45,062 nucleotides of DNA, from positions 1 through 45,062 of the IMG/VR virus record IMGVR_UViG_3300038679_000084, one strand, 5' to 3'. The notes beneath the pieces are model-generated. The model saw only the letters and a program-made list of their open reading frames with translations. It was not told where the DNA came from and made no database searches. The translations under genes were made by a program, and so were the position numbers. This document shows positions 1 to 45,062 of this stretch, one piece after another. Positions within the stretch are counted from its first letter, which is position 1; each line of letters starts with the position of its first letter. The stretch is from a virus (taxonomy: Duplodnaviria; Caudoviricetes).

Positions 1-240
1 TGCTCGACGACATGAAGGCTTTCGTGGACGATGAAGGATAAGTAATAATAGCTTAGACAGTAAAGGATGATAGTTATGTTGCTCGAAGCCAAGTATATCC
101 GCGCGGCATCGCACGTTTCCCTAAAGGAGAAAACCAGGGCTTACCTGGGCGGCGTGTACGTCGAGGTAAACAGGGATTACACATTCTACGTGGCCACGGA
201 TGGTCTCGCTTTGTTCGCGGTCCGGCGAGCTACCTTGGAG
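1..240. repeat. Terminal direct repeat / circular overlap, left copy
   Basis: 1-240 equals 44823-45062 except one base (A113 vs G44935). Confidence 0.95.
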
Positions 241-657
241 CCGTTCGAGCGGCCGATGTACCTCATTATCCCGTCGGACGTTTGCAAGGCCGTGCCCAAG
301 GCTACAAAACGGGAAAGCGACCCACGGGTGGAGCTTACAAATCCTCGGGACCGTTACCAGCTCGGCAACCAGATTTTCGACGCCATCGATGGGGCGTTCC
401 CGGACTGGCGACGAGTGGTGCCACGGGGCGACCTACGGGAGCCGCTATCCGCGCAGGATCCCCGTGTCGCGATTCGCCTGTACAAGGCGGCGGCCGAGCT
501 GGGGATCGGCTACAATCCCTCCCAGTTTGGGTCCGGGAGTGGGAGCCCTATCGTGTACCGCTGGGCGATGCACGAGGATATTCTTGGGCTGTGCATGCCT
601 TGCCGCCAGCCAAGGGACCCAATCTCGACCGTGCCGGATTGGGCGAAAGGAGCTTGA
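76..657 (+). CDS. DNA polymerase III beta-clamp-like partial-domain protein
   Basis: Motifs YLGGVYVE, VATDG and IDGAFPDWRRVVP resemble the DnaN central domain. ATG76 follows an AAGGA RBS; the ORF track starts at 67. Confidence 0.65.
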   Translation: MLLEAKYIRAASHVSLKEKTRAYLGGVYVEVNRDYTFYVATDGLALFAVRRATLEPFERPMYLIIPSDVCKAVPKATKRESDPRVELTNPRDRYQLGNQIFDAIDGAFPDWRRVVPRGDLREPLSAQDPRVAIRLYKAAAELGIGYNPSQFGSGSGSPIVYRWAMHEDILGLCMPCRQPRDPISTVPDWAKGA

Positions 658-658
658 C

Positions 659-877
659 ATGCTGCACCCCGACCTGATTTCCCCCCGTGCGTCGCGCGCC
701 TTGGCGGCGCGCCTCACGGCTCATATCGTGTACGGTCCGCCGGCGCGGCTGGCGCGGCAGGACAAGGCGATTTATCGCCATCGGTGTGAGAGTATGTTGG
801 CGCGGGTCCTTGTGTGCCAGCCGCGATTGCGCCGGACGTATTTTGACTTGGACCACGTTACCCCACCGCTGATCTAG
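659..877 (+). CDS. Hypothetical protein
   Basis: AAGGAG RBS then ATG659 (MLHPDL...), the tail end of track ORF 200..877; packed directly after the upstream stop. Confidence 0.55.
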   Translation: MLHPDLISPRASRALAARLTAHIVYGPPARLARQDKAIYRHRCESMLARVLVCQPRLRRTYFDLDHVTPPLI

Positions 878-886
878 GAGGTCATC

Positions 887-1030
887 ATGAACAAGCAGAA
901 ATTTCCGTGGTTTGTTGTCGTCCTGTTTATCGGCGTCCTGCTGATACAGGCCGGCGTCGCGCTCAAGGTTTTGAATGGCGGCCACGCCCACACGCCCCAC
1001 TATCGGGGATTGCATGGAGACAGTAGATGA
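887..1030 (+). CDS. Small membrane protein (47 aa)
   Basis: AGGAGG RBS; MNKQKFPWFVVVLFIGVLLIQAGVAL has one hydrophobic helix; ATGA overlap with the next gene. Not in the ORF track. Confidence 0.6.
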   Translation: MNKQKFPWFVVVLFIGVLLIQAGVALKVLNGGHAHTPHYRGLHGDSR

Positions 1031-1263
1031 CCCTCGCGTTCCGGACTCGTGACGCCGCGGCACGGCTTATAAAGCTTGCGGACTCTACACGCTATGTTGA
1101 TTGGATAGGGTGCCCGATCGATACCACGAACGTTGACCAACGCAAGATGCTCCAGTTTTTCATTGAGGACGTGGCGCTGATCATGGACCGCGTCTACAAG
1201 GAGGCGGGCATTCCGCAAGACACACGCGCGACCGTGACCCGCTTATTGCGCTACGGCGTTTGA
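1027..1263 (+). CDS. Hypothetical protein
   Basis: GGAG RBS, ATGA coupling to the upstream gene, 78 aa. Confidence 0.6.
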   Translation: MTLAFRTRDAAARLIKLADSTRYVDWIGCPIDTTNVDQRKMLQFFIEDVALIMDRVYKEAGIPQDTRATVTRLLRYGV

Positions 1264-1281
1264 CCGTAAGGAGATACCACG

Positions 1282-1443
1282 ATGCTTGAGTCTATCTTCT
1301 TTATTGCCGCCTGCATCCTGATCCACCGTGCGTATGACCGCGCGCAACGCCGCGCGGAGGCGCGGGAAGCGCGGCATGACGAGCTGCTCGCCCGCTATAT
1401 CCACAACTATAACGTGGAGCGCGGCTATCATGTCGAGGACTGA
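1282..1443 (+). CDS. Small hypothetical protein with hydrophobic N-terminus
   Basis: AAGGAG RBS; MLESIFFIAACILIH...HVED then TGA; below the track length cut-off. Confidence 0.5.
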   Translation: MLESIFFIAACILIHRAYDRAQRRAEAREARHDELLARYIHNYNVERGYHVED

Positions 1444-1630
1444 CGCGAACGAACCCCCCTTCACCTACGACTGGGTCGCCCAGTCGTGCGAGGAAGTGAC
1501 CCGGGCGATCGCCGCGCGCGCCGCCCAGAGGTTCCAGGAATGCCCAACCGACGCTAACCGTGAAGCGCTTGAGGCGGCGTGCGCGCTTTTGGAGCAGTGG
1601 ACAAAGGATCGTTGGCGGAGGACGAGATGA
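1430..1630 (+). CDS. Hypothetical protein
   Basis: ATG1430 (MSRTDANEPP) within track ORF 1328..1630; ATGA overlap with the next gene. Confidence 0.5.
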   Translation: MSRTDANEPPFTYDWVAQSCEEVTRAIAARAAQRFQECPTDANREALEAACALLEQWTKDRWRRTR

Positions 1631-2268
1631 CCACGAGCGTTATGAAAACTACAGGGGATGGCACGCGGGAGTGGCGCTGGCGCGGCCAGCGCCACCGCGA
1701 GGACGGCCCGGCTGTCGAGCGGGCGGATGGCACGCGGGAGTGGCGCTGGCGCGACCAGCGCCACCGCGAGGACGGTCCCGCGATCGAGTGGCCCGACGGC
1801 ACGCGGGAATGGTACTGGCACGACCTGCGCCACCGCGAGGACGGTCCCGCGATCGAGCGGGCGGATGGCACGCGGGAATGGTACTGGCACGACCTGCGCC
1901 ACCGCGAGGACGGTCCCGCGATCGAGCGGGCGGATGGCACGCGGGAATACTGGAGGCACGACCGGCTGCACCGCGGGGACGGCCCCGCGGTCGAGCGCGC
2001 GGATGGCACGCGGGAATGGTGCTGGCATAACCAGCTCCACCGCGAGGACGGCCCGGCTGTCGAGCGGGCGGATGGCAGGCGGGAATGGTACTGGCACAAT
2101 CAGCGCCACCGCGAGGACGGTCCCGCGATCGAGCGGGCGGATGGCACGCGGGAATGGTACTGGCACAACAAGCGCCATCGTGCCGACGGCCCGGTTGTCG
2201 AGTGGCCTGATGGAAGGCTGGAATATTGGCGACACGGCGTGCGCGTGGAAGCGGATGAGGTGGTGTGA
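1627..2268 (+). CDS. HREDGPA-repeat (MORN-variant-like beta-hairpin repeat) protein 1, 8 units
   Basis: 23-aa units HR(E/A/G)DGPA(V/I)E(R/W)(A/P)DGTREWxWxxx; GGAGG RBS; ATGA coupling. Confidence 0.8.
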   Translation: MTTSVMKTTGDGTREWRWRGQRHREDGPAVERADGTREWRWRDQRHREDGPAIEWPDGTREWYWHDLRHREDGPAIERADGTREWYWHDLRHREDGPAIERADGTREYWRHDRLHRGDGPAVERADGTREWCWHNQLHREDGPAVERADGRREWYWHNQRHREDGPAIERADGTREWYWHNKRHRADGPVVEWPDGRLEYWRHGVRVEADEVV

Positions 2269-2633
2269 TGGTCGAGAGCGTCATGTGGGTTACACCGGAT
2301 GGCACGCGGGAATGGTACTGGCATAACCAGCTCCACCGCGCGGACGGCCCGGCTGTCGAGCGGGCGGATGGCAGGTTGGAATGGCGCTGGCACGACCAGC
2401 TGCACCGCGAGGACGGCCCCGCGATCGAGCGGGCGGACGGCACGCGGGAATGGCACTGGCACGACCATCTGCACCGTGAGGACGGCCCTGCTATCGAGCG
2501 GGCGGATGGCCTGCACATATGGTGCTGGCACAACCAGCTCCACCGTGATGACGGTCCCGCGATCGAGTGGCCCAATGGCACGCGGGAATATTGGCGACAC
2601 GGCGTGCTTATATCAGTGGACGAGGTGGGGTGA
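2268..2633 (+). CDS. HREDGPA-repeat protein 2, 4 units
   Basis: TGATG coupling; starts MVESV, ends EYWRHGVLISVDEVG. Confidence 0.8.
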   Translation: MVESVMWVTPDGTREWYWHNQLHRADGPAVERADGRLEWRWHDQLHREDGPAIERADGTREWHWHDHLHREDGPAIERADGLHIWCWHNQLHRDDGPAIEWPNGTREYWRHGVLISVDEVG

Positions 2634-3067
2634 TGGTCGAGAGCGTTATGAAGACCTTAGCGGATGGCACGCGGGAATGGTACTGGCGCGACCAGCGCCA
2701 CCGCGAGGACGGCCCGGCCGGCGAGTGGCCCGATGGCACGCGGGAATGGTACTGGCACGACCAGCTGCACCGCGGGGACGGCCCCGCGGTCGAGCGCGCG
2801 GATGGCACGCGGGACTGGTACTGGCATAACCAGCGCCATCGTGCCGACGGTCCGGCGATCGAGTGGGCGTATGGCGCGCGCATGTGGTACTGGCACGACC
2901 AGCGCCACCGCGAGGACGGCCCGGCTGTTGAGTGGCCCGATGGCACGCGGGAGTGGTACTGGCACGACCTGCGCCACCGCGCGGACGGCCCGGCTGTCGA
3001 GCGGGCGGATGGCGCGCGGGAATGCTGGAGGCACGGCGTGCGCGTGGAAGCGGATGAGGTGGTGTGA
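2633..3067 (+). CDS. HREDGPA-repeat protein 3, 5 units
   Basis: TGATG coupling; starts MVESV; same C-terminus as protein 1 (RHGVRVEADEVV). Confidence 0.8.
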   Translation: MVESVMKTLADGTREWYWRDQRHREDGPAGEWPDGTREWYWHDQLHRGDGPAVERADGTRDWYWHNQRHRADGPAIEWAYGARMWYWHDQRHREDGPAVEWPDGTREWYWHDLRHRADGPAVERADGARECWRHGVRVEADEVV

Positions 3068-3573
3068 TGGTCGAGAGCGTCGTGCGGATTACAATGGATG
3101 GCACGCGGGAATGGTACTGGCGCGACCAGCTGCACCGCGCGGACGGCCCGGCTGTCGAGCGAGCGAGTGGCACGCGGGAATGGTACTGGCATAACCAGCT
3201 CCACCGCGAGGACGGCCCGGCTGTCGAGCGGGCGGATGGCAGGTTGGAATGGCGCTGGCATGATCAGCGCCATCGTGCCGACGGCCCCGCGGTCGAGCGC
3301 GCGGATGGCACGCGCATATGGTACTGGCACGACCTGCGCCACCGCGAGGACGGCCCTGCTATCGAGCGGGCGGATGGCACGCGGGAGTGGTACTGGCACA
3401 ATCAGCGCCACCGCGCGGACGGCCCGGCCGTCGAGTGGCCCGATGGCACGCGCATATGGTACTGGCACGACCAGCTGCACCGCGGGGACGGCCCGGCTAT
3501 CGAGTGTCCTGACGGAAGGCTGGAATATTGGCTGTATGACGCGTTTGTAACAGTGGACGAGGTGACGCGATGA
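3067..3573 (+). CDS. HREDGPA-repeat protein 4, 6 units
   Basis: TGATG coupling; starts MVESV; ATGA overlap with the Tas-like gene. Confidence 0.8.
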   Translation: MVESVVRITMDGTREWYWRDQLHRADGPAVERASGTREWYWHNQLHREDGPAVERADGRLEWRWHDQRHRADGPAVERADGTRIWYWHDLRHREDGPAIERADGTREWYWHNQRHRADGPAVEWPDGTRIWYWHDQLHRGDGPAIECPDGRLEYWLYDAFVTVDEVTR

Positions 3574-4514
3574 CAACCGAGGTACTGGATGACACGATCG
3601 ACGTTTATGATCCGCTGATCAAGCGGCTCGATAAGGACCTGCGGCAGACCGCGAAGGCCTTGGGCACCCCCCAAGCACGGTTGCTCGTGGCGACCTATTA
3701 TATGATGCAGGAGGATCGTAAGCGCGCGCGGGCCCGCCTGGGATCGCGCACGACCGAGAAGCCCATGCGCGTGCTCGAGTGGATGGCGGATCAGTTCGGC
3801 TTACTCGAGAAGCGTATCGTGACCTTGCTCGACTTGTGGTCCGAGCATCACGAAGCCGGGCCTTGGCTGCGGGCGCAAAAGGGGGTCGGCCCCGTGCTCG
3901 CGGCCGGGTTTCTCTCGCTCCTTGACATTGAGCGAGCGAGTACGGCGGGTGCGTTTTGGAAGTTCTGCGGCGTGCCTAGTTCAGGGAAATGGCTCAAGGG
4001 ACAGAAACGTCCGTGGTGCGCGGATGCGCGGCGCTTGTGCTTCTTGGCCGGGCAGAGCTTCATGAAAGTATCCAACCGGGACGATGCGTTCTACGGCGCG
4101 CTCTACAAGCAGCTTAAGGCCGAGGAATGGGAGCGTAACCTTTCCGGCGAGCACGATCGCGTGGGGCGCGTGGATGAGTTCATCGCGCGGTTCAAGCCTG
4201 GCGCACTTACCCCGGACCTGCGCAAGTGGGTGGATGGTGAATTTAATCGGATTGAACCCGCGAGGAAAAGTGATGACGGAGGAGACCTTATTGCGTTGCG
4301 CGGTTTGCGCGATCCTGGCATGGATGGCGTTCGCATGCTTCCTCCTTCTCTTATCCTAAGCCGCGCGCGCTGGCGCGCCGTTACCCTTTTCCTGTCGCAT
4401 CTGCATCAGGTCTGGTATGAGGTTCACTACGGCCGGTCGCCCGCCGAGCCCTACGCGTTCGCGGTTTTAGGCCACGCGCATAAGGTCAACCCGCCCCCAC
4501 CGTGGGTGGGCTAG
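3570..4514 (+). CDS. tasA: TIGR-associated Tas-like protein (Nop / IS110 C-terminal domain, no recognisable nuclease domain; TasA-like)
   Basis: N-terminal coiled coil (ARLLVATYYMMQEDRKR), then WLRAQKGVGPVLAAGFL, AFWKFCG, FYGALYKQLK and ARWRAVTLFLSHL motifs of IS110-Tnp/Nop-like domains. No RuvC/DEDD or HNH domain seen. A dual-repeat array begins at its stop codon. Confidence 0.8.
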   Translation: MTTEVLDDTIDVYDPLIKRLDKDLRQTAKALGTPQARLLVATYYMMQEDRKRARARLGSRTTEKPMRVLEWMADQFGLLEKRIVTLLDLWSEHHEAGPWLRAQKGVGPVLAAGFLSLLDIERASTAGAFWKFCGVPSSGKWLKGQKRPWCADARRLCFLAGQSFMKVSNRDDAFYGALYKQLKAEEWERNLSGEHDRVGRVDEFIARFKPGALTPDLRKWVDGEFNRIEPARKSDDGGDLIALRGLRDPGMDGVRMLPPSLILSRARWRAVTLFLSHLHQVWYEVHYGRSPAEPYAFAVLGHAHKVNPPPPWVG

Positions 4515-4717
4515 CTGGACGAGGAAGACGGTTGGAATTTGTGAACGAGCCGTGTCAACTGATAGTTGCGCAATAAGAACGAGCTAAGCTGCTGGATTGT
4601 TGAAGTGGTAGAACGAGCCGCGCCTGCCAATGGTTACCTAGCAAGAACGAGCTGTCCTGCCCGATGGTTGCGAACCATGAACGAACTGGAACGAGATATA
4701 GTTTAAGGATCGTGAAT
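4513..4717 (+). ncRNA. TIGR-like dual-repeat guide array 1 (6 units, 34-nt period)
   Basis: Edge repeats GAACGAGCY/GAACGAACT at 4543, 4577, 4611, 4645, 4679. Loop repeats GACGGTT, GATAGTT, GATTGTT, AATGGTT, GATGGTT, TATAGTT at 4527, 4561, 4595, 4629, 4663, 4697. Unique 9-nt spacers lie between them (10 nt possible at the two ends). Confidence 0.85.
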
Positions 4718-6551
4718 GCCTGTGCTTGCGCTAGACTTCGAGACTTACTATTCGCCCGATTATACACTGTCGAAAATGACCGCGGAGGAATATGTACGCG
4801 ACGAGCGGTTCGAAGCGCATTGTGTCTCGATTTATGATGGCGCCCGCATGCGAAGCGCGCGGGGAACCGATATCCCCGCGCTCCTCAGCGAGTATGACTG
4901 GCCAACTATCACGCTGATCGCGCATAACGCGGCCTTCGACGGCTTCATCTTGACGGACCGCTATGGGTGCTACCCGGCGCATTACCTTTGCACGATGGGC
5001 GCGGCGCGGTACGTTTGGGGCTCGCATGTGAAGGTTTCGCTTGAGAGCTGCCTGGCACGGCTTGGTATGGCACCCAAGTCCGTTCCGTACTCCTCGATGA
5101 TCGGGAAGCGATGGGCTGATATGCATGGCGCGCTTCAAGATCTTATCGTCGCGGGTTGCGAGCAGGATACGCGACAGACCTGGGCGTTGGCGGGGCGCTT
5201 GGTTCCCCAGGTACCGGACCTCGAGCTATCCATGATCGACATGACGGCGAAGCTCTTCACGGAGCCGCGGCTCGAAGGCGATACGGACGTGCTCCAGGCG
5301 CTCGCGCTTCAAGCGCGGCGCGATCGCGCCGACGCGCGCGCCCGCCTTGGCGTCCCGGAGGGGAAGCCGCTCTCGCAGGCCCAGTTCGTCGCGAAGCTAG
5401 AGGAACTCGGGATTGAACCGGAGTATAAGCAGGGGAAGACTGGGCTTATCTCCGCGACGGCGAAAAAAGACGAGTTCATGCTACGCCTACTCGATGGGTC
5501 GTTTGGCGAGGATGCCGAACTCCTGGCGGAAGCGTTCTGCGCGGCGCGAAGCTCGATTCAAGAGACGCGGGCGGACCGCTATCTCGGCATGGCGCGCCGT
5601 GGACCTCTCCCCGTGGCGCTAACCTATAGGGGGGCTGTATCTGGGCGTTGGACAGGCAAGGGGGGCCGGACGAATTTTCAAAATCTCCCCAGGAATGGCG
5701 ATATCCGCAAGTCGCTGCGCGCGCCCGAGGGCCACGTACTGATCGGCGCCGACCTGTCGCAGATCGAATTGGTGATCAACGCCTACCTCGCGGGCGAGGG
5801 CGCGGTGCTGGACGCGCGGCGCGCGAAGCGCGATGTTTATTGCGAGACGGCGAGCGCGCATTATGGACGGACCATCGTGAAGGGGGGCCTGGAGCGCCAG
5901 ACTTTCAAAGTCGTGTGCCTTGCATCGCAGTTTGGATTGGGCCACAAGACGCTTGCCGTCCTCCTACGCATTCCAGCGGACCAGGCGGCGCCGCTCACAG
6001 ACTCGTGGCGCGCCCGAAATCGGCGTATCTGCGCGTCGTGGCGCCGCGCGGCCTACCTGATCCCCGTACTGGCGGGGCTTGGGAAACCTGAGAAATTCCT
6101 CGGCTGCACCATCGAGCCCGGCCGCGTCGTGTTGCCGTCCGGCAACCAGATGCTCTATGAAGTCGAATGGTCCGATGAACGGAAATCCTGGATGCGGCGC
6201 AAATACGCGGCGCAAAGCTTCTTCACGGGCTGTACGCTCTGCGAGAATATCGTGCAGGGCACGGCGCGAGACGTACTAGCGGTCGCGGTTAAGCGCGTTT
6301 GCCGCGCGACCGGCCTTTATCCCGTGCTCACGACGCACGATGACGCGGTTTGGTGCGTCCCGATCGCGCGCGTGCCCGAGGTGTTGGCCGCCGTGGAGGC
6401 CGCGTTTTCCACAGCGCCCGCCTGGTTGCCGGATTGCCCCATTGATAGCGAAGTAAAGGCGGGAACCGATTATGGACTTACCGGAGACCTGGAATTTTAC
6501 ATACAGCAAGCTGCGGGCCTTCGAGAACTGCCCGAAGGCGTTCCACCATAG
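4716..6551 (+). CDS. DNA polymerase family A with 3'-5' exonuclease
   Basis: ExoI LDFETY, ExoII AHNAAFD, motif A ADLSQIE, motif B RQTFKVVCLASQFG, ENIVQGTARD, motif C THDD. Confidence 0.92.
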   Translation: MPVLALDFETYYSPDYTLSKMTAEEYVRDERFEAHCVSIYDGARMRSARGTDIPALLSEYDWPTITLIAHNAAFDGFILTDRYGCYPAHYLCTMGAARYVWGSHVKVSLESCLARLGMAPKSVPYSSMIGKRWADMHGALQDLIVAGCEQDTRQTWALAGRLVPQVPDLELSMIDMTAKLFTEPRLEGDTDVLQALALQARRDRADARARLGVPEGKPLSQAQFVAKLEELGIEPEYKQGKTGLISATAKKDEFMLRLLDGSFGEDAELLAEAFCAARSSIQETRADRYLGMARRGPLPVALTYRGAVSGRWTGKGGRTNFQNLPRNGDIRKSLRAPEGHVLIGADLSQIELVINAYLAGEGAVLDARRAKRDVYCETASAHYGRTIVKGGLERQTFKVVCLASQFGLGHKTLAVLLRIPADQAAPLTDSWRARNRRICASWRRAAYLIPVLAGLGKPEKFLGCTIEPGRVVLPSGNQMLYEVEWSDERKSWMRRKYAAQSFFTGCTLCENIVQGTARDVLAVAVKRVCRATGLYPVLTTHDDAVWCVPIARVPEVLAAVEAAFSTAPAWLPDCPIDSEVKAGTDYGLTGDLEFYIQQAAGLRELPEGVPP

Positions 6552-7110
6552 GTACGTCGCCAAGGACGTACGCGACGAGCTGGGCGCCGCCGCGCGCCAT
6601 GGCACAGCCGTGCACGCCGCTCTCGAGGCCCGTGTCAAGACTGGAGAAACAAGCGATTTGACCGCACCGCATGAGCCGGTGATTGGGCTGCTGCTTGCAA
6701 CCGCGCCCTGGCAAGCGGAGGTCGAGGTCGCGGTGGATGCTGATTGGGGGGCGGCGGCATGGTCGGGATCCTGGTTGCGCGGCAAGATAGATTTGCACGC
6801 CCATAATGCTTCAACTAATCGTGTTGTGCTGCTCGATTGGAAAACAGGTAAGGTCCGCGAGGATAAGTTCGAGTTGCAGGTTCAGGCCGCGCTTCTCGAA
6901 CCGATCTACCCAGGCGCGACGTTTTCGGGTTTCTACTACTGGTTGAAAACCCAGGCGCCCGGGATGCTCTATTCGCTTGACGTAGGCGCCGCGCGGCGGC
7001 GCGTTTCCGCGCTGGCCGCGAAGGTAGCGGCGTCGGATCCTGACCCAAAGCCCGGCCCTCTCTGTGGGTATTGTCCCGTGACAGCGTGCCGTTTCTGGCG
7101 CCCAGGTTGA
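6472..7110 (+). CDS. Cas4-like / RecB-family PD-(D/E)XK exonuclease
   Basis: N-terminal YSKL..FENCP, GTAVHAALE, GKID, LDWKTG, Q..A motif, C-terminal CGYCP...C (1+3 Cys Fe-S pattern). Confidence 0.85.
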   Translation: MDLPETWNFTYSKLRAFENCPKAFHHRYVAKDVRDELGAAARHGTAVHAALEARVKTGETSDLTAPHEPVIGLLLATAPWQAEVEVAVDADWGAAAWSGSWLRGKIDLHAHNASTNRVVLLDWKTGKVREDKFELQVQAALLEPIYPGATFSGFYYWLKTQAPGMLYSLDVGAARRRVSALAAKVAASDPDPKPGPLCGYCPVTACRFWRPG

Positions 7111-7117
7111 AAACCTG

Positions 7118-7355
7118 AAGTGAACTGAATATTGGGATGGTTAATTATGCAGAATGAACTCCACAGGCGAACGCTTGATGAATGCGAATGAACTAGCCGA
7201 CTAGACGCCTGAAGACCGGAAATGAACAGTAAACCACGATCGTTACGCTGCGGGAATGAACTGAAAAGTCCGATCGTTGCATGGCGTGAATGAACTGGGT
7301 ATCTCGATCGTTAATCGTCGTGAATGAGCTGAATACTGGAACCGTTAAGGTGAAG
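7118..7355 (+). ncRNA. TIGR-like dual-repeat guide array 2 (7 units, 34-nt period)
   Basis: Edge repeats (consensus GAATGAACT) at 7118, 7152, 7186, 7220, 7254, 7288, 7322. Loop repeats GATGGTT, AACGCTT, GACGCCT, GATCGTT x3, AACCGTT at 7136, 7170, 7204, 7238, 7272, 7306, 7340. All spacers are 9 nt. Confidence 0.85.
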
Positions 7356-7364
7356 GAGCGTATC

Positions 7365-7697
7365 ATGAACTGGATGGACAATATAAAAACTAACCCATGG
7401 GCGGAGCCTGACGTGTTGGAGTCCGCCATCAAGGCCGAATATCGCGCGAAGCTGCGCGCGATCGGTGCCTACGTGTATAGCGTGCACGTCAACCATTACG
7501 GCCGCGCCGCCGTGGATGACTTCATATGCTACAAGGGCACGTTCTACGCGATCGAGGGCAAGCGCCCGAAGGGCAAGGTTACAGCCCGCCAGCAATCCGT
7601 GCTCGACGAAGTAGCGGCGGCGGGGGGCGGCGTGATCGTCGCCCGCTCTTGGGAGGATGTTTGGCGCGGCATGGGCTTTCCGGCGGACCCCGCGTGA
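7365..7697 (+). CDS. VRR-NUC domain nuclease (putative resolvase)
   Basis: LESAIK, DFIC..G.FYAIEGKRPKGKVTARQ, AAGG..IVARS. ATG7365 follows GAAGGAG; the track's N-terminal extension is array sequence. Confidence 0.85.
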   Translation: MNWMDNIKTNPWAEPDVLESAIKAEYRAKLRAIGAYVYSVHVNHYGRAAVDDFICYKGTFYAIEGKRPKGKVTARQQSVLDEVAAAGGGVIVARSWEDVWRGMGFPADPA

Positions 7698-9091
7698 CCT
7701 GCCAGCCACCCGCCCACTACGACTTCCCCGCCGCGCCCGGGTTGGTACCAATGGACAACCAGCGCATGCGCGCGGCTTTTCTGGCGGGGCACAAGCGGGC
7801 ATTCGAACTGAGTGAGATGCGTACCGGGAAAACACTCACGGCGCTGTGGGCGGCGGATTACATCATGCACGGGTACGGCGACGCTAAGCGTGCGCTGATT
7901 GTCGCTCCCCGCAGCATCATGCGGCTGGTCTGGCTGGCGCACGTGCGCGACCATCTGGGCGGGCATCGCACGGGGGTCGTGCTCGAGGGTGATATGGCCA
8001 AGCGGCGCAAGACGCTGGCGATGGACCACGCGGGCTTCGTGATCACGAACCCGGACGCGCTCAAGACGCCGGTCGGCAAGGACCTCTTTGACATGGCCAA
8101 GGCGGGCGAGTTCGCCGTCATGATCTTCGACGAGGCGACGACGTACCGTCACACGCGCACGAAGCGTTGGCGGACCACGTTCGCCGTCGCCAGCCAAATC
8201 GAATACGTCTGGCTCCTGACCGGCACGCCGACGCCGCAGGCCCCCACGGACGCGTACGGGCTAGAGGCGCTGGCCTTTGGCCCGCGCGGCTCATTCGTAC
8301 AGTGCAAGGAACGCCTGATGGTCCAGATCGACCAATTCAAATGGGCGCCGCGCCCAGGGCATGAGGCCCTGGTCGCCAAGATGCTATCCCCCGCCGTGCG
8401 GGTGCGGCAGGATGAGTGTTTCGCGGTTCAGAAGGCGCCGCCGCAGAACAGGGCGGTTGAGTTGACCTCGGAGCAGAAAAAGGCGTTTGCTTCGCTCCGC
8501 GCCGGCGGCGCCGTGCGGGTCGCGGGTAAGACCATCACAGCCGTGCACGCGGCGGCGACGCGCCTCAAGTTCATGCAGATTTCGGCGGGCATGATCTATG
8601 ACGCTGACCACGATATCGTAAAAGTGAATTGCGCTTCCAGGCTTGAGGCGCTAAAAGAAATCGCGATGGAGGCTCCGGCCAAGATCATAGTGTTCGCATC
8701 CTTCCATGGCGTCCTTGACGTATTGGAGGCTGAGTTCGGGAAAGATTGTGTGAGGGTTGATGGCACGGTTTCCGATAAGCATATCGAGCAGCGCGTCAAC
8801 GCGTTTCAGTCGGGCGAGCCACGTTGGCTCCTGGCGCATCCGGCCGTTGTGGCACGCGGGCATAAGTTCACCTGCGCTTCCACGATCGTATGGTTTACGC
8901 CTACTGACAAGAGTGAGGAATATCAGCAAGCCAATCAACGGATATTTGGCCCTGACCAACAAGCAAATTGCTCCATCATCAACCTGGTAAGCTGCCCATT
9001 GGAAGCTAATATATTCGCCGCCCGCGCGGGTAGCGAGGCACTGCAGGAACAAGCGCTATCGATCATCGAAGGAAAGGGACTCGAATGGTAG
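7694..9091 (+). CDS. SNF2-like superfamily 2 helicase
   Basis: MRTGKT Walker A, FDEA Walker B, LTGTP, IIVFA, QANQRI; GTGA coupling at 7694. Confidence 0.88.
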   Translation: MTCQPPAHYDFPAAPGLVPMDNQRMRAAFLAGHKRAFELSEMRTGKTLTALWAADYIMHGYGDAKRALIVAPRSIMRLVWLAHVRDHLGGHRTGVVLEGDMAKRRKTLAMDHAGFVITNPDALKTPVGKDLFDMAKAGEFAVMIFDEATTYRHTRTKRWRTTFAVASQIEYVWLLTGTPTPQAPTDAYGLEALAFGPRGSFVQCKERLMVQIDQFKWAPRPGHEALVAKMLSPAVRVRQDECFAVQKAPPQNRAVELTSEQKKAFASLRAGGAVRVAGKTITAVHAAATRLKFMQISAGMIYDADHDIVKVNCASRLEALKEIAMEAPAKIIVFASFHGVLDVLEAEFGKDCVRVDGTVSDKHIEQRVNAFQSGEPRWLLAHPAVVARGHKFTCASTIVWFTPTDKSEEYQQANQRIFGPDQQANCSIINLVSCPLEANIFAARAGSEALQEQALSIIEGKGLEW

Positions 9092-9522
9092 ACGCAAGCG
9101 AGCTTTTTAAACAGATTACGGCGCGTGAGTCACAGCTTGAGAATTTCAAGACAGTCGTCATCAAGCCTTTGCAGGCGCAGATCGATGATCTGAGGTCGCG
9201 ATTGGCTGCTTATATGACCGAGCAGAACTTGAATTCCGTGAACACGGATTTTGGGCGCGCGCATTTCTCGACGGCGTTGAGCGCGAAGGTTATTGACAAG
9301 GACGCATGGCTCGACTTTGTCGGGGAGAATGACCAATGGGACATGCTGACAAAGCATGTCGCGACACAAGTCATAGCCGACTGGCACGACAAGCAGGTCG
9401 CGGTCTATGAAAGGGAGAAAGCAGCCGGCAAGGACGTTAAATATCCGGATTACCCAGACGGGCTCCAGGTCGAGCGGGTCCGCAGGCTTAATATCGCACT
9501 CAAGAAGGACGTTATCGAATGA
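9085..9522 (+). CDS. Hypothetical replication-module protein (coiled-coil N-terminus)
   Basis: 145 aa, overlaps both neighbours, sits between the helicase and the putative SSB. Confidence 0.65.
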   Translation: MVDASELFKQITARESQLENFKTVVIKPLQAQIDDLRSRLAAYMTEQNLNSVNTDFGRAHFSTALSAKVIDKDAWLDFVGENDQWDMLTKHVATQVIADWHDKQVAVYEREKAAGKDVKYPDYPDGLQVERVRRLNIALKKDVIE

Positions 9523-10361
9523 TCGAGTTCCCGAATTTGTACAATGACGCGAACGCGGCGCAGGAAACATCGGCGCGCCCCCCCCGCGTCTCGTTGCTGA
9601 ATGACCGTTTCACCCTCCTGGACGAAAACGGCCAGGAAGCCGGGGAAGTCCATGGCGAGTTCAAGTTTATGGTCGCCTACATCCGCCCTTCCGTGTTTCG
9701 GGTTTTCTACGGCAGCAAATATGACCCTGAAAACCCGTCCGGTCCGGCGTGCGTCTCCTACGACGGCAAACGGCCGGATGCCACGGAGAGCCCGGAACCC
9801 CAGCATGAGCTATGCTCGGCTTGTCCCCGCGCGGTCTGGGGCTCCAAGGAAGGTTTCAGCGGCGGGAAAAGCCGCGAGTGTCAGAACCGCGTCCTGGTCG
9901 TCGCCATGACATCCGATAAGAAGTTCTGGCAGTTCGCGATCCCGCCGGCGAGCCAAAAGAATTGGAAGCTGTTCGTGGACGAGCAGCGCCGCACAGGGAA
10001 ACCTTTGCAGGCGATGATTGCCGGCGCCAAGTTCCGGCGGGGCACGAAGATTCTTGAGTTCGTCGCGCGCGGGACAGCGCCGCTGGATTACCAGGAAGCG
10101 ATCGCGACCTTTACCGCGCGCGCGGGTGAGAATATGACTGGCCCACCGCGCGCGCTCGATGTGGAGCTGCTCGCGCCGTACATGTCGCTTACGCCGCGCC
10201 TTACGCACGAGCCCGAGCCCGAGCCCGCGCCCGAGCCCGAGCCCAAACCCGTCTCGAAGCGGCGCGCGGTAAAATCGCCGGAGCCGCCGGCGGAAGCCGA
10301 TGAGCCGGCGGCTGAAGCGGACGCCCTGGCGGCGCACCTTCGCCAAGCATTTGGGCTGTGA
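9519..10361 (+). CDS. Putative ssDNA-binding / annealing protein
   Basis: Cys pattern C..DG, C..CP...WGS, C; acidic and Pro-rich C-terminal tail; position in the replication module. Function inferred. Confidence 0.5.
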   Translation: MIEFPNLYNDANAAQETSARPPRVSLLNDRFTLLDENGQEAGEVHGEFKFMVAYIRPSVFRVFYGSKYDPENPSGPACVSYDGKRPDATESPEPQHELCSACPRAVWGSKEGFSGGKSRECQNRVLVVAMTSDKKFWQFAIPPASQKNWKLFVDEQRRTGKPLQAMIAGAKFRRGTKILEFVARGTAPLDYQEAIATFTARAGENMTGPPRALDVELLAPYMSLTPRLTHEPEPEPAPEPEPKPVSKRRAVKSPEPPAEADEPAAEADALAAHLRQAFGL

Positions 10362-10435
10362 TTACCGGCCGCCACTAGAACTAGGTCAAGCGGTAATCCC
10401 CCCGCCGCCTTCCCCAGGCGTTGTTACCGTTTGCG

Positions 10436-10472
10436 GGGCTTCCACTTTCAGTAGAAGGTGGAAGCCCTTTTT
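10436..10472 (+). terminator. Intrinsic terminator-like hairpin
   Basis: GGGCTTCCAC-TTTCAGTAGAAG-GTGGAAGCCC followed by TTTTT. Confidence 0.65.
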
Positions 10473-10483
10473 GCGGGGTTGTC

Positions 10484-12985
10484 ATGGCGCGGAAGCTTCC
10501 CGGGGCGTTCAAATCTCTAGCGGAATCGCGCGTATGGACGCGCTGGAGGCCTGTCACCAAGGACGGGAAGGTGACGAAGCCCCCGTGCGACGCGCGTGGG
10601 CGGCCAAAGGGCGCCGAGACGGACCCCGCCACGCTTTCCGAGATCGGCGACGCGTGGCCGGATATCGGCGTTATACTAGGCCCCGCGACCGGGCTTATCG
10701 GGATCGATATCGATCATTGCGGGGAAAATGGAAAGTGCGCTAGCTGGCTTTCGCCGCTTCTCTCGAGGGCCAAGGCGGCGGGCGCGTTCGTCGAGATATC
10801 CGTATCCAGGACCGGCATTCATATTATCGGCCGATCGGCATCCTTTCCGAAAGGCCACTCATTCGCGCATCCGTTCGACCCCGCGTTCCCCCAGGCCAAG
10901 ATCGAGTGCTTCTCCGAGAAACGCTACTTCACGCTTGCGAATAACCTCATATTCGATCCGCCCGAACTGGGCTGTATCGATGACGTGTTCCGCGCGGCGC
11001 TCGCCATGGAGCGTAAGGCGCCCAAGAAGGCCGACGAGCTACTGAAGCGGTCGAGCGATGACACGTCCAAGGACTTCTTCGCCGCCATGCAAATCCTTCG
11101 GCGCGCGGGTTGGACACCTGATGAAGCGGCGGCCTACGCGCTTCGCTGGCCGGAAGGCGCCGCCGCGCAGTATATCCGCGAGGATAAGGTTCTCGAGCAA
11201 GCGCGGGTCTGCCATGAGAAAGGGCGCGCATCGGACTTCGGCGACGCGCCCGGCGGCGCGCCCGGGGGCGCGGACGCGGACGAAGTAGAGATTCCTGGCT
11301 ATCACTGGTCGCCAAATTGCGTCACGGATGACGAGGGGAAGATCATCTTCAACAATGGGGTGCGCGCCGTTCACGCGTACCAGGGGGGAATGGCGTCGTT
11401 CGATATCAAGGTTTACGACCACAAGGAAAAGTGCGAGAATACCCTTCACCTCGATTGGCTCGAGACCTCGGGATTCGTGCGGGAGTACACGGGGCGGGCG
11501 TTATGCCAGGCCAGCAACGCCGCGCTGAAGCGCTACCTGGAGGTGGCGTTCGTGCATCTACAGGGCTTGGGGAGAGTAACCCGCGTGCATGATCGATTCG
11601 GCTGGACGAAAGACGACGCCTTCGTGCTCGGCGAGTACGTTTACGCGGAAGGCCGCGTTGAGCCGGCGAAGTTGACCATTGACACCGAGGCGCGCGGACA
11701 GCTTTTAGCCCCCGTGGGTACACTGGAGAAATGGCGCGAAACCGCCGCCCGGCTTTGTCACCCAGGGTTAGAGCCCTTCCTGGCGGCGCTGCTCGCGAGC
11801 GCGGGTGCTCCGCTCATCTCGCGGGTATGGGGGAAGGAAGGCGGTTTCGTCCTATCCTATTTTGGCCACGTGAGCGGGTCAGGCAAGTCCACGGCCTTAT
11901 CGGCGGCCGCGTCCGTCTGGGGCGAAGCCGGGTGCATTGCCCTGGGTTCATCCGCCACGGATCACCATCGGTTTTATACGCTGGCGGTCCTGCGCCACCT
12001 TCCCGTCACCTGGGACGAAGCCAAGAGTACGCCCGAGTCGCAAGGAAAGAACCAGTCAACTCAAACGCCCTTGGTGTCCATACTTCAGGCTTTCACGGAT
12101 GGCACGGAAAGAGGGAGGCTCGGGACGAAGGGGAAGCCCGTCGCGGCGCAAAGCGGCTGGTCAACCGCGCTGTTCATGGCGGGTAACAAGTCGAAAATCG
12201 GCGTGCTGGTTGGCACGGAGGAAGGGGCGGCGCAGGCGCAACGGATCATCGAGTTCAATTGCCAGAAGAAGATCACGTCGGGCATGCTGGGGTGGGCTCC
12301 CTTCACGAAGGAAGACTTCGAGGCGAACGGCGGCCATATCGGGCGCGCGATTGCCCGTTATCTGTCCATCAAGGCGAACCGGGACGCCGCCGTTGCCAGG
12401 CTTAAGGAGGTTTACGCGGGCTATATCAGCGCCACCGGCGCGGATAAGCGCTTTCAGATGCGCGCCTTGTCCGTTATCCGCGTCATGGGCGAAATCATGG
12501 ATGCCGAGGGTTGGCTTCCGATCGACGCCGACCGGCTAGAGAGCGTGCTCATGGAGGCCCTCCGCGCGAGCGAGGTGAACGCGGCGGAGCTGGCCAAGGC
12601 GGAAGAGGCACTGGAGCCCGCCGCGCTTCTCGAGAGCTACATACAATCCGCCGTGCAGCGCGACAGCGTGTTCCAGCCCGGCAATGGGAAGGTCTCGCTG
12701 CGCCGCAACAACCAGCTTGTCGGTTTCCTCGACAGGGTGAAGCAGATAGCGGTCTTCGACCACCATGATTTCGATCATTACCTGCGCTCTCGCGGGTCAA
12801 ACGTGCGCGAGACGCGCGAGGCGCTCGAGGCGTCCAACCGGATTGTGAAGAGCAAGCAGCGCCGTAACCTGGGTCAGGCTGATGGATTAGCCGTGCCGGC
12901 CTTCGCGGATGTGGCGGTCCTAGTACCCGTGGGCGGCGTGGATATCGAGGACGATAAGGTTATTCCATTCCGTCGTGATCTATGA
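10484..12985 (+). CDS. AEP primase-polymerase fused to DUF927-like helicase
   Basis: GIDIDH and SVSRTGIH AEP motifs; RFGW, GSGKST Walker A, WDE Walker B. ATG10484 chosen (track start 10421). Confidence 0.85.
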   Translation: MARKLPGAFKSLAESRVWTRWRPVTKDGKVTKPPCDARGRPKGAETDPATLSEIGDAWPDIGVILGPATGLIGIDIDHCGENGKCASWLSPLLSRAKAAGAFVEISVSRTGIHIIGRSASFPKGHSFAHPFDPAFPQAKIECFSEKRYFTLANNLIFDPPELGCIDDVFRAALAMERKAPKKADELLKRSSDDTSKDFFAAMQILRRAGWTPDEAAAYALRWPEGAAAQYIREDKVLEQARVCHEKGRASDFGDAPGGAPGGADADEVEIPGYHWSPNCVTDDEGKIIFNNGVRAVHAYQGGMASFDIKVYDHKEKCENTLHLDWLETSGFVREYTGRALCQASNAALKRYLEVAFVHLQGLGRVTRVHDRFGWTKDDAFVLGEYVYAEGRVEPAKLTIDTEARGQLLAPVGTLEKWRETAARLCHPGLEPFLAALLASAGAPLISRVWGKEGGFVLSYFGHVSGSGKSTALSAAASVWGEAGCIALGSSATDHHRFYTLAVLRHLPVTWDEAKSTPESQGKNQSTQTPLVSILQAFTDGTERGRLGTKGKPVAAQSGWSTALFMAGNKSKIGVLVGTEEGAAQAQRIIEFNCQKKITSGMLGWAPFTKEDFEANGGHIGRAIARYLSIKANRDAAVARLKEVYAGYISATGADKRFQMRALSVIRVMGEIMDAEGWLPIDADRLESVLMEALRASEVNAAELAKAEEALEPAALLESYIQSAVQRDSVFQPGNGKVSLRRNNQLVGFLDRVKQIAVFDHHDFDHYLRSRGSNVRETREALEASNRIVKSKQRRNLGQADGLAVPAFADVAVLVPVGGVDIEDDKVIPFRRDL

Positions 12986-13340
12986 CGCGCGCCGCCAGCT
13001 CGGCTTTCATATCAAGCATTGACTGGAACATGTCTTCCGCTAGGTCGGTCCGCTGTTTCTGTATGGAGGTCGCATCCACGCGCGTCGCCGTCGTCAGCGC
13101 GATTTGAATAGCCTGGAGCTTCACCTTCGCCTTTTTCTGCCACTCCTCATCCATGGAGGGCCAGTCCGTACTGATGATATCCTCCAAGGCGCCGATCGCG
13201 GCATTGATCGGGAGCTCCTTGAGCGGCGCGGCGGGGTCCTCGGCCGCCTGGCGCGGCGGGGGCATGTCCTCGGCCGCTTGGCGCGGCGGGGGCATGTCGA
13301 AGATAAGAGGCGCCCCCGTGCGCTTGATCGGGCCGCTCAT
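12960..13340 (-). CDS. Hypothetical protein with duplicated DMPPPRQAAE motif (last gene of late arm)
   Basis: 126 aa, ATGA-coupled to the upstream gene, converges on the primase gene. Confidence 0.6.
   Translation of the reverse strand: MSGPIKRTGAPLIFDMPPPRQAAEDMPPPRQAAEDPAAPLKELPINAAIGALEDIISTDWPSMDEEWQKKAKVKLQAIQIALTTATRVDATSIQKQRTDLAEDMFQSMLDMKAELAARVIDHDGME
13236..13298. repeat. 30-bp tandem duplication (in-frame)
   Basis: GTCCTCGGCCGCYTGGCGCGGCGGGGGCAT x2 plus GTC. Confidence 0.85.
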
Positions 13341-14977
13341 TGCTCGCCCGCCTGGCGCGCTCGCGTTCCCGCGCGCAGGAAGTCGGTTAAGCCGGCTTCC
13401 GGTCCGCGCGGAATGAGCTGGTTGCCAAGATAGCCCTGCATGGGGCCGCTCATGCCCAGGCGGGGGATCGCGTCGAGCGCCTGCCGGGTCGCCGACTGCC
13501 CCGCGAAATAACCAGCTATGTGCCCAATACCCGGTGCCATGCCGCCGCCGACCGCGGCGCCCGCCGTACCGCCAAGATAAGGCAGCATGCTGTGGCTTTT
13601 CGTGGCGGGGATGTTATTCGGCTTGCGGCTTAGCGCGTCGATCATCGACTGGGGCAGGTCCGCGAAGTCGCGGGAACTGCCTGGCTTCGGCGCGAACTTC
13701 GTCAGGCGCTGGTTGAACTTCGTCGGGTCAACGCGCCCCGTGAACTCATTGGCGCTGCGCCGCACGTCCTCGAGAAGGTGCCAGTCGTCCTTCGTCTTCA
13801 GGAAGGCGGGGATGTTGCCCTTGCCCTGTTCGCGGGCTGACTTGATCAATGCGCGGTCGAGCGCGTCGCGCAACCCGTAGAACGCGCGTGACGCCGCTTT
13901 ATCGCTGCCCCGATACTTGAACGCGCTCTCCGTGAGAAAGTCGCGCCAATTGTTGACATCCTTCCACGGCTGCTCGACAACCGAATGCAGCGTTTCGGCG
14001 GCTTTGTTGACCTCGAGGCGCGAGGACGCTCCTGAAAGCCGCAGCTGCGCGCCTTGATTATACCGTTCCGCGATAGCGGCCACGTCGCGCCGGAGCGCGG
14101 GATTGGTCCGCAGGATGACGCCCTTAGTGGACTCTTTCGCCGCTTGCCGCAGGCTATCTTCCACCATCTTGATATTCTCGGGCGTCGCGTGCGTCATGGA
14201 CGGGTCGAGGCGCTTCATCACGTCCGCCGTGAACTTCTCTTCGCGGGCGATCGCGCGGGAGAGCACGGAGCCTTCGGCCGTGCCCGCCGCCTTGGTCTCC
14301 ATGGCTTGCAGTTTCGGGCTCCCCGTGCGCTCGCCCGCGCTTACGGGGTAGCCCGCGTCCTTCAGCTTGTCGGATGCCCGCATCTGGCGCGCGACCGCCG
14401 TGGGAGCGTTCGGGTCGCGGGGGAAGGGCGTGATCGCGCGCCCCACGCCACGGATGGCGCTCGGCGTGGCGAGCGAGGCCCCGATCCTCGCGGCGGTCTG
14501 CCCCGCGGGGCCCGCGCCCAGGCCCTCGGCTGCCTGCCCAGCGCCTTCGGAGGCGAGCCCCGCCGCGCCCGCCATGGCGGCCCGCCCACCGAGGCCCGCC
14601 GCTGGGCCGATCGCGGCGCTGGGCAGGAAGCTGGCGGCCGTCTGGGCGTAGCGCCCAGTCTGGCTCTTGGGTTCGTAGTCGGCGCCGATGCCTTGCGTGA
14701 TATCGCCATAGGACGGCAGGCCGATTGGGTTCGGCGAGGTCGCGACGGGCGGGGCGCCCGCCATGTCGAAGCCCGCGCCAACAGCGTCCTGAAGCGTGCG
14801 CGGCAGAGACGCAAGGCCCGCGACGCCCTGCCCGAGCCCGGAGATGGCCGACTTACCGATATCGGCGCCCCAGCCCGCCCAGGACTGCTGCCCCGCGCCG
14901 GCCTGGGCCGGCTCGAATCCCCGCCAGTCCTCGGAAGGAACTTCCTCGAACCCGGCCCACGGGTCTTTTTTAGCCAT
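13337..14977 (-). CDS. Putative DNA ejection / internal virion protein
   Basis: 546 aa; DPWAGFEEV N-terminus and Gly/Ala-rich hydrophobic stretches typical of podovirus ejection proteins; position. Confidence 0.6.
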   Translation of the reverse strand: MAKKDPWAGFEEVPSEDWRGFEPAQAGAGQQSWAGWGADIGKSAISGLGQGVAGLASLPRTLQDAVGAGFDMAGAPPVATSPNPIGLPSYGDITQGIGADYEPKSQTGRYAQTAASFLPSAAIGPAAGLGGRAAMAGAAGLASEGAGQAAEGLGAGPAGQTAARIGASLATPSAIRGVGRAITPFPRDPNAPTAVARQMRASDKLKDAGYPVSAGERTGSPKLQAMETKAAGTAEGSVLSRAIAREEKFTADVMKRLDPSMTHATPENIKMVEDSLRQAAKESTKGVILRTNPALRRDVAAIAERYNQGAQLRLSGASSRLEVNKAAETLHSVVEQPWKDVNNWRDFLTESAFKYRGSDKAASRAFYGLRDALDRALIKSAREQGKGNIPAFLKTKDDWHLLEDVRRSANEFTGRVDPTKFNQRLTKFAPKPGSSRDFADLPQSMIDALSRKPNNIPATKSHSMLPYLGGTAGAAVGGGMAPGIGHIAGYFAGQSATRQALDAIPRLGMSGPMQGYLGNQLIPRGPEAGLTDFLRAGTRARQAGEQ

Positions 14978-14979
14978 GT

Positions 14980-16608
14980 TTACCCCCCTGGCACGCGCAT
15001 GCGGCGCCCGTCGGGCGTCACGAACTCAGTTCCCGGAGGAAGCTTGCGCGCTTCGGCCGGGTCGTTGACCACGGGGGGCTCCGCCCCGCCTCCACCGTTT
15101 GGGCGGGGCGTGTTCGGGTCTCCGTAGGCGCCGGCTTCGTACTTGGCGCGGACTTCGCCGAATGCATCCTTATCCTTATAACGCTCAAAGAACTGATCCT
15201 GGAAATCATTCCACCGGGGCTCGCGGCCTTGTCCCTTTTGGTAGCGCCGGAAGGCGATCCATTCCGAGTAGGCGGCTTCCTTGCGGGCCTGTGCCGCCTC
15301 CATCATGTCGAGGGCCATCATATTCGCGCCCGGGAGATGGCGGGCGTTCGGGTACATCCGCTCATAGAACGCGCGATCACCGTCGGAAATCTGCCTGCCG
15401 AGGCCGCCTGTCTCATCGATAAGCATGCGGTTGACGATCGTCTCCACCGCGCCCGCGTTCGTCGCCTGATTGGGCTTTAGCCCTGGTATCCAATTCGCGG
15501 GCAAGCCGAACTCTTGGAGCACGCCCTGCACGGTCTGAAGGCGAGGCGCGAGCGGCCCCGTGTTCATTTCCTCCAGGAGCGCGCGCGCCGTTTGGATGCG
15601 ATACCGGGTATCCGGCGCCGTACGCGCGCTGTCCATGAACGTTTTCTCATCCTGCGCGGCGAGCTTGCCGCGTTCGGCGTCCTCTGCTTTCTCGCCGGGC
15701 AGAACGTTCGTCGTGACCTGCGTTGAAGCTGGCTTTTGCGCCAGGATCGTGCCGTTCTTGCCGTATGGCATGCCGTCGATCAGGAAGGCCGTACCCTCTG
15801 GTAGGAACTTACGCTCTTCATCCGTCGGCGCGCGGGTCGCGGTCCGCGCCTCCTGCGCCGAGAACTTGCGTTCCTCGAGCCCTTGCTGCCGGCCGAATTT
15901 ATACTCGTCGAACGCCTGCCCGCGCCCCTGGCGGGCCTCCGCCTGCCGCTGCACGTCGAGCTGGCCTTGCGCGGTGCCCTGCTGCTGATTGAACTTGGCG
16001 CGTTCCCACGCTTGTTTCTGGTCCTCGCGGGCGTAGGCGGAGTACTGGTCGATAAGCTTGACCTTCTCCTCCGGCGCTATGTCCATCCCGGCGACTTGCC
16101 CCACGATCGTCCCCAGGTCGATCGCCCCCATGCCGAGTTGAGGCGCCTGGCCATACTCGGGCGAAAGCGGCGACGGACCACCTCCCGCGCCGGTGACTTG
16201 CCGGGCCAGCCCAACCCGTGCTTCCGCGCCCTGGCGCGCGGCGTCCTCCGCGCCCGTTTCCTTACGGACCCGCTCGCGCAGCATGTTGTACTGAAGATCC
16301 CGGAGCTGCGTGGCGGTCGGGTCCGTCTCATACCCGCCCGGCTGGAGCATGCCGCCTATAAGCCCGCGCCCGCGCGGGACCTCGCGCTGCACGGGGGGGA
16401 GTGATTGCGGGAGTTCGTATTGTCCGTAGCGTACCGGGTCCGTCTGTCCTTGCGGGGCGTGCGGGTTGCCGATCGTCTCCCTGCCGCCATTCACGCCCTG
16501 GTAGGACTGATACCCCGTGGGCATGCGTTGCGGGCCGCCAGCGGGTTGTTGCGGGCCGCCAGCGGGTTGTTGCGGCGAGAATATCTGTTCAAGCGGGGTC
16601 CCGGCCAT
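14980..16608 (-). CDS. Putative DNA ejection / internal virion protein
   Basis: 542 aa, Gln-rich; GRQISDGDR motif; C-terminal LPPGTEFVTPDG; N-terminal 21-bp repeat (16527-16575). Confidence 0.6.
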   Translation of the reverse strand: MAGTPLEQIFSPQQPAGGPQQPAGGPQRMPTGYQSYQGVNGGRETIGNPHAPQGQTDPVRYGQYELPQSLPPVQREVPRGRGLIGGMLQPGGYETDPTATQLRDLQYNMLRERVRKETGAEDAARQGAEARVGLARQVTGAGGGPSPLSPEYGQAPQLGMGAIDLGTIVGQVAGMDIAPEEKVKLIDQYSAYAREDQKQAWERAKFNQQQGTAQGQLDVQRQAEARQGRGQAFDEYKFGRQQGLEERKFSAQEARTATRAPTDEERKFLPEGTAFLIDGMPYGKNGTILAQKPASTQVTTNVLPGEKAEDAERGKLAAQDEKTFMDSARTAPDTRYRIQTARALLEEMNTGPLAPRLQTVQGVLQEFGLPANWIPGLKPNQATNAGAVETIVNRMLIDETGGLGRQISDGDRAFYERMYPNARHLPGANMMALDMMEAAQARKEAAYSEWIAFRRYQKGQGREPRWNDFQDQFFERYKDKDAFGEVRAKYEAGAYGDPNTPRPNGGGGAEPPVVNDPAEARKLPPGTEFVTPDGRRMRVPGG

Positions 16609-18204
16609 TTACGTTTTCCAAGTCGATGGGATGCCCTTGGGCCTTGGCACGTACCAGTTACCCTGGATAAGGCTCGGCATGCGCGCGCCCGGTATATCAT
16701 GAACCTTCGGCGTGGCGGGAGGCTTGCCCCCGCCTTTCTTGCCGCCCCCACCCTGGGCCTGCTGCTTGCCCTTTGTGGGTTGGCTCATCTGGAGGATTTT
16801 ACTCAATTCACCATCGAAATCATAGGGCGCGCGTTTTGTATCCCCTGAACCAAGCGGGCCTAGAAGACTAGGATCGCGGAACAGGTCATCCACTGAGGCG
16901 CGGCGAACTCGCTCGGTCGTGCTAGGGCCCGCGCTACCTTCGAACTTGCCGCCCTGCCGCCTTTCCGCCGCGCCGTCCCACCGGCGCGCGGTGAACGTAT
17001 TAGGGTCAACCCACTCGGTCGTGACTTTATTGCCACGGTTGCCGGATATCATCTCGACCGCGCCGTCGGGTCGCGAACGGCCCGTGGCGACGCCAACGTG
17101 CCCCCCGACTTGCCCAGGCGTCAGCGGCTGCCCGTCGAACCGGGACCGCAAGCTCACGAGCACGTCGCCCTTCTGGGCGAGGCCTCGCACGGGGCTTCCC
17201 CAGGTGGCGAAGCTTGTCGCCACGTTGCCCGCGCCTGGGATGCCTTGCGACTGCAAGCTCGCCGTCACGAGGGCCGCGCACCACGCTGTCGTTTGCGGGT
17301 CGAGGTTAACGCCGCCCGTCTTCAGGAAGTCCTTAAGCTCATTTCTGTTCACAATTTCGTGTTTGCCGCTAAGGCCCATAATGGCGTCCGTCGCCTTATC
17401 GATCCCGCCGTGCGAGCGCACGGCGGTTTGCCCGAGGTCCTGGGGCGTGCCCCGCGCGGGGATCTGGTAATTGGCGGGAAGCGCGGTAGCGTTCCCCTTA
17501 ACCTCTATCGAGCCGGGAGTGGGTGTATCGAGGGTTTTGGCGTACTCAGCGCCCTTGCGCGTGATCGCGGCGGGGCCGCCTTGGTCGCGGACCGCGTACC
17601 AGCGGTTGCTTTTACCCGCCGCGATCGCGTCCATCGAGAAGTCAACTTGCTTTTGCCAGTTTGAAGCCGACGGTTTCTCGCCGAACTTCTTCTCGAAATC
17701 GCGCCCCATGTATTTCGAGTGGAGCTGGAACGGGCCGAATGCCTGGCCGCCTCTGTCGGGGTTGCCGTAGTCAGGCGCGCTCAGCGTGTTCGGGTTCAAG
17801 CCCTCGTAGCGGGCGATGCCGAGACCAAAGTTCGGGTCAACGCCACGGCGGCGCGCCGACTCTTGGACATATCGCGCGACGGTCGGGACGCCACGGCCGG
17901 GGTCGAGCGGAGTTTTGGCCGGCTGGGGCGGGCTTAGGCCCGCCATATCCATCGGATTACGGCCCACGAGAGCGTTAGGGTCGCGCAAAAGCCGATTATC
18001 AGCACCAAGGCCGGAAGGAAGAAGGCGGTCAGCGCCGCCCGGAGGAAGCGTTCCCATCCCATTCAGATCAGGCCCCGAAGGAGGGAGAGAAGAAGGAAAA
18101 GGAGCGCCCCCCATCCCACGACCGATAGGACCACCAGGACCGACAGGGCCAGGAGAACCTCCAAGGCGATCCGGAGGGCGGATAGGGTCAATGACGCCTC
18201 CCAT
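16609..18204 (-). CDS. Virion-associated peptidoglycan hydrolase (lysozyme-like plus Cys-His CHAP/NlpC-like domain)
   Basis: ARRRGVDP...IARYEG...AFGPFQL (lysozyme-like); TAWCAALV...GDVLV...GHVG...GN (TIGR02594/CHAP-like). Confidence 0.7.
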   Translation of the reverse strand: MGGVIDPIRPPDRLGGSPGPVGPGGPIGRGMGGAPFPSSLPPSGPDLNGMGTLPPGGADRLLPSGLGADNRLLRDPNALVGRNPMDMAGLSPPQPAKTPLDPGRGVPTVARYVQESARRRGVDPNFGLGIARYEGLNPNTLSAPDYGNPDRGGQAFGPFQLHSKYMGRDFEKKFGEKPSASNWQKQVDFSMDAIAAGKSNRWYAVRDQGGPAAITRKGAEYAKTLDTPTPGSIEVKGNATALPANYQIPARGTPQDLGQTAVRSHGGIDKATDAIMGLSGKHEIVNRNELKDFLKTGGVNLDPQTTAWCAALVTASLQSQGIPGAGNVATSFATWGSPVRGLAQKGDVLVSLRSRFDGQPLTPGQVGGHVGVATGRSRPDGAVEMISGNRGNKVTTEWVDPNTFTARRWDGAAERRQGGKFEGSAGPSTTERVRRASVDDLFRDPSLLGPLGSGDTKRAPYDFDGELSKILQMSQPTKGKQQAQGGGGKKGGGKPPATPKVHDIPGARMPSLIQGNWYVPRPKGIPSTWKT

Positions 18205-18216
18205 GCATGTTCGCTC

Positions 18217-18786
18217 CTACCGCGCTGGCGGTGCATTCGTGAGCTGCGTCGCCGGGGCGGACTGCCCGGGTTGCTGCCCTAGGTACTGCCCGAGTAAGCC
18301 GAGCAGCGGGTGCTGTATATTCGGTGCCTGGTACGGACCAGGACCGCCATAGTTCAAGCGCGGGTCGAAGGACTGATAAAGGCTGGTCCACGGAAGGCGG
18401 CCCCCGCTGGGTCCGCCGTAGAAGCCCAGATCGGTCGGGCTGCCGAAGCCAGCGGAAAGCGCCTCGATACTGTTCGGGTTCCCGCCTTGACCGCCCTGGC
18501 CGGGCTGCCACAGCCCGCCGCCGCCCATGCCGCCGCCTCGCTGCCCCATAAGGCTATTGCCGCTGAAATAGTCGGGACCGGCCCCGCCCCCATACGCGTT
18601 CGATCCGCCGGGGTTCGGCGCGTTGGCGGACGCGACCATGCGGTTCATGGCGTTCTGTTTAATGTCCTGCTGTTGCCCAGGCTGCAAGTAGGTCTGGGCG
18701 CGCGCCTCCGGCCGCGTCTCAGGCGCCTGACTCGGCGTCAAGAGTTGCTGCGTCAGAGGGTTGTTCATGATGCCGGTGGAACCCAT
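18217..18786 (-). CDS. Gly/Pro/Gln-rich putative internal virion protein
   Basis: ATG18786 (MGSTG) after a GAAGGA-like RBS region; low complexity; lies in the ejection cluster. Confidence 0.5.
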   Translation of the reverse strand: MGSTGIMNNPLTQQLLTPSQAPETRPEARAQTYLQPGQQQDIKQNAMNRMVASANAPNPGGSNAYGGGAGPDYFSGNSLMGQRGGGMGGGGLWQPGQGGQGGNPNSIEALSAGFGSPTDLGFYGGPSGGRLPWTSLYQSFDPRLNYGGPGPYQAPNIQHPLLGLLGQYLGQQPGQSAPATQLTNAPPAR

Positions 18787-19055
18787 TCCTTCTGCTCCCG
18801 CAACCAATCCGCGACTAGCTTAGCATAACCCGCGATGTCGTCCCAGCTATCGATATAAGACGGGTCGCCATTGGCGATCCGCCCTAGCTTATGAGCGATC
18901 ATGTCGTACCCCTCGCGGATCACGGGGGGCGCGGGCTTCGAGAGGGTGGTCTTGATGATCTGGGTTTTCTCGGCATGCCCCTCGAAAGGACCGTAGAACG
19001 CGCCGCGCGCCTTAATTAAGTCGGATGTATCCAATTTATTTCCCCATGAGTCCAC
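18765..19055 (-). CDS. DUF6378-like small phage protein
   Basis: RGAFYG.F, KLGRIANGD, DSWDDIAGYA motifs; start uncertain. Confidence 0.7.
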   Translation of the reverse strand: MDSWGNKLDTSDLIKARGAFYGPFEGHAEKTQIIKTTLSKPAPPVIREGYDMIAHKLGRIANGDPSYIDSWDDIAGYAKLVADWLREQKEWVPPAS

Positions 19056-19830
19056 CCAGCATGCCGACGCCCTGCATAATGTTTTGCGTCTGCTGCTGCT
19101 GGCGTTGCTGTTCTAGCTGGCGGGCCTGAAGGTTCGAGCTATCCGCCGCCGATTGAGCCTGGACGCCAACGGCGTTAGCCTGCGAGCCCTGTCCGAGATA
19201 GCGCAGCCAGTTGTCGATAGCCTGCTGCTGCTGGCCAAGAAAGTTCCCATAAAGTCCGCTGAGCCCTTGGCTGACCTGCATCTGCATCAGCGGGGCGGAG
19301 GCCTGCAAGCCGATGCCCTCCCGGCTCACGTCGCCGTAGCGTCCCGTGAGTTCGCTGATCGCCTGCCCGCCTTGAAGCGCGCGGTTCAGCTTATTATTCT
19401 CCCAATTGGTCGCGAGGCTGGCCTGGTTCGCGCCTTCGATACCCGCTCCGTAGGGCGTGTTCGCGAGCCCGGACTGCGATAATCGGCTCCGCGTCTGGTC
19501 AAGCGCCTGCCGCTGGAGCGAATTGTAAGTCGCGTTCTGCGGGTCGAGCGCGAGGTCCGCGATCCGCATCCCATAGAGCGGCAGGGCCTGCGATGCGTCG
19601 AGAACATTCTGCCCCTGCTGCACGGCCTGCTGGGGGTTATAACCGCTGGGCGATTGGGGAATATAACCGAGCGACTGGTTGGCCTGCTGGTAGATATTGT
19701 ACAGACCTTTGTCGGCGGCGAGCGTGTTGGTCGCGGCCGTCGCGTTATAGTCCGCGCTTCCCATATTGGAGTGCTGGTAGGTCGGGAAGGGAGTCGAGGC
19801 CCCGCCGCCGCCGCCGCTTGATCCGCCCAT
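19036..19830 (-). CDS. Putative DNA pilot / ejection protein
   Basis: MGGSSGGGG N-terminus, Gln/Ala/Gly-rich, Gly-rich hydrophobic C-terminus. Confidence 0.6.
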   Translation of the reverse strand: MGGSSGGGGGASTPFPTYQHSNMGSADYNATAATNTLAADKGLYNIYQQANQSLGYIPQSPSGYNPQQAVQQGQNVLDASQALPLYGMRIADLALDPQNATYNSLQRQALDQTRSRLSQSGLANTPYGAGIEGANQASLATNWENNKLNRALQGGQAISELTGRYGDVSREGIGLQASAPLMQMQVSQGLSGLYGNFLGQQQQAIDNWLRYLGQGSQANAVGVQAQSAADSSNLQARQLEQQRQQQQTQNIMQGVGMLGGLMGK

Positions 19831-19881
19831 TGACGCTGGCCCCGGTTAATCCTAGCTATAGACTCTAATGCTGGATAGAGT

Positions 19882-20151
19882 CTAGCACGGCGACACAATT
19901 ATACGATAGGACACCCCGCGATGAGAATCAATTCCGCGCTCGCTCGGCTTGGGTGGTTCGACTGGAAAGACTGAGCGTTCGTCGATGCTCCGCGCCATGC
20001 AGCGGAAATGGCCCTTAGGGGCCATTTTCCTAAGCTCCGCGCAGAGTTCCCGCGCCGTCTGCCCCATGCCAAGCGCTGTCTGGTTCCATATCGAACGCTT
20101 CAAGTCGCACGGGGTGGCGAGGGCGCAGACTATCGCGAGGACTTGAACCAT
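19882..20151 (-). CDS. Hypothetical Cys-containing protein
   Basis: ATG20151 (MVQVLAIVC) after GGAAGG; overlaps the upstream gene. Confidence 0.45.
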   Translation of the reverse strand: MVQVLAIVCALATPCDLKRSIWNQTALGMGQTARELCAELRKMAPKGHFRCMARSIDERSVFPVEPPKPSERGIDSHRGVSYRIIVSPC

Positions 20152-20312
20152 GGTTCGCCTTCCATGATAACCGAGTAGAGACAATAGGCCAGCGCGGACG
20201 CGAACATCCACGTCGCGCCACCCGCGAGGCCCTCGGTCAGCGCCGCGATCCAGAAGCCGAGCACCCAGCACACGACGTGGACGCGCGCGCGAATCTCGTC
20301 GGAGCGGCTCAC
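20130..20312 (-). CDS. Small two-TM membrane protein
   Basis: Two hydrophobic stretches in 60 aa; coupled to the upstream stop. Confidence 0.5.
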   Translation of the reverse strand: MSRSDEIRARVHVVCWVLGFWIAALTEGLAGGATWMFASALAYCLYSVIMEGEPWFKSSR

Positions 20313-20533
20313 TTACTGCCCTCCATATGGCGCGCCCATTTGCTCAAGAAGTCTCGGTAGTCGAAGGGCTCTCGGTCGGCGGCCTTCGCCGTTTTCCAGT
20401 CGGTCGGCTGCCGCTCGAAATGCGCCCTCATGCCGTCTTGCAGCTCATGATCAGGCGGGGGGCTCGCCGGCGTAAGGCGTTCATCCAGCCATTCCGCCGG
20501 GTAGATCGGGGGGCGGGGCTCCTGGTCAGCCAT
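20309..20533 (-). CDS. Hypothetical protein
   Basis: GGAG RBS, 74 aa. Confidence 0.55.
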   Translation of the reverse strand: MADQEPRPPIYPAEWLDERLTPASPPPDHELQDGMRAHFERQPTDWKTAKAADREPFDYRDFLSKWARHMEGSK

Positions 20534-20604
20534 CGCGGTTGTCTCCGGCGCGGAGGTACATGAAGAAAAGCGCGGCGAACGATGCCGCGGCGAAGAGAAG
20601 TAGG

Positions 20605-20829
20605 CTAATGCAGAACATCAGCGTCGTCCTCGGTTAGAGAGTCATCATCGCCCAGGGAGCCGACGGAGATGATCTCCGAGATCTCGACGCGAAGCGCATG
20701 CTCATTGACGGGGTTTTCAGTGTCCGTTTCCACGAGCGCGCGGCCTAGTTGGATAAAGAGCGCGCCGAACGCGGATTGTAGGGTGTCAGCCTCGACCGTA
20801 TACGCGATCTCGAACTTCCATTTAGCCAT
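20605..20829 (-). CDS. Acidic hypothetical protein
   Basis: AGGAG RBS before ATG20829 (MAKWKFE). Confidence 0.55.
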   Translation of the reverse strand: MAKWKFEIAYTVEADTLQSAFGALFIQLGRALVETDTENPVNEHALRVEISEIISVGSLGDDDSLTEDDADVLH

Positions 20830-20916
20830 TATAGGTACTCCTATCGATCCAGTCAGCGGCCGCGCAAACAATGATAACCACGTAAACGCCAAAAACGGCG
20901 CCCGCCGCGAACTCCA

Positions 20917-21381
20917 TCATTTCAGCACCTTCCCGAACGTAGCCTCGATGAACTGGTACTCGGGATCGAACGCACGGGGATCGAAGGTCGGCTTATCCCC
21001 TAGAACCTTGGGGATGATCTCCAGCCGGTGAACCCCAAGCTCGCGAGCCTTGCGCTCAACCTCGCGGAACATCGCCGTCGCCACGCCCTGCCCCCGGTAG
21101 GCGGGGTCCACGTAATAGCTGTCCGTGCGGGCGCGGATACAGCGCTGTGTATGCAGCATAGGTGTGGCGAATATGCCGCAATATCCAATCATTTTTCCGT
21201 TATCGCGGGCGACCAGCACGTGGTAGAGCCCCGCGTTCTCGCATTGGAAGTAATAGGGCCATTGCGGATCGAAGGGGTGTTCGGCCCGCCAATTCTGCAC
21301 TTCCTCGAAGTGCCTGCGCATGATGGGGAGAGCCTCCATGCAGCCGTCATGGAAGCTCTCCCACGCATAGGTAACGGCCAT
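20917..21381 (-). CDS. GNAT acetyltransferase
   Basis: YYVDPAYRGQGVA acetyl-CoA-binding motif; LVARDNGKMIGY. Confidence 0.85.
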   Translation of the reverse strand: MAVTYAWESFHDGCMEALPIMRRHFEEVQNWRAEHPFDPQWPYYFQCENAGLYHVLVARDNGKMIGYCGIFATPMLHTQRCIRARTDSYYVDPAYRGQGVATAMFREVERKARELGVHRLEIIPKVLGDKPTFDPRAFDPEYQFIEATFGKVLK

Positions 21382-21383
21382 CG

Positions 21384-21581
21384 TCAGCCTTTCCGGCGCG
21401 GCCCCAGGCTTTTCGGGGTCGGCGCGGCACCCGTGCGCTTCTTGTCGCTGCCAGTGCCCATGTTCGGGTAATCACCGCACATTTTGGCGCCGCCGCCCTT
21501 GATCTGGCCTTCGCCAGTCCAGGTAAAGTCACCGGCGAGCTCGCCCCTGTTGGACGGCTCGCTAAAGAGAGCTTTCTTCAT
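21384..21581 (-). CDS. Small basic hypothetical protein
   Basis: TAATG coupling to the upstream gene, 65 aa. Confidence 0.5.
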   Translation of the reverse strand: MKKALFSEPSNRGELAGDFTWTGEGQIKGGGAKMCGDYPNMGTGSDKKRTGAAPTPKSLGPRRKG

Positions 21582-22093
21582 TATCGCACCTGCTCGAGTT
21601 GCGCCGCGTAGATGGTCATGGTCCCCGCCGTGGCGGCGGTCGCGGTCAGGTTGATGAGGATATCCGCCGTATCCGTCCGCGTGCCAGCGAGCCGGGTCAC
21701 GGCGATCGTGGTCGTGCCTTGCTGACCGAACGACATGACCTCCTGCGTATTAGCACCCGACTTGACGATATTGAACTCGGCATACCAAAGCGCGCCGCTG
21801 GCCGTCACGACGGCGGTAACGTTCTGCGAGCCCCAGTTGAGCGTGAGGGTCTTGGCGTTCGCGTCGGCGGAGTTCACCCCCCAGACACGGAGCACGAAAC
21901 CCTGCCCGACCTTGGTCAGCGTACCGGCGGAGAGGGTGTGCCTGAGCACGACGTTGGCGCCGGTGCCACTCGTGGTCAGGCTGACGCGGGTCGCGATGCG
22001 GCCATCGACGCCGTTGTTGATCTCGAACCTCAGATCGTTCTTGAGGCCTGTATTAGTCGGGGGGTTATTGACTTCATTGACGATATTGAGCAC
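21581..22093 (-). CDS. Putative virion structural / decoration protein (beta-rich)
   Basis: AAGGAG RBS; Thr/Ala/Gly-rich; resembles the C-terminal domain of 23941..25722. Confidence 0.55.
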   Translation of the reverse strand: MLNIVNEVNNPPTNTGLKNDLRFEINNGVDGRIATRVSLTTSGTGANVVLRHTLSAGTLTKVGQGFVLRVWGVNSADANAKTLTLNWGSQNVTAVVTASGALWYAEFNIVKSGANTQEVMSFGQQGTTTIAVTRLAGTRTDTADILINLTATAATAGTMTIYAAQLEQVR

Positions 22094-22158
22094 GGGTGCA
22101 TCTCCTTTCCGTGAGATGCGCGAAGCCTAGCGTATACCGAGCGACTTCGCAACGCGTC

Positions 22159-23439
22159 CTAGGGATCGAACAGACCTAGATTAATCGCGTCGATCGTCGC
22201 TTGCGCCCCAAGCGTGTGCGTGGCCTCCGAAGGGTGTAGCCCGTCCGAAGTGGCATAGTTCGCGGCTCCGGTCGTTATCCACTTGTCCTCTGTCCCGGGC
22301 TCCTTGACATAGGGCAGCGCGTCAACCGCGCCTTCGAGAAGGCCGGACGTAATCAGGTCATCGATCGCCAACCTAAGGTTGAACCGTGGCTTACCGGTCG
22401 TTATCGTAGCCACGTATTGATCGTTGGCCGCGACGGTTTGGTTGGCCTCGGTCGCCCAAGAATCGGTCGAACTCGTCTTACATAGGACTTTCGACGCAAC
22501 CGCCTTAGCCCCAGCTCTCGCCGCCTTCCAGTCCGTTACGGCGGACTCCCAATCCGTCAGCACATTGCCGACACCGAGTGAGTTCTCGCCGAGCTCATAG
22601 AGCAAATGCGAGGCGTAGTCCTGGAACAACGCGAGCTTAACCGGAGAGTTACCAACACGCACGCTGGCGATCGTCGCGCCGGGCCGGGCCATGTTCCAGA
22701 GATAATAGCCTTCCGAGCCAAACCCGCGCGCGACATAGCCGCGATTACCGTAGGTGTCGCCTTCGGTTACCACCTCGGCTGCGCCATAGCCGATGCTATC
22801 CCCGAGCAGAAACACGCACTCCACGGGGCTCCCATCGACGGGGGTGCCTAGAATGCCGACTGGACCCACGCTATTAAGTCCCGTCGGACTGCCGTACGCG
22901 GAAGCCCCCGTGAAAACATCCTCGACGGTGGAAAGGGTCGCGCTCTGTGAAAAACCCTCGCTTCGCGCGGCGGAGAGGTAATAGGATGACGTGGGGGCGC
23001 CTTCCGTCGCCGTCACGGTCCAGAGCGTATGGACAAAAAACTCGGCGAAAGCGCCACACGTCGCGGCGGGGATAGGATCGGATATGGCGATCCCGGCGGC
23101 TGGGATGCTCACGTATCCCGGCGCCCCGCCCCACGTCGGCTCCAGGCGGCCGCCCCCGCTCACTAGCTCAAACGAACCTCGTACGGCGGCGGTCCCGACG
23201 TCGGTTAATTCCGCCCCAGAGAAGTTATGATAAAAATTCGCGTAAACAAGCCGGATGTCCTTCATGGCTTTCCGGCCGTTGCGAAAGGCCACCTTTACCG
23301 CGCGATTGGCCGTGGTGGATGTTGTCGTGATTTTACTGACAGCAATATTAACGCGGGATCCTATCTGCGTGATGGATGCTGGAAGCGCCGAACCCGTCGA
23401 GAAGCCGGTATGGCGCGCGAATCTCCGCCTGCGGTCCAT
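22159..23439 (-). CDS. SGNH/GDSL hydrolase domain tail protein
   Basis: Block I LGDSI, NMARPG, ELGENS, block V DGLHP. Confidence 0.8.
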   Translation of the reverse strand: MDRRRRFARHTGFSTGSALPASITQIGSRVNIAVSKITTTSTTANRAVKVAFRNGRKAMKDIRLVYANFYHNFSGAELTDVGTAAVRGSFELVSGGGRLEPTWGGAPGYVSIPAAGIAISDPIPAATCGAFAEFFVHTLWTVTATEGAPTSSYYLSAARSEGFSQSATLSTVEDVFTGASAYGSPTGLNSVGPVGILGTPVDGSPVECVFLLGDSIGYGAAEVVTEGDTYGNRGYVARGFGSEGYYLWNMARPGATIASVRVGNSPVKLALFQDYASHLLYELGENSLGVGNVLTDWESAVTDWKAARAGAKAVASKVLCKTSSTDSWATEANQTVAANDQYVATITTGKPRFNLRLAIDDLITSGLLEGAVDALPYVKEPGTEDKWITTGAANYATSDGLHPSEATHTLGAQATIDAINLGLFDP

Positions 23440-23441
23440 GC

Positions 23442-23729
23442 TTACCCCAATACTGGCTCAACCGCGACGGACACTGTCGCGCCCCCCGCCACCATGACGA
23501 GGCCATTGGAGAACTGCATGAAGGGTAGCGCGATCCGATCCATCGCGTTCGCGGGCGACGCCCCAGTCTGCACGACGCAAAGGCGATTGCCCGCCGCCGC
23601 CGCCCCCGTGGTAGCCGCGTCGTGGAAAGTCACGGCGGCGCTATCGGAGAGAATGCAGATCGTGGCGAGCGTGCCCGCGCCTAACGCGATCTGTACGGTG
23701 CCGGTCTGGTTAAGGTACGTGCGCTGCAT
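23442..23729 (-). CDS. Small beta-rich virion protein
   Basis: 95 aa, tightly packed within the tail cluster. Confidence 0.55.
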   Translation of the reverse strand: MQRTYLNQTGTVQIALGAGTLATICILSDSAAVTFHDAATTGAAAAGNRLCVVQTGASPANAMDRIALPFMQFSNGLVMVAGGATVSVAVEPVLG

Positions 23730-23732
23730 GGA

Positions 23733-23951
23733 TCACCCGTCCGCCGCTATCCGAATATCGAGCGCCGTCTTCCAGCGCATGAGATGAACTAATTCCTCGA
23801 AAGTCAAGATAAACTCGGTCCCGTCCGGGCGCGAAAGGTGAACCTTCCCGCCGCGCGAAACGAGACCGGCCTGTAAGCCGTCGTCCCCGATGGGACGGGG
23901 AACGGCGTATCGAACGAGCGTGCTGCCGGTAATCTTCAACTCAGGCTCCAT
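23733..23951 (-). CDS. Hypothetical protein (possible tail fibre chaperone)
   Basis: ATG23951 (MEPELK) in the C-terminal part of track ORF 23733..24254; fills the gap between tail genes. Confidence 0.4.
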   Translation of the reverse strand: MEPELKITGSTLVRYAVPRPIGDDGLQAGLVSRGGKVHLSRPDGTEFILTFEELVHLMRWKTALDIRIAADG

Positions 23952-25722
23952 AAAATAGCTCAACCCTGCAATAGCGCAGCACCATCGTATCCGCCGCGTT
24001 GGACAACTCCCCCGTGACCACGAGGCCAACCGTCGCCGCGTCCGTGTCCACGGTGCCGCCAACGCCATTCGAAGCCGAGAGGCCAAAACCCCCAGGGGCG
24101 AGGGCTCCGGTCGCAAGCTGCGACGCCGCGTTGTTACGATTGAACACCTCGAACTCGTCCACGAGCGTAATGAAGGTACTGAAGGACACGGTTCGCATAG
24201 TAGTCCCACCGATGCCGCCCCAACGGTAACGCAAGGTCCGCGTGTCCGTTCCATCGTTCGTCGTAGCTAATAGCTTGACGCGCACCGCGCCATTGGGACC
24301 CATGGCCCCTCGCGGAATTGTGATCGTCGCGAGCGCGGTCTCCGCCGTGGTCCCGGTAAGCGAGACCGCTGGCGACAGATTGAAGATCACGCGAGCGGGC
24401 TGAAGCCCCGCGCCCTGCTGGATATTCGAATGCCCCGCCATGAGCGGCACGGGGAGACCCGCCGGGGACGAACCCCGCTGAATCCCCGGCCCCAGATAGA
24501 CCTGCGTCGCCGTATCAGTCGATTGCGTTCCTTGTTGATCGAGCACGGCGCCCCATGCGCCGTCCACGCAGATGTCATCGACGCGCACGCGGTTCACGTC
24601 GGCGGAGGTGGGCAACCTGATGAAGGGAACGGCGTCGGGCGTATTGTTGAAGCCGCGCCCCCCGATGATGTGGCAAACTTGAATACGGCCGCCCCGGAAA
24701 TCGAGCCCCCCGTCGAGCACGGGGGAGGGGTCATCGAACTGACCGAACGTGAACTGGCAACTATCGATCATCAAGCTTGACCAAACCCCCGCGCTCTTAA
24801 TGAGGGATTTGGATATCTGCGCGTGAACGCCGACAAGCTCGACCACGTTGACGACATGGTTCGTGTCCTTGGTCGTGTTGTCGTCCAGGAAAAGGTGCCG
24901 CCCGCCGAACTCGCAGGCGCCCGACAAGTAAATCCCCTCGATGGGGCCAGTCGGGGATGCCGCGTGCGTGAGCTGGATAACCGTATTCGATAGCCCCCAG
25001 GAACAGGAGTTGACGTAGAACTGGCTCATGCCAGATGCGTTCTGCTTGACAATCTCAAGCGAGCAAGCCGAGCGGGTCACGTCGTTATCGAACGCCCCCA
25101 GGCCGACATTGAGCAGGTTGACGCGGTTGAACGTCACCATGCCGCCGTCTACCAGGCGGATGCCCTTGTCGAAGTATTTAGAGGCTTCCAGCCCGAGAAC
25201 TGATATGTCGGTGAACGTCGCGCGGGGGACGGACGACACATAGCCCGTATAACCCCACCGGCCCTCGATCGGCACGCCTCCATTGCCCGGCGTGGTCGTG
25301 TTGCCCTTGAGGATCGTCAAGGACCGCATCTCGAACTTACGCGGGTCCGTGACGCTATTGTTCGTATCGATGAACAGAATACCCGCCGCGTCCGTGGTCG
25401 TCTGGATGACGGTCATGTCCCGCCCAGCGCCGCTAATACGCAGCCGCTTGTCGGTGAAAGTAATGAGGCTCGGAAGAACCCAAGTCCCGGCCGGGATGAA
25501 CAGATCAAGCCGCTCATCGGGAAGCGCCGCGAGGGTCTCCAGCGCCTCGGTAAGACCGCCGCCGGGCTCCACGCCGCCGAAGGCCACGACATTAATGGAC
25601 CCGCCAAGGTAGGCCGTCACCGCGCGGAACTGGGCGCGCAGCTCGCGGATCAGCGAGTTGAACTCCTGAACGATAATTTCAAGCGTAAACTGGCCTATGA
25701 TCTCGCGGAAACTCATGGTCAA
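23941..25722 (-). CDS. Tail spike with pectate-lyase-like beta-helix
   Basis: INVVAFG, LFIPAGTW and LRISGAG motifs typical of the Pectate_lyase_3 start; repetitive beta-strand pattern. Confidence 0.72.
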   Translation of the reverse strand: MTMSFREIIGQFTLEIIVQEFNSLIRELRAQFRAVTAYLGGSINVVAFGGVEPGGGLTEALETLAALPDERLDLFIPAGTWVLPSLITFTDKRLRISGAGRDMTVIQTTTDAAGILFIDTNNSVTDPRKFEMRSLTILKGNTTTPGNGGVPIEGRWGYTGYVSSVPRATFTDISVLGLEASKYFDKGIRLVDGGMVTFNRVNLLNVGLGAFDNDVTRSACSLEIVKQNASGMSQFYVNSCSWGLSNTVIQLTHAASPTGPIEGIYLSGACEFGGRHLFLDDNTTKDTNHVVNVVELVGVHAQISKSLIKSAGVWSSLMIDSCQFTFGQFDDPSPVLDGGLDFRGGRIQVCHIIGGRGFNNTPDAVPFIRLPTSADVNRVRVDDICVDGAWGAVLDQQGTQSTDTATQVYLGPGIQRGSSPAGLPVPLMAGHSNIQQGAGLQPARVIFNLSPAVSLTGTTAETALATITIPRGAMGPNGAVRVKLLATTNDGTDTRTLRYRWGGIGGTTMRTVSFSTFITLVDEFEVFNRNNAASQLATGALAPGGFGLSASNGVGGTVDTDAATVGLVVTGELSNAADTMVLRYCRVELFYGA

Positions 25723-27047
25723 GCCAAGGTAAGAGTAGCGGAGCGCGTAACCCCATCGGTGCCACGGTGGTAGAAGACCAGTTGCGTGTTGCTCACAGCC
25801 GCGACGGACACCTGCCCGTTCGCCGTTAGCGTCGGAGCCGTCGCCTTGGCGTTGAAGACCGGCCAGACATTACGCCCGGAGTCGTGCCCACCTAGAAACA
25901 GCCGGTCATCGCTCTCAAGCGAGATATAGCGCCCCGTGGCCTTATCCGGCCCCCAGACGATGCGGTGCGCGATTCCGAGCCAGAGGCCCGCGTTATCCCC
26001 GATGGTCGCGTCCTTCAACCGTACCCCGTAGTCGAAATGGTCAGCATCCCCAGTCGCGGAATCGCCGAACGCCAAGCCGCCGTAGCGCTGCCCGCTCGTC
26101 GTGCCACCGAGTACGCGGATCGCCTCGCCATCCCCCGCGACACTCGGCGGCGATGAATTGCGATCGATCAGGATGCTTGTCCACCATCCGCCCGGCGATC
26201 CGGGATTCTGACTATTAGTGCTCCTTACGATCCATATGCCCGCCGTGCTAGGGAAAGAGGTCGAGCCGTCGTTATTGAGCAGGATGCCGACGTGGCGCCC
26301 CGCGCTGGACGGACGGGATTGCCAGCCTTTATCGACTTCCTGGTTGGCGACATCAATCTCGTGACCGACAACACTAGCGGTCGTACAGCCCACGCGGACC
26401 AAAGCCTCGGACCAACCCCCGAAAACAGCATTAGCGGTCGCGCCGAACATGACTTCGGCGCGCAAGTGCCCGCCTATGCTCTCGGTCGCGCCGAACTGAT
26501 CGCGAACATAAAATGTACCAGCGACACTACGCCCGTCGCCCGCGTACCGCGTCGTATTGACCTCGAACGCGCGCTCCCATTTCGGGTCCACCACCGAAAG
26601 CGCGCTAGCCGTGGCCTTCTCAACCATCATCACGGGGGCGGGCTCCGTGATTGGCGATGCTTGGCTACCAGCCTGGTATCCGAGGGCAATAGCCTGCGCG
26701 AGCTGCCCGCTCCCAAACGCGGACCCCGCCACTTGGACACCGAACCCGTTCTCGATAGGGCGGTCGAGCGCAAGCAACCCGTGGGGCGTCGCGGCGCGGG
26801 CGTCGGCGGCCGCCGTGCTCCAACTCGCCGCCGTGCCATAGTCCGTGATGAAAGGTACAGGCCGCGCCCGCGCGGTGTCGGGTACGAAAAGCTGCCCCGC
26901 CGCGTCCGCGACCCGCCCCGTTCCGGAGCCCGAGACCCAGACGCCGCCGTTCAGCGTCTGGAACCTGCTATGCCGAATCGTCCAGTTCGCGATGTCCGCG
27001 CGGTCCAGGATAGCCAGCGTCCGCGCTATGTCGTCGAAGTCCGTCAT
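25719..27047 (-). CDS. Tail fibre / spike protein
   Basis: 442 aa, beta-rich; C-terminal RGTDGVTRSATLTLA is typical of tail fibre ends. Confidence 0.62.
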   Translation of the reverse strand: MTDFDDIARTLAILDRADIANWTIRHSRFQTLNGGVWVSGSGTGRVADAAGQLFVPDTARARPVPFITDYGTAASWSTAAADARAATPHGLLALDRPIENGFGVQVAGSAFGSGQLAQAIALGYQAGSQASPITEPAPVMMVEKATASALSVVDPKWERAFEVNTTRYAGDGRSVAGTFYVRDQFGATESIGGHLRAEVMFGATANAVFGGWSEALVRVGCTTASVVGHEIDVANQEVDKGWQSRPSSAGRHVGILLNNDGSTSFPSTAGIWIVRSTNSQNPGSPGGWWTSILIDRNSSPPSVAGDGEAIRVLGGTTSGQRYGGLAFGDSATGDADHFDYGVRLKDATIGDNAGLWLGIAHRIVWGPDKATGRYISLESDDRLFLGGHDSGRNVWPVFNAKATAPTLTANGQVSVAAVSNTQLVFYHRGTDGVTRSATLTLA

Positions 27048-27418
27048 GGCGTGCAGTCCATCCCGCTGATAATCGTGTACGTGTTCCCGCCCGGATCCTG
27101 AACCTTCAACGAGCAGAGGCCCGCGCTCTCGGTCACGTAGAGCCGCACTGTGTTAAGCGGGGGCGCGGCGGGAGGGAAAAGGGCCTTAAGCACAATGTCA
27201 TTCTGCCCCTGCGAGGACGGCACGGGGACAAAGAGGCCCCGCGACGCGTAAAGATAGCCGATCGGCACGCATTGCGGGATATTCGGAGGCCGCATGTTCG
27301 TGATGCATACCGCATTGGGCTCCGCTCCCGGCGCGACGCTGATGATCGCGGGCGGATAGACCTGCTGCGCGGCAGCGGGCGCCCCCAGAAAGAAGAACAC
27401 GAGCAACCAACGGATCAC
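27044..27418 (-). CDS. Hypothetical protein with signal-peptide-like N-terminus
   Basis: MIRWLLVFFFLGAPAAA-Q; coupled to both neighbours. Confidence 0.6.
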   Translation of the reverse strand: MIRWLLVFFFLGAPAAAQQVYPPAIISVAPGAEPNAVCITNMRPPNIPQCVPIGYLYASRGLFVPVPSSQGQNDIVLKALFPPAAPPLNTVRLYVTESAGLCSLKVQDPGGNTYTIISGMDCTP

Positions 27419-29610
27419 GCCAACCCCCCAAGGTCATTGCCGAATGTCTTCTCATAGCGCTTGACGCGCACGCAAACATTAAGCACGCCGCCCGTGAAAT
27501 TGGAAGTCTTGGCCACGACGGTAAGGGACGTGGACGCGTTATAAGCCTTGTTTACCGCCACGCCAGCGTCTGTATAATCAGCGGAGGTCGTGTTGCTCCC
27601 GACAGCCGTCGCGGTCTTATCGCCGAAGGCATCCACGTCGCCCGCCAGGATGCCGAGCGTCCAGCCCGCCGCACCCGTAATCGCGACGTGCACGGTGGAC
27701 GTAACGCCCAGAAGGGTTTCACCGTCAGCCACGGCCGCCGCGATCGTCACGGAGGTGCCAGTCAGCGCGACATTAAAGACGCGGGTTTCCTCGACCTCGA
27801 CCATGCAGCCGGGGAAGAACCGCTTGATCGTGCCATCCTCAAAGATGAAGGTGGCGAAATTATCGTAGGACGTGTCCTTCACATTCTCGGCATAGCGCAC
27901 GTCCTTCGGGAAGCCGATAAGATAAAGCTCGATATCGTTCCGCCGCGCGTTCGTGGCATCGAGCCGCACGAGGGTCTTGTTCGCGGCGGGCGGCGTAAGA
28001 ATCTTAAGCGTGCCCTTCCAGACGAGATTATTCACGTCCAGGCCAACGTCCCCGAACTCCAGGATAGGCGCCGCCCCCGTCCAGGCCGCGATCTCTAGCT
28101 TAATGTTCTCGCACCGGAGGTTCGCGATCGAGGTCGTGATGTTGAATACAGATGCCGTGCTAGACACGTCATCGATAATGGTTGCATCAATGTCCCGGAT
28201 AATGCCGCCCATCGTCGTGAGCGGCGTACCAGAAGGCACGTCCTGGAGATGGAAAGGCGCGGTGCTCAGTCCCAGCCCACTATTCGCCGTGCAGACCGCA
28301 TATTCGATCGCGGGCGCGTAAATGTCGTGGATGAGCACGCGATCCGCCGCGCCTTGTATCACGCCGCCTGGGTTGAAGGACTCAATGTCATGAACATGCG
28401 CGAACGCGCAACCCCGGAACTTCGCGGTCGCATGCGCGCCGTCGAGTATATAAAAGTAGCCGCCGTGGTCCTTGAGCGGGCCGATCTCCAGCGCGCGGCA
28501 ACCCTGCTGCGCCCCCACGCCGTCGGTGTCGGTCGTGGCGTAGAACACGTGGGGGGACGCGTTCGCGGGCGACCCGGATTCCCCCGACAATAGACCGATC
28601 GAACCCGCGCGTATAACTTCCCCCCGTACATGGAGAAAAGCATCATGGGCGTTACCCCCCATGATAACCCCGTCGAAAGTCGGCTCGTAAACGACGTGCT
28701 TAGGCTCCTGCCCGGCCAGGCCGTTCGTGATAACGCACCCGTTGCGAATAAACGAACCGGCGTCGGCATCCGCCCCAGTGTTCGTCAGCGACGTGAAACG
28801 GGGCTTGATCAGAATATCACTTCCACCAGCCGACAGAATAATCGGCGTGCTCAACCCGCCATTGCCACCGAGCTGAGCGACGCCCGCGATAGCGGCCGGG
28901 CCGCCGCCTTCCGCGACACCCGGGCGGGGGTAATAATTCTGGTAGAAGTCTTGGAACCGGGAAGGGAACAACCTATGCGGGTAGTGCGCCTGGTCAAGCG
29001 CGCCGCCAAAGCAGATTTCGCAATCGAAAATAATACGGGTCCGACCATCTTGCCAGAACATCGGCACGCCGGCCTCGGCGTTGAAGCAGATCGCGCCTCC
29101 ACCCACGGTTTTGATATGCGCGAAATCGAGAAGCTCCACAACGTCCGCAGCCGAGCTGAAAGCGATCCCGGTCGGGTACGAAATAACGCCGGGCAAGCGG
29201 TAATAAGCCGACGCACGGACGAGCCACTTCAACGCCTCGATATCGTTCGTCGTAAGCGTCTTGGTCGCGCGATCGTAATCACAGACCGCGCCCCCCTGCT
29301 CGACCCGAATAACGCCATCGGGAAAAGTCTGCACCCAATAACCAGCGCCCACAGCCTTGGCCGTATAATCCCAAGCGGGCGGGGCGTCGTCCCGCCAATC
29401 CCAATACTGCCGAACAGGCCGGCCCCCTACCCAAGCCGTCGTGACAGCTAAAACCTGCGCGCCGGGGAGCTGCTCCATGGCGAGCAGCTCATCAGGCGAT
29501 CCGATCGTGGCCAAGGAACGGTTGTCGCGGCGAATGAGTTCATTCACCCTCGCGCCAAGCCCTGTTACGTCAAACGGCCCCGACAATTCTTCCATTAGGT
29601 CTTCTCGCAA
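27415..29610 (-). CDS. Tail spike / depolymerase-like protein
   Basis: 731 aa; IRVEQGGAVCD...ND..AL start of a beta-helix; ATG29595 is an alternative start. Confidence 0.62.
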   Translation of the reverse strand: MREDLMEELSGPFDVTGLGARVNELIRRDNRSLATIGSPDELLAMEQLPGAQVLAVTTAWVGGRPVRQYWDWRDDAPPAWDYTAKAVGAGYWVQTFPDGVIRVEQGGAVCDYDRATKTLTTNDIEALKWLVRASAYYRLPGVISYPTGIAFSSAADVVELLDFAHIKTVGGGAICFNAEAGVPMFWQDGRTRIIFDCEICFGGALDQAHYPHRLFPSRFQDFYQNYYPRPGVAEGGGPAAIAGVAQLGGNGGLSTPIILSAGGSDILIKPRFTSLTNTGADADAGSFIRNGCVITNGLAGQEPKHVVYEPTFDGVIMGGNAHDAFLHVRGEVIRAGSIGLLSGESGSPANASPHVFYATTDTDGVGAQQGCRALEIGPLKDHGGYFYILDGAHATAKFRGCAFAHVHDIESFNPGGVIQGAADRVLIHDIYAPAIEYAVCTANSGLGLSTAPFHLQDVPSGTPLTTMGGIIRDIDATIIDDVSSTASVFNITTSIANLRCENIKLEIAAWTGAAPILEFGDVGLDVNNLVWKGTLKILTPPAANKTLVRLDATNARRNDIELYLIGFPKDVRYAENVKDTSYDNFATFIFEDGTIKRFFPGCMVEVEETRVFNVALTGTSVTIAAAVADGETLLGVTSTVHVAITGAAGWTLGILAGDVDAFGDKTATAVGSNTTSADYTDAGVAVNKAYNASTSLTVVAKTSNFTGGVLNVCVRVKRYEKTFGNDLGGLA

Positions 29611-30368
29611 AGCAGGAGTGCGACGTTCGTCGGGCGGGTCTCGGTGCCAGAATTGCCAGAATTAGCCCCAGACGTGCCCCCCGCGAGCCCCGCGTTCACG
29701 GTGGCACCCGAGGCGGCGACTGTCCCGTTCGGCGTCGTGATCGCGTGCGTATGGGTCTGCACCTGATGATCCTGGAAAGAACCCAGCGTACGGCTCGGGT
29801 CAATGCCGCTTCCCGACGTGTTCAGTGAGCGGACGAACCGGCCCCGATAGTCGGGATAGCCCCCGGAGCCGTTCAGCGGCGCCCATCCCGAAGGGCAGGA
29901 AGCCAGCCGGAAGGGCATGACGGCGCCCGTCGGCACCGCGCCGGCGTCCACGTAGGCTTTCGTGGCCGCGTCCGTGCTGCTCGTGGGCGTCGAAACGTTG
30001 ATAACGCGCTTGCTGGCGACGTTGATAGTCGTCGTTGTTACGATAAATTGACTGGTGCCCGCGATAGCAAACCCCAGGGCCGTGCCATTCCAGAAAACGC
30101 CAGTATCGGCGGCCCAGCGAAGCGCGGGCGTAGATGAAATGGACAAAGTAGTCAGCGCGGTAATGTCCGCGTTCACGCCGCTTCCCGCCGCGTTGCTGTT
30201 CACTTGCGACTTGATATAGTTGAAATTCGCGTTAACCTGCGCGGCCGACGCGAGTGTGTTCGGTACGAACGTATACGGATAGGTTCCGACGAGCTGCGCC
30301 TGAACGGGAGAAGCCGCCATGCAAGCGACAACAGCGGCCGTGCTAAGCAATCTGTTGCGAGTATCCAA
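29595..30368 (-). CDS. Tail fibre protein with tail-collar domain
   Basis: VPTGAVMPF..CPSGW, PDYRGRFVR, LGSFQD..HTH, ETRPTNVAL collar motifs; N-terminal ASAAQVNANF; TTG start after GGAG. Confidence 0.8.
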   Translation of the reverse strand: MDTRNRLLSTAAVVACMAASPVQAQLVGTYPYTFVPNTLASAAQVNANFNYIKSQVNSNAAGSGVNADITALTTLSISSTPALRWAADTGVFWNGTALGFAIAGTSQFIVTTTTINVASKRVINVSTPTSSTDAATKAYVDAGAVPTGAVMPFRLASCPSGWAPLNGSGGYPDYRGRFVRSLNTSGSGIDPSRTLGSFQDHQVQTHTHAITTPNGTVAASGATVNAGLAGGTSGANSGNSGTETRPTNVALLLCEKT

Positions 30369-32337
30369 GACTTTGCTCCCGGAGAAAGATGTCGCCCAGT
30401 CGGAGAAAACTGGAGTTCTCACCGACGATCGACAATTGCGCGCGTCGGTAGACGACTGGCTGGGGCCAGTTTATCTGGCGTGGGCGGTAAACGCTAGTCG
30501 CCCCATCCCAAACCGCCTCGTCCCAGTTAAACTGATCCCAAAACGTGGAGGTCGATGCCACGGCGTAGGATGCCTGCCCGACGATGCCCATAATCTCGTC
30601 CAGCACGGAGAGGGTGACGCTGGACGTGGCACCGAATGACATGCAAACCGAGGTCTCGGCAAGATAGAACTGCGACATGACGCCAAGGTCATGCATCGGC
30701 GCGGTGCGCAACTCGAACTGCATCTGCTCGCCATTCTCGACGAACGTCGAGGTCACGGTCTGCTCCGTGTCCGAACGATATAACGCGGCGTTAACGCCAC
30801 GCGGCGCCAGCACGAAGGATGCGCCAAAGTTCGATATGAGGCTCGCGGGGAACGTGTGCGGCCCCGACCATTTCCCCAGGGCGAAGTCAAACCAGACTTC
30901 CTGGTAGGGAGCCCCTTCCTCGCGGAAATTCTGGTACGAGATCCGCAGAACGCGCGCGTTCGCGCTGATCGCGACTTCCTCCGGCGTCGGCAGGCCGATA
31001 AAAGGATACGCGACGCCGGTGCCATTCTGCCCGACAGGGTCGCTGACGACGCCTTCCTGATTGATAAGGCGGACGCCGTCCGGCGACAGGAAGAAAAGCC
31101 CCTTGGGGCTCGTCGCCACGCCCGCGCTCGAGAGCGTTGTCGTCTGGACGTTCAGCGCGTTGACCGTGATGCCCGCGACTTCAAGCCGCGTCGTTACCGA
31201 ACCCGTCGCGAGGTCCGTCGTCGTCGATTGAGAAACGTCGCCCGTCACCTGGTAGATATTATGGGTGCCGTCCGGAGACCCCTTGAACACCATGAGGCTT
31301 TGGATGATACCTCCGCCCTGGTTCTTGAACGGCAAGCCGTGGAGCGTAATAATAGGAACGCTATCGCCGTAGGTTATAACCTGGGTGCCGCTCGTGATCG
31401 TGAGCACGCCGGCGTCGGTAAAATACGTACCAGCTGGCGCGTTCGTGGGGTTCACGGCGAACCAAATACGGTCCATGAACTGTTCCGCCGCCACGGGGAT
31501 GAGGGGCAGGGGAACGCCCAGTGTATTGGTCGCGTCCCAAACCGGCGCTCCGGGCGTCGAGATATCGAAAACGCCGAAATAGGCATCGGGGTGCCCGGTC
31601 GTCGTGCTCGCCACGGATGGGGTGGGCGTCGTGCCTCCCGACAGGCTGTTCGCGCCGATCGTGATAAGCGGCTGGGGCTGCTTACCGAGCGGTCCCTGGA
31701 AGGTAATGGTAACAGGTGTACCGGGGAGCGGGCCGCCGGCGCAGACGACATTGGGCGTGCCGACGGTCGAGAGCGCGCGGAGCGCGGTCTGAACCGCGCC
31801 AGCCGAGTCGTTATAATTGATCGGCGCGGTCGTTTGCCCCTTGAACACGAGCGTGAAGGTCCCGCCCGTAGGGCCCCCCGTAATCGAGAGCGTCTGAACC
31901 GCGTTCACGCCGCCCGCGCCGCTGAACCCCGGGTGCGTGACGATGAGCCGGGAACCCATCTGCGCGATATAGTCGTCCTTGAACCCCGCCACGGTCGCGG
32001 GCGTGTTCCCCGCCGTGATCCCGGAGACCGTCAGGAAGGCACCCGCCGCGATGTCGTAGGCGAACGGCTCGTCCTTGCCAGGGTTGCGCTCGCTATCAAT
32101 CAGTCCGTAAGCGATGCCATCCCGTACCTGCAAGACGGAAATAAAGCCCGGCGCGTTGAACCCTGCGAAGTCAGTGAGCAGCGTGGCGGCGGGGCGCGCT
32201 TGCCACGTATTCGCATTCGCGGGATCGGGAATTAGGTTCTTGAGAAGCGCGCACGCGCCGGGGATACCGCGCGCCTCGTCCAGCGCGTCGCTCAACCCAA
32301 AGGGTGAAAACGACCTGGGGACAGCACGCAGCGTCAC
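30343..32337 (-). CDS. Tail nozzle / stabilisation protein (P22 gp10- or T7 gp12-like position)
   Basis: Large beta-rich protein after the adaptor; LKNLIP..ARP N-terminus; internal QTLSITGGPTGGTFTL insertion; GTG32337 after GGGAG. Confidence 0.6.
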   Translation of the reverse strand: MTLRAVPRSFSPFGLSDALDEARGIPGACALLKNLIPDPANANTWQARPAATLLTDFAGFNAPGFISVLQVRDGIAYGLIDSERNPGKDEPFAYDIAAGAFLTVSGITAGNTPATVAGFKDDYIAQMGSRLIVTHPGFSGAGGVNAVQTLSITGGPTGGTFTLVFKGQTTAPINYNDSAGAVQTALRALSTVGTPNVVCAGGPLPGTPVTITFQGPLGKQPQPLITIGANSLSGGTTPTPSVASTTTGHPDAYFGVFDISTPGAPVWDATNTLGVPLPLIPVAAEQFMDRIWFAVNPTNAPAGTYFTDAGVLTITSGTQVITYGDSVPIITLHGLPFKNQGGGIIQSLMVFKGSPDGTHNIYQVTGDVSQSTTTDLATGSVTTRLEVAGITVNALNVQTTTLSSAGVATSPKGLFFLSPDGVRLINQEGVVSDPVGQNGTGVAYPFIGLPTPEEVAISANARVLRISYQNFREEGAPYQEVWFDFALGKWSGPHTFPASLISNFGASFVLAPRGVNAALYRSDTEQTVTSTFVENGEQMQFELRTAPMHDLGVMSQFYLAETSVCMSFGATSSVTLSVLDEIMGIVGQASYAVASTSTFWDQFNWDEAVWDGATSVYRPRQINWPQPVVYRRAQLSIVGENSSFLRLGDIFLREQSLGYSQQIA

Positions 32338-32339
32338 GT

Positions 32340-33083
32340 CTAGCTCCCAAGGTAAGAGGACTTGGAATCCCAATCCCGACCCGAACGCCGCCCTCGACGA
32401 AAGAACCGCCGGTCGAGCTTGATCGTGGGCGGCGCGCCGCGCACGTCGTCCTGGCTGCGCTTGTGCTGCGCCAGCAGGTACCCGGCGCCCATGATACCGT
32501 TGTTCATCTCCGGCCGGGCGTCGCTAAGCCATGCGCCCGCGCGATCGTCGTTCGTGAGCTTCATCAACTCGCCGGCGAGGCGCGTAATGAGGTAATTGCT
32601 ATTCGGAAACCAAGGGACGTCCGTGCTCTGCGCCGGGTTCACGATGTCAGGCATACGCCGGAAATAGCGCAACTGCACGGGGTAAGAGCCCATGGGGCGC
32701 GGCCACACAAAGAGCTGGGGCGGGGCCAGATCGCGGCGTGTCGTAAGATAGCGCGGGAAATTCTCAATACCCGGAACCTGGGAAAGCCAGTCGTATTCCT
32801 CGATCCGGACGTGGATCAGCCCCTGAAGAAGCCCGTCAACGGTGTACGTCGCGCCATCGAGCATGACGCGCAGATAGTCGTCGGGAAGAATATAGGGGCC
32901 TTCGTTCGAGCCCGTGGGGCCGTTGAACGTAAACTGATGGAGGGAACGCGCCTCCACCAGATCGTGATCACCGCACAAATTCTCCAGGATGGAGTTCAAC
33001 AAGAACCCCGCCTGGTCCATATAGCCGGGGCACTTAGCCTGCTGCGCCGCCAGCGCTATGATGTTCGCCGCTGTCAAGGCCAT
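32340..33083 (-). CDS. Head-tail adaptor / tail tubular protein A-like
   Basis: MALTAANII..A N-terminus, YILPDDY, LFVWPRP..Y.VQLRY; position after the capsid genes. Confidence 0.62.
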   Translation of the reverse strand: MALTAANIIALAAQQAKCPGYMDQAGFLLNSILENLCGDHDLVEARSLHQFTFNGPTGSNEGPYILPDDYLRVMLDGATYTVDGLLQGLIHVRIEEYDWLSQVPGIENFPRYLTTRRDLAPPQLFVWPRPMGSYPVQLRYFRRMPDIVNPAQSTDVPWFPNSNYLITRLAGELMKLTNDDRAGAWLSDARPEMNNGIMGAGYLLAQHKRSQDDVRGAPPTIKLDRRFFRRGRRSGRDWDSKSSYLGS

Positions 33084-33489
33084 TTGGAAGCCCCACCACT
33101 TTCTTGAGTGAGCTGATCATCGCCTGAAGCTTCTCATGTTCCTCACGAAGATGCTTGACCGTGCCTTCAGTCTGCACGATCTGAGTATCAAACTTATGCT
33201 GCTCGCCCCGGTTCTTCGGCGCGGCGCCAGGAGGTGTATGAACGAGCTTCGTCAAATCATCCCGCGCGGCGCCGAGCCTCCGAACCGTGTCGTCAGCCTG
33301 CATCTCCATCATGGCGAGCTTCTGCTTCGCCAATTGCCGCCCCGCGAGGCCCTCAAGCAGGTCGAGATAGGCGTTCAGCGCGGCAACGTCCGTGTCGCGC
33401 GGGAACGCCGTCTGGAACGTCATCTCCGAGTTCCCCAGGGGAACGCGCATCCCGATATGCAGCACGATATCCTTAATTTCGTCCGACAT
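33034..33489 (-). CDS. Coiled-coil hypothetical protein
   Basis: ATG33489 (MSDEIK) within track ORF 33034..33519. Confidence 0.55.
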   Translation of the reverse strand: MSDEIKDIVLHIGMRVPLGNSEMTFQTAFPRDTDVAALNAYLDLLEGLAGRQLAKQKLAMMEMQADDTVRRLGAARDDLTKLVHTPPGAAPKNRGEQHKFDTQIVQTEGTVKHLREEHEKLQAMISSLKKVVGLPNGLDSGEHHSAGGAAG

Positions 33490-33907
33490 TAAAAGCCCCT
33501 GTGGCGGTTCCTGATCCACTCAGAATAAGCCCCATGCGCTGGCGATACTCGCGCTCATTGCGCGTTCCCTTGGAAACGGCGTCCTGCGCCCAGGCCCGGT
33601 AAATCTGGTCCTGGATCACGGATCGCACGGCGCGGTTCACCTTGTAGGAGTAACCAGTGTAATAGCGCGTACCGTCCAATTGAATCCACGGGCAAGCGTC
33701 CGTGACACTCGAGGGAAGAAGGATACGAACCTCGCAAAGCTTCTCGTCGGGAGAAAGCTTCTGGCGAACGAGCTTGCGCGCGTGGCGCGCGTACCGATCC
33801 TTTGCCTGCTCAATACGGACCTGCGCGTAAGCGCGTTCCGCCGCTTCATCGATTTCCTGCTTCTGCGCCTTCGTAAGAAGGGCGAAGTCTTCAGCTTCTT
33901 CCGCCAC
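33473..33907 (-). CDS. Hypothetical protein
   Basis: AAGGTGA RBS, GTG start, 144 aa. Confidence 0.6.
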   Translation of the reverse strand: MAEEAEDFALLTKAQKQEIDEAAERAYAQVRIEQAKDRYARHARKLVRQKLSPDEKLCEVRILLPSSVTDACPWIQLDGTRYYTGYSYKVNRAVRSVIQDQIYRAWAQDAVSKGTRNEREYRQRMGLILSGSGTATGAFNVGRN

Positions 33908-33918
33908 GAATCACCTTT

Positions 33919-34209
33919 CTATGAATGGACGTAGCCGGCGCCCGCCGCCGCGGCGGCGCTGACAATGATGGGCCAGCCCGTCGCCGCGTCAACCCCGATA
34001 TAGTCACCGGGCATCAACCTGATAAGCCCGCGCCTTGGGATGGAAAGCCCAGTCTGGGTAAGCGCGAACGTGGGCGTGGACTCGCCCGCCCGGTCGTTCA
34101 AAATGAGAGCGGACAGCGCCCGGACGTCGTCGTCCGTCGTGGCCGCCCCCTTGTACTCGAGCGCGGTCAACGTGGTCGTCGCGGCGGTCCCGAGTGTAAC
34201 CAGTGCCAT
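33919..34209 (-). CDS. Small virion protein
   Basis: GGAG RBS; immediately downstream of the major capsid gene. Confidence 0.6.
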   Translation of the reverse strand: MALVTLGTAATTTLTALEYKGAATTDDDVRALSALILNDRAGESTPTFALTQTGLSIPRRGLIRLMPGDYIGVDAATGWPIIVSAAAAAGAGYVHS

Positions 34210-34223
34210 ATCAAGTCTCCGTT

Positions 34224-34245
34224 GAAAGGGCGGCTCGCGCCGCCC
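34224..34245 (-). terminator. Hairpin terminator after major capsid gene
   Basis: Minus strand GGGCGGC-GCGA-GCCGCCC-TTTC (GNRA loop, short U tract). Confidence 0.55.
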
Positions 34246-34254
34246 CCGGTTTTA

Positions 34255-35601
34255 TCAGGCGAAGGCGCCGGTGTTGCTGGCCGTGGTCTCGAGCCTCACC
34301 ATGAACGTCGGCTGCTTCAGGAAGAATCCGTAAAAGACCTTCCACGACAAGAGGCGGAGCTGGTTCAGGGGGTCCGATTTAGTCGGGTCGCCCATGAAGG
34401 CGGTCCGCACGTCGTCCAACGTCACCTGGGCATAAGCCGATTTACCGAAAATGTACACGGGGTAGACCGTGATACCCGTCGCGGGGGCGGCGGGCGGGGT
34501 CTGAAGCGCGCCAATTCCGGTGATGGTAACCGTTTGGGCCGGAGCAAGCTGGGTCGCCTGCCCAATCATGGAACCCGTAAGCGGCCCTTGCGGGCTAGTG
34601 CCAAGGTTCACGGGGGAGGTGATCGGGTCGAGCGCGATGTAGACGTTGAACGTGAACCCGGGCAACGCGGGAAGCGTGACCGAAATAGAGCCGTTCGGGC
34701 CTGTCACGGCGATGCCGCCCGAAATCTGATAAATGCGTTCCTCGAACTGGAACTGATCGTCGCTGGCAGTGACCTGGACGTAATAGGTTCCCGTCGCGAG
34801 GTTGCCCGAAGTGCCCGCCACGCCCGTGATGGCGGCGACGCCCGTCCAACTAGGGACCATGTTCGACTGGACGAAGCGGACGCCGCTAAGCTGCCCGACC
34901 TCGTGGTCATAGATCCGGTTGATGTCGGAGTAAGACCACGCCTGCGCGACCGAGGATTCCTCTCGGAGGTCCTGAAGCGGGAACGGGTGCGAAACCGCCA
35001 CGAGATGCGGCGCGACGGGCGCCTTGCGGTTCTTGGAAGCCTGCGCGGCGAGGTCGATCTTGACCGTCTCGCCCTCGTAGCCCTCGTAGAACGGCGTGCC
35101 GTTCTTCACGAGCAGGCTATAAATCCGCTCGATGTCGTGTTTGTTCAGGTAGGACGTCGCGGTTAGCGACGCGCGCGCGCCGACCGAACCCGCGTAGGCG
35201 ACCTGGGTGCCAGCGTTTAGGCCATTGAAGGTGTTACGCTCCAATGTCTGCGCGACCTGGTGCCCGATCAGTTCCTCGGCTTGCTGAACAAGCGGATGCT
35301 TGATCGTCAGTTCGGCAACGTCGGTAAGTCCAACCGCGTCGCCCCACTGCTGCACGACGGCGGAAACCTGGTCGATGGTCATGGACCGCAGAGGCGGCGG
35401 GACGCCTTCGGCGAGGGGTGCCTGGGGAAGCGGCAGGTAATTAAACCGAGTCATCGTATACGTGAGACCGCGCCCCTCTGGCATGCTCACGGGTTCACCG
35501 AAGGCGTAGACGACAAGATGGCGCTGCGCCTTGCGCAGCGTCTCGGTAGCGATGAAGTTCTCGATGTCAGCCGAGAACTGGCTCTGCACATTGATGGGCA
35601 T
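34255..35601 (-). CDS. Major capsid protein (N4 gp56-like family) with Ig-like insertion
   Basis: MPEGRG.T..M.RF, LAEGVPP, QQWGD...TD, EVGQLSGVRFVQS, DPLNQ...SWK; follows the scaffold gene. Confidence 0.85.
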   Translation of the reverse strand: MPINVQSQFSADIENFIATETLRKAQRHLVVYAFGEPVSMPEGRGLTYTMTRFNYLPLPQAPLAEGVPPPLRSMTIDQVSAVVQQWGDAVGLTDVAELTIKHPLVQQAEELIGHQVAQTLERNTFNGLNAGTQVAYAGSVGARASLTATSYLNKHDIERIYSLLVKNGTPFYEGYEGETVKIDLAAQASKNRKAPVAPHLVAVSHPFPLQDLREESSVAQAWSYSDINRIYDHEVGQLSGVRFVQSNMVPSWTGVAAITGVAGTSGNLATGTYYVQVTASDDQFQFEERIYQISGGIAVTGPNGSISVTLPALPGFTFNVYIALDPITSPVNLGTSPQGPLTGSMIGQATQLAPAQTVTITGIGALQTPPAAPATGITVYPVYIFGKSAYAQVTLDDVRTAFMGDPTKSDPLNQLRLLSWKVFYGFFLKQPTFMVRLETTASNTGAFA

Positions 35602-35633
35602 AGACGCATCCTCAATCTAGGCCCAGGGGGCCG

Positions 35634-36452
35634 TTAGAACTTTACGTTCTCCAGCCGCTTCATGAGTTCTTCGTGCGTCTCGGGCTTGCGGCCCTGCCCG
35701 GGGCGACTGGTATATTGCCCGCCACCAACGCTCCCTCGCGGGTTCGGGGCGCGGGTCTCCTGGCGCTGCAACGACGGCGCCGCGACTTTCCTCGGCTTGC
35801 GCGACTGCGCTTTCTCGGCCTCGATCAGCTCCATCCCGCGAAGGTAAGCATAGATCGTCTCGCGGCCGATGCGCATGGCCTCGCCACGGAACTGATCCTG
35901 GAACAGCTTCTCCACCTCGGGCGCCTTGGCCTTCATCCGGGGATCGGCCGCAGCCTTGGTATGGTACTGAGATCGATCTTCCTCATAAAGCGTGCGAAAG
36001 TGCATCTGCGCGCGAAACTGCTCGTTCTCATGCTGCCATTTCTGGAGCATGTAAGCAGTCCGCTCGGACTCACCCATCTCGGCGAGGCGCTGTTCCTCGC
36101 TCTGGCGCGTGAGCTGCATGCGCTCCTGCTCGCGCTCGTACCGGAGCCGGTTAACCTCCTGCTCGAGTAAGTCCGCCTTGCGCTGCGCTTCCGAAGTCTG
36201 GTTCGCGAGCTGCTGGAACCTATAGGAAGCGTCGGAACGGCGGCGCGGCTCAGGGTCTAGTAACCCATCTTGCCCTTCTTCCTCATGCCCTTCGGCGCCA
36301 TCGCGCCGTAGTCCATGCTCTCGGCCTTCACCGTCCTCGAGGCCGACTTGCCCTTCGAGCTGCCCGTCTTCTTGCTGGGCATCATTTTCTTGGGCATTGG
36401 CACCTTGCCCTTCATCGAATATCTCCAATTGACGCGGGTCCGGGTCTACCAT
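35634..36452 (-). CDS. Capsid scaffolding protein
   Basis: Acidic disordered N-terminus, coiled coil (RFQQLAN), directly upstream of the MCP. Confidence 0.7.
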   Translation of the reverse strand: MVDPDPRQLEIFDEGQGANAQENDAQQEDGQLEGQVGLEDGEGREHGLRRDGAEGHEEEGQDGLLDPEPRRRSDASYRFQQLANQTSEAQRKADLLEQEVNRLRYEREQERMQLTRQSEEQRLAEMGESERTAYMLQKWQHENEQFRAQMHFRTLYEEDRSQYHTKAAADPRMKAKAPEVEKLFQDQFRGEAMRIGRETIYAYLRGMELIEAEKAQSRKPRKVAAPSLQRQETRAPNPRGSVGGGQYTSRPGQGRKPETHEELMKRLENVKF

Positions 36453-36513
36453 GGTGTATCCTTTTTAGCTGGTCACGCTCGCTAGCGGGGCTGATAACGG
36501 ACGCCATCCGGGC

Positions 36514-36759
36514 CTAGAGCACACGGCAAGCCGCGCGCAACTTGCCGTAGTCCTTAATATATGGAACGATTTTGGTATACAGGTCAAGATTGTCCTTGCG
36601 CAACGCGCGAAGCGCCACGTCCAAATCTTGCTGCGACTGAATGGAATAGCGAACAAGGGAAGGACAAACGAGCCTAGAACTCACCTCCTCGCAGGCGATC
36701 AGAAAGATCGTCGTCAGTAACAGGCTGCACAAGCACGTCGCTCGTACGCTTGCTCGCAT
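36514..36759 (-). CDS. o-spanin-like lipoprotein (Rz1-like)
   Basis: Hydrophobic signal ending in lipobox-like LIA-C; extra Cys residues; overlaps the i-spanin in another frame. Confidence 0.6.
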   Translation of the reverse strand: MRASVRATCLCSLLLTTIFLIACEEVSSRLVCPSLVRYSIQSQQDLDVALRALRKDNLDLYTKIVPYIKDYGKLRAACRVL

Positions 36760-36907
36760 CGGCTTCATTCCTCGCGTACCGCGCCGCGAATTCCGCGTCG
36801 GCGGCACTCTTCCCCGCGCGGTAGGATAACCGGATTAGCGTATAGAGGAAAATAGCCGCGGCGGCAATAGCCGCCACGGCCACCAGAATGGCGGTCCAGG
36901 ATATCAC
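36674..36907 (-). CDS. i-spanin-like protein (Rz-like)
   Basis: N-terminal TM helix then a helical periplasmic part ending DRLRGGEF; GTGA coupling to the holin. Confidence 0.6.
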   Translation of the reverse strand: MISWTAILVAVAAIAAAAIFLYTLIRLSYRAGKSAADAEFAARYARNEADASKRTSDVLVQPVTDDDLSDRLRGGEF

Positions 36908-37104
36908 TTGCGCTTCCAGACAAGTTGAACAATAGGCCAAACCGCCGCGCCGAGGGACACGATCGAACCCGCGATCATCATTCCGGTGGCAAGCCAGTGA
37001 TTGACATCTTCCGGGGACGCGATCCCGAGCGTGACCAGCACGGCGCCAACGGCGGCAATCACGGAGCGCACGGCGTCCATGATTTTCTGATGGATGTCGT
37101 CCAT
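36904..37104 (-). CDS. Holin (two TM helices)
   Basis: 66 aa, two hydrophobic helices, basic C-terminus WKRK; in the lysis cassette. Confidence 0.7.
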   Translation of the reverse strand: MDDIHQKIMDAVRSVIAAVGAVLVTLGIASPEDVNHWLATGMMIAGSIVSLGAAVWPIVQLVWKRK

Positions 37105-37109
37105 ATCAA

Positions 37110-37202
37110 TTACCCCGCGACCCCGAGCGTGATCAGCATGGCGCCAACGGCGGCAAACACGTCGCGCACGGCGTCCATGAGTTTCAGGTGGAAGGCGTTC
37201 AT
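37110..37202 (-). CDS. Truncated holin paralogue (30 aa, one TM)
   Basis: MNAFHLKLMDAVRDVFAAVGAMLITLGVAG aligns with the holin N-terminus MDDIHQKIMDAVRSVIAAVGAVLVTLGIAS; same GGGGTAATTGA leader. Not in the track. Confidence 0.6.
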   Translation of the reverse strand: MNAFHLKLMDAVRDVFAAVGAMLITLGVAG

Positions 37203-37203
37203 G

Positions 37204-37413
37204 TCAATTACCCCACGAAGCGAGCCTGATAAGTGGCTCGTAATCTCGCAGTAGCCGCTCCACCGCGAGCAGCTCACTATTAATCGCATTGCGTTGCGAG
37301 ATCAACTCGCTAAGCCTGCGCTCGAGCTGTTTTTTATTCGCGTAAGCCGTCTCCAGGCGCTCCTTGAGATCGACCTTGATCGTGTCCATGAGTTCATCGG
37401 GAGGCACTGGCAT
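37204..37413 (-). CDS. Small coiled-coil protein
   Basis: 69 aa with heptad pattern; GAGGG RBS. Confidence 0.55.
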   Translation of the reverse strand: MPVPPDELMDTIKVDLKERLETAYANKKQLERRLSELISQRNAINSELLAVERLLRDYEPLIRLASWGN

Positions 37414-37981
37414 AAGCCCTCGCTAATTTAACGTCGTAGGCGTTCGTCTTGTATCCCCGCCCGTTATAACCATAGGCGAATCGAGCCCAGTTCCTATCAC
37501 GGAGCGCGGCATCAAGCTTTTTGCCTTGAATAAAGAGCACCATTCCCTCGAGCTGGCGCGGCTCGCCTCGCAGAAAGTCGGCGACCATATTCGCCGCCTT
37601 GATAAACCCGCACAACTCGGAGTTCCTCCCGAGGATCTGGGGGCCGCCCCAGGACGCGGAACGAAACGCCGCGTCCTCGTTAATCGCGGCCGCCTTCAAG
37701 AAGCGCGGGTAACTATCGCGCGGGTAGGGCCGCGCACCCCAGACGGCGTACGCCAGCCCCGCCCGCACGGCGGCGGCGCGTTCAGCGCCGCGCAACTCGC
37801 GGTGGAATATGTGAGGCTCGAACAGCATGGTAAGCCGGCCCTTGGAATCATAGGACCGCTTCGCGCACTCGACCGCCCAAACTGCTTTCAGCGCCGCGAC
37901 CTCGCACTTGAGATACTTGGCCGCGCTCGCCCAGTCCCCGCCGCCCAAAGCCGAGGCTTTCAGGTTGACAAGCTCGATCAT
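37394..37981 (-). CDS. Endolysin, N-acetylmuramidase (DUF3380 family)
   Basis: AVWAVE, LFEPHIF, SASWG.PQILG.N, FAYGYNG.GY..NAYD.KL; ATG37981 after GAGGA. Confidence 0.88.
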   Translation of the reverse strand: MIELVNLKASALGGGDWASAAKYLKCEVAALKAVWAVECAKRSYDSKGRLTMLFEPHIFHRELRGAERAAAVRAGLAYAVWGARPYPRDSYPRFLKAAAINEDAAFRSASWGGPQILGRNSELCGFIKAANMVADFLRGEPRQLEGMVLFIQGKKLDAALRDRNWARFAYGYNGRGYKTNAYDVKLARAYASASR

Positions 37982-38060
37982 CCCGCTATCCTCTCCATGT
38001 TCATAGTCCCTCCCTTGGTTACCCAAACTTGGCTCGCGCGGCGCAACCCGCGCGAGTTTT

Positions 38061-40148
38061 TTATCTGTAGCTCCCGTCCTCGCCCCCCCGCTGAGCGCGC
38101 GGAGCAACCCCCGCCTCTTTCATCTGGTCCTTGCCAATGCTGCCCGGCGGATTAGCCGCGCGCTGACCGCCCGGCGCCGCCCCCGGCGCCGGCTGCCCTG
38201 GAGCGCCGGGCCCCGCGCCCCCAGGCGCGCCCGGCATACCACCAGGTGCCTGTTTCTTCATCATCTCGAGCTGCGCGACTTCAGGCGGCAGGTCCGCGAG
38301 CTTCTCGAAGATCAGTGGCGCCAGACGCGGCCCAAAGGCGTCCTCGAGCAGCACGGATACGGCAGGCGCGATGTTCATCCGGTGCTCCGGGTACATAGCG
38401 GGCGGGATGCCCCGCAGAACGTTCAGCGCCGCGACCTGAAGCTGCACGCGCTCGGAGTTCTTGACGGCCTCCACGCCGAACCACATGAAGTAATACGACG
38501 ACTCCAGCTCCACGGGGGGCACGCTGACCAGCTTAGGCTTTGGCCCCAGGTCCGCGATCGTCGGCACGAGCAGGTTATGGTCCCGGAATTGGTAGTCCAG
38601 CTCGAGGAAAAGCTGGAGCATGGGCGAAAGAATGTTCTCCTCGATCGTCACGACGGCTTCCGCCGTCGTGAGCAGGTCAACCGCCTGCTCCTGGGCCATC
38701 TCCGCTTGATTGCGTTTCGCGGTGGACGTGGATTGCGTGATCATGGCCGGGTTCACACCGAGCGTCTGCATGACCTGCATCCGGGCCGCGTTCACGATGG
38801 ACAGCGCCTCTTCCCACATGACCGGGATCTGCAGCGGCTGCGTATCCTGGGGGCTCGTGAGCCATAGCGCGCCCGGCGACTGCGTCATGCAGTCAACGTT
38901 CGGGTTCTTCTCCGGGTCCGTCATCACGACGACTTGAAGCCCGCGATGCGCGCTGTCCATCCCAATGTTGATCGCGTCATTCGCCGCGAGCTGGAAGTCA
39001 TAAACCGCGTCAACGGGCGCGCGGCCCTTGAATACGCCAGCCGCGCGCTCGCGCGGGGCCGACAGAATAGGCAACCGGTCGGACCAGAGCGGGTTCCTCT
39101 TGACGGAAAGGATATGCCCCTTGCCCGCGTGGAAGCAACGGTATAACCGCATCTCGTCATCGATGTTCAGGTTCAACCAGATCTCGTAGAGCAGGAGATA
39201 GGACTCCGTGCTATCGTCGTGGATGCCCGCGCTCTCCAGCTGCTCAACCCGCGTGTCCTGAACCCGCGTCCACAAGGCCGATCGGGTCGCCACGTCGCCG
39301 AACAGGCCAAGAGCCTCTTCCCCAGCCTCTTCCTCGACCTCACCCGTCTCCATCATCTGACGCAGCTTCGCCTTCGTCCAACGGCGGACAATGGCGACGC
39401 AACCCCCCTGGTCGAGCGCGTCGCCCAGGGAATTGGCGGTCGAGGGCGTGACGATCAGATCATTGTCGGGGATAACCTCGACAACAGGCCCCGCGTCCTG
39501 CACGACGACGTCGATCGCCTGCATCGTCACAACGGGCTGCATCGTCTCCGGGTCAACCAAGGGCAACGGCACCTCTTCCCTCTTGACCGTCGCCCGCTTC
39601 GTCGCGCGCCATGTCACATAGACGGTATAATGGCCCTCGAGATCGCCGTTCAGCATGAGCGCGGGCACGATGTCCGTGCGGAGATGGGCCTTACGGACAT
39701 AGTGCTCGAGCAGCGAGATTATGTCCGAAGGCAGTTCCCCAGTCTCGGTCAAGGCCGTGACATAGCGTTCGGATCGCGGAAACAACTGGTTGGTGAAACG
39801 GATCTTGCGGGCGTTCACGGCGTCCCGCGCGAGGGGGACGTAAAAGTTCGAAGGCCCCGTGTAGACCTGGTCCTCGGACAGGACGCAATGGAACATCTCC
39901 CAATTACGCCGGATCATGTCCGCGCGGCGGATGCGGTTCTCCATCGCGCGCTCCACGTCGTCGAAGGCCGTGTCCACGGCGTCCGCGACGCCGTCCTCGT
40001 CCTTCATCTCCTTGTCGCGCCGCCAATCCGACAACGGCGGGGGCGCGTCCGGGTCGCCGAAGGGCGGCTCGCTCGCGGGCTCCGGATGCTCGCGCATGAG
40101 ACGCGGGTCCTCGGAGGCTTCACCTTCTCTTTTGCGTTTGCGTGCCAT
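38061..40148 (-). CDS. Portal protein
   Basis: 695 aa directly after TerL; helical; G..PV..V.DFQ..AN and PGA.W motifs; Pro/Gly/Ala-rich tail as in podovirus portals. Confidence 0.8.
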   Translation of the reverse strand: MARKRKREGEASEDPRLMREHPEPASEPPFGDPDAPPPLSDWRRDKEMKDEDGVADAVDTAFDDVERAMENRIRRADMIRRNWEMFHCVLSEDQVYTGPSNFYVPLARDAVNARKIRFTNQLFPRSERYVTALTETGELPSDIISLLEHYVRKAHLRTDIVPALMLNGDLEGHYTVYVTWRATKRATVKREEVPLPLVDPETMQPVVTMQAIDVVVQDAGPVVEVIPDNDLIVTPSTANSLGDALDQGGCVAIVRRWTKAKLRQMMETGEVEEEAGEEALGLFGDVATRSALWTRVQDTRVEQLESAGIHDDSTESYLLLYEIWLNLNIDDEMRLYRCFHAGKGHILSVKRNPLWSDRLPILSAPRERAAGVFKGRAPVDAVYDFQLAANDAINIGMDSAHRGLQVVVMTDPEKNPNVDCMTQSPGALWLTSPQDTQPLQIPVMWEEALSIVNAARMQVMQTLGVNPAMITQSTSTAKRNQAEMAQEQAVDLLTTAEAVVTIEENILSPMLQLFLELDYQFRDHNLLVPTIADLGPKPKLVSVPPVELESSYYFMWFGVEAVKNSERVQLQVAALNVLRGIPPAMYPEHRMNIAPAVSVLLEDAFGPRLAPLIFEKLADLPPEVAQLEMMKKQAPGGMPGAPGGAGPGAPGQPAPGAAPGGQRAANPPGSIGKDQMKEAGVAPRAQRGGEDGSYR

Positions 40149-42096
40149 CCGGGACCGTACTCAGGTAAGGGCGCCCATCGTGCGCGTACCGCACGCGACC
40201 GCCCATGAGGGACTGCGTAACCTGCCGCGTGCGCAGGCGGCTCGCCATTGCCTCCAGGGCCGTGGCCACGATATCATAGCGGTTCGACTTGCGTCCTTCA
40301 AGCGACTGGCACCCGCCCGACAGACCTTGAAGCGCCCAGCTGGCCTGGGGGTGTACCCGCAGGCCGTCCATCCGGGCCAGAAGAAGCCGGAGCTCGGCTT
40401 CCCCGATACCCGGCTCCGCCGCCTGCCCCAGCTCGTACCCAGTCGCGCGCGCGGCGGGCCGCAACCCCACGGGGTCGATCGTCCGCCAATGCGCGGCGGG
40501 GAGCACGATCCGCGCGGGGCGCTCCAACTCGAGCTTCCGCAGCAACAAGGGAAGCACCTCGGAGGGGCTGCCCTCCATATAATGATCCCGCAGGACATGC
40601 ACGGGGCCTTTCTCGGGCACCCCCGCCAATAGCATATAGGTGGCGTATCCATCAGCCGCCGCGACAAGGAACTTGTCAGTCTCGACCATCGGGACCGGGC
40701 TATGATCGACGTGCGCCTGCGTGAACTCCGGGTACTTCTCGCGCCCCGTCCTTATGATGGCGTACGCCAAGGCGTTCGGTACGTCCAGACGCCCGGTCGG
40801 ATATTGCTCAAGCTGCTCTATCAAATCCTTGTGCATCCCAGGTCCCCCGTAAAGCCGCACTCTTCCAGAAATCAACCAAGGCTGTAGGTTGCGGATGAAC
40901 TCGAGCTTGCTCTTATCGCGCGGCGCGCTTTTATAGTCGATCGGCAGCGTCATGCCGCGCTCCATCTGGGCGTGCAGGAGCGGTGTGCGCAGGTACTCGT
41001 GCAACCCGTCGATCTCAACCCCGATCTCCACGGGGCGGTAGATAGTGTTGATACGGAATATGTCGTCGATCATCTCATCCGGCATCCACAGATGCCCGCC
41101 GCTCTCCCATACGGTCAATGTGTTATGGGGGCCTGGGCTCCACACCACGACGCCTGTATGCGAGCTGTTGGGCCTCGTGGTTCGCGCGGGGTCATACATG
41201 GCGTAGACAGCCTCGTAGGTCCGTGGCATCTGTATGTAGACGACCTTCTCCGGGTCGAAGATGCGTTCCGCGTCGGGCCGCGCGCGGCAGTAATACTCCT
41301 GCTCGAACAGCCGGAGCTTGCCCAGGCGCGCGTACTGTTCCTTCTCGGCGTCGATCGCCTTGAGCGGCCACTTCCCGGGCCAGGACGGGACCCTCGCGCC
41401 ATCGGCGCCGGGCGCCTCGATGGGGACCACGAGTGTCCGCCACCCGGGATCGCGGCGGAGGTGCTCCGAAACGCACTCCGGCGCGAGCGGAGTGGCGCAG
41501 ACACGCAGACGCGCCTTCGATATCTCCATGGCGGGGCGAAGCACGGCGAACAACCAGTGCATGACCTTCATGAGATTAGCAGGGCTCGCTACGTCTTCCT
41601 CGTTCTCTATGTCGTCCAGTACGGCGAGATCGGGCCGGTACTGTAAATACTTTACTCCACGGAGGGATTGGCCCTTTCCGATGGCCTGGATGCATACGCC
41701 GTTCTTGAGCACGACGCGTGAAGCGCCCCAGGTGGATGCCGTCGCGGCGGAATAGTCGCCGAAAACGGATTGTATCTTCTCATTCGTGCCCAATTCGACC
41801 TGCACGGAGGTCAAGCGGTCCTTCGCGCGCTGTTCCGTGTCGCCGACGAGCAGAATATTATGAAATTCCTGGTATAGGGCGGCGATAATGACGGCTTCCT
41901 CGGTGATCGAGCTCTTCGCGGAGCCACGGAAGCACTGAAACTGCACGAAGGGGGCGGAGGAGTGCCACTCCCTGATCATTTCCGCGTGAAAAGGGGCGGA
42001 CTGGAAGCTCCGCCGGTGGCTGAACAGCCACTCATGCGCGAGGTTCCGGTCCGCGTCCAGGAGTTTGAGGGTCTTGGCGAGGTTTTTAAGGCTCAT
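40120..42096 (-). CDS. terL: Terminase large subunit
   Basis: FRGSAKS Walker A, LRG...RPDL.VLDDIE Walker B, FEQEY, nuclease YDPA, GVE and D.PNALAYA; long C-terminal extension. Confidence 0.9.
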   Translation of the reverse strand: MSLKNLAKTLKLLDADRNLAHEWLFSHRRSFQSAPFHAEMIREWHSSAPFVQFQCFRGSAKSSITEEAVIIAALYQEFHNILLVGDTEQRAKDRLTSVQVELGTNEKIQSVFGDYSAATASTWGASRVVLKNGVCIQAIGKGQSLRGVKYLQYRPDLAVLDDIENEEDVASPANLMKVMHWLFAVLRPAMEISKARLRVCATPLAPECVSEHLRRDPGWRTLVVPIEAPGADGARVPSWPGKWPLKAIDAEKEQYARLGKLRLFEQEYYCRARPDAERIFDPEKVVYIQMPRTYEAVYAMYDPARTTRPNSSHTGVVVWSPGPHNTLTVWESGGHLWMPDEMIDDIFRINTIYRPVEIGVEIDGLHEYLRTPLLHAQMERGMTLPIDYKSAPRDKSKLEFIRNLQPWLISGRVRLYGGPGMHKDLIEQLEQYPTGRLDVPNALAYAIIRTGREKYPEFTQAHVDHSPVPMVETDKFLVAAADGYATYMLLAGVPEKGPVHVLRDHYMEGSPSEVLPLLLRKLELERPARIVLPAAHWRTIDPVGLRPAARATGYELGQAAEPGIGEAELRLLLARMDGLRVHPQASWALQGLSGGCQSLEGRKSNRYDIVATALEAMASRLRTRQVTQSLMGGRVRYAHDGRPYLSTVPDGTQTQKRR

Positions 42097-42127
42097 GTCT
42101 CCTTATATATGAGCGGGCGGGCGGGTT

Positions 42128-42478
42128 CTAGTCGGTAAGACCACATGCCGCTCTCATCGCTAGGCGCAGTCGCTCGTCAGCGTCGTCCCGCTCCTCGGGG
42201 GTCATCAACGCGCGCTCGCGCCCTAGACCCGCGGACCTTTCGCGCGGGGGTTCCAGACGTGCTTCTGTAGGTGTTTCCGGCACGCTCTTTACTACATTAG
42301 ACACGTTCGAACTCGGATAGATTACCGGGGCCGCGCTTTTTTGTTCCTGGTTTGTTTCATTTTCCATGCCTTTTTTAATAAAAAATGCCACTTGGCGCGC
42401 GATTGAGCGGCAATCGCGGGCGGCGATTAAGCGGATTTTTTCGTACATTTCGGGGGTAAGACGTACCTCATATGACAT
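42128..42478 (-). CDS. Arc-like ribbon-helix-helix DNA-binding protein
   Basis: VRLTPEMYEKIRLIAARDCRSIARQV matches the Arc/RHH pattern; AAGGAG RBS. Confidence 0.7.
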   Translation of the reverse strand: MSYEVRLTPEMYEKIRLIAARDCRSIARQVAFFIKKGMENETNQEQKSAAPVIYPSSNVSNVVKSVPETPTEARLEPPRERSAGLGRERALMTPEERDDADERLRLAMRAACGLTD

Positions 42479-42503
42479 TTTACGACTTGCTCCTTAACTT
42501 TTT

Positions 42504-42547
42504 GGGGGTGCAGCGAGGGCTTGATTTTTAGCCCTCGCTGCACCCCC
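42504..42547. promoter_or_regulatory. Perfect 18-bp inverted repeat in the leader of the late arm
   Basis: GGGGGTGCAGCGAGGGCT-N8-AGCCCTCGCTGCACCCCC. Confidence 0.75.
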
Positions 42548-42548
42548 T

Positions 42549-42576
42549 AATATAGGGTGTTATATCCCCGTGTCAA
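42549..42576 (-). promoter_or_regulatory. Sigma70-like leftward promoter
   Basis: Minus strand TTGACA-N16-TATATT upstream of the Arc-like gene. Confidence 0.55.
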
Positions 42577-42579
42577 GGC

Positions 42580-43300
42580 GTGAAACGGGGCGAATGTCCG
42601 CAAATGTATGCTGCCCGCATAAATCCTAAAATGGCCGCAAATTGGGGGGAGGGAGCCTCACTCTCCCTCACTTTAGGTCGGCGTTCAGAGAAAAAAAACC
42701 GAAAAAAAGGGCAATAAATGGAAAAAATAGTATAGTAAAACATACAAATACGTAGTTTTTATGTGTAGTCAGGCCCTTTTCGAGGGATCCCGGAAATGTT
42801 TCACAGGATTCGTGAACGATATCAGTTGGTTACAGACGGCGCGGCTGCGCGGCGCGGCTCGCACGATGGGTAGGATGGGAGCGGATTTCGACCAATTGGT
42901 ACAGGTTCGCACGGGGGGGGAATTTGCGCGGAAGCGCGGGTAAGTCATTGAAATCATTGGGGTTTGGGGTCCTACTACTACTACTACTACTATCTATATT
43001 TTTTAAATAAACATACCCCGGGATTTTTCGTGTTGCTCGCGGCACGCCTTTTTTCTCTCACATACTCTTTCCCCAAAACGCGATTCTGTTCGTGTTGTAT
43101 CGTAGTAAGCTTAAGCATTGGATAAACTAGAAATATCAATCACTTAAGCCGTATTTCGGTATTATCGCTACTACCAAAATCGTTACACATCAATGGGTTA
43201 GCACTATCGCCAAAACGTGATCGATTTCGACTTGACTTTCGCACGAAAACGCACTACATATATATCATAAGAGAGAGGAACGTATCACTAGCACAGCGCC
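42580..43300. other. AT-rich non-coding divergence region (candidate origin / packaging region)
   Basis: A/T tracts, (CTA)7 at 42972-42992, related 14-mers at 42941, 43133 and 43187; no credible ORF. Confidence 0.5.
43207..43262 (+). promoter_or_regulatory. Early promoter 1
   Basis: TCGC-CAAAAC-GTGA-N11-TTGACT-N17-TACATA. Confidence 0.55.
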
Positions 43301-43419
43301 AACGCGGTAGCTCAAGGGCAACGCCACAAGCCGGGCACACACGGCGCGGTAAGTCGAGCGGCCACTCCCACCCCCCTAACCCCGTGCACGGGCCGCGCGA
43401 GCGGCCCTCTTCTTGGAGC

Positions 43420-44148
43420 GTGACCTTGCCGATCGACCTCATGGACCACTTGCGCGATCCAGCTCCAGTCACGCCGTCTAGGCGGGAGCTGGACTTCGCG
43501 CGCCCCGCTGGCATCAGCTTCGAGGGCCGCGCGGGCGCCATGACCCTCCGTGCGTACCGCGCGCTCGGGCAGGCATCCGACAGCCCCATCGCGCGGTACG
43601 CCGTCCTGATCGACGCGGCGCGCCGCGTAAGCGCCAATACCCCGTCCATCAGCGACATCGCCACCCGCGCGGGCGTCCCGGTGCCCGCCCTGCGCCGTTT
43701 GTTGGCATCCCCTAGCACCACGCCCCGCCCAGGGACCATCCTGATGGCCCTGCAAGCCCTCCACGCGGCCTTTTCGATCGCCATGGACCCTACCTACGTC
43801 CCCACGAGGCGGAGACGGCCCACCGGCCGCCCCAAGCCCGTGCTGGCCAATTTCCCGCCCCGTGACAATCCAGCCCAGGCAAGCTTGATGCCCCGCTACG
43901 TACGCGCGACTGGCCTGTCCATCTCCGCCGTGCGGTACTGGGGCGCCGTCGGCGTGACGCCGGTCAGCCGCTGGCGCCGGCGCGCGGAGACCGCGCTCGA
44001 GACTGTCATGCTGGAGACCCTGCGCGTCGGGCGCCCGGAGGTGATCGACAATCACATGGCCTATTACCGCAGGATCGCGATATGGCTTGGCTTTAGCGAG
44101 GATGACTACTGGCGCATCCGTGGCAACGCCGAGTCACAGGCGGCGTAA
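43420..44148 (+). CDS. Helix-turn-helix DNA-binding protein
   Basis: SISDIATRAGVPVPALRRL and a second HTH-like segment (VRATGLSISAVRYW); GTG43420 after GGAG. Confidence 0.6.
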   Translation: MTLPIDLMDHLRDPAPVTPSRRELDFARPAGISFEGRAGAMTLRAYRALGQASDSPIARYAVLIDAARRVSANTPSISDIATRAGVPVPALRRLLASPSTTPRPGTILMALQALHAAFSIAMDPTYVPTRRRRPTGRPKPVLANFPPRDNPAQASLMPRYVRATGLSISAVRYWGAVGVTPVSRWRRRAETALETVMLETLRVGRPEVIDNHMAYYRRIAIWLGFSEDDYWRIRGNAESQAA

Positions 44149-44203
44149 TCACAAAAACGTGAACGGAATCCAGTTGACAAGGAGGGAGAAGTGTAGTTAT
44201 ATA
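44149..44203 (+). promoter_or_regulatory. Early promoter 2
   Basis: TCAC-AAAAAC-GTGA-N11-TTGACA then AGAAGTGTAGTTATATA. Confidence 0.6.
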
Positions 44204-44226
44204 TGTCATCAACAAGGGAGATGGTT

Positions 44227-44436
44227 ATGACCCACACAATTACGGAACTCGACAGGCTGATCGCGGACCTAGAGCGGGTCCGGAGCAGCGCCCTCCACGG
44301 AGAGAAGATTGACGCGCCGTTGGAGAGGTGGAGCCGCGAGGCGCGGTCCTGCTTCCGGGACTACGTGATGGAAATCGCCGAGGAGGCCGGCTGCTTTCTC
44401 GAGGCCGCGTCCCTGCTCACGGGCACGAATTCATAA
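44227..44436 (+). CDS. Small early protein, paralogue of 44570..44863
   Basis: GGGAG RBS; ELDRLIA.L..VR.S.L...WSRE.R..F motif shared with the next gene. Confidence 0.65.
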   Translation: MTHTITELDRLIADLERVRSSALHGEKIDAPLERWSREARSCFRDYVMEIAEEAGCFLEAASLLTGTNS

Positions 44437-44487
44437 AATAATTTAGCGACGCGGCCGGCCTCTTGCCAAGGCCGCGTCCCCACTCGA

Positions 44488-44542
44488 TCACAAAAAAGTG
44501 AACAGAATCTGGTTGACTAAGTGTAAGAAGTGTAGTTATATA
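44488..44542 (+). promoter_or_regulatory. Early promoter 3 (duplicate of promoter 2)
   Basis: TCAC-AAAAAA-GTGA-N11-TTGACT then AGAAGTGTAGTTATATA. Confidence 0.6.
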
Positions 44543-44569
44543 GGTTATGGACACGGGAAGGAGATTGTT

Positions 44570-44863
44570 ATGAATTGCCCCGCCGATGAACTCGACAAGC
44601 TGATCGCGTACCTGAGGCAAGTTCGCGGCTCCACGCTCTACCGGACGGCGCTCGACACGCCACCGGAAACGTGGAGCCGCGAGACGCGGGAAGACTTCAC
44701 GGACCTCGTGTTGGACGTCGCCGAGGCGGCTGACCCCTTTTTCAAGGCCGCGTCCAAGCTTGTGGGAAATCATGACCCTAAATACAATGACCGGGTCGCC
44801 TCCACCGCCGTGCATGACATGCTGCTCGACGACATGAAGGCTTTCGTGGACGATGAAGGATAA
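44570..44863 (+). CDS. Small early protein, paralogue of 44227..44436
   Basis: AAGGAG RBS then ATG44570 (MNCPADELDKLIA). Confidence 0.65.
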   Translation: MNCPADELDKLIAYLRQVRGSTLYRTALDTPPETWSRETREDFTDLVLDVAEAADPFFKAASKLVGNHDPKYNDRVASTAVHDMLLDDMKAFVDDEG

Positions 44864-45062
44864 GTAATAATAGCTTAGACAGTAAAGGATGATAGTTATG
44901 TTGCTCGAAGCCAAGTATATCCGCGCGGCATCGCGCGTTTCCCTAAAGGAGAAAACCAGGGCTTACCTGGGCGGCGTGTACGTCGAGGTAAACAGGGATT
45001 ACACATTCTACGTGGCCACGGATGGTCTCGCTTTGTTCGCGGTCCGGCGAGCTACCTTGGAG
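44823..45062. repeat. Terminal direct repeat / circular overlap, right copy
   Basis: Matches 1-240 with one mismatch. Confidence 0.95.

Follow-up and report, generated by a model that had tools for sequence, protein, structure and literature searches.

Dual-repeat TIGR-Tas systems are the closest described relatives of the phage locus analysed here, and the available portions of their literature provide several points of comparison. According to the accessible text of Faure et al. (PMC12045711), TIGR arrays have repeats of 8–12 nt and are flanked by half edges, their box motifs may diverge yet covary between edge and loop, and an extra edge-repeat pair with covariation is described; a Watson–Crick pair between boxes C and D has been described as conserved for TasR arrays. 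The accessible portion of Xu et al. (10.64898/2026.09.09.750476) presents the dual-repeat guide as 36 nt, a length termed "typically", "uniform" or "fixed" and to which processing is tied, describes insertion 2 as longer in dual-repeat Tas, and reports that a nuclease-free TasA (the stem-loop MbTasA) represses transcription in E. coli. FpTasA is the characterised dual-repeat TasA. In the structural descriptions at hand, H256 of SpTasH stacks on the box C adenine A5, H299 of PlTasA stacks on the box C adenine, with R306 and K310 contacting bases of the same box, and the mid-loop of TaTasR makes no clear sequence-specific protein contacts.

Our locus shares different features with different members of this group. 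First, SpTIGR-TasH from Salicola phage CGphi29 (Faure et al. 2025, PMC12045711; PDB 9W03/9W04), as described in the available text, is built of units AAGCGAGCCA + 8 + AAGACAACCA + 8 in which box D is not UG. It has the same 10+8+n+8 register and 8-nt spacers as our locus, whose edge differs from GAACGAGCCG at 3 of 10 bases, and the two proteins, about 25% identical, share a Y/H dyad and an aromatic–basic pair; unlike our locus, SpTIGR-TasH has a 10-nt loop, a 36-nt unit, a CCA box with H256/R263/K267 and an HNH nuclease. Second, TaTasR and ParTasR share the fold (9MTY), the edge pairing pattern and a mid-edge processing model, but have UG...CCA units of 9+9+9+9, a RuvC nuclease, 9-nt spacers, a UG box D and a very short insertion 2, which is long in our TasA. 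Third, the dual-repeat TasA clade of Faure Table S1 (the LPPAHIHARA/LPPAQIDARA family), in the part of that table available, contains Nop-only proteins like ours at 35–49% identity, with GA-starting edges and, in many members, a long insertion 2; unlike our locus, its parsable arrays have a 36-nt unit in 66 of 67 cases, box C is mostly CCA, TCA or CCG, and R268 and K272 are nearly invariant. Judged on its sequences, the locus is a recurring variant of dual-repeat TIGR-TasA and no new subfamily. As far as these comparisons reach, it departs only from the 36-nt and box-pair descriptors, from which other members of the published set depart too, and what is unusual is a loop 2 nt short combined with an apparent replacement of the box-C-reading residues in its TasA and two sister proteins.

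The window, by which we mean the whole stretch of DNA analysed (45,062 nt), is a 45-kb virus record with a replication block comprising family A polymerase, PD-(D/E)XK nuclease, VRR-NUC, SNF2 helicase and primase-like genes. The tasA gene (3570..4514, + strand) encodes 314 aa with a Nop domain only and is followed by array 1 (4513..4718, +). Array 2 (7118..7360, +) lies 2.4 kb further on, between the VRR-NUC gene and that for the PD-(D/E)XK nuclease (6472..7110, +; PF12705, E 5e-16), a context gene on its 5' side, and the family A DNA polymerase gene (4716..6551, +; PF00476, E 5e-19) is situated between both arrays. Gene and arrays are identical across three IMG/VR contigs, runs X8 and X11 partly cover both arrays with zero differences, and no close relative of this phage was found among cultured phages. 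Four tandem ORFs (1579–3573, +) that run on into the tasA start consist of about 26 copies of a REWYWHDQRHREDGPAVERADGT-like repeat of 23 aa, with a period of 69 bp; they have a weak, below-cut-off match to DUF6745 and no PHROG match.

That the protein belongs to TIGR-TasA, as a sequence-only reading of this DNA had proposed, was confirmed by two routes. By sequence, it matches PDB entries of TaTasR (E 4e-9) and TasH (E 3e-5), and its AlphaFold model (pLDDT 85) retrieves only TasH and TasR proteins among the ten best Foldseek hits. A profile search found no HNH or RuvC family match, and the absence of a nuclease domain identifies the protein as TasA, the type with a Nop domain and coiled coil alone. 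Y295 and H302 align with the C-terminal SpTasH processing dyad Y289/H296, and F158 and K166 with its unwinding pair W203/K211. The gene, its fold match, the arrays, their register and these residues are directly established. It is barely credible that the gene is instead a remnant of an IS110/IS116 transposase beside unrelated repeats: there is a weak PF02371 match, below the cut-off, and PHROG 4285 is labelled transposase, but the DEDD/RuvC domain is absent, only the C-terminal PF02371 stretch is present in an all-helical model, Foldseek E-values rank TasH and TasR above IS621, and the family motifs occur at least 764 and at least 111 times in the available part of TIGR Table S1.

The two arrays share one strict period. 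Array 1 has a leading loop at 4527, followed by five 34-nt units whose edges are at 4543, 4577, 4611, 4645 and 4679, while array 2 has seven units with edges from 7118 to 7322. The 34-nt unit claimed for both arrays stands: a pattern written from these repeats has 12 matches where chance would give 0.16 on average, none of 100 shuffles gives as many, and autocorrelation at 34 is 0.48 and 0.54 for the two arrays, with 0.37 and 0.36 as the 95th percentiles of the null. A pattern scan revealed no third array in the window. The original parse of 9+9+7+9, however, was one base off. The base 3' of the 9-nt edge is a purine in 11/12 units (G in 9; p about 0.003), as is the base 3' of the 7-nt loop in 12/13 (p about 0.002), so that the unit consists of an edge of 10, a spacer of 8, a loop of 8 rather than 7 and another spacer of 8, i.e., GAAYGARCYG + 8 + GAYNGTTR + 8. 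SpTasH and the 66 related 36-nt arrays have their register in common with this unit, and in the corrected register a box C is present, as CYG in the edge and TTR in the loop. Thus, the impression that the repeats contain neither CCA nor UG is accurate as to these motifs as written, neither of which occurs in the window repeats, but not as to box C itself; the statement that tigRNAs are about 36 nt with CCA and UG motifs matches the published length, whereas UG is not general, as seen in SpTasH.

Other properties of the arrays are those of TIGR. Repeats of 10 and 8 nt alternate between 8-nt spacers, edge and loop both open with RA and close with YYR, seven columns are invariant over 12 units at an exact 34-nt period, and every spacer is different. 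Truncated edges flank the arrays: AGCTG at the 5' end of array 1 overlaps the tasA stop, GAATG at its 3' end overlaps the polymerase start codon (4713–4718), and GAGCG, the last half edge of array 2, shares bases with the AGGAG site that precedes the VRR-NUC gene (7352–7367). Since half edges overlap the polymerase start and the AGGAG site, processing could affect how the genes that follow are translated. There is covariation between edge positions 4 and 7 (C–G in array 1, U–A in array 2), which can pair as C–G, U–A or U–G in 11 of 12 units; this corresponds to the extra edge pair mentioned above. The box D/C pair (edge 3–8), on the other hand, is A–C in 11/12 edges, and loop 3–6 is unpaired; across the 36-nt arrays of the clade, the edge 3–8 pair is formed in 89% and unpaired in 11%, so that a box C/D Watson–Crick pair is no strict criterion of the family. 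A scan for sigma-70 promoters or terminators flanking the arrays found none, and the arrays have no Rfam match. Loop–spacer hairpins noticed by eye have no excess hairpin energy (permutation p 0.42–0.72), and the stem-loop TIGR class was rejected, given conserved edge repeats, the Y/H dyad and this lack of excess.

Where the unit lost two bases has a bearing on guide function, and mid-loop is the most likely site. The loop behaves as the elastic part, because the distance from box C to GA remains 8 nt and because the extra base of 35-nt units lies inside the loop in 10/18 of those listed. An improbable alternative is that the bases were lost from spacer A: as in TaTasR, a pair between the loop G and the base that opens box C would close a loop of four bases, and spacer A would consequently pair over about 7 bases, making targeting asymmetric. 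Loop position 1 and the base that opens box C are indeed able to pair in 83% of the 180 units of 34-nt arrays, and in 11/12 window units, but the figure is 82% in 36-nt arrays and therefore reflects the invariant G and Y. In addition, GA opens edge and loop alike. Across the 13 34-nt loci, 99% of units have a loop that opens with RA at 8 nt from the edge, and 96% have one that closes with YR.

These 13 loci include 12 non-redundant ones besides ours in which 34-nt arrays lie beside Tas genes (L005, L087, L090, L093, L094, L096, L097, L103, L104, L105, L106 and L131). A general 34-nt pattern detected L087, L090, L093, L094, L096, L097, L103, L104 and L105, besides L005; L106 was found in metagenomes, where a YTR 34-nt pattern occurs on this one contig, and L131 in a Woesearchaeota MAG. 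Matches without Tas were dropped (two of three GTDB matches, L132 and L133, and 16/24 matches of another search). The loops of these loci include GATACCCA, GAACATCA, GAATTTCA, GAAGACCA and GACGTTTG; compared with our locus, their boxes C are mostly CCA or TCA, R268 is kept and they sit on other branches. Mapped onto a tree of 33 rows, the 34-nt label takes six changes, at least three of them forced by starred branches, and the 34-nt rows are grouped together in 0/200 bootstrap trees. Mixed loop lengths occur within arrays of L090, L096 and L103 (34/35 nt) and of L141 (35–40 nt), with spacers mostly of 8 nt. L087, L093, L094, L096 and L106 have 53–70 extra residues in the wedge loop, where dual-repeat Tas is described as compact. 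In L104 and L105 the array runs in frame into an ORF upstream of the TasA core, an arrangement already reported in some intragenic tigRNAs.

The sequence-only reading had further proposed a divergent subfamily with its own guide scaffold; the scaffold half of this proposal is overstated, and the subfamily half survives in part. The exact edge-plus-GATNGTT scaffold occurs in IMG/VR only in the three copies of this phage, but a GA start and a 10-nt edge are standard in the clade: edges of related viral loci are GARYGARYCA-like and start with GA, 5/7 of the window edge 10-mers tested occur exactly in other loci (GAATGAACTG in L055, L103 and L114), and L103, with the same 10+8+8+8 unit, has a close scaffold, GARTGARYTG / GAYGTKTG. 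Among 77 related viral loci, arrays are 36 nt in 66, 34 nt in one and not parsable in 10. When repeats and proteins were set against the published set and a tree, as the sequence-only reading had suggested, the 34-nt loci came out scattered, and three have proteins in Table S1, where, in the part available, those matching L005, L104/L105 and L097 are present (3/6 peptide terms matched). Three peptides specific to the window protein were not found among the 9,182 Table S1 rows searched. Hence, what remains of a divergent subfamily is a small lineage, described below, since 34-nt units recur on separate branches. The window unit does not conform to the 36-nt descriptor, as in loci with proteins in the published set. 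No 34-nt tigRNA unit was found in the available text of the TIGR-Tas literature searched (PMC12045711, 10.64898/2026.09.09.750476, PMC13421893, 10.64898/2026.08.11.744272 and 10.64898/2026.07.15.738680); Faure figs S4–S5 may already show such arrays.

An insertion of roughly 60 aa had also been singled out in the protein. It is real, and between Y179 and L257 (codons 179–257; 4104..4340, +) there are 77 aa compared with 41–43 in most viral relatives, but the extra length is about 65 aa only relative to TaTasR and about 35 aa relative to the clade. It does not mark a subfamily: it maps to TaTasR 268–276, the described "insertion 2", and in a sample of 212 homologues with a bias to the query it is at least 60 aa long in 115 and at least 77 aa long in 43. 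EWERNL rows number at least 15 in the available part of Faure Table S1, with long inserts in 7/7 of the rows listed. In the model, the region is mostly helical, with its lowest pLDDT (53–66) around residues 221–250. The idea that a long insertion is required for a 34-nt unit was abandoned: it is present in 7/13 34-nt loci and absent from 6, compared with 4/64 others, so it is not obligate, and there are only two starred independent pairs. Y269 is lost in 12/13 34-nt loci, again with too few independent pairs for a test.

The residues that would read box C set this protein apart. At the corresponding positions, mapped to SpTasH by alignment and to PlTasA by a hand count on its Table S1 sequence, it has L261, W268 and T272, with residue 261 aligning with SpTasH H256 and PlTasA H299. 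Among the 212 homologues, R268 is kept in 206, K272 in 202 and N150 in 203, and all three are replaced here; R268 is kept in 76/76 other rows, all other 34-nt loci included. Across 77 TasA loci, a G at the end of box C is found either in both repeats, edge and loop (14/14), or in neither of them (63/63); the 14 with G all have a residue other than His/Gln at 261 (Arg in 11), while His/Gln is kept in 63/63. It is possible that residue 261 encodes, on the protein side, which purine box C carries; the association rests on one starred independent pair (six when the best tree is used), a number too small to be tested.

The same changes extend to a sister lineage. With P0061 and P0059, its two nearest proteins, both of which lack R268 and have T272, our TasA forms a starred clade (support 96/94, 33-row tree), and a small divergent TasA lineage is thus recognisable, by phylogeny, from changes at the box-C-reading residues. 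P0061 is encoded in a sister phage, L135 (polymerase 44%, nuclease 31%); a cluster member of the TasA of L135 is annotated in a Dehalococcoidia MAG, a weak host hint. There, degenerate GAG....CTR repeats with an 18-nt spacing follow the nuclease gene and precede the polymerase gene, at sites corresponding to arrays 2 and 1 (7982–8264 and 9412–9570). With a pattern chosen after looking, 9/14 plus-strand matches fall in these 507 of 12,990 bases; autocorrelation at or below the null makes the repeats borderline by themselves. No array lies beside the tas gene of L135, which has moved away from the repeats. Provided that they represent a genuine 36-nt array, both the CTR box and the replaced residues seem to predate the 34-nt unit.

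Altogether, these features could also be those of a TIGR-TasA in decay, whose box-C readers are lost and whose drifted repeats give weak, promiscuous or absent guide binding. The replacement of R268, K272 and N150 fits decay, and could mean relaxed rather than orthogonal recognition; the branch is long (1.48 among viral loci), the edge 3–8 pair is gone in 11/12 units, the arrays are short, and the sister phage has only degenerate repeats, none adjoining tas. Nevertheless, we regard decay as unlikely, in view of the exact 34-nt period over 12 units with invariant columns and all-different spacers, an intact ORF with both the Y/H dyad and the aromatic–basic pair, and W268/T272 and a CTR box common to a sister protein only 45–49% identical. 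The altered box-C residues would give the proposed orthogonality a structural reason.

The reading that we favour, and consider probable, is that this phage TasA and its two 34-base dual-repeat arrays produce 34-nt two-spacer guides that direct binding, without cutting, to 16 bp of DNA, probably blocking transcription. The arrays would be transcribed by read-through, and Y295/H302 would cut each edge between G5 and A6, giving a predicted 34-nt guide ARCYG-8-GAYNGUUR-8-GAAYG. A pocket remodelled around L261, W268, R269 and T272 is likely to read the CYG/TTR box. A TasA dimer with its guide may then recognise 16-bp sites through two 8-base duplexes, the target being spacer A joined to spacer B in reverse complement; the outcome would be repression, rather than cleavage, of host or competing mobile DNA. 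Apart from the array, the phage contains no self-target with up to two mismatches. Within the fetched loci (1,156 guides, 1.18 Mb), there are 0 exact and 24 near targets at gap 0, compared with 22–26 near targets in five control orientations, which is no target signal; this locus brings no advance in target and spacer-acquisition biology.

The 34-nt units may have gone unnoticed for a methodological reason. In a rough simulation, built on an incomplete description of the dual-repeat method in the available source and approximate for that reason, a seed rule demanding 4-base gaps seeds 0/13 34-nt arrays compared with 28/64 36-nt arrays, so catalogues may undercount such arrays. A wider proposal, which we put forward only tentatively and think has a minority chance of being right, combines an unreported, repeatedly evolved 34-nt dual-repeat class missed by the detection rule with a 261/268/272 box C code (His/Gln–A, Arg–G, Trp/Thr–CUR). 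If it is true, guides with its own YUR box would be the only ones that the window TasA loads, no naturally orthogonal TIGR repressor scaffold would be more compact, and its box specificity could be switched through two or three substitutions. All-34-nt arrays on several branches directly test the "fixed 36 nt" of the available text of Xu et al., and the association between box C bases and a few helix residues may offer an inexpensive way to obtain orthogonal pairs of Tas and guide with which repression could be multiplexed.

What the first reader, a model, noticed from the sequence alone, without database searches (positions are those of the whole stretch)
7118..7355. Second, detached guide array of identical geometry 2.4 kb downstream
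Seen: seven units with exact 34-nt period between the Cas4-like nuclease and VRR-NUC genes, edge GAATGAACT and loop GATCGTT-like. These repeats are related to, but distinct from, those of array 1 (GAACGAGCY, GATNGTT). Spacer pairs: GAATATTGG/AATTATGCA, CCACAGGCG/GATGAATGC, AGCCGACTA/GAAGACCGG, GTAAACCAC/ACGCTGCGG, GAAAAGTCC/GCATGGCGT, GGGTATCTC/AATCGTCGT, GAATACTGG/AAGGTGAAG. No spacer is shared with array 1 and there is no second Tas gene. Inference: one Tas protein is loaded from two separately homogenised arrays (13 guides total), so arrays can occupy other intergenic gaps of the operon.
Basis: partly seen in the sequence, partly recalled or inferred. Interest (0 to 1): 0.88.

Follow-up and report, generated by a model that had tools for sequence, protein, structure and literature searches.

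The report
Detached TIGR array with recoded motif
A groundwater phage carries a second row of seven short two-part guide units 2.6 kb from its only gene for the protein that likely loads them; such detached rows also occur in related phages, but here both rows are shortened and carry a changed protein-binding motif that matches changes in the protein residues predicted to read it, so this is likely a naturally recoded version of a known RNA-guided DNA binder.

Summary
Confirmed: seven units with an exact 34-base period at 7118-7355, filling the gap between the exonuclease and VRR-NUC genes. It is a dual-repeat TIGR array, and the genome has one tas gene (3570-4514, nuclease-free TasA). The register needs correcting: 10-base edge, 8-base loop and 8-base spacers, as in SpTIGR except for the shorter loop. 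Detachment is ordinary: 4 of 47 well-flanked relatives have a block over 2 kb from their single tas, and this scan noted detached TIGR arrays before on other DNA. The unusual part is shared by both arrays: 34-base units (3 of 90 relatives) and U instead of C in the middle of box C (22 of 25 repeats; majority C in 73 of 73 relative clusters). The TasA has Leu261, Trp268 and Thr272 where relatives keep His/Gln/Arg, Arg (95/95) and Lys (95/95); by manual alignment these are the residues that read box C in PlTasA. The processing dyad is intact. This ties array 2 to this TasA and suggests recoded recognition; decay is the main rival. No RNA data, no targets, no spacer turnover seen.

The parts
7118..7360 (+). 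TIGR array 2: seven units of 10-base edge, 8-base spacer A, 8-base loop, 8-base spacer B, ending in a half edge (7356-7360). Spacers A/B: AATATTGG/ATTATGCA, CACAGGCG/ATGAATGC, GCCGACTA/AAGACCGG, TAAACCAC/CGCTGCGG, AAAAGTCC/CATGGCGT, GGTATCTC/ATCGTCGT, AATACTGG/AGGTGAAG. Predicted 34-base guides start at 7123 and every 34 bases after.
   Evidence: register
7348..7367 (+). Last spacer B and terminal half edge GAGCG overlap the likely ribosome-binding site (GGAG) and precede the VRR-NUC start codon at 7365; no terminator follows the array
4513..4718 (+). TIGR array 1: six units, same 34-base geometry; its first half edge overlaps the tas stop codon and its last half edge contains the DNA polymerase start codon
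3570..4514 (+). tasA, 314 aa, coiled coil plus Nop domain, no N-terminal nuclease; only copy in the genome
4350..4385 (+). Codons for Leu261, Trp268 and Thr272, the changed positions that align by eye with PlTasA H299, R306 and K310 (box C contacts)
4452..4475 (+). Codons for Tyr295 and His302, the retained processing dyad (SpTasH Y289/H296)
4716..6551 (+). Family A DNA polymerase, between the arrays
6472..7110 (+). PD-(D/E)XK (Cas4-like) exonuclease; stops 7 bases before array 2
7365..7697 (+). VRR-NUC endonuclease, 110 aa from the likely start at 7365 (the ORF listed from 7290 runs through the array)
7694..9091 (+). SNF2-type helicase, overlapping the VRR-NUC stop

Best explanation
The stretch is a second dual-repeat TIGR array of a phage that has one nuclease-free tasA gene, and it is likely transcribed within the replication-gene message, likely cut by that TasA into 34-base guides, and likely used to steer TasA to bind, without cutting, 16-base-pair DNA sites in the host or in competing elements. 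Shown: the array, its geometry, the single tasA, the lack of a nuclease domain, the intact Tyr/His dyad and the unwinding pair (Phe158/Lys166). Inferred from SpTasH: the cut falls after base 5 of each full edge; six guides (units 1-6) would be released from array 2 and four from array 1; spacer A pairs with one strand and spacer B with the other. Inferred from stem-loop TasA/dead TasR: bound TasA blocks transcription. Inferred here: TasA and both arrays have moved together from box C = CCA to CUR/UUR, with Leu261, Trp268 and Thr272 replacing the usual box C readers, which is why array 2 is assigned to this protein.
For: Tas identity: phmmer hits TaTasR (9MTY, E 4e-9, from query residue 40 to the chain's residue 114) and SpTasH (E 3e-5); profile E 2e-28 and 1e-16; model pLDDT 85, all 10 Foldseek matches with E<=0.001 are TasH or TasR chains. 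Same repeat family as 90 of 95 relative clusters with arrays and as the SpTasH guide. Edge positions 4 and 7 pair as C-G in 4 of 5 array-1 edges and as U-A (6) or U-G (1) in 7 of 7 array-2 edges, the covarying pair described by Faure et al.. U in the middle of box C in 9 of 11 and 13 of 14 repeats against 2 of 965 edges and 5 of 1034 loops of relatives. Arg and Lys in 95 of 95 relatives where this protein has Trp268 and Thr272; Lys also in 29 of 29 GTDB loci that cover the site. The two arrays fill the only two gaps between 1579 and 10361; all other genes there overlap. The pattern of the changed unit occurs only in 3 records of this phage in IMG/VR and in 0 GTDB genomes.
Against: No transcription, binding or processing was observed. 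No target: 0 sites with 2 or fewer mismatches in the own genome and 0 exact sites in 1.6 Mb of related loci; no excess of targets for 1034 guides of relatives either. The box D-box C pair (edge positions 3 and 8) is A-C in 11 of 12 edges, a state held by 78 of 965 edges of relatives, and loop positions 3 and 6 are T-T, C-T or C-C in all 13 loops. The protein departs at 28 of 100 conserved columns (median 6) and sits on a long branch, which also fits decay. The covariation rests on one lineage, and the mapping to PlTasA residues was done by eye. Repression has been shown for stem-loop systems, not for a dual-repeat TasA.
Confidence: 0.68

Rival explanations
1. The system is decaying: TasA lost its box C readers, no longer loads guides, and both arrays are drifting relics.
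For: 28 of 100 conserved columns changed, end branch 1.97 against a median of 0.37; box D-box C pair broken in 11 of 12 edges; loops of units 2 and 3 are degenerate; no spacer variant in any holder.
Against: The frame is intact, with Tyr295/His302, Phe158/Lys166, Lys183 and Arg265 kept; seven units keep exact phase; the box C change is one new state fixed in 22 of 25 repeats of two separate arrays rather than scattered change; the edge 4-7 pair changed on both sides; codon GC3 of tas (0.74) is like that of its neighbours (0.67-0.79).
Confidence: 0.15
2. The arrays act mainly in cis: TasA cuts or sits on the operon message at the two arrays and so tunes translation of DNA polymerase and of VRR-NUC plus helicase.
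For: In both arrays the last unit holds the likely ribosome-binding site of the next gene, the start codons lie 2 and 9 bases from the start of the last half edge, and no terminator follows. In relatives the next start lay within 15 bases of the last matched edge in 6 of 108 blocks (71 had a callable start; median 62).
Against: Eleven of 13 units carry no translation signal, and one or two units would do for such a switch; the spacers are all different, with 50% GC as in guides of relatives with similar genome GC. Tight packing of a phage operon explains the overlap without regulation. It can hold alongside the best explanation.
Confidence: 0.09
3. Array 2 is an orphan brought in from another TIGR lineage and is read by a Tas of another element, not by this one.
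For: The edge differs at a fixed column between the arrays, which none of 17 multi-block relatives shows (best p 0.029); 0 of 8 syntenic relatives have an array in the stretch before the helicase.
Against: Both arrays share the 8-base loop and the U in box C; the joint pattern is found in no other IMG/VR or GTDB record; the three other 34-base systems keep C in box C.
Confidence: 0.07
4. The repeat is chance or a coding repeat.
For: An ORF can be read from 7290 through the last units.
Against: Phased score 99.5 against a background maximum of -12.8; five of seven units lie outside that ORF; the strong ribosome-binding site points to 7365.
Confidence: 0.01

Closest known systems
SpTIGR-TasH of Salicola phage CGphi29 (Faure et al. 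2025, PMC12045711; Zhou et al. 2026, PMC13421893)
   Same: Same repeat family (purine-A start, 10-base edge), 8-base spacers, Tyr/His processing dyad 7 residues apart, aromatic/basic unwinding pair.
   Different: No HNH domain here; loop 8 instead of 10 bases (34 against 36); box C CUR/UUR instead of CCA; the Arg and Lys that align with SpTasH R263/K267 are Trp and Thr.
Dual-repeat TIGR-TasA (FpTasA; phage loci of Faure et al. 2025; TIGRFinder set of Xu et al. 2026, 10.64898/2026.09.09.750476)
   Same: Solo Nop-domain protein with alternating edge and loop repeats, half edges at the ends, arrays placed flexibly around tas.
   Different: Described as uniform 36-base guides with 8-12-base repeats and a terminator after the array; here 34 bases, no terminator, and a second array two genes away inside the replication operon. 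TIGRFinder seeds need a 4-base gap and extends over 4-5 bases; the loop gap here is 2, so it would likely miss both arrays.
PlTasA stem-loop TIGR with three sub-arrays (Faure et al. 2025; Guan et al. 2026, 10.64898/2026.08.11.744272)
   Same: Nuclease-free TasA loaded from separated sub-arrays, all expressed and processed.
   Different: Stem-loop rather than dual-repeat; sub-arrays about 450 bases apart; it keeps H299, R306 and K310, which this protein has replaced.
Uncultured relatives L055, L071, L019, L004
   Same: One tas per record and a dual-repeat block 2.4, 4.6, 8.9 and 3.7 kb away; L055 also has the polymerase/VRR-NUC/helicase module.
   Different: 36-base units, box C CCA or CCG, and no fixed repeat difference between their blocks.

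Membership tests
Dual-repeat TIGR-TasA | Tas protein with coiled coil and Nop domain in the same element | tested here: met
   single copy
Dual-repeat TIGR-TasA | No N-terminal nuclease (TasA) | tested here: met
   Residue 40 aligns to residue 114 of the TaTasR chain; the model is all helical from residue 13
Dual-repeat TIGR-TasA | Alternating edge and loop repeats around two variable 8-9-base spacers, half edge at the end | tested here: met
Dual-repeat TIGR-TasA | Box C and box D ends shared by edge and loop | tested here: met
   Both begin RA and end YTR in most repeats; the motif is not the usual CCA
Dual-repeat TIGR-TasA | Extra covarying base pair in the edge repeat | tested here: met
   C-G in 4 of 5 array-1 edges, U-A or U-G in 7 of 7 array-2 edges
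Dual-repeat TIGR-TasA | Watson-Crick pair between box D and box C | tested here: not met
   Positions 3 and 8 are A-C in 11 of 12 edges; G-C only in the first edge of array 2. In relatives 821 of 965 edges pair there. Typical but not universal in the clade.
Dual-repeat TIGR-TasA | 36-base unit | tested here: not met
   34 bases here; largest block 36 in 76, 35 in 6, 34 in 3 and 37-39 in 5 of 90 relative clusters, so the length is typical rather than defining
Dual-repeat TIGR-TasA | Tyr/His processing dyad in the C-terminal loop | tested here: met
   Tyr295 and His302
Dual-repeat TIGR-TasA | Terminator after the array (typical) | tested here: not met
   No terminator-like site on + after either array; the next gene starts at once
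Dual-repeat TIGR-TasA | Array transcribed and processed into unit-length RNAs bound by Tas | not testable with these tools
   Needs a pull-down or small-RNA reads
Dual-repeat TIGR-TasA | Guides direct binding to a two-strand DNA target | tested here: inconclusive
   No target above chance
IS110 transposase with bridge RNA | N-terminal RuvC-like DEDD domain and a single bridge RNA | tested here: not met
   Only a weak Transposase_20 hit (E 0.0012); no N-terminal domain; IS621 ranks below all Tas chains

The most novel reading that the evidence does not exclude
This is a naturally recoded, orthogonal TIGR system: the TasA has exchanged its box C-reading residues (His to Leu, Arg to Trp, Lys to Thr) in step with a CCA to CUR/UUR change and a two-base shorter loop in both arrays, so it loads only its own 34-base guides and ignores standard ones; because the arrays sit terminator-free in the replication operon with ribosome-binding sites in their last units, guide maturation also cuts and tunes the polymerase and helicase message.
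Probability: 0.3. Interest if true: 0.72.

Novelty: new variant of a known kind. Interest (0 to 1): 0.45.

Why it matters
A detached array alone adds little: it recurs in relatives and in earlier scan notes. If the paired change in box C and in its reading residues is functional, it is a natural experiment on the RNA-protein code of Nop-domain guides, gives a candidate orthogonal TIGR pair for multiplexed repression, and shows that motif-anchored finders with a fixed 4-base gap undercount arrays. Two arrays that differ by a compensated edge pair also bear on the open question of how TIGR arrays are copied and homogenised without adaptation genes.

Tried and rejected
Rfam: 0 matches in the window; Tandem Repeats Finder lists neither array. 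Further units: the best site outside the arrays is a lone unit at 13411 (16 bits, no second edge), as expected by chance in 90,000 positions. Self-targets: 16 sites at 3 mismatches against 11.9 in shuffles, none better. Guides aimed at arrays or genes of relatives: 0 exact, 3 one-mismatch sites against 0-3 in 8 shuffles. Target geometry from 1034 guides of relatives: no excess over controls. First and last spacer A alike (7 of 8): 0 of 94 blocks of relatives show this, and near-identical pairs make up 0.5% of other pairs, about a 10% chance per 7-unit array; not a rule. Hairpins between spacers and loops: p 0.57. Promoter scan: no sigma-70-like site on + in 1-13500 (low power). One origin of 34-base units: the quick tree needs 3 changes and starred branches force only 1; undecided. 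Spacer turnover: only identical copies; low-depth runs X8 and X10 cover parts of array 2 with 0 differences. No RNA holder listed. DNA for P0029, P0056 and P0057 was not found in IMG/VR, nor for P0056 in plasmids; no cultured phage has a tblastn match to this TasA. The whole-library HMMER search was not obtained, so distant relatives sharing the three substitutions may exist unseen. A role for the Cas4-like gene in spacer gain is not supported: relative L278 has polymerase, exonuclease and helicase with no array in the stretch fetched.

Full report
Observation. The window is one complete virus record of 45,062 bases with terminase, portal and capsid genes on the minus strand and a replication operon on the plus strand; its polymerase is about 30% identical to those of Pseudomonas phage KPP25 and Rhizobium phages, and holders are groundwater and coal metagenomes. 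Seven units start at 7118 with an exact 34-base period, and the spacer pairs are as listed. A profile trained only on array 1 gives these seven phased units 99.5 bits; the best of 88,750 other positions gives -12.8. The stretch is identical in 3 of 3 IMG/VR records and in contigs from 4 of 4 runs laid, which may be the source samples.

The protein. Gene 3570-4514 (314 aa) matches TaTasR (9MTY, E 4e-9) and SpTasH (E 3e-5), more strongly with a profile (E 2e-28, 1e-16). Its model (pLDDT 85) has 10 Foldseek matches at E<=0.001, all TasH or TasR chains. There is no room for an N-terminal nuclease, so it is a TasA. It is the only one in the genome.

Register. Their arrays have 10-base repeats of the type GAGCGAGCCA and GAGAGAACCA with 8-base spacers, the same family as the SpTasH guide in Table S3 of Faure et al., and SpTasH forms 8-base-pair hybrids. 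Read this way the window's units are a 10-base edge, 8-base spacer, 8-base loop and 8-base spacer. Array 2 ends in the half edge GAGCG, as Faure et al. describe for array ends. By analogy with SpTasH the cut would fall after base 5 of each edge and give 34-base guides. Faure et al. found that full edges are needed, so unit 7 of array 2 and units 1 and 6 of array 1 may not be released; about 10 guides rather than 13 (inference).

Is detachment unusual? No. Of 95 clusters, 90 have an array and 25 have two or more blocks. Of the 47 with at least 3 kb on both sides, 6 have a block over 1 kb and 4 over 2 kb from tas (L004, L019, L055, L071; 0 false blocks on the reverse strands of 1.6 Mb). Each of these four records has one tas, though they are 30-95% complete. 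Unit counts are inflated where loops match the edge profile, so I use only block positions. Faure et al. report arrays on either side and a stem-loop array in three sub-arrays, all processed; Xu et al. report flexible placement. Earlier notes of this scan list detached arrays in other genomes (unchecked). The position is specific to this phage: 0 of 8 syntenic relatives have an array in the stretch before the helicase.

What is unusual. (1) Unit length 34 occurs in 3 of 90 clusters; the three Tas papers listed in the search for tigRNA with '34-nt' or '34 nt' have 0 occurrences in their main text, and I could not see fig. S4 of Faure et al. or the bioRxiv supplements, which may show such units. 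(2) The middle base of box C is T in 9 of 11 array-1 and 13 of 14 array-2 repeats, against 2 of 965 edges and 5 of 1034 loops in relatives and a majority of C in 73 of 73 clusters. My unit caller rewarded C at that place and dropped 83 of 1338 units, so those counts lean to C; the motif-free consensus lines show the same, and the three other 34-base systems keep C. A U there is known from stem-loop systems (CUU, CTA). A pattern for the changed unit matches only 3 records of this phage in IMG/VR and 0 GTDB genomes. (3) The TasA has Trp268 and Thr272 where 95 of 95 relatives have Arg and Lys, and Leu261 where they have His, Gln or Arg; 29 of 29 GTDB loci that cover the site also keep Lys. Guan et al. 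state that PlTasA R306 and K310 contact box C bases and H299 stacks on its adenine. Counting along the PlTasA sequence and SpTasH by eye, the His, Arg(+7), Lys(+11) spacing puts these at 261, 268 and 272 here. An Arg sits one place on, at 269. The dyad Tyr295/His302 (SpTasH Y289/H296) and the unwinding pair Phe158/Lys166 (SpTasH W203/K211; Phe tolerated) are kept. Two proteins from the search, P0056 and P0057, replace the same three residues and P0029 one of them, but their DNA was not found.

Separate homogenisation. Edge position 4 is C in 5 of 5 array-1 edges and T in 7 of 7 array-2 edges (p 0.0013; about 0.013 over ten columns), with position 7 changing from G to A so that the pair is kept. 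None of 17 multi-block relatives shows a fixed difference (best p 0.029). This fits one ancestral array copied once and then homogenised locally (inference).

Setting. From 1579 to 10361 every gene overlaps the next except at the two arrays. Array 2 begins 7 bases after the exonuclease stop, its last unit holds the likely ribosome-binding site of VRR-NUC (start 7365), and array 1 ends on the polymerase start codon. No terminator-like site follows either. So the arrays are most likely read as part of the operon message, and processing would cut that message (inference). Such close starts are uncommon in relatives (6 of 108 blocks within 15 bases, 37 without a callable start).

Function. Nuclease-free and dead Tas proteins repress transcription in E. 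coli reporters (Xu et al.; stem-loop systems). I take binding and repression of host or competitor DNA as the most likely output. No target was found above chance, which is the usual state for this family.

Against. No RNA evidence. The protein departs at 28 of 100 conserved columns (median 6) and has the longest branch in a quick tree (1.97); the box D-box C pair is A-C in 11 of 12 edges. Decay therefore stays open (0.15). The covariation is one lineage.

Papers seen. PMC12045711: parts 1-4 of 12 of the text, passages, and rows of Tables S1 and S3. 10.64898/2026.09.09.750476: parts 1-6 of 7 (the start of the dual-repeat method is missing from the held text). PMC13421893: part 1 of 5, section 15, passages. 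10.64898/2026.08.11.744272: part 1 of 6, section 5, passages. The Mol Cell paper on SpTasH was not read and is cited through these. Literature searches; 'orphan' has 0 occurrences in the four TIGR papers listed.

Verdict. A real second TIGR array, probably loaded by the single TasA. Detachment is ordinary; the 34-base unit with a changed box C and matching protein changes makes it a new variant of a known kind. Interest 0.45.

Noticed in passing
window 1579-3573: Four overlapping genes built from a 69-base (23-residue) repeat lie directly upstream of tasA; only weak DUF6745 hits. Low-depth runs show differing letters and loose ends at 3400-3530, which may be variants or mis-laid sister repeats.
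   Followed up: partly
P0056, P0057, P0029 (alignment A1): P0056 and P0057 replace the same three putative box C readers (Ile, His, Leu); P0029 has Thr at the Lys site. Their arrays would test the covariation; DNA not found.
   Followed up: partly
L071:7114-16068: Five to six TIGR blocks spread from 2.9 kb upstream to 5.1 kb downstream of one tas, all with the same repeats and box C CCG.
   Followed up: partly
L019:685-1090: A TIGR block 8.9 kb upstream of the only tas of its record, just before an ERF recombinase gene.
   Followed up: partly
L008:9241-9983, L148:1349-2062, L152: Other 34-base systems (10-base edge, 8-base loop) with a standard box C and standard Arg/Lys; L139 and L156 shorten the edge instead (35 bases); L130 has 38.
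   Followed up: partly
L301:7612-8674: Chloroflexota MAG with 35-base TIGR blocks about 0.8 and 1.6 kb downstream of tas.
   Followed up: no
window 7128-7135 and 7332-7339: Spacer A of units 1 and 7 of array 2 differ by one base; not a general rule in relatives.
   Followed up: yes
window 4689-4696: Spacer A of the last unit of array 1 resembles the edge repeat itself (GAACGAG), perhaps a trace of slippage.
   Followed up: no
window 13411-13444: Lone unit-like site on + inside a minus-strand gene, 16 bits, no following edge; compatible with chance.
   Followed up: yes
window 1-240 and 44823-45062: 240-base direct repeat at the two ends with one difference; L002 reads across the join, so it is likely an assembly overlap of a circularly permuted genome.
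   Followed up: partly
window 42128-42478: Ribbon-helix-helix (ParD-like) gene just before the terminase gene.
   Followed up: no
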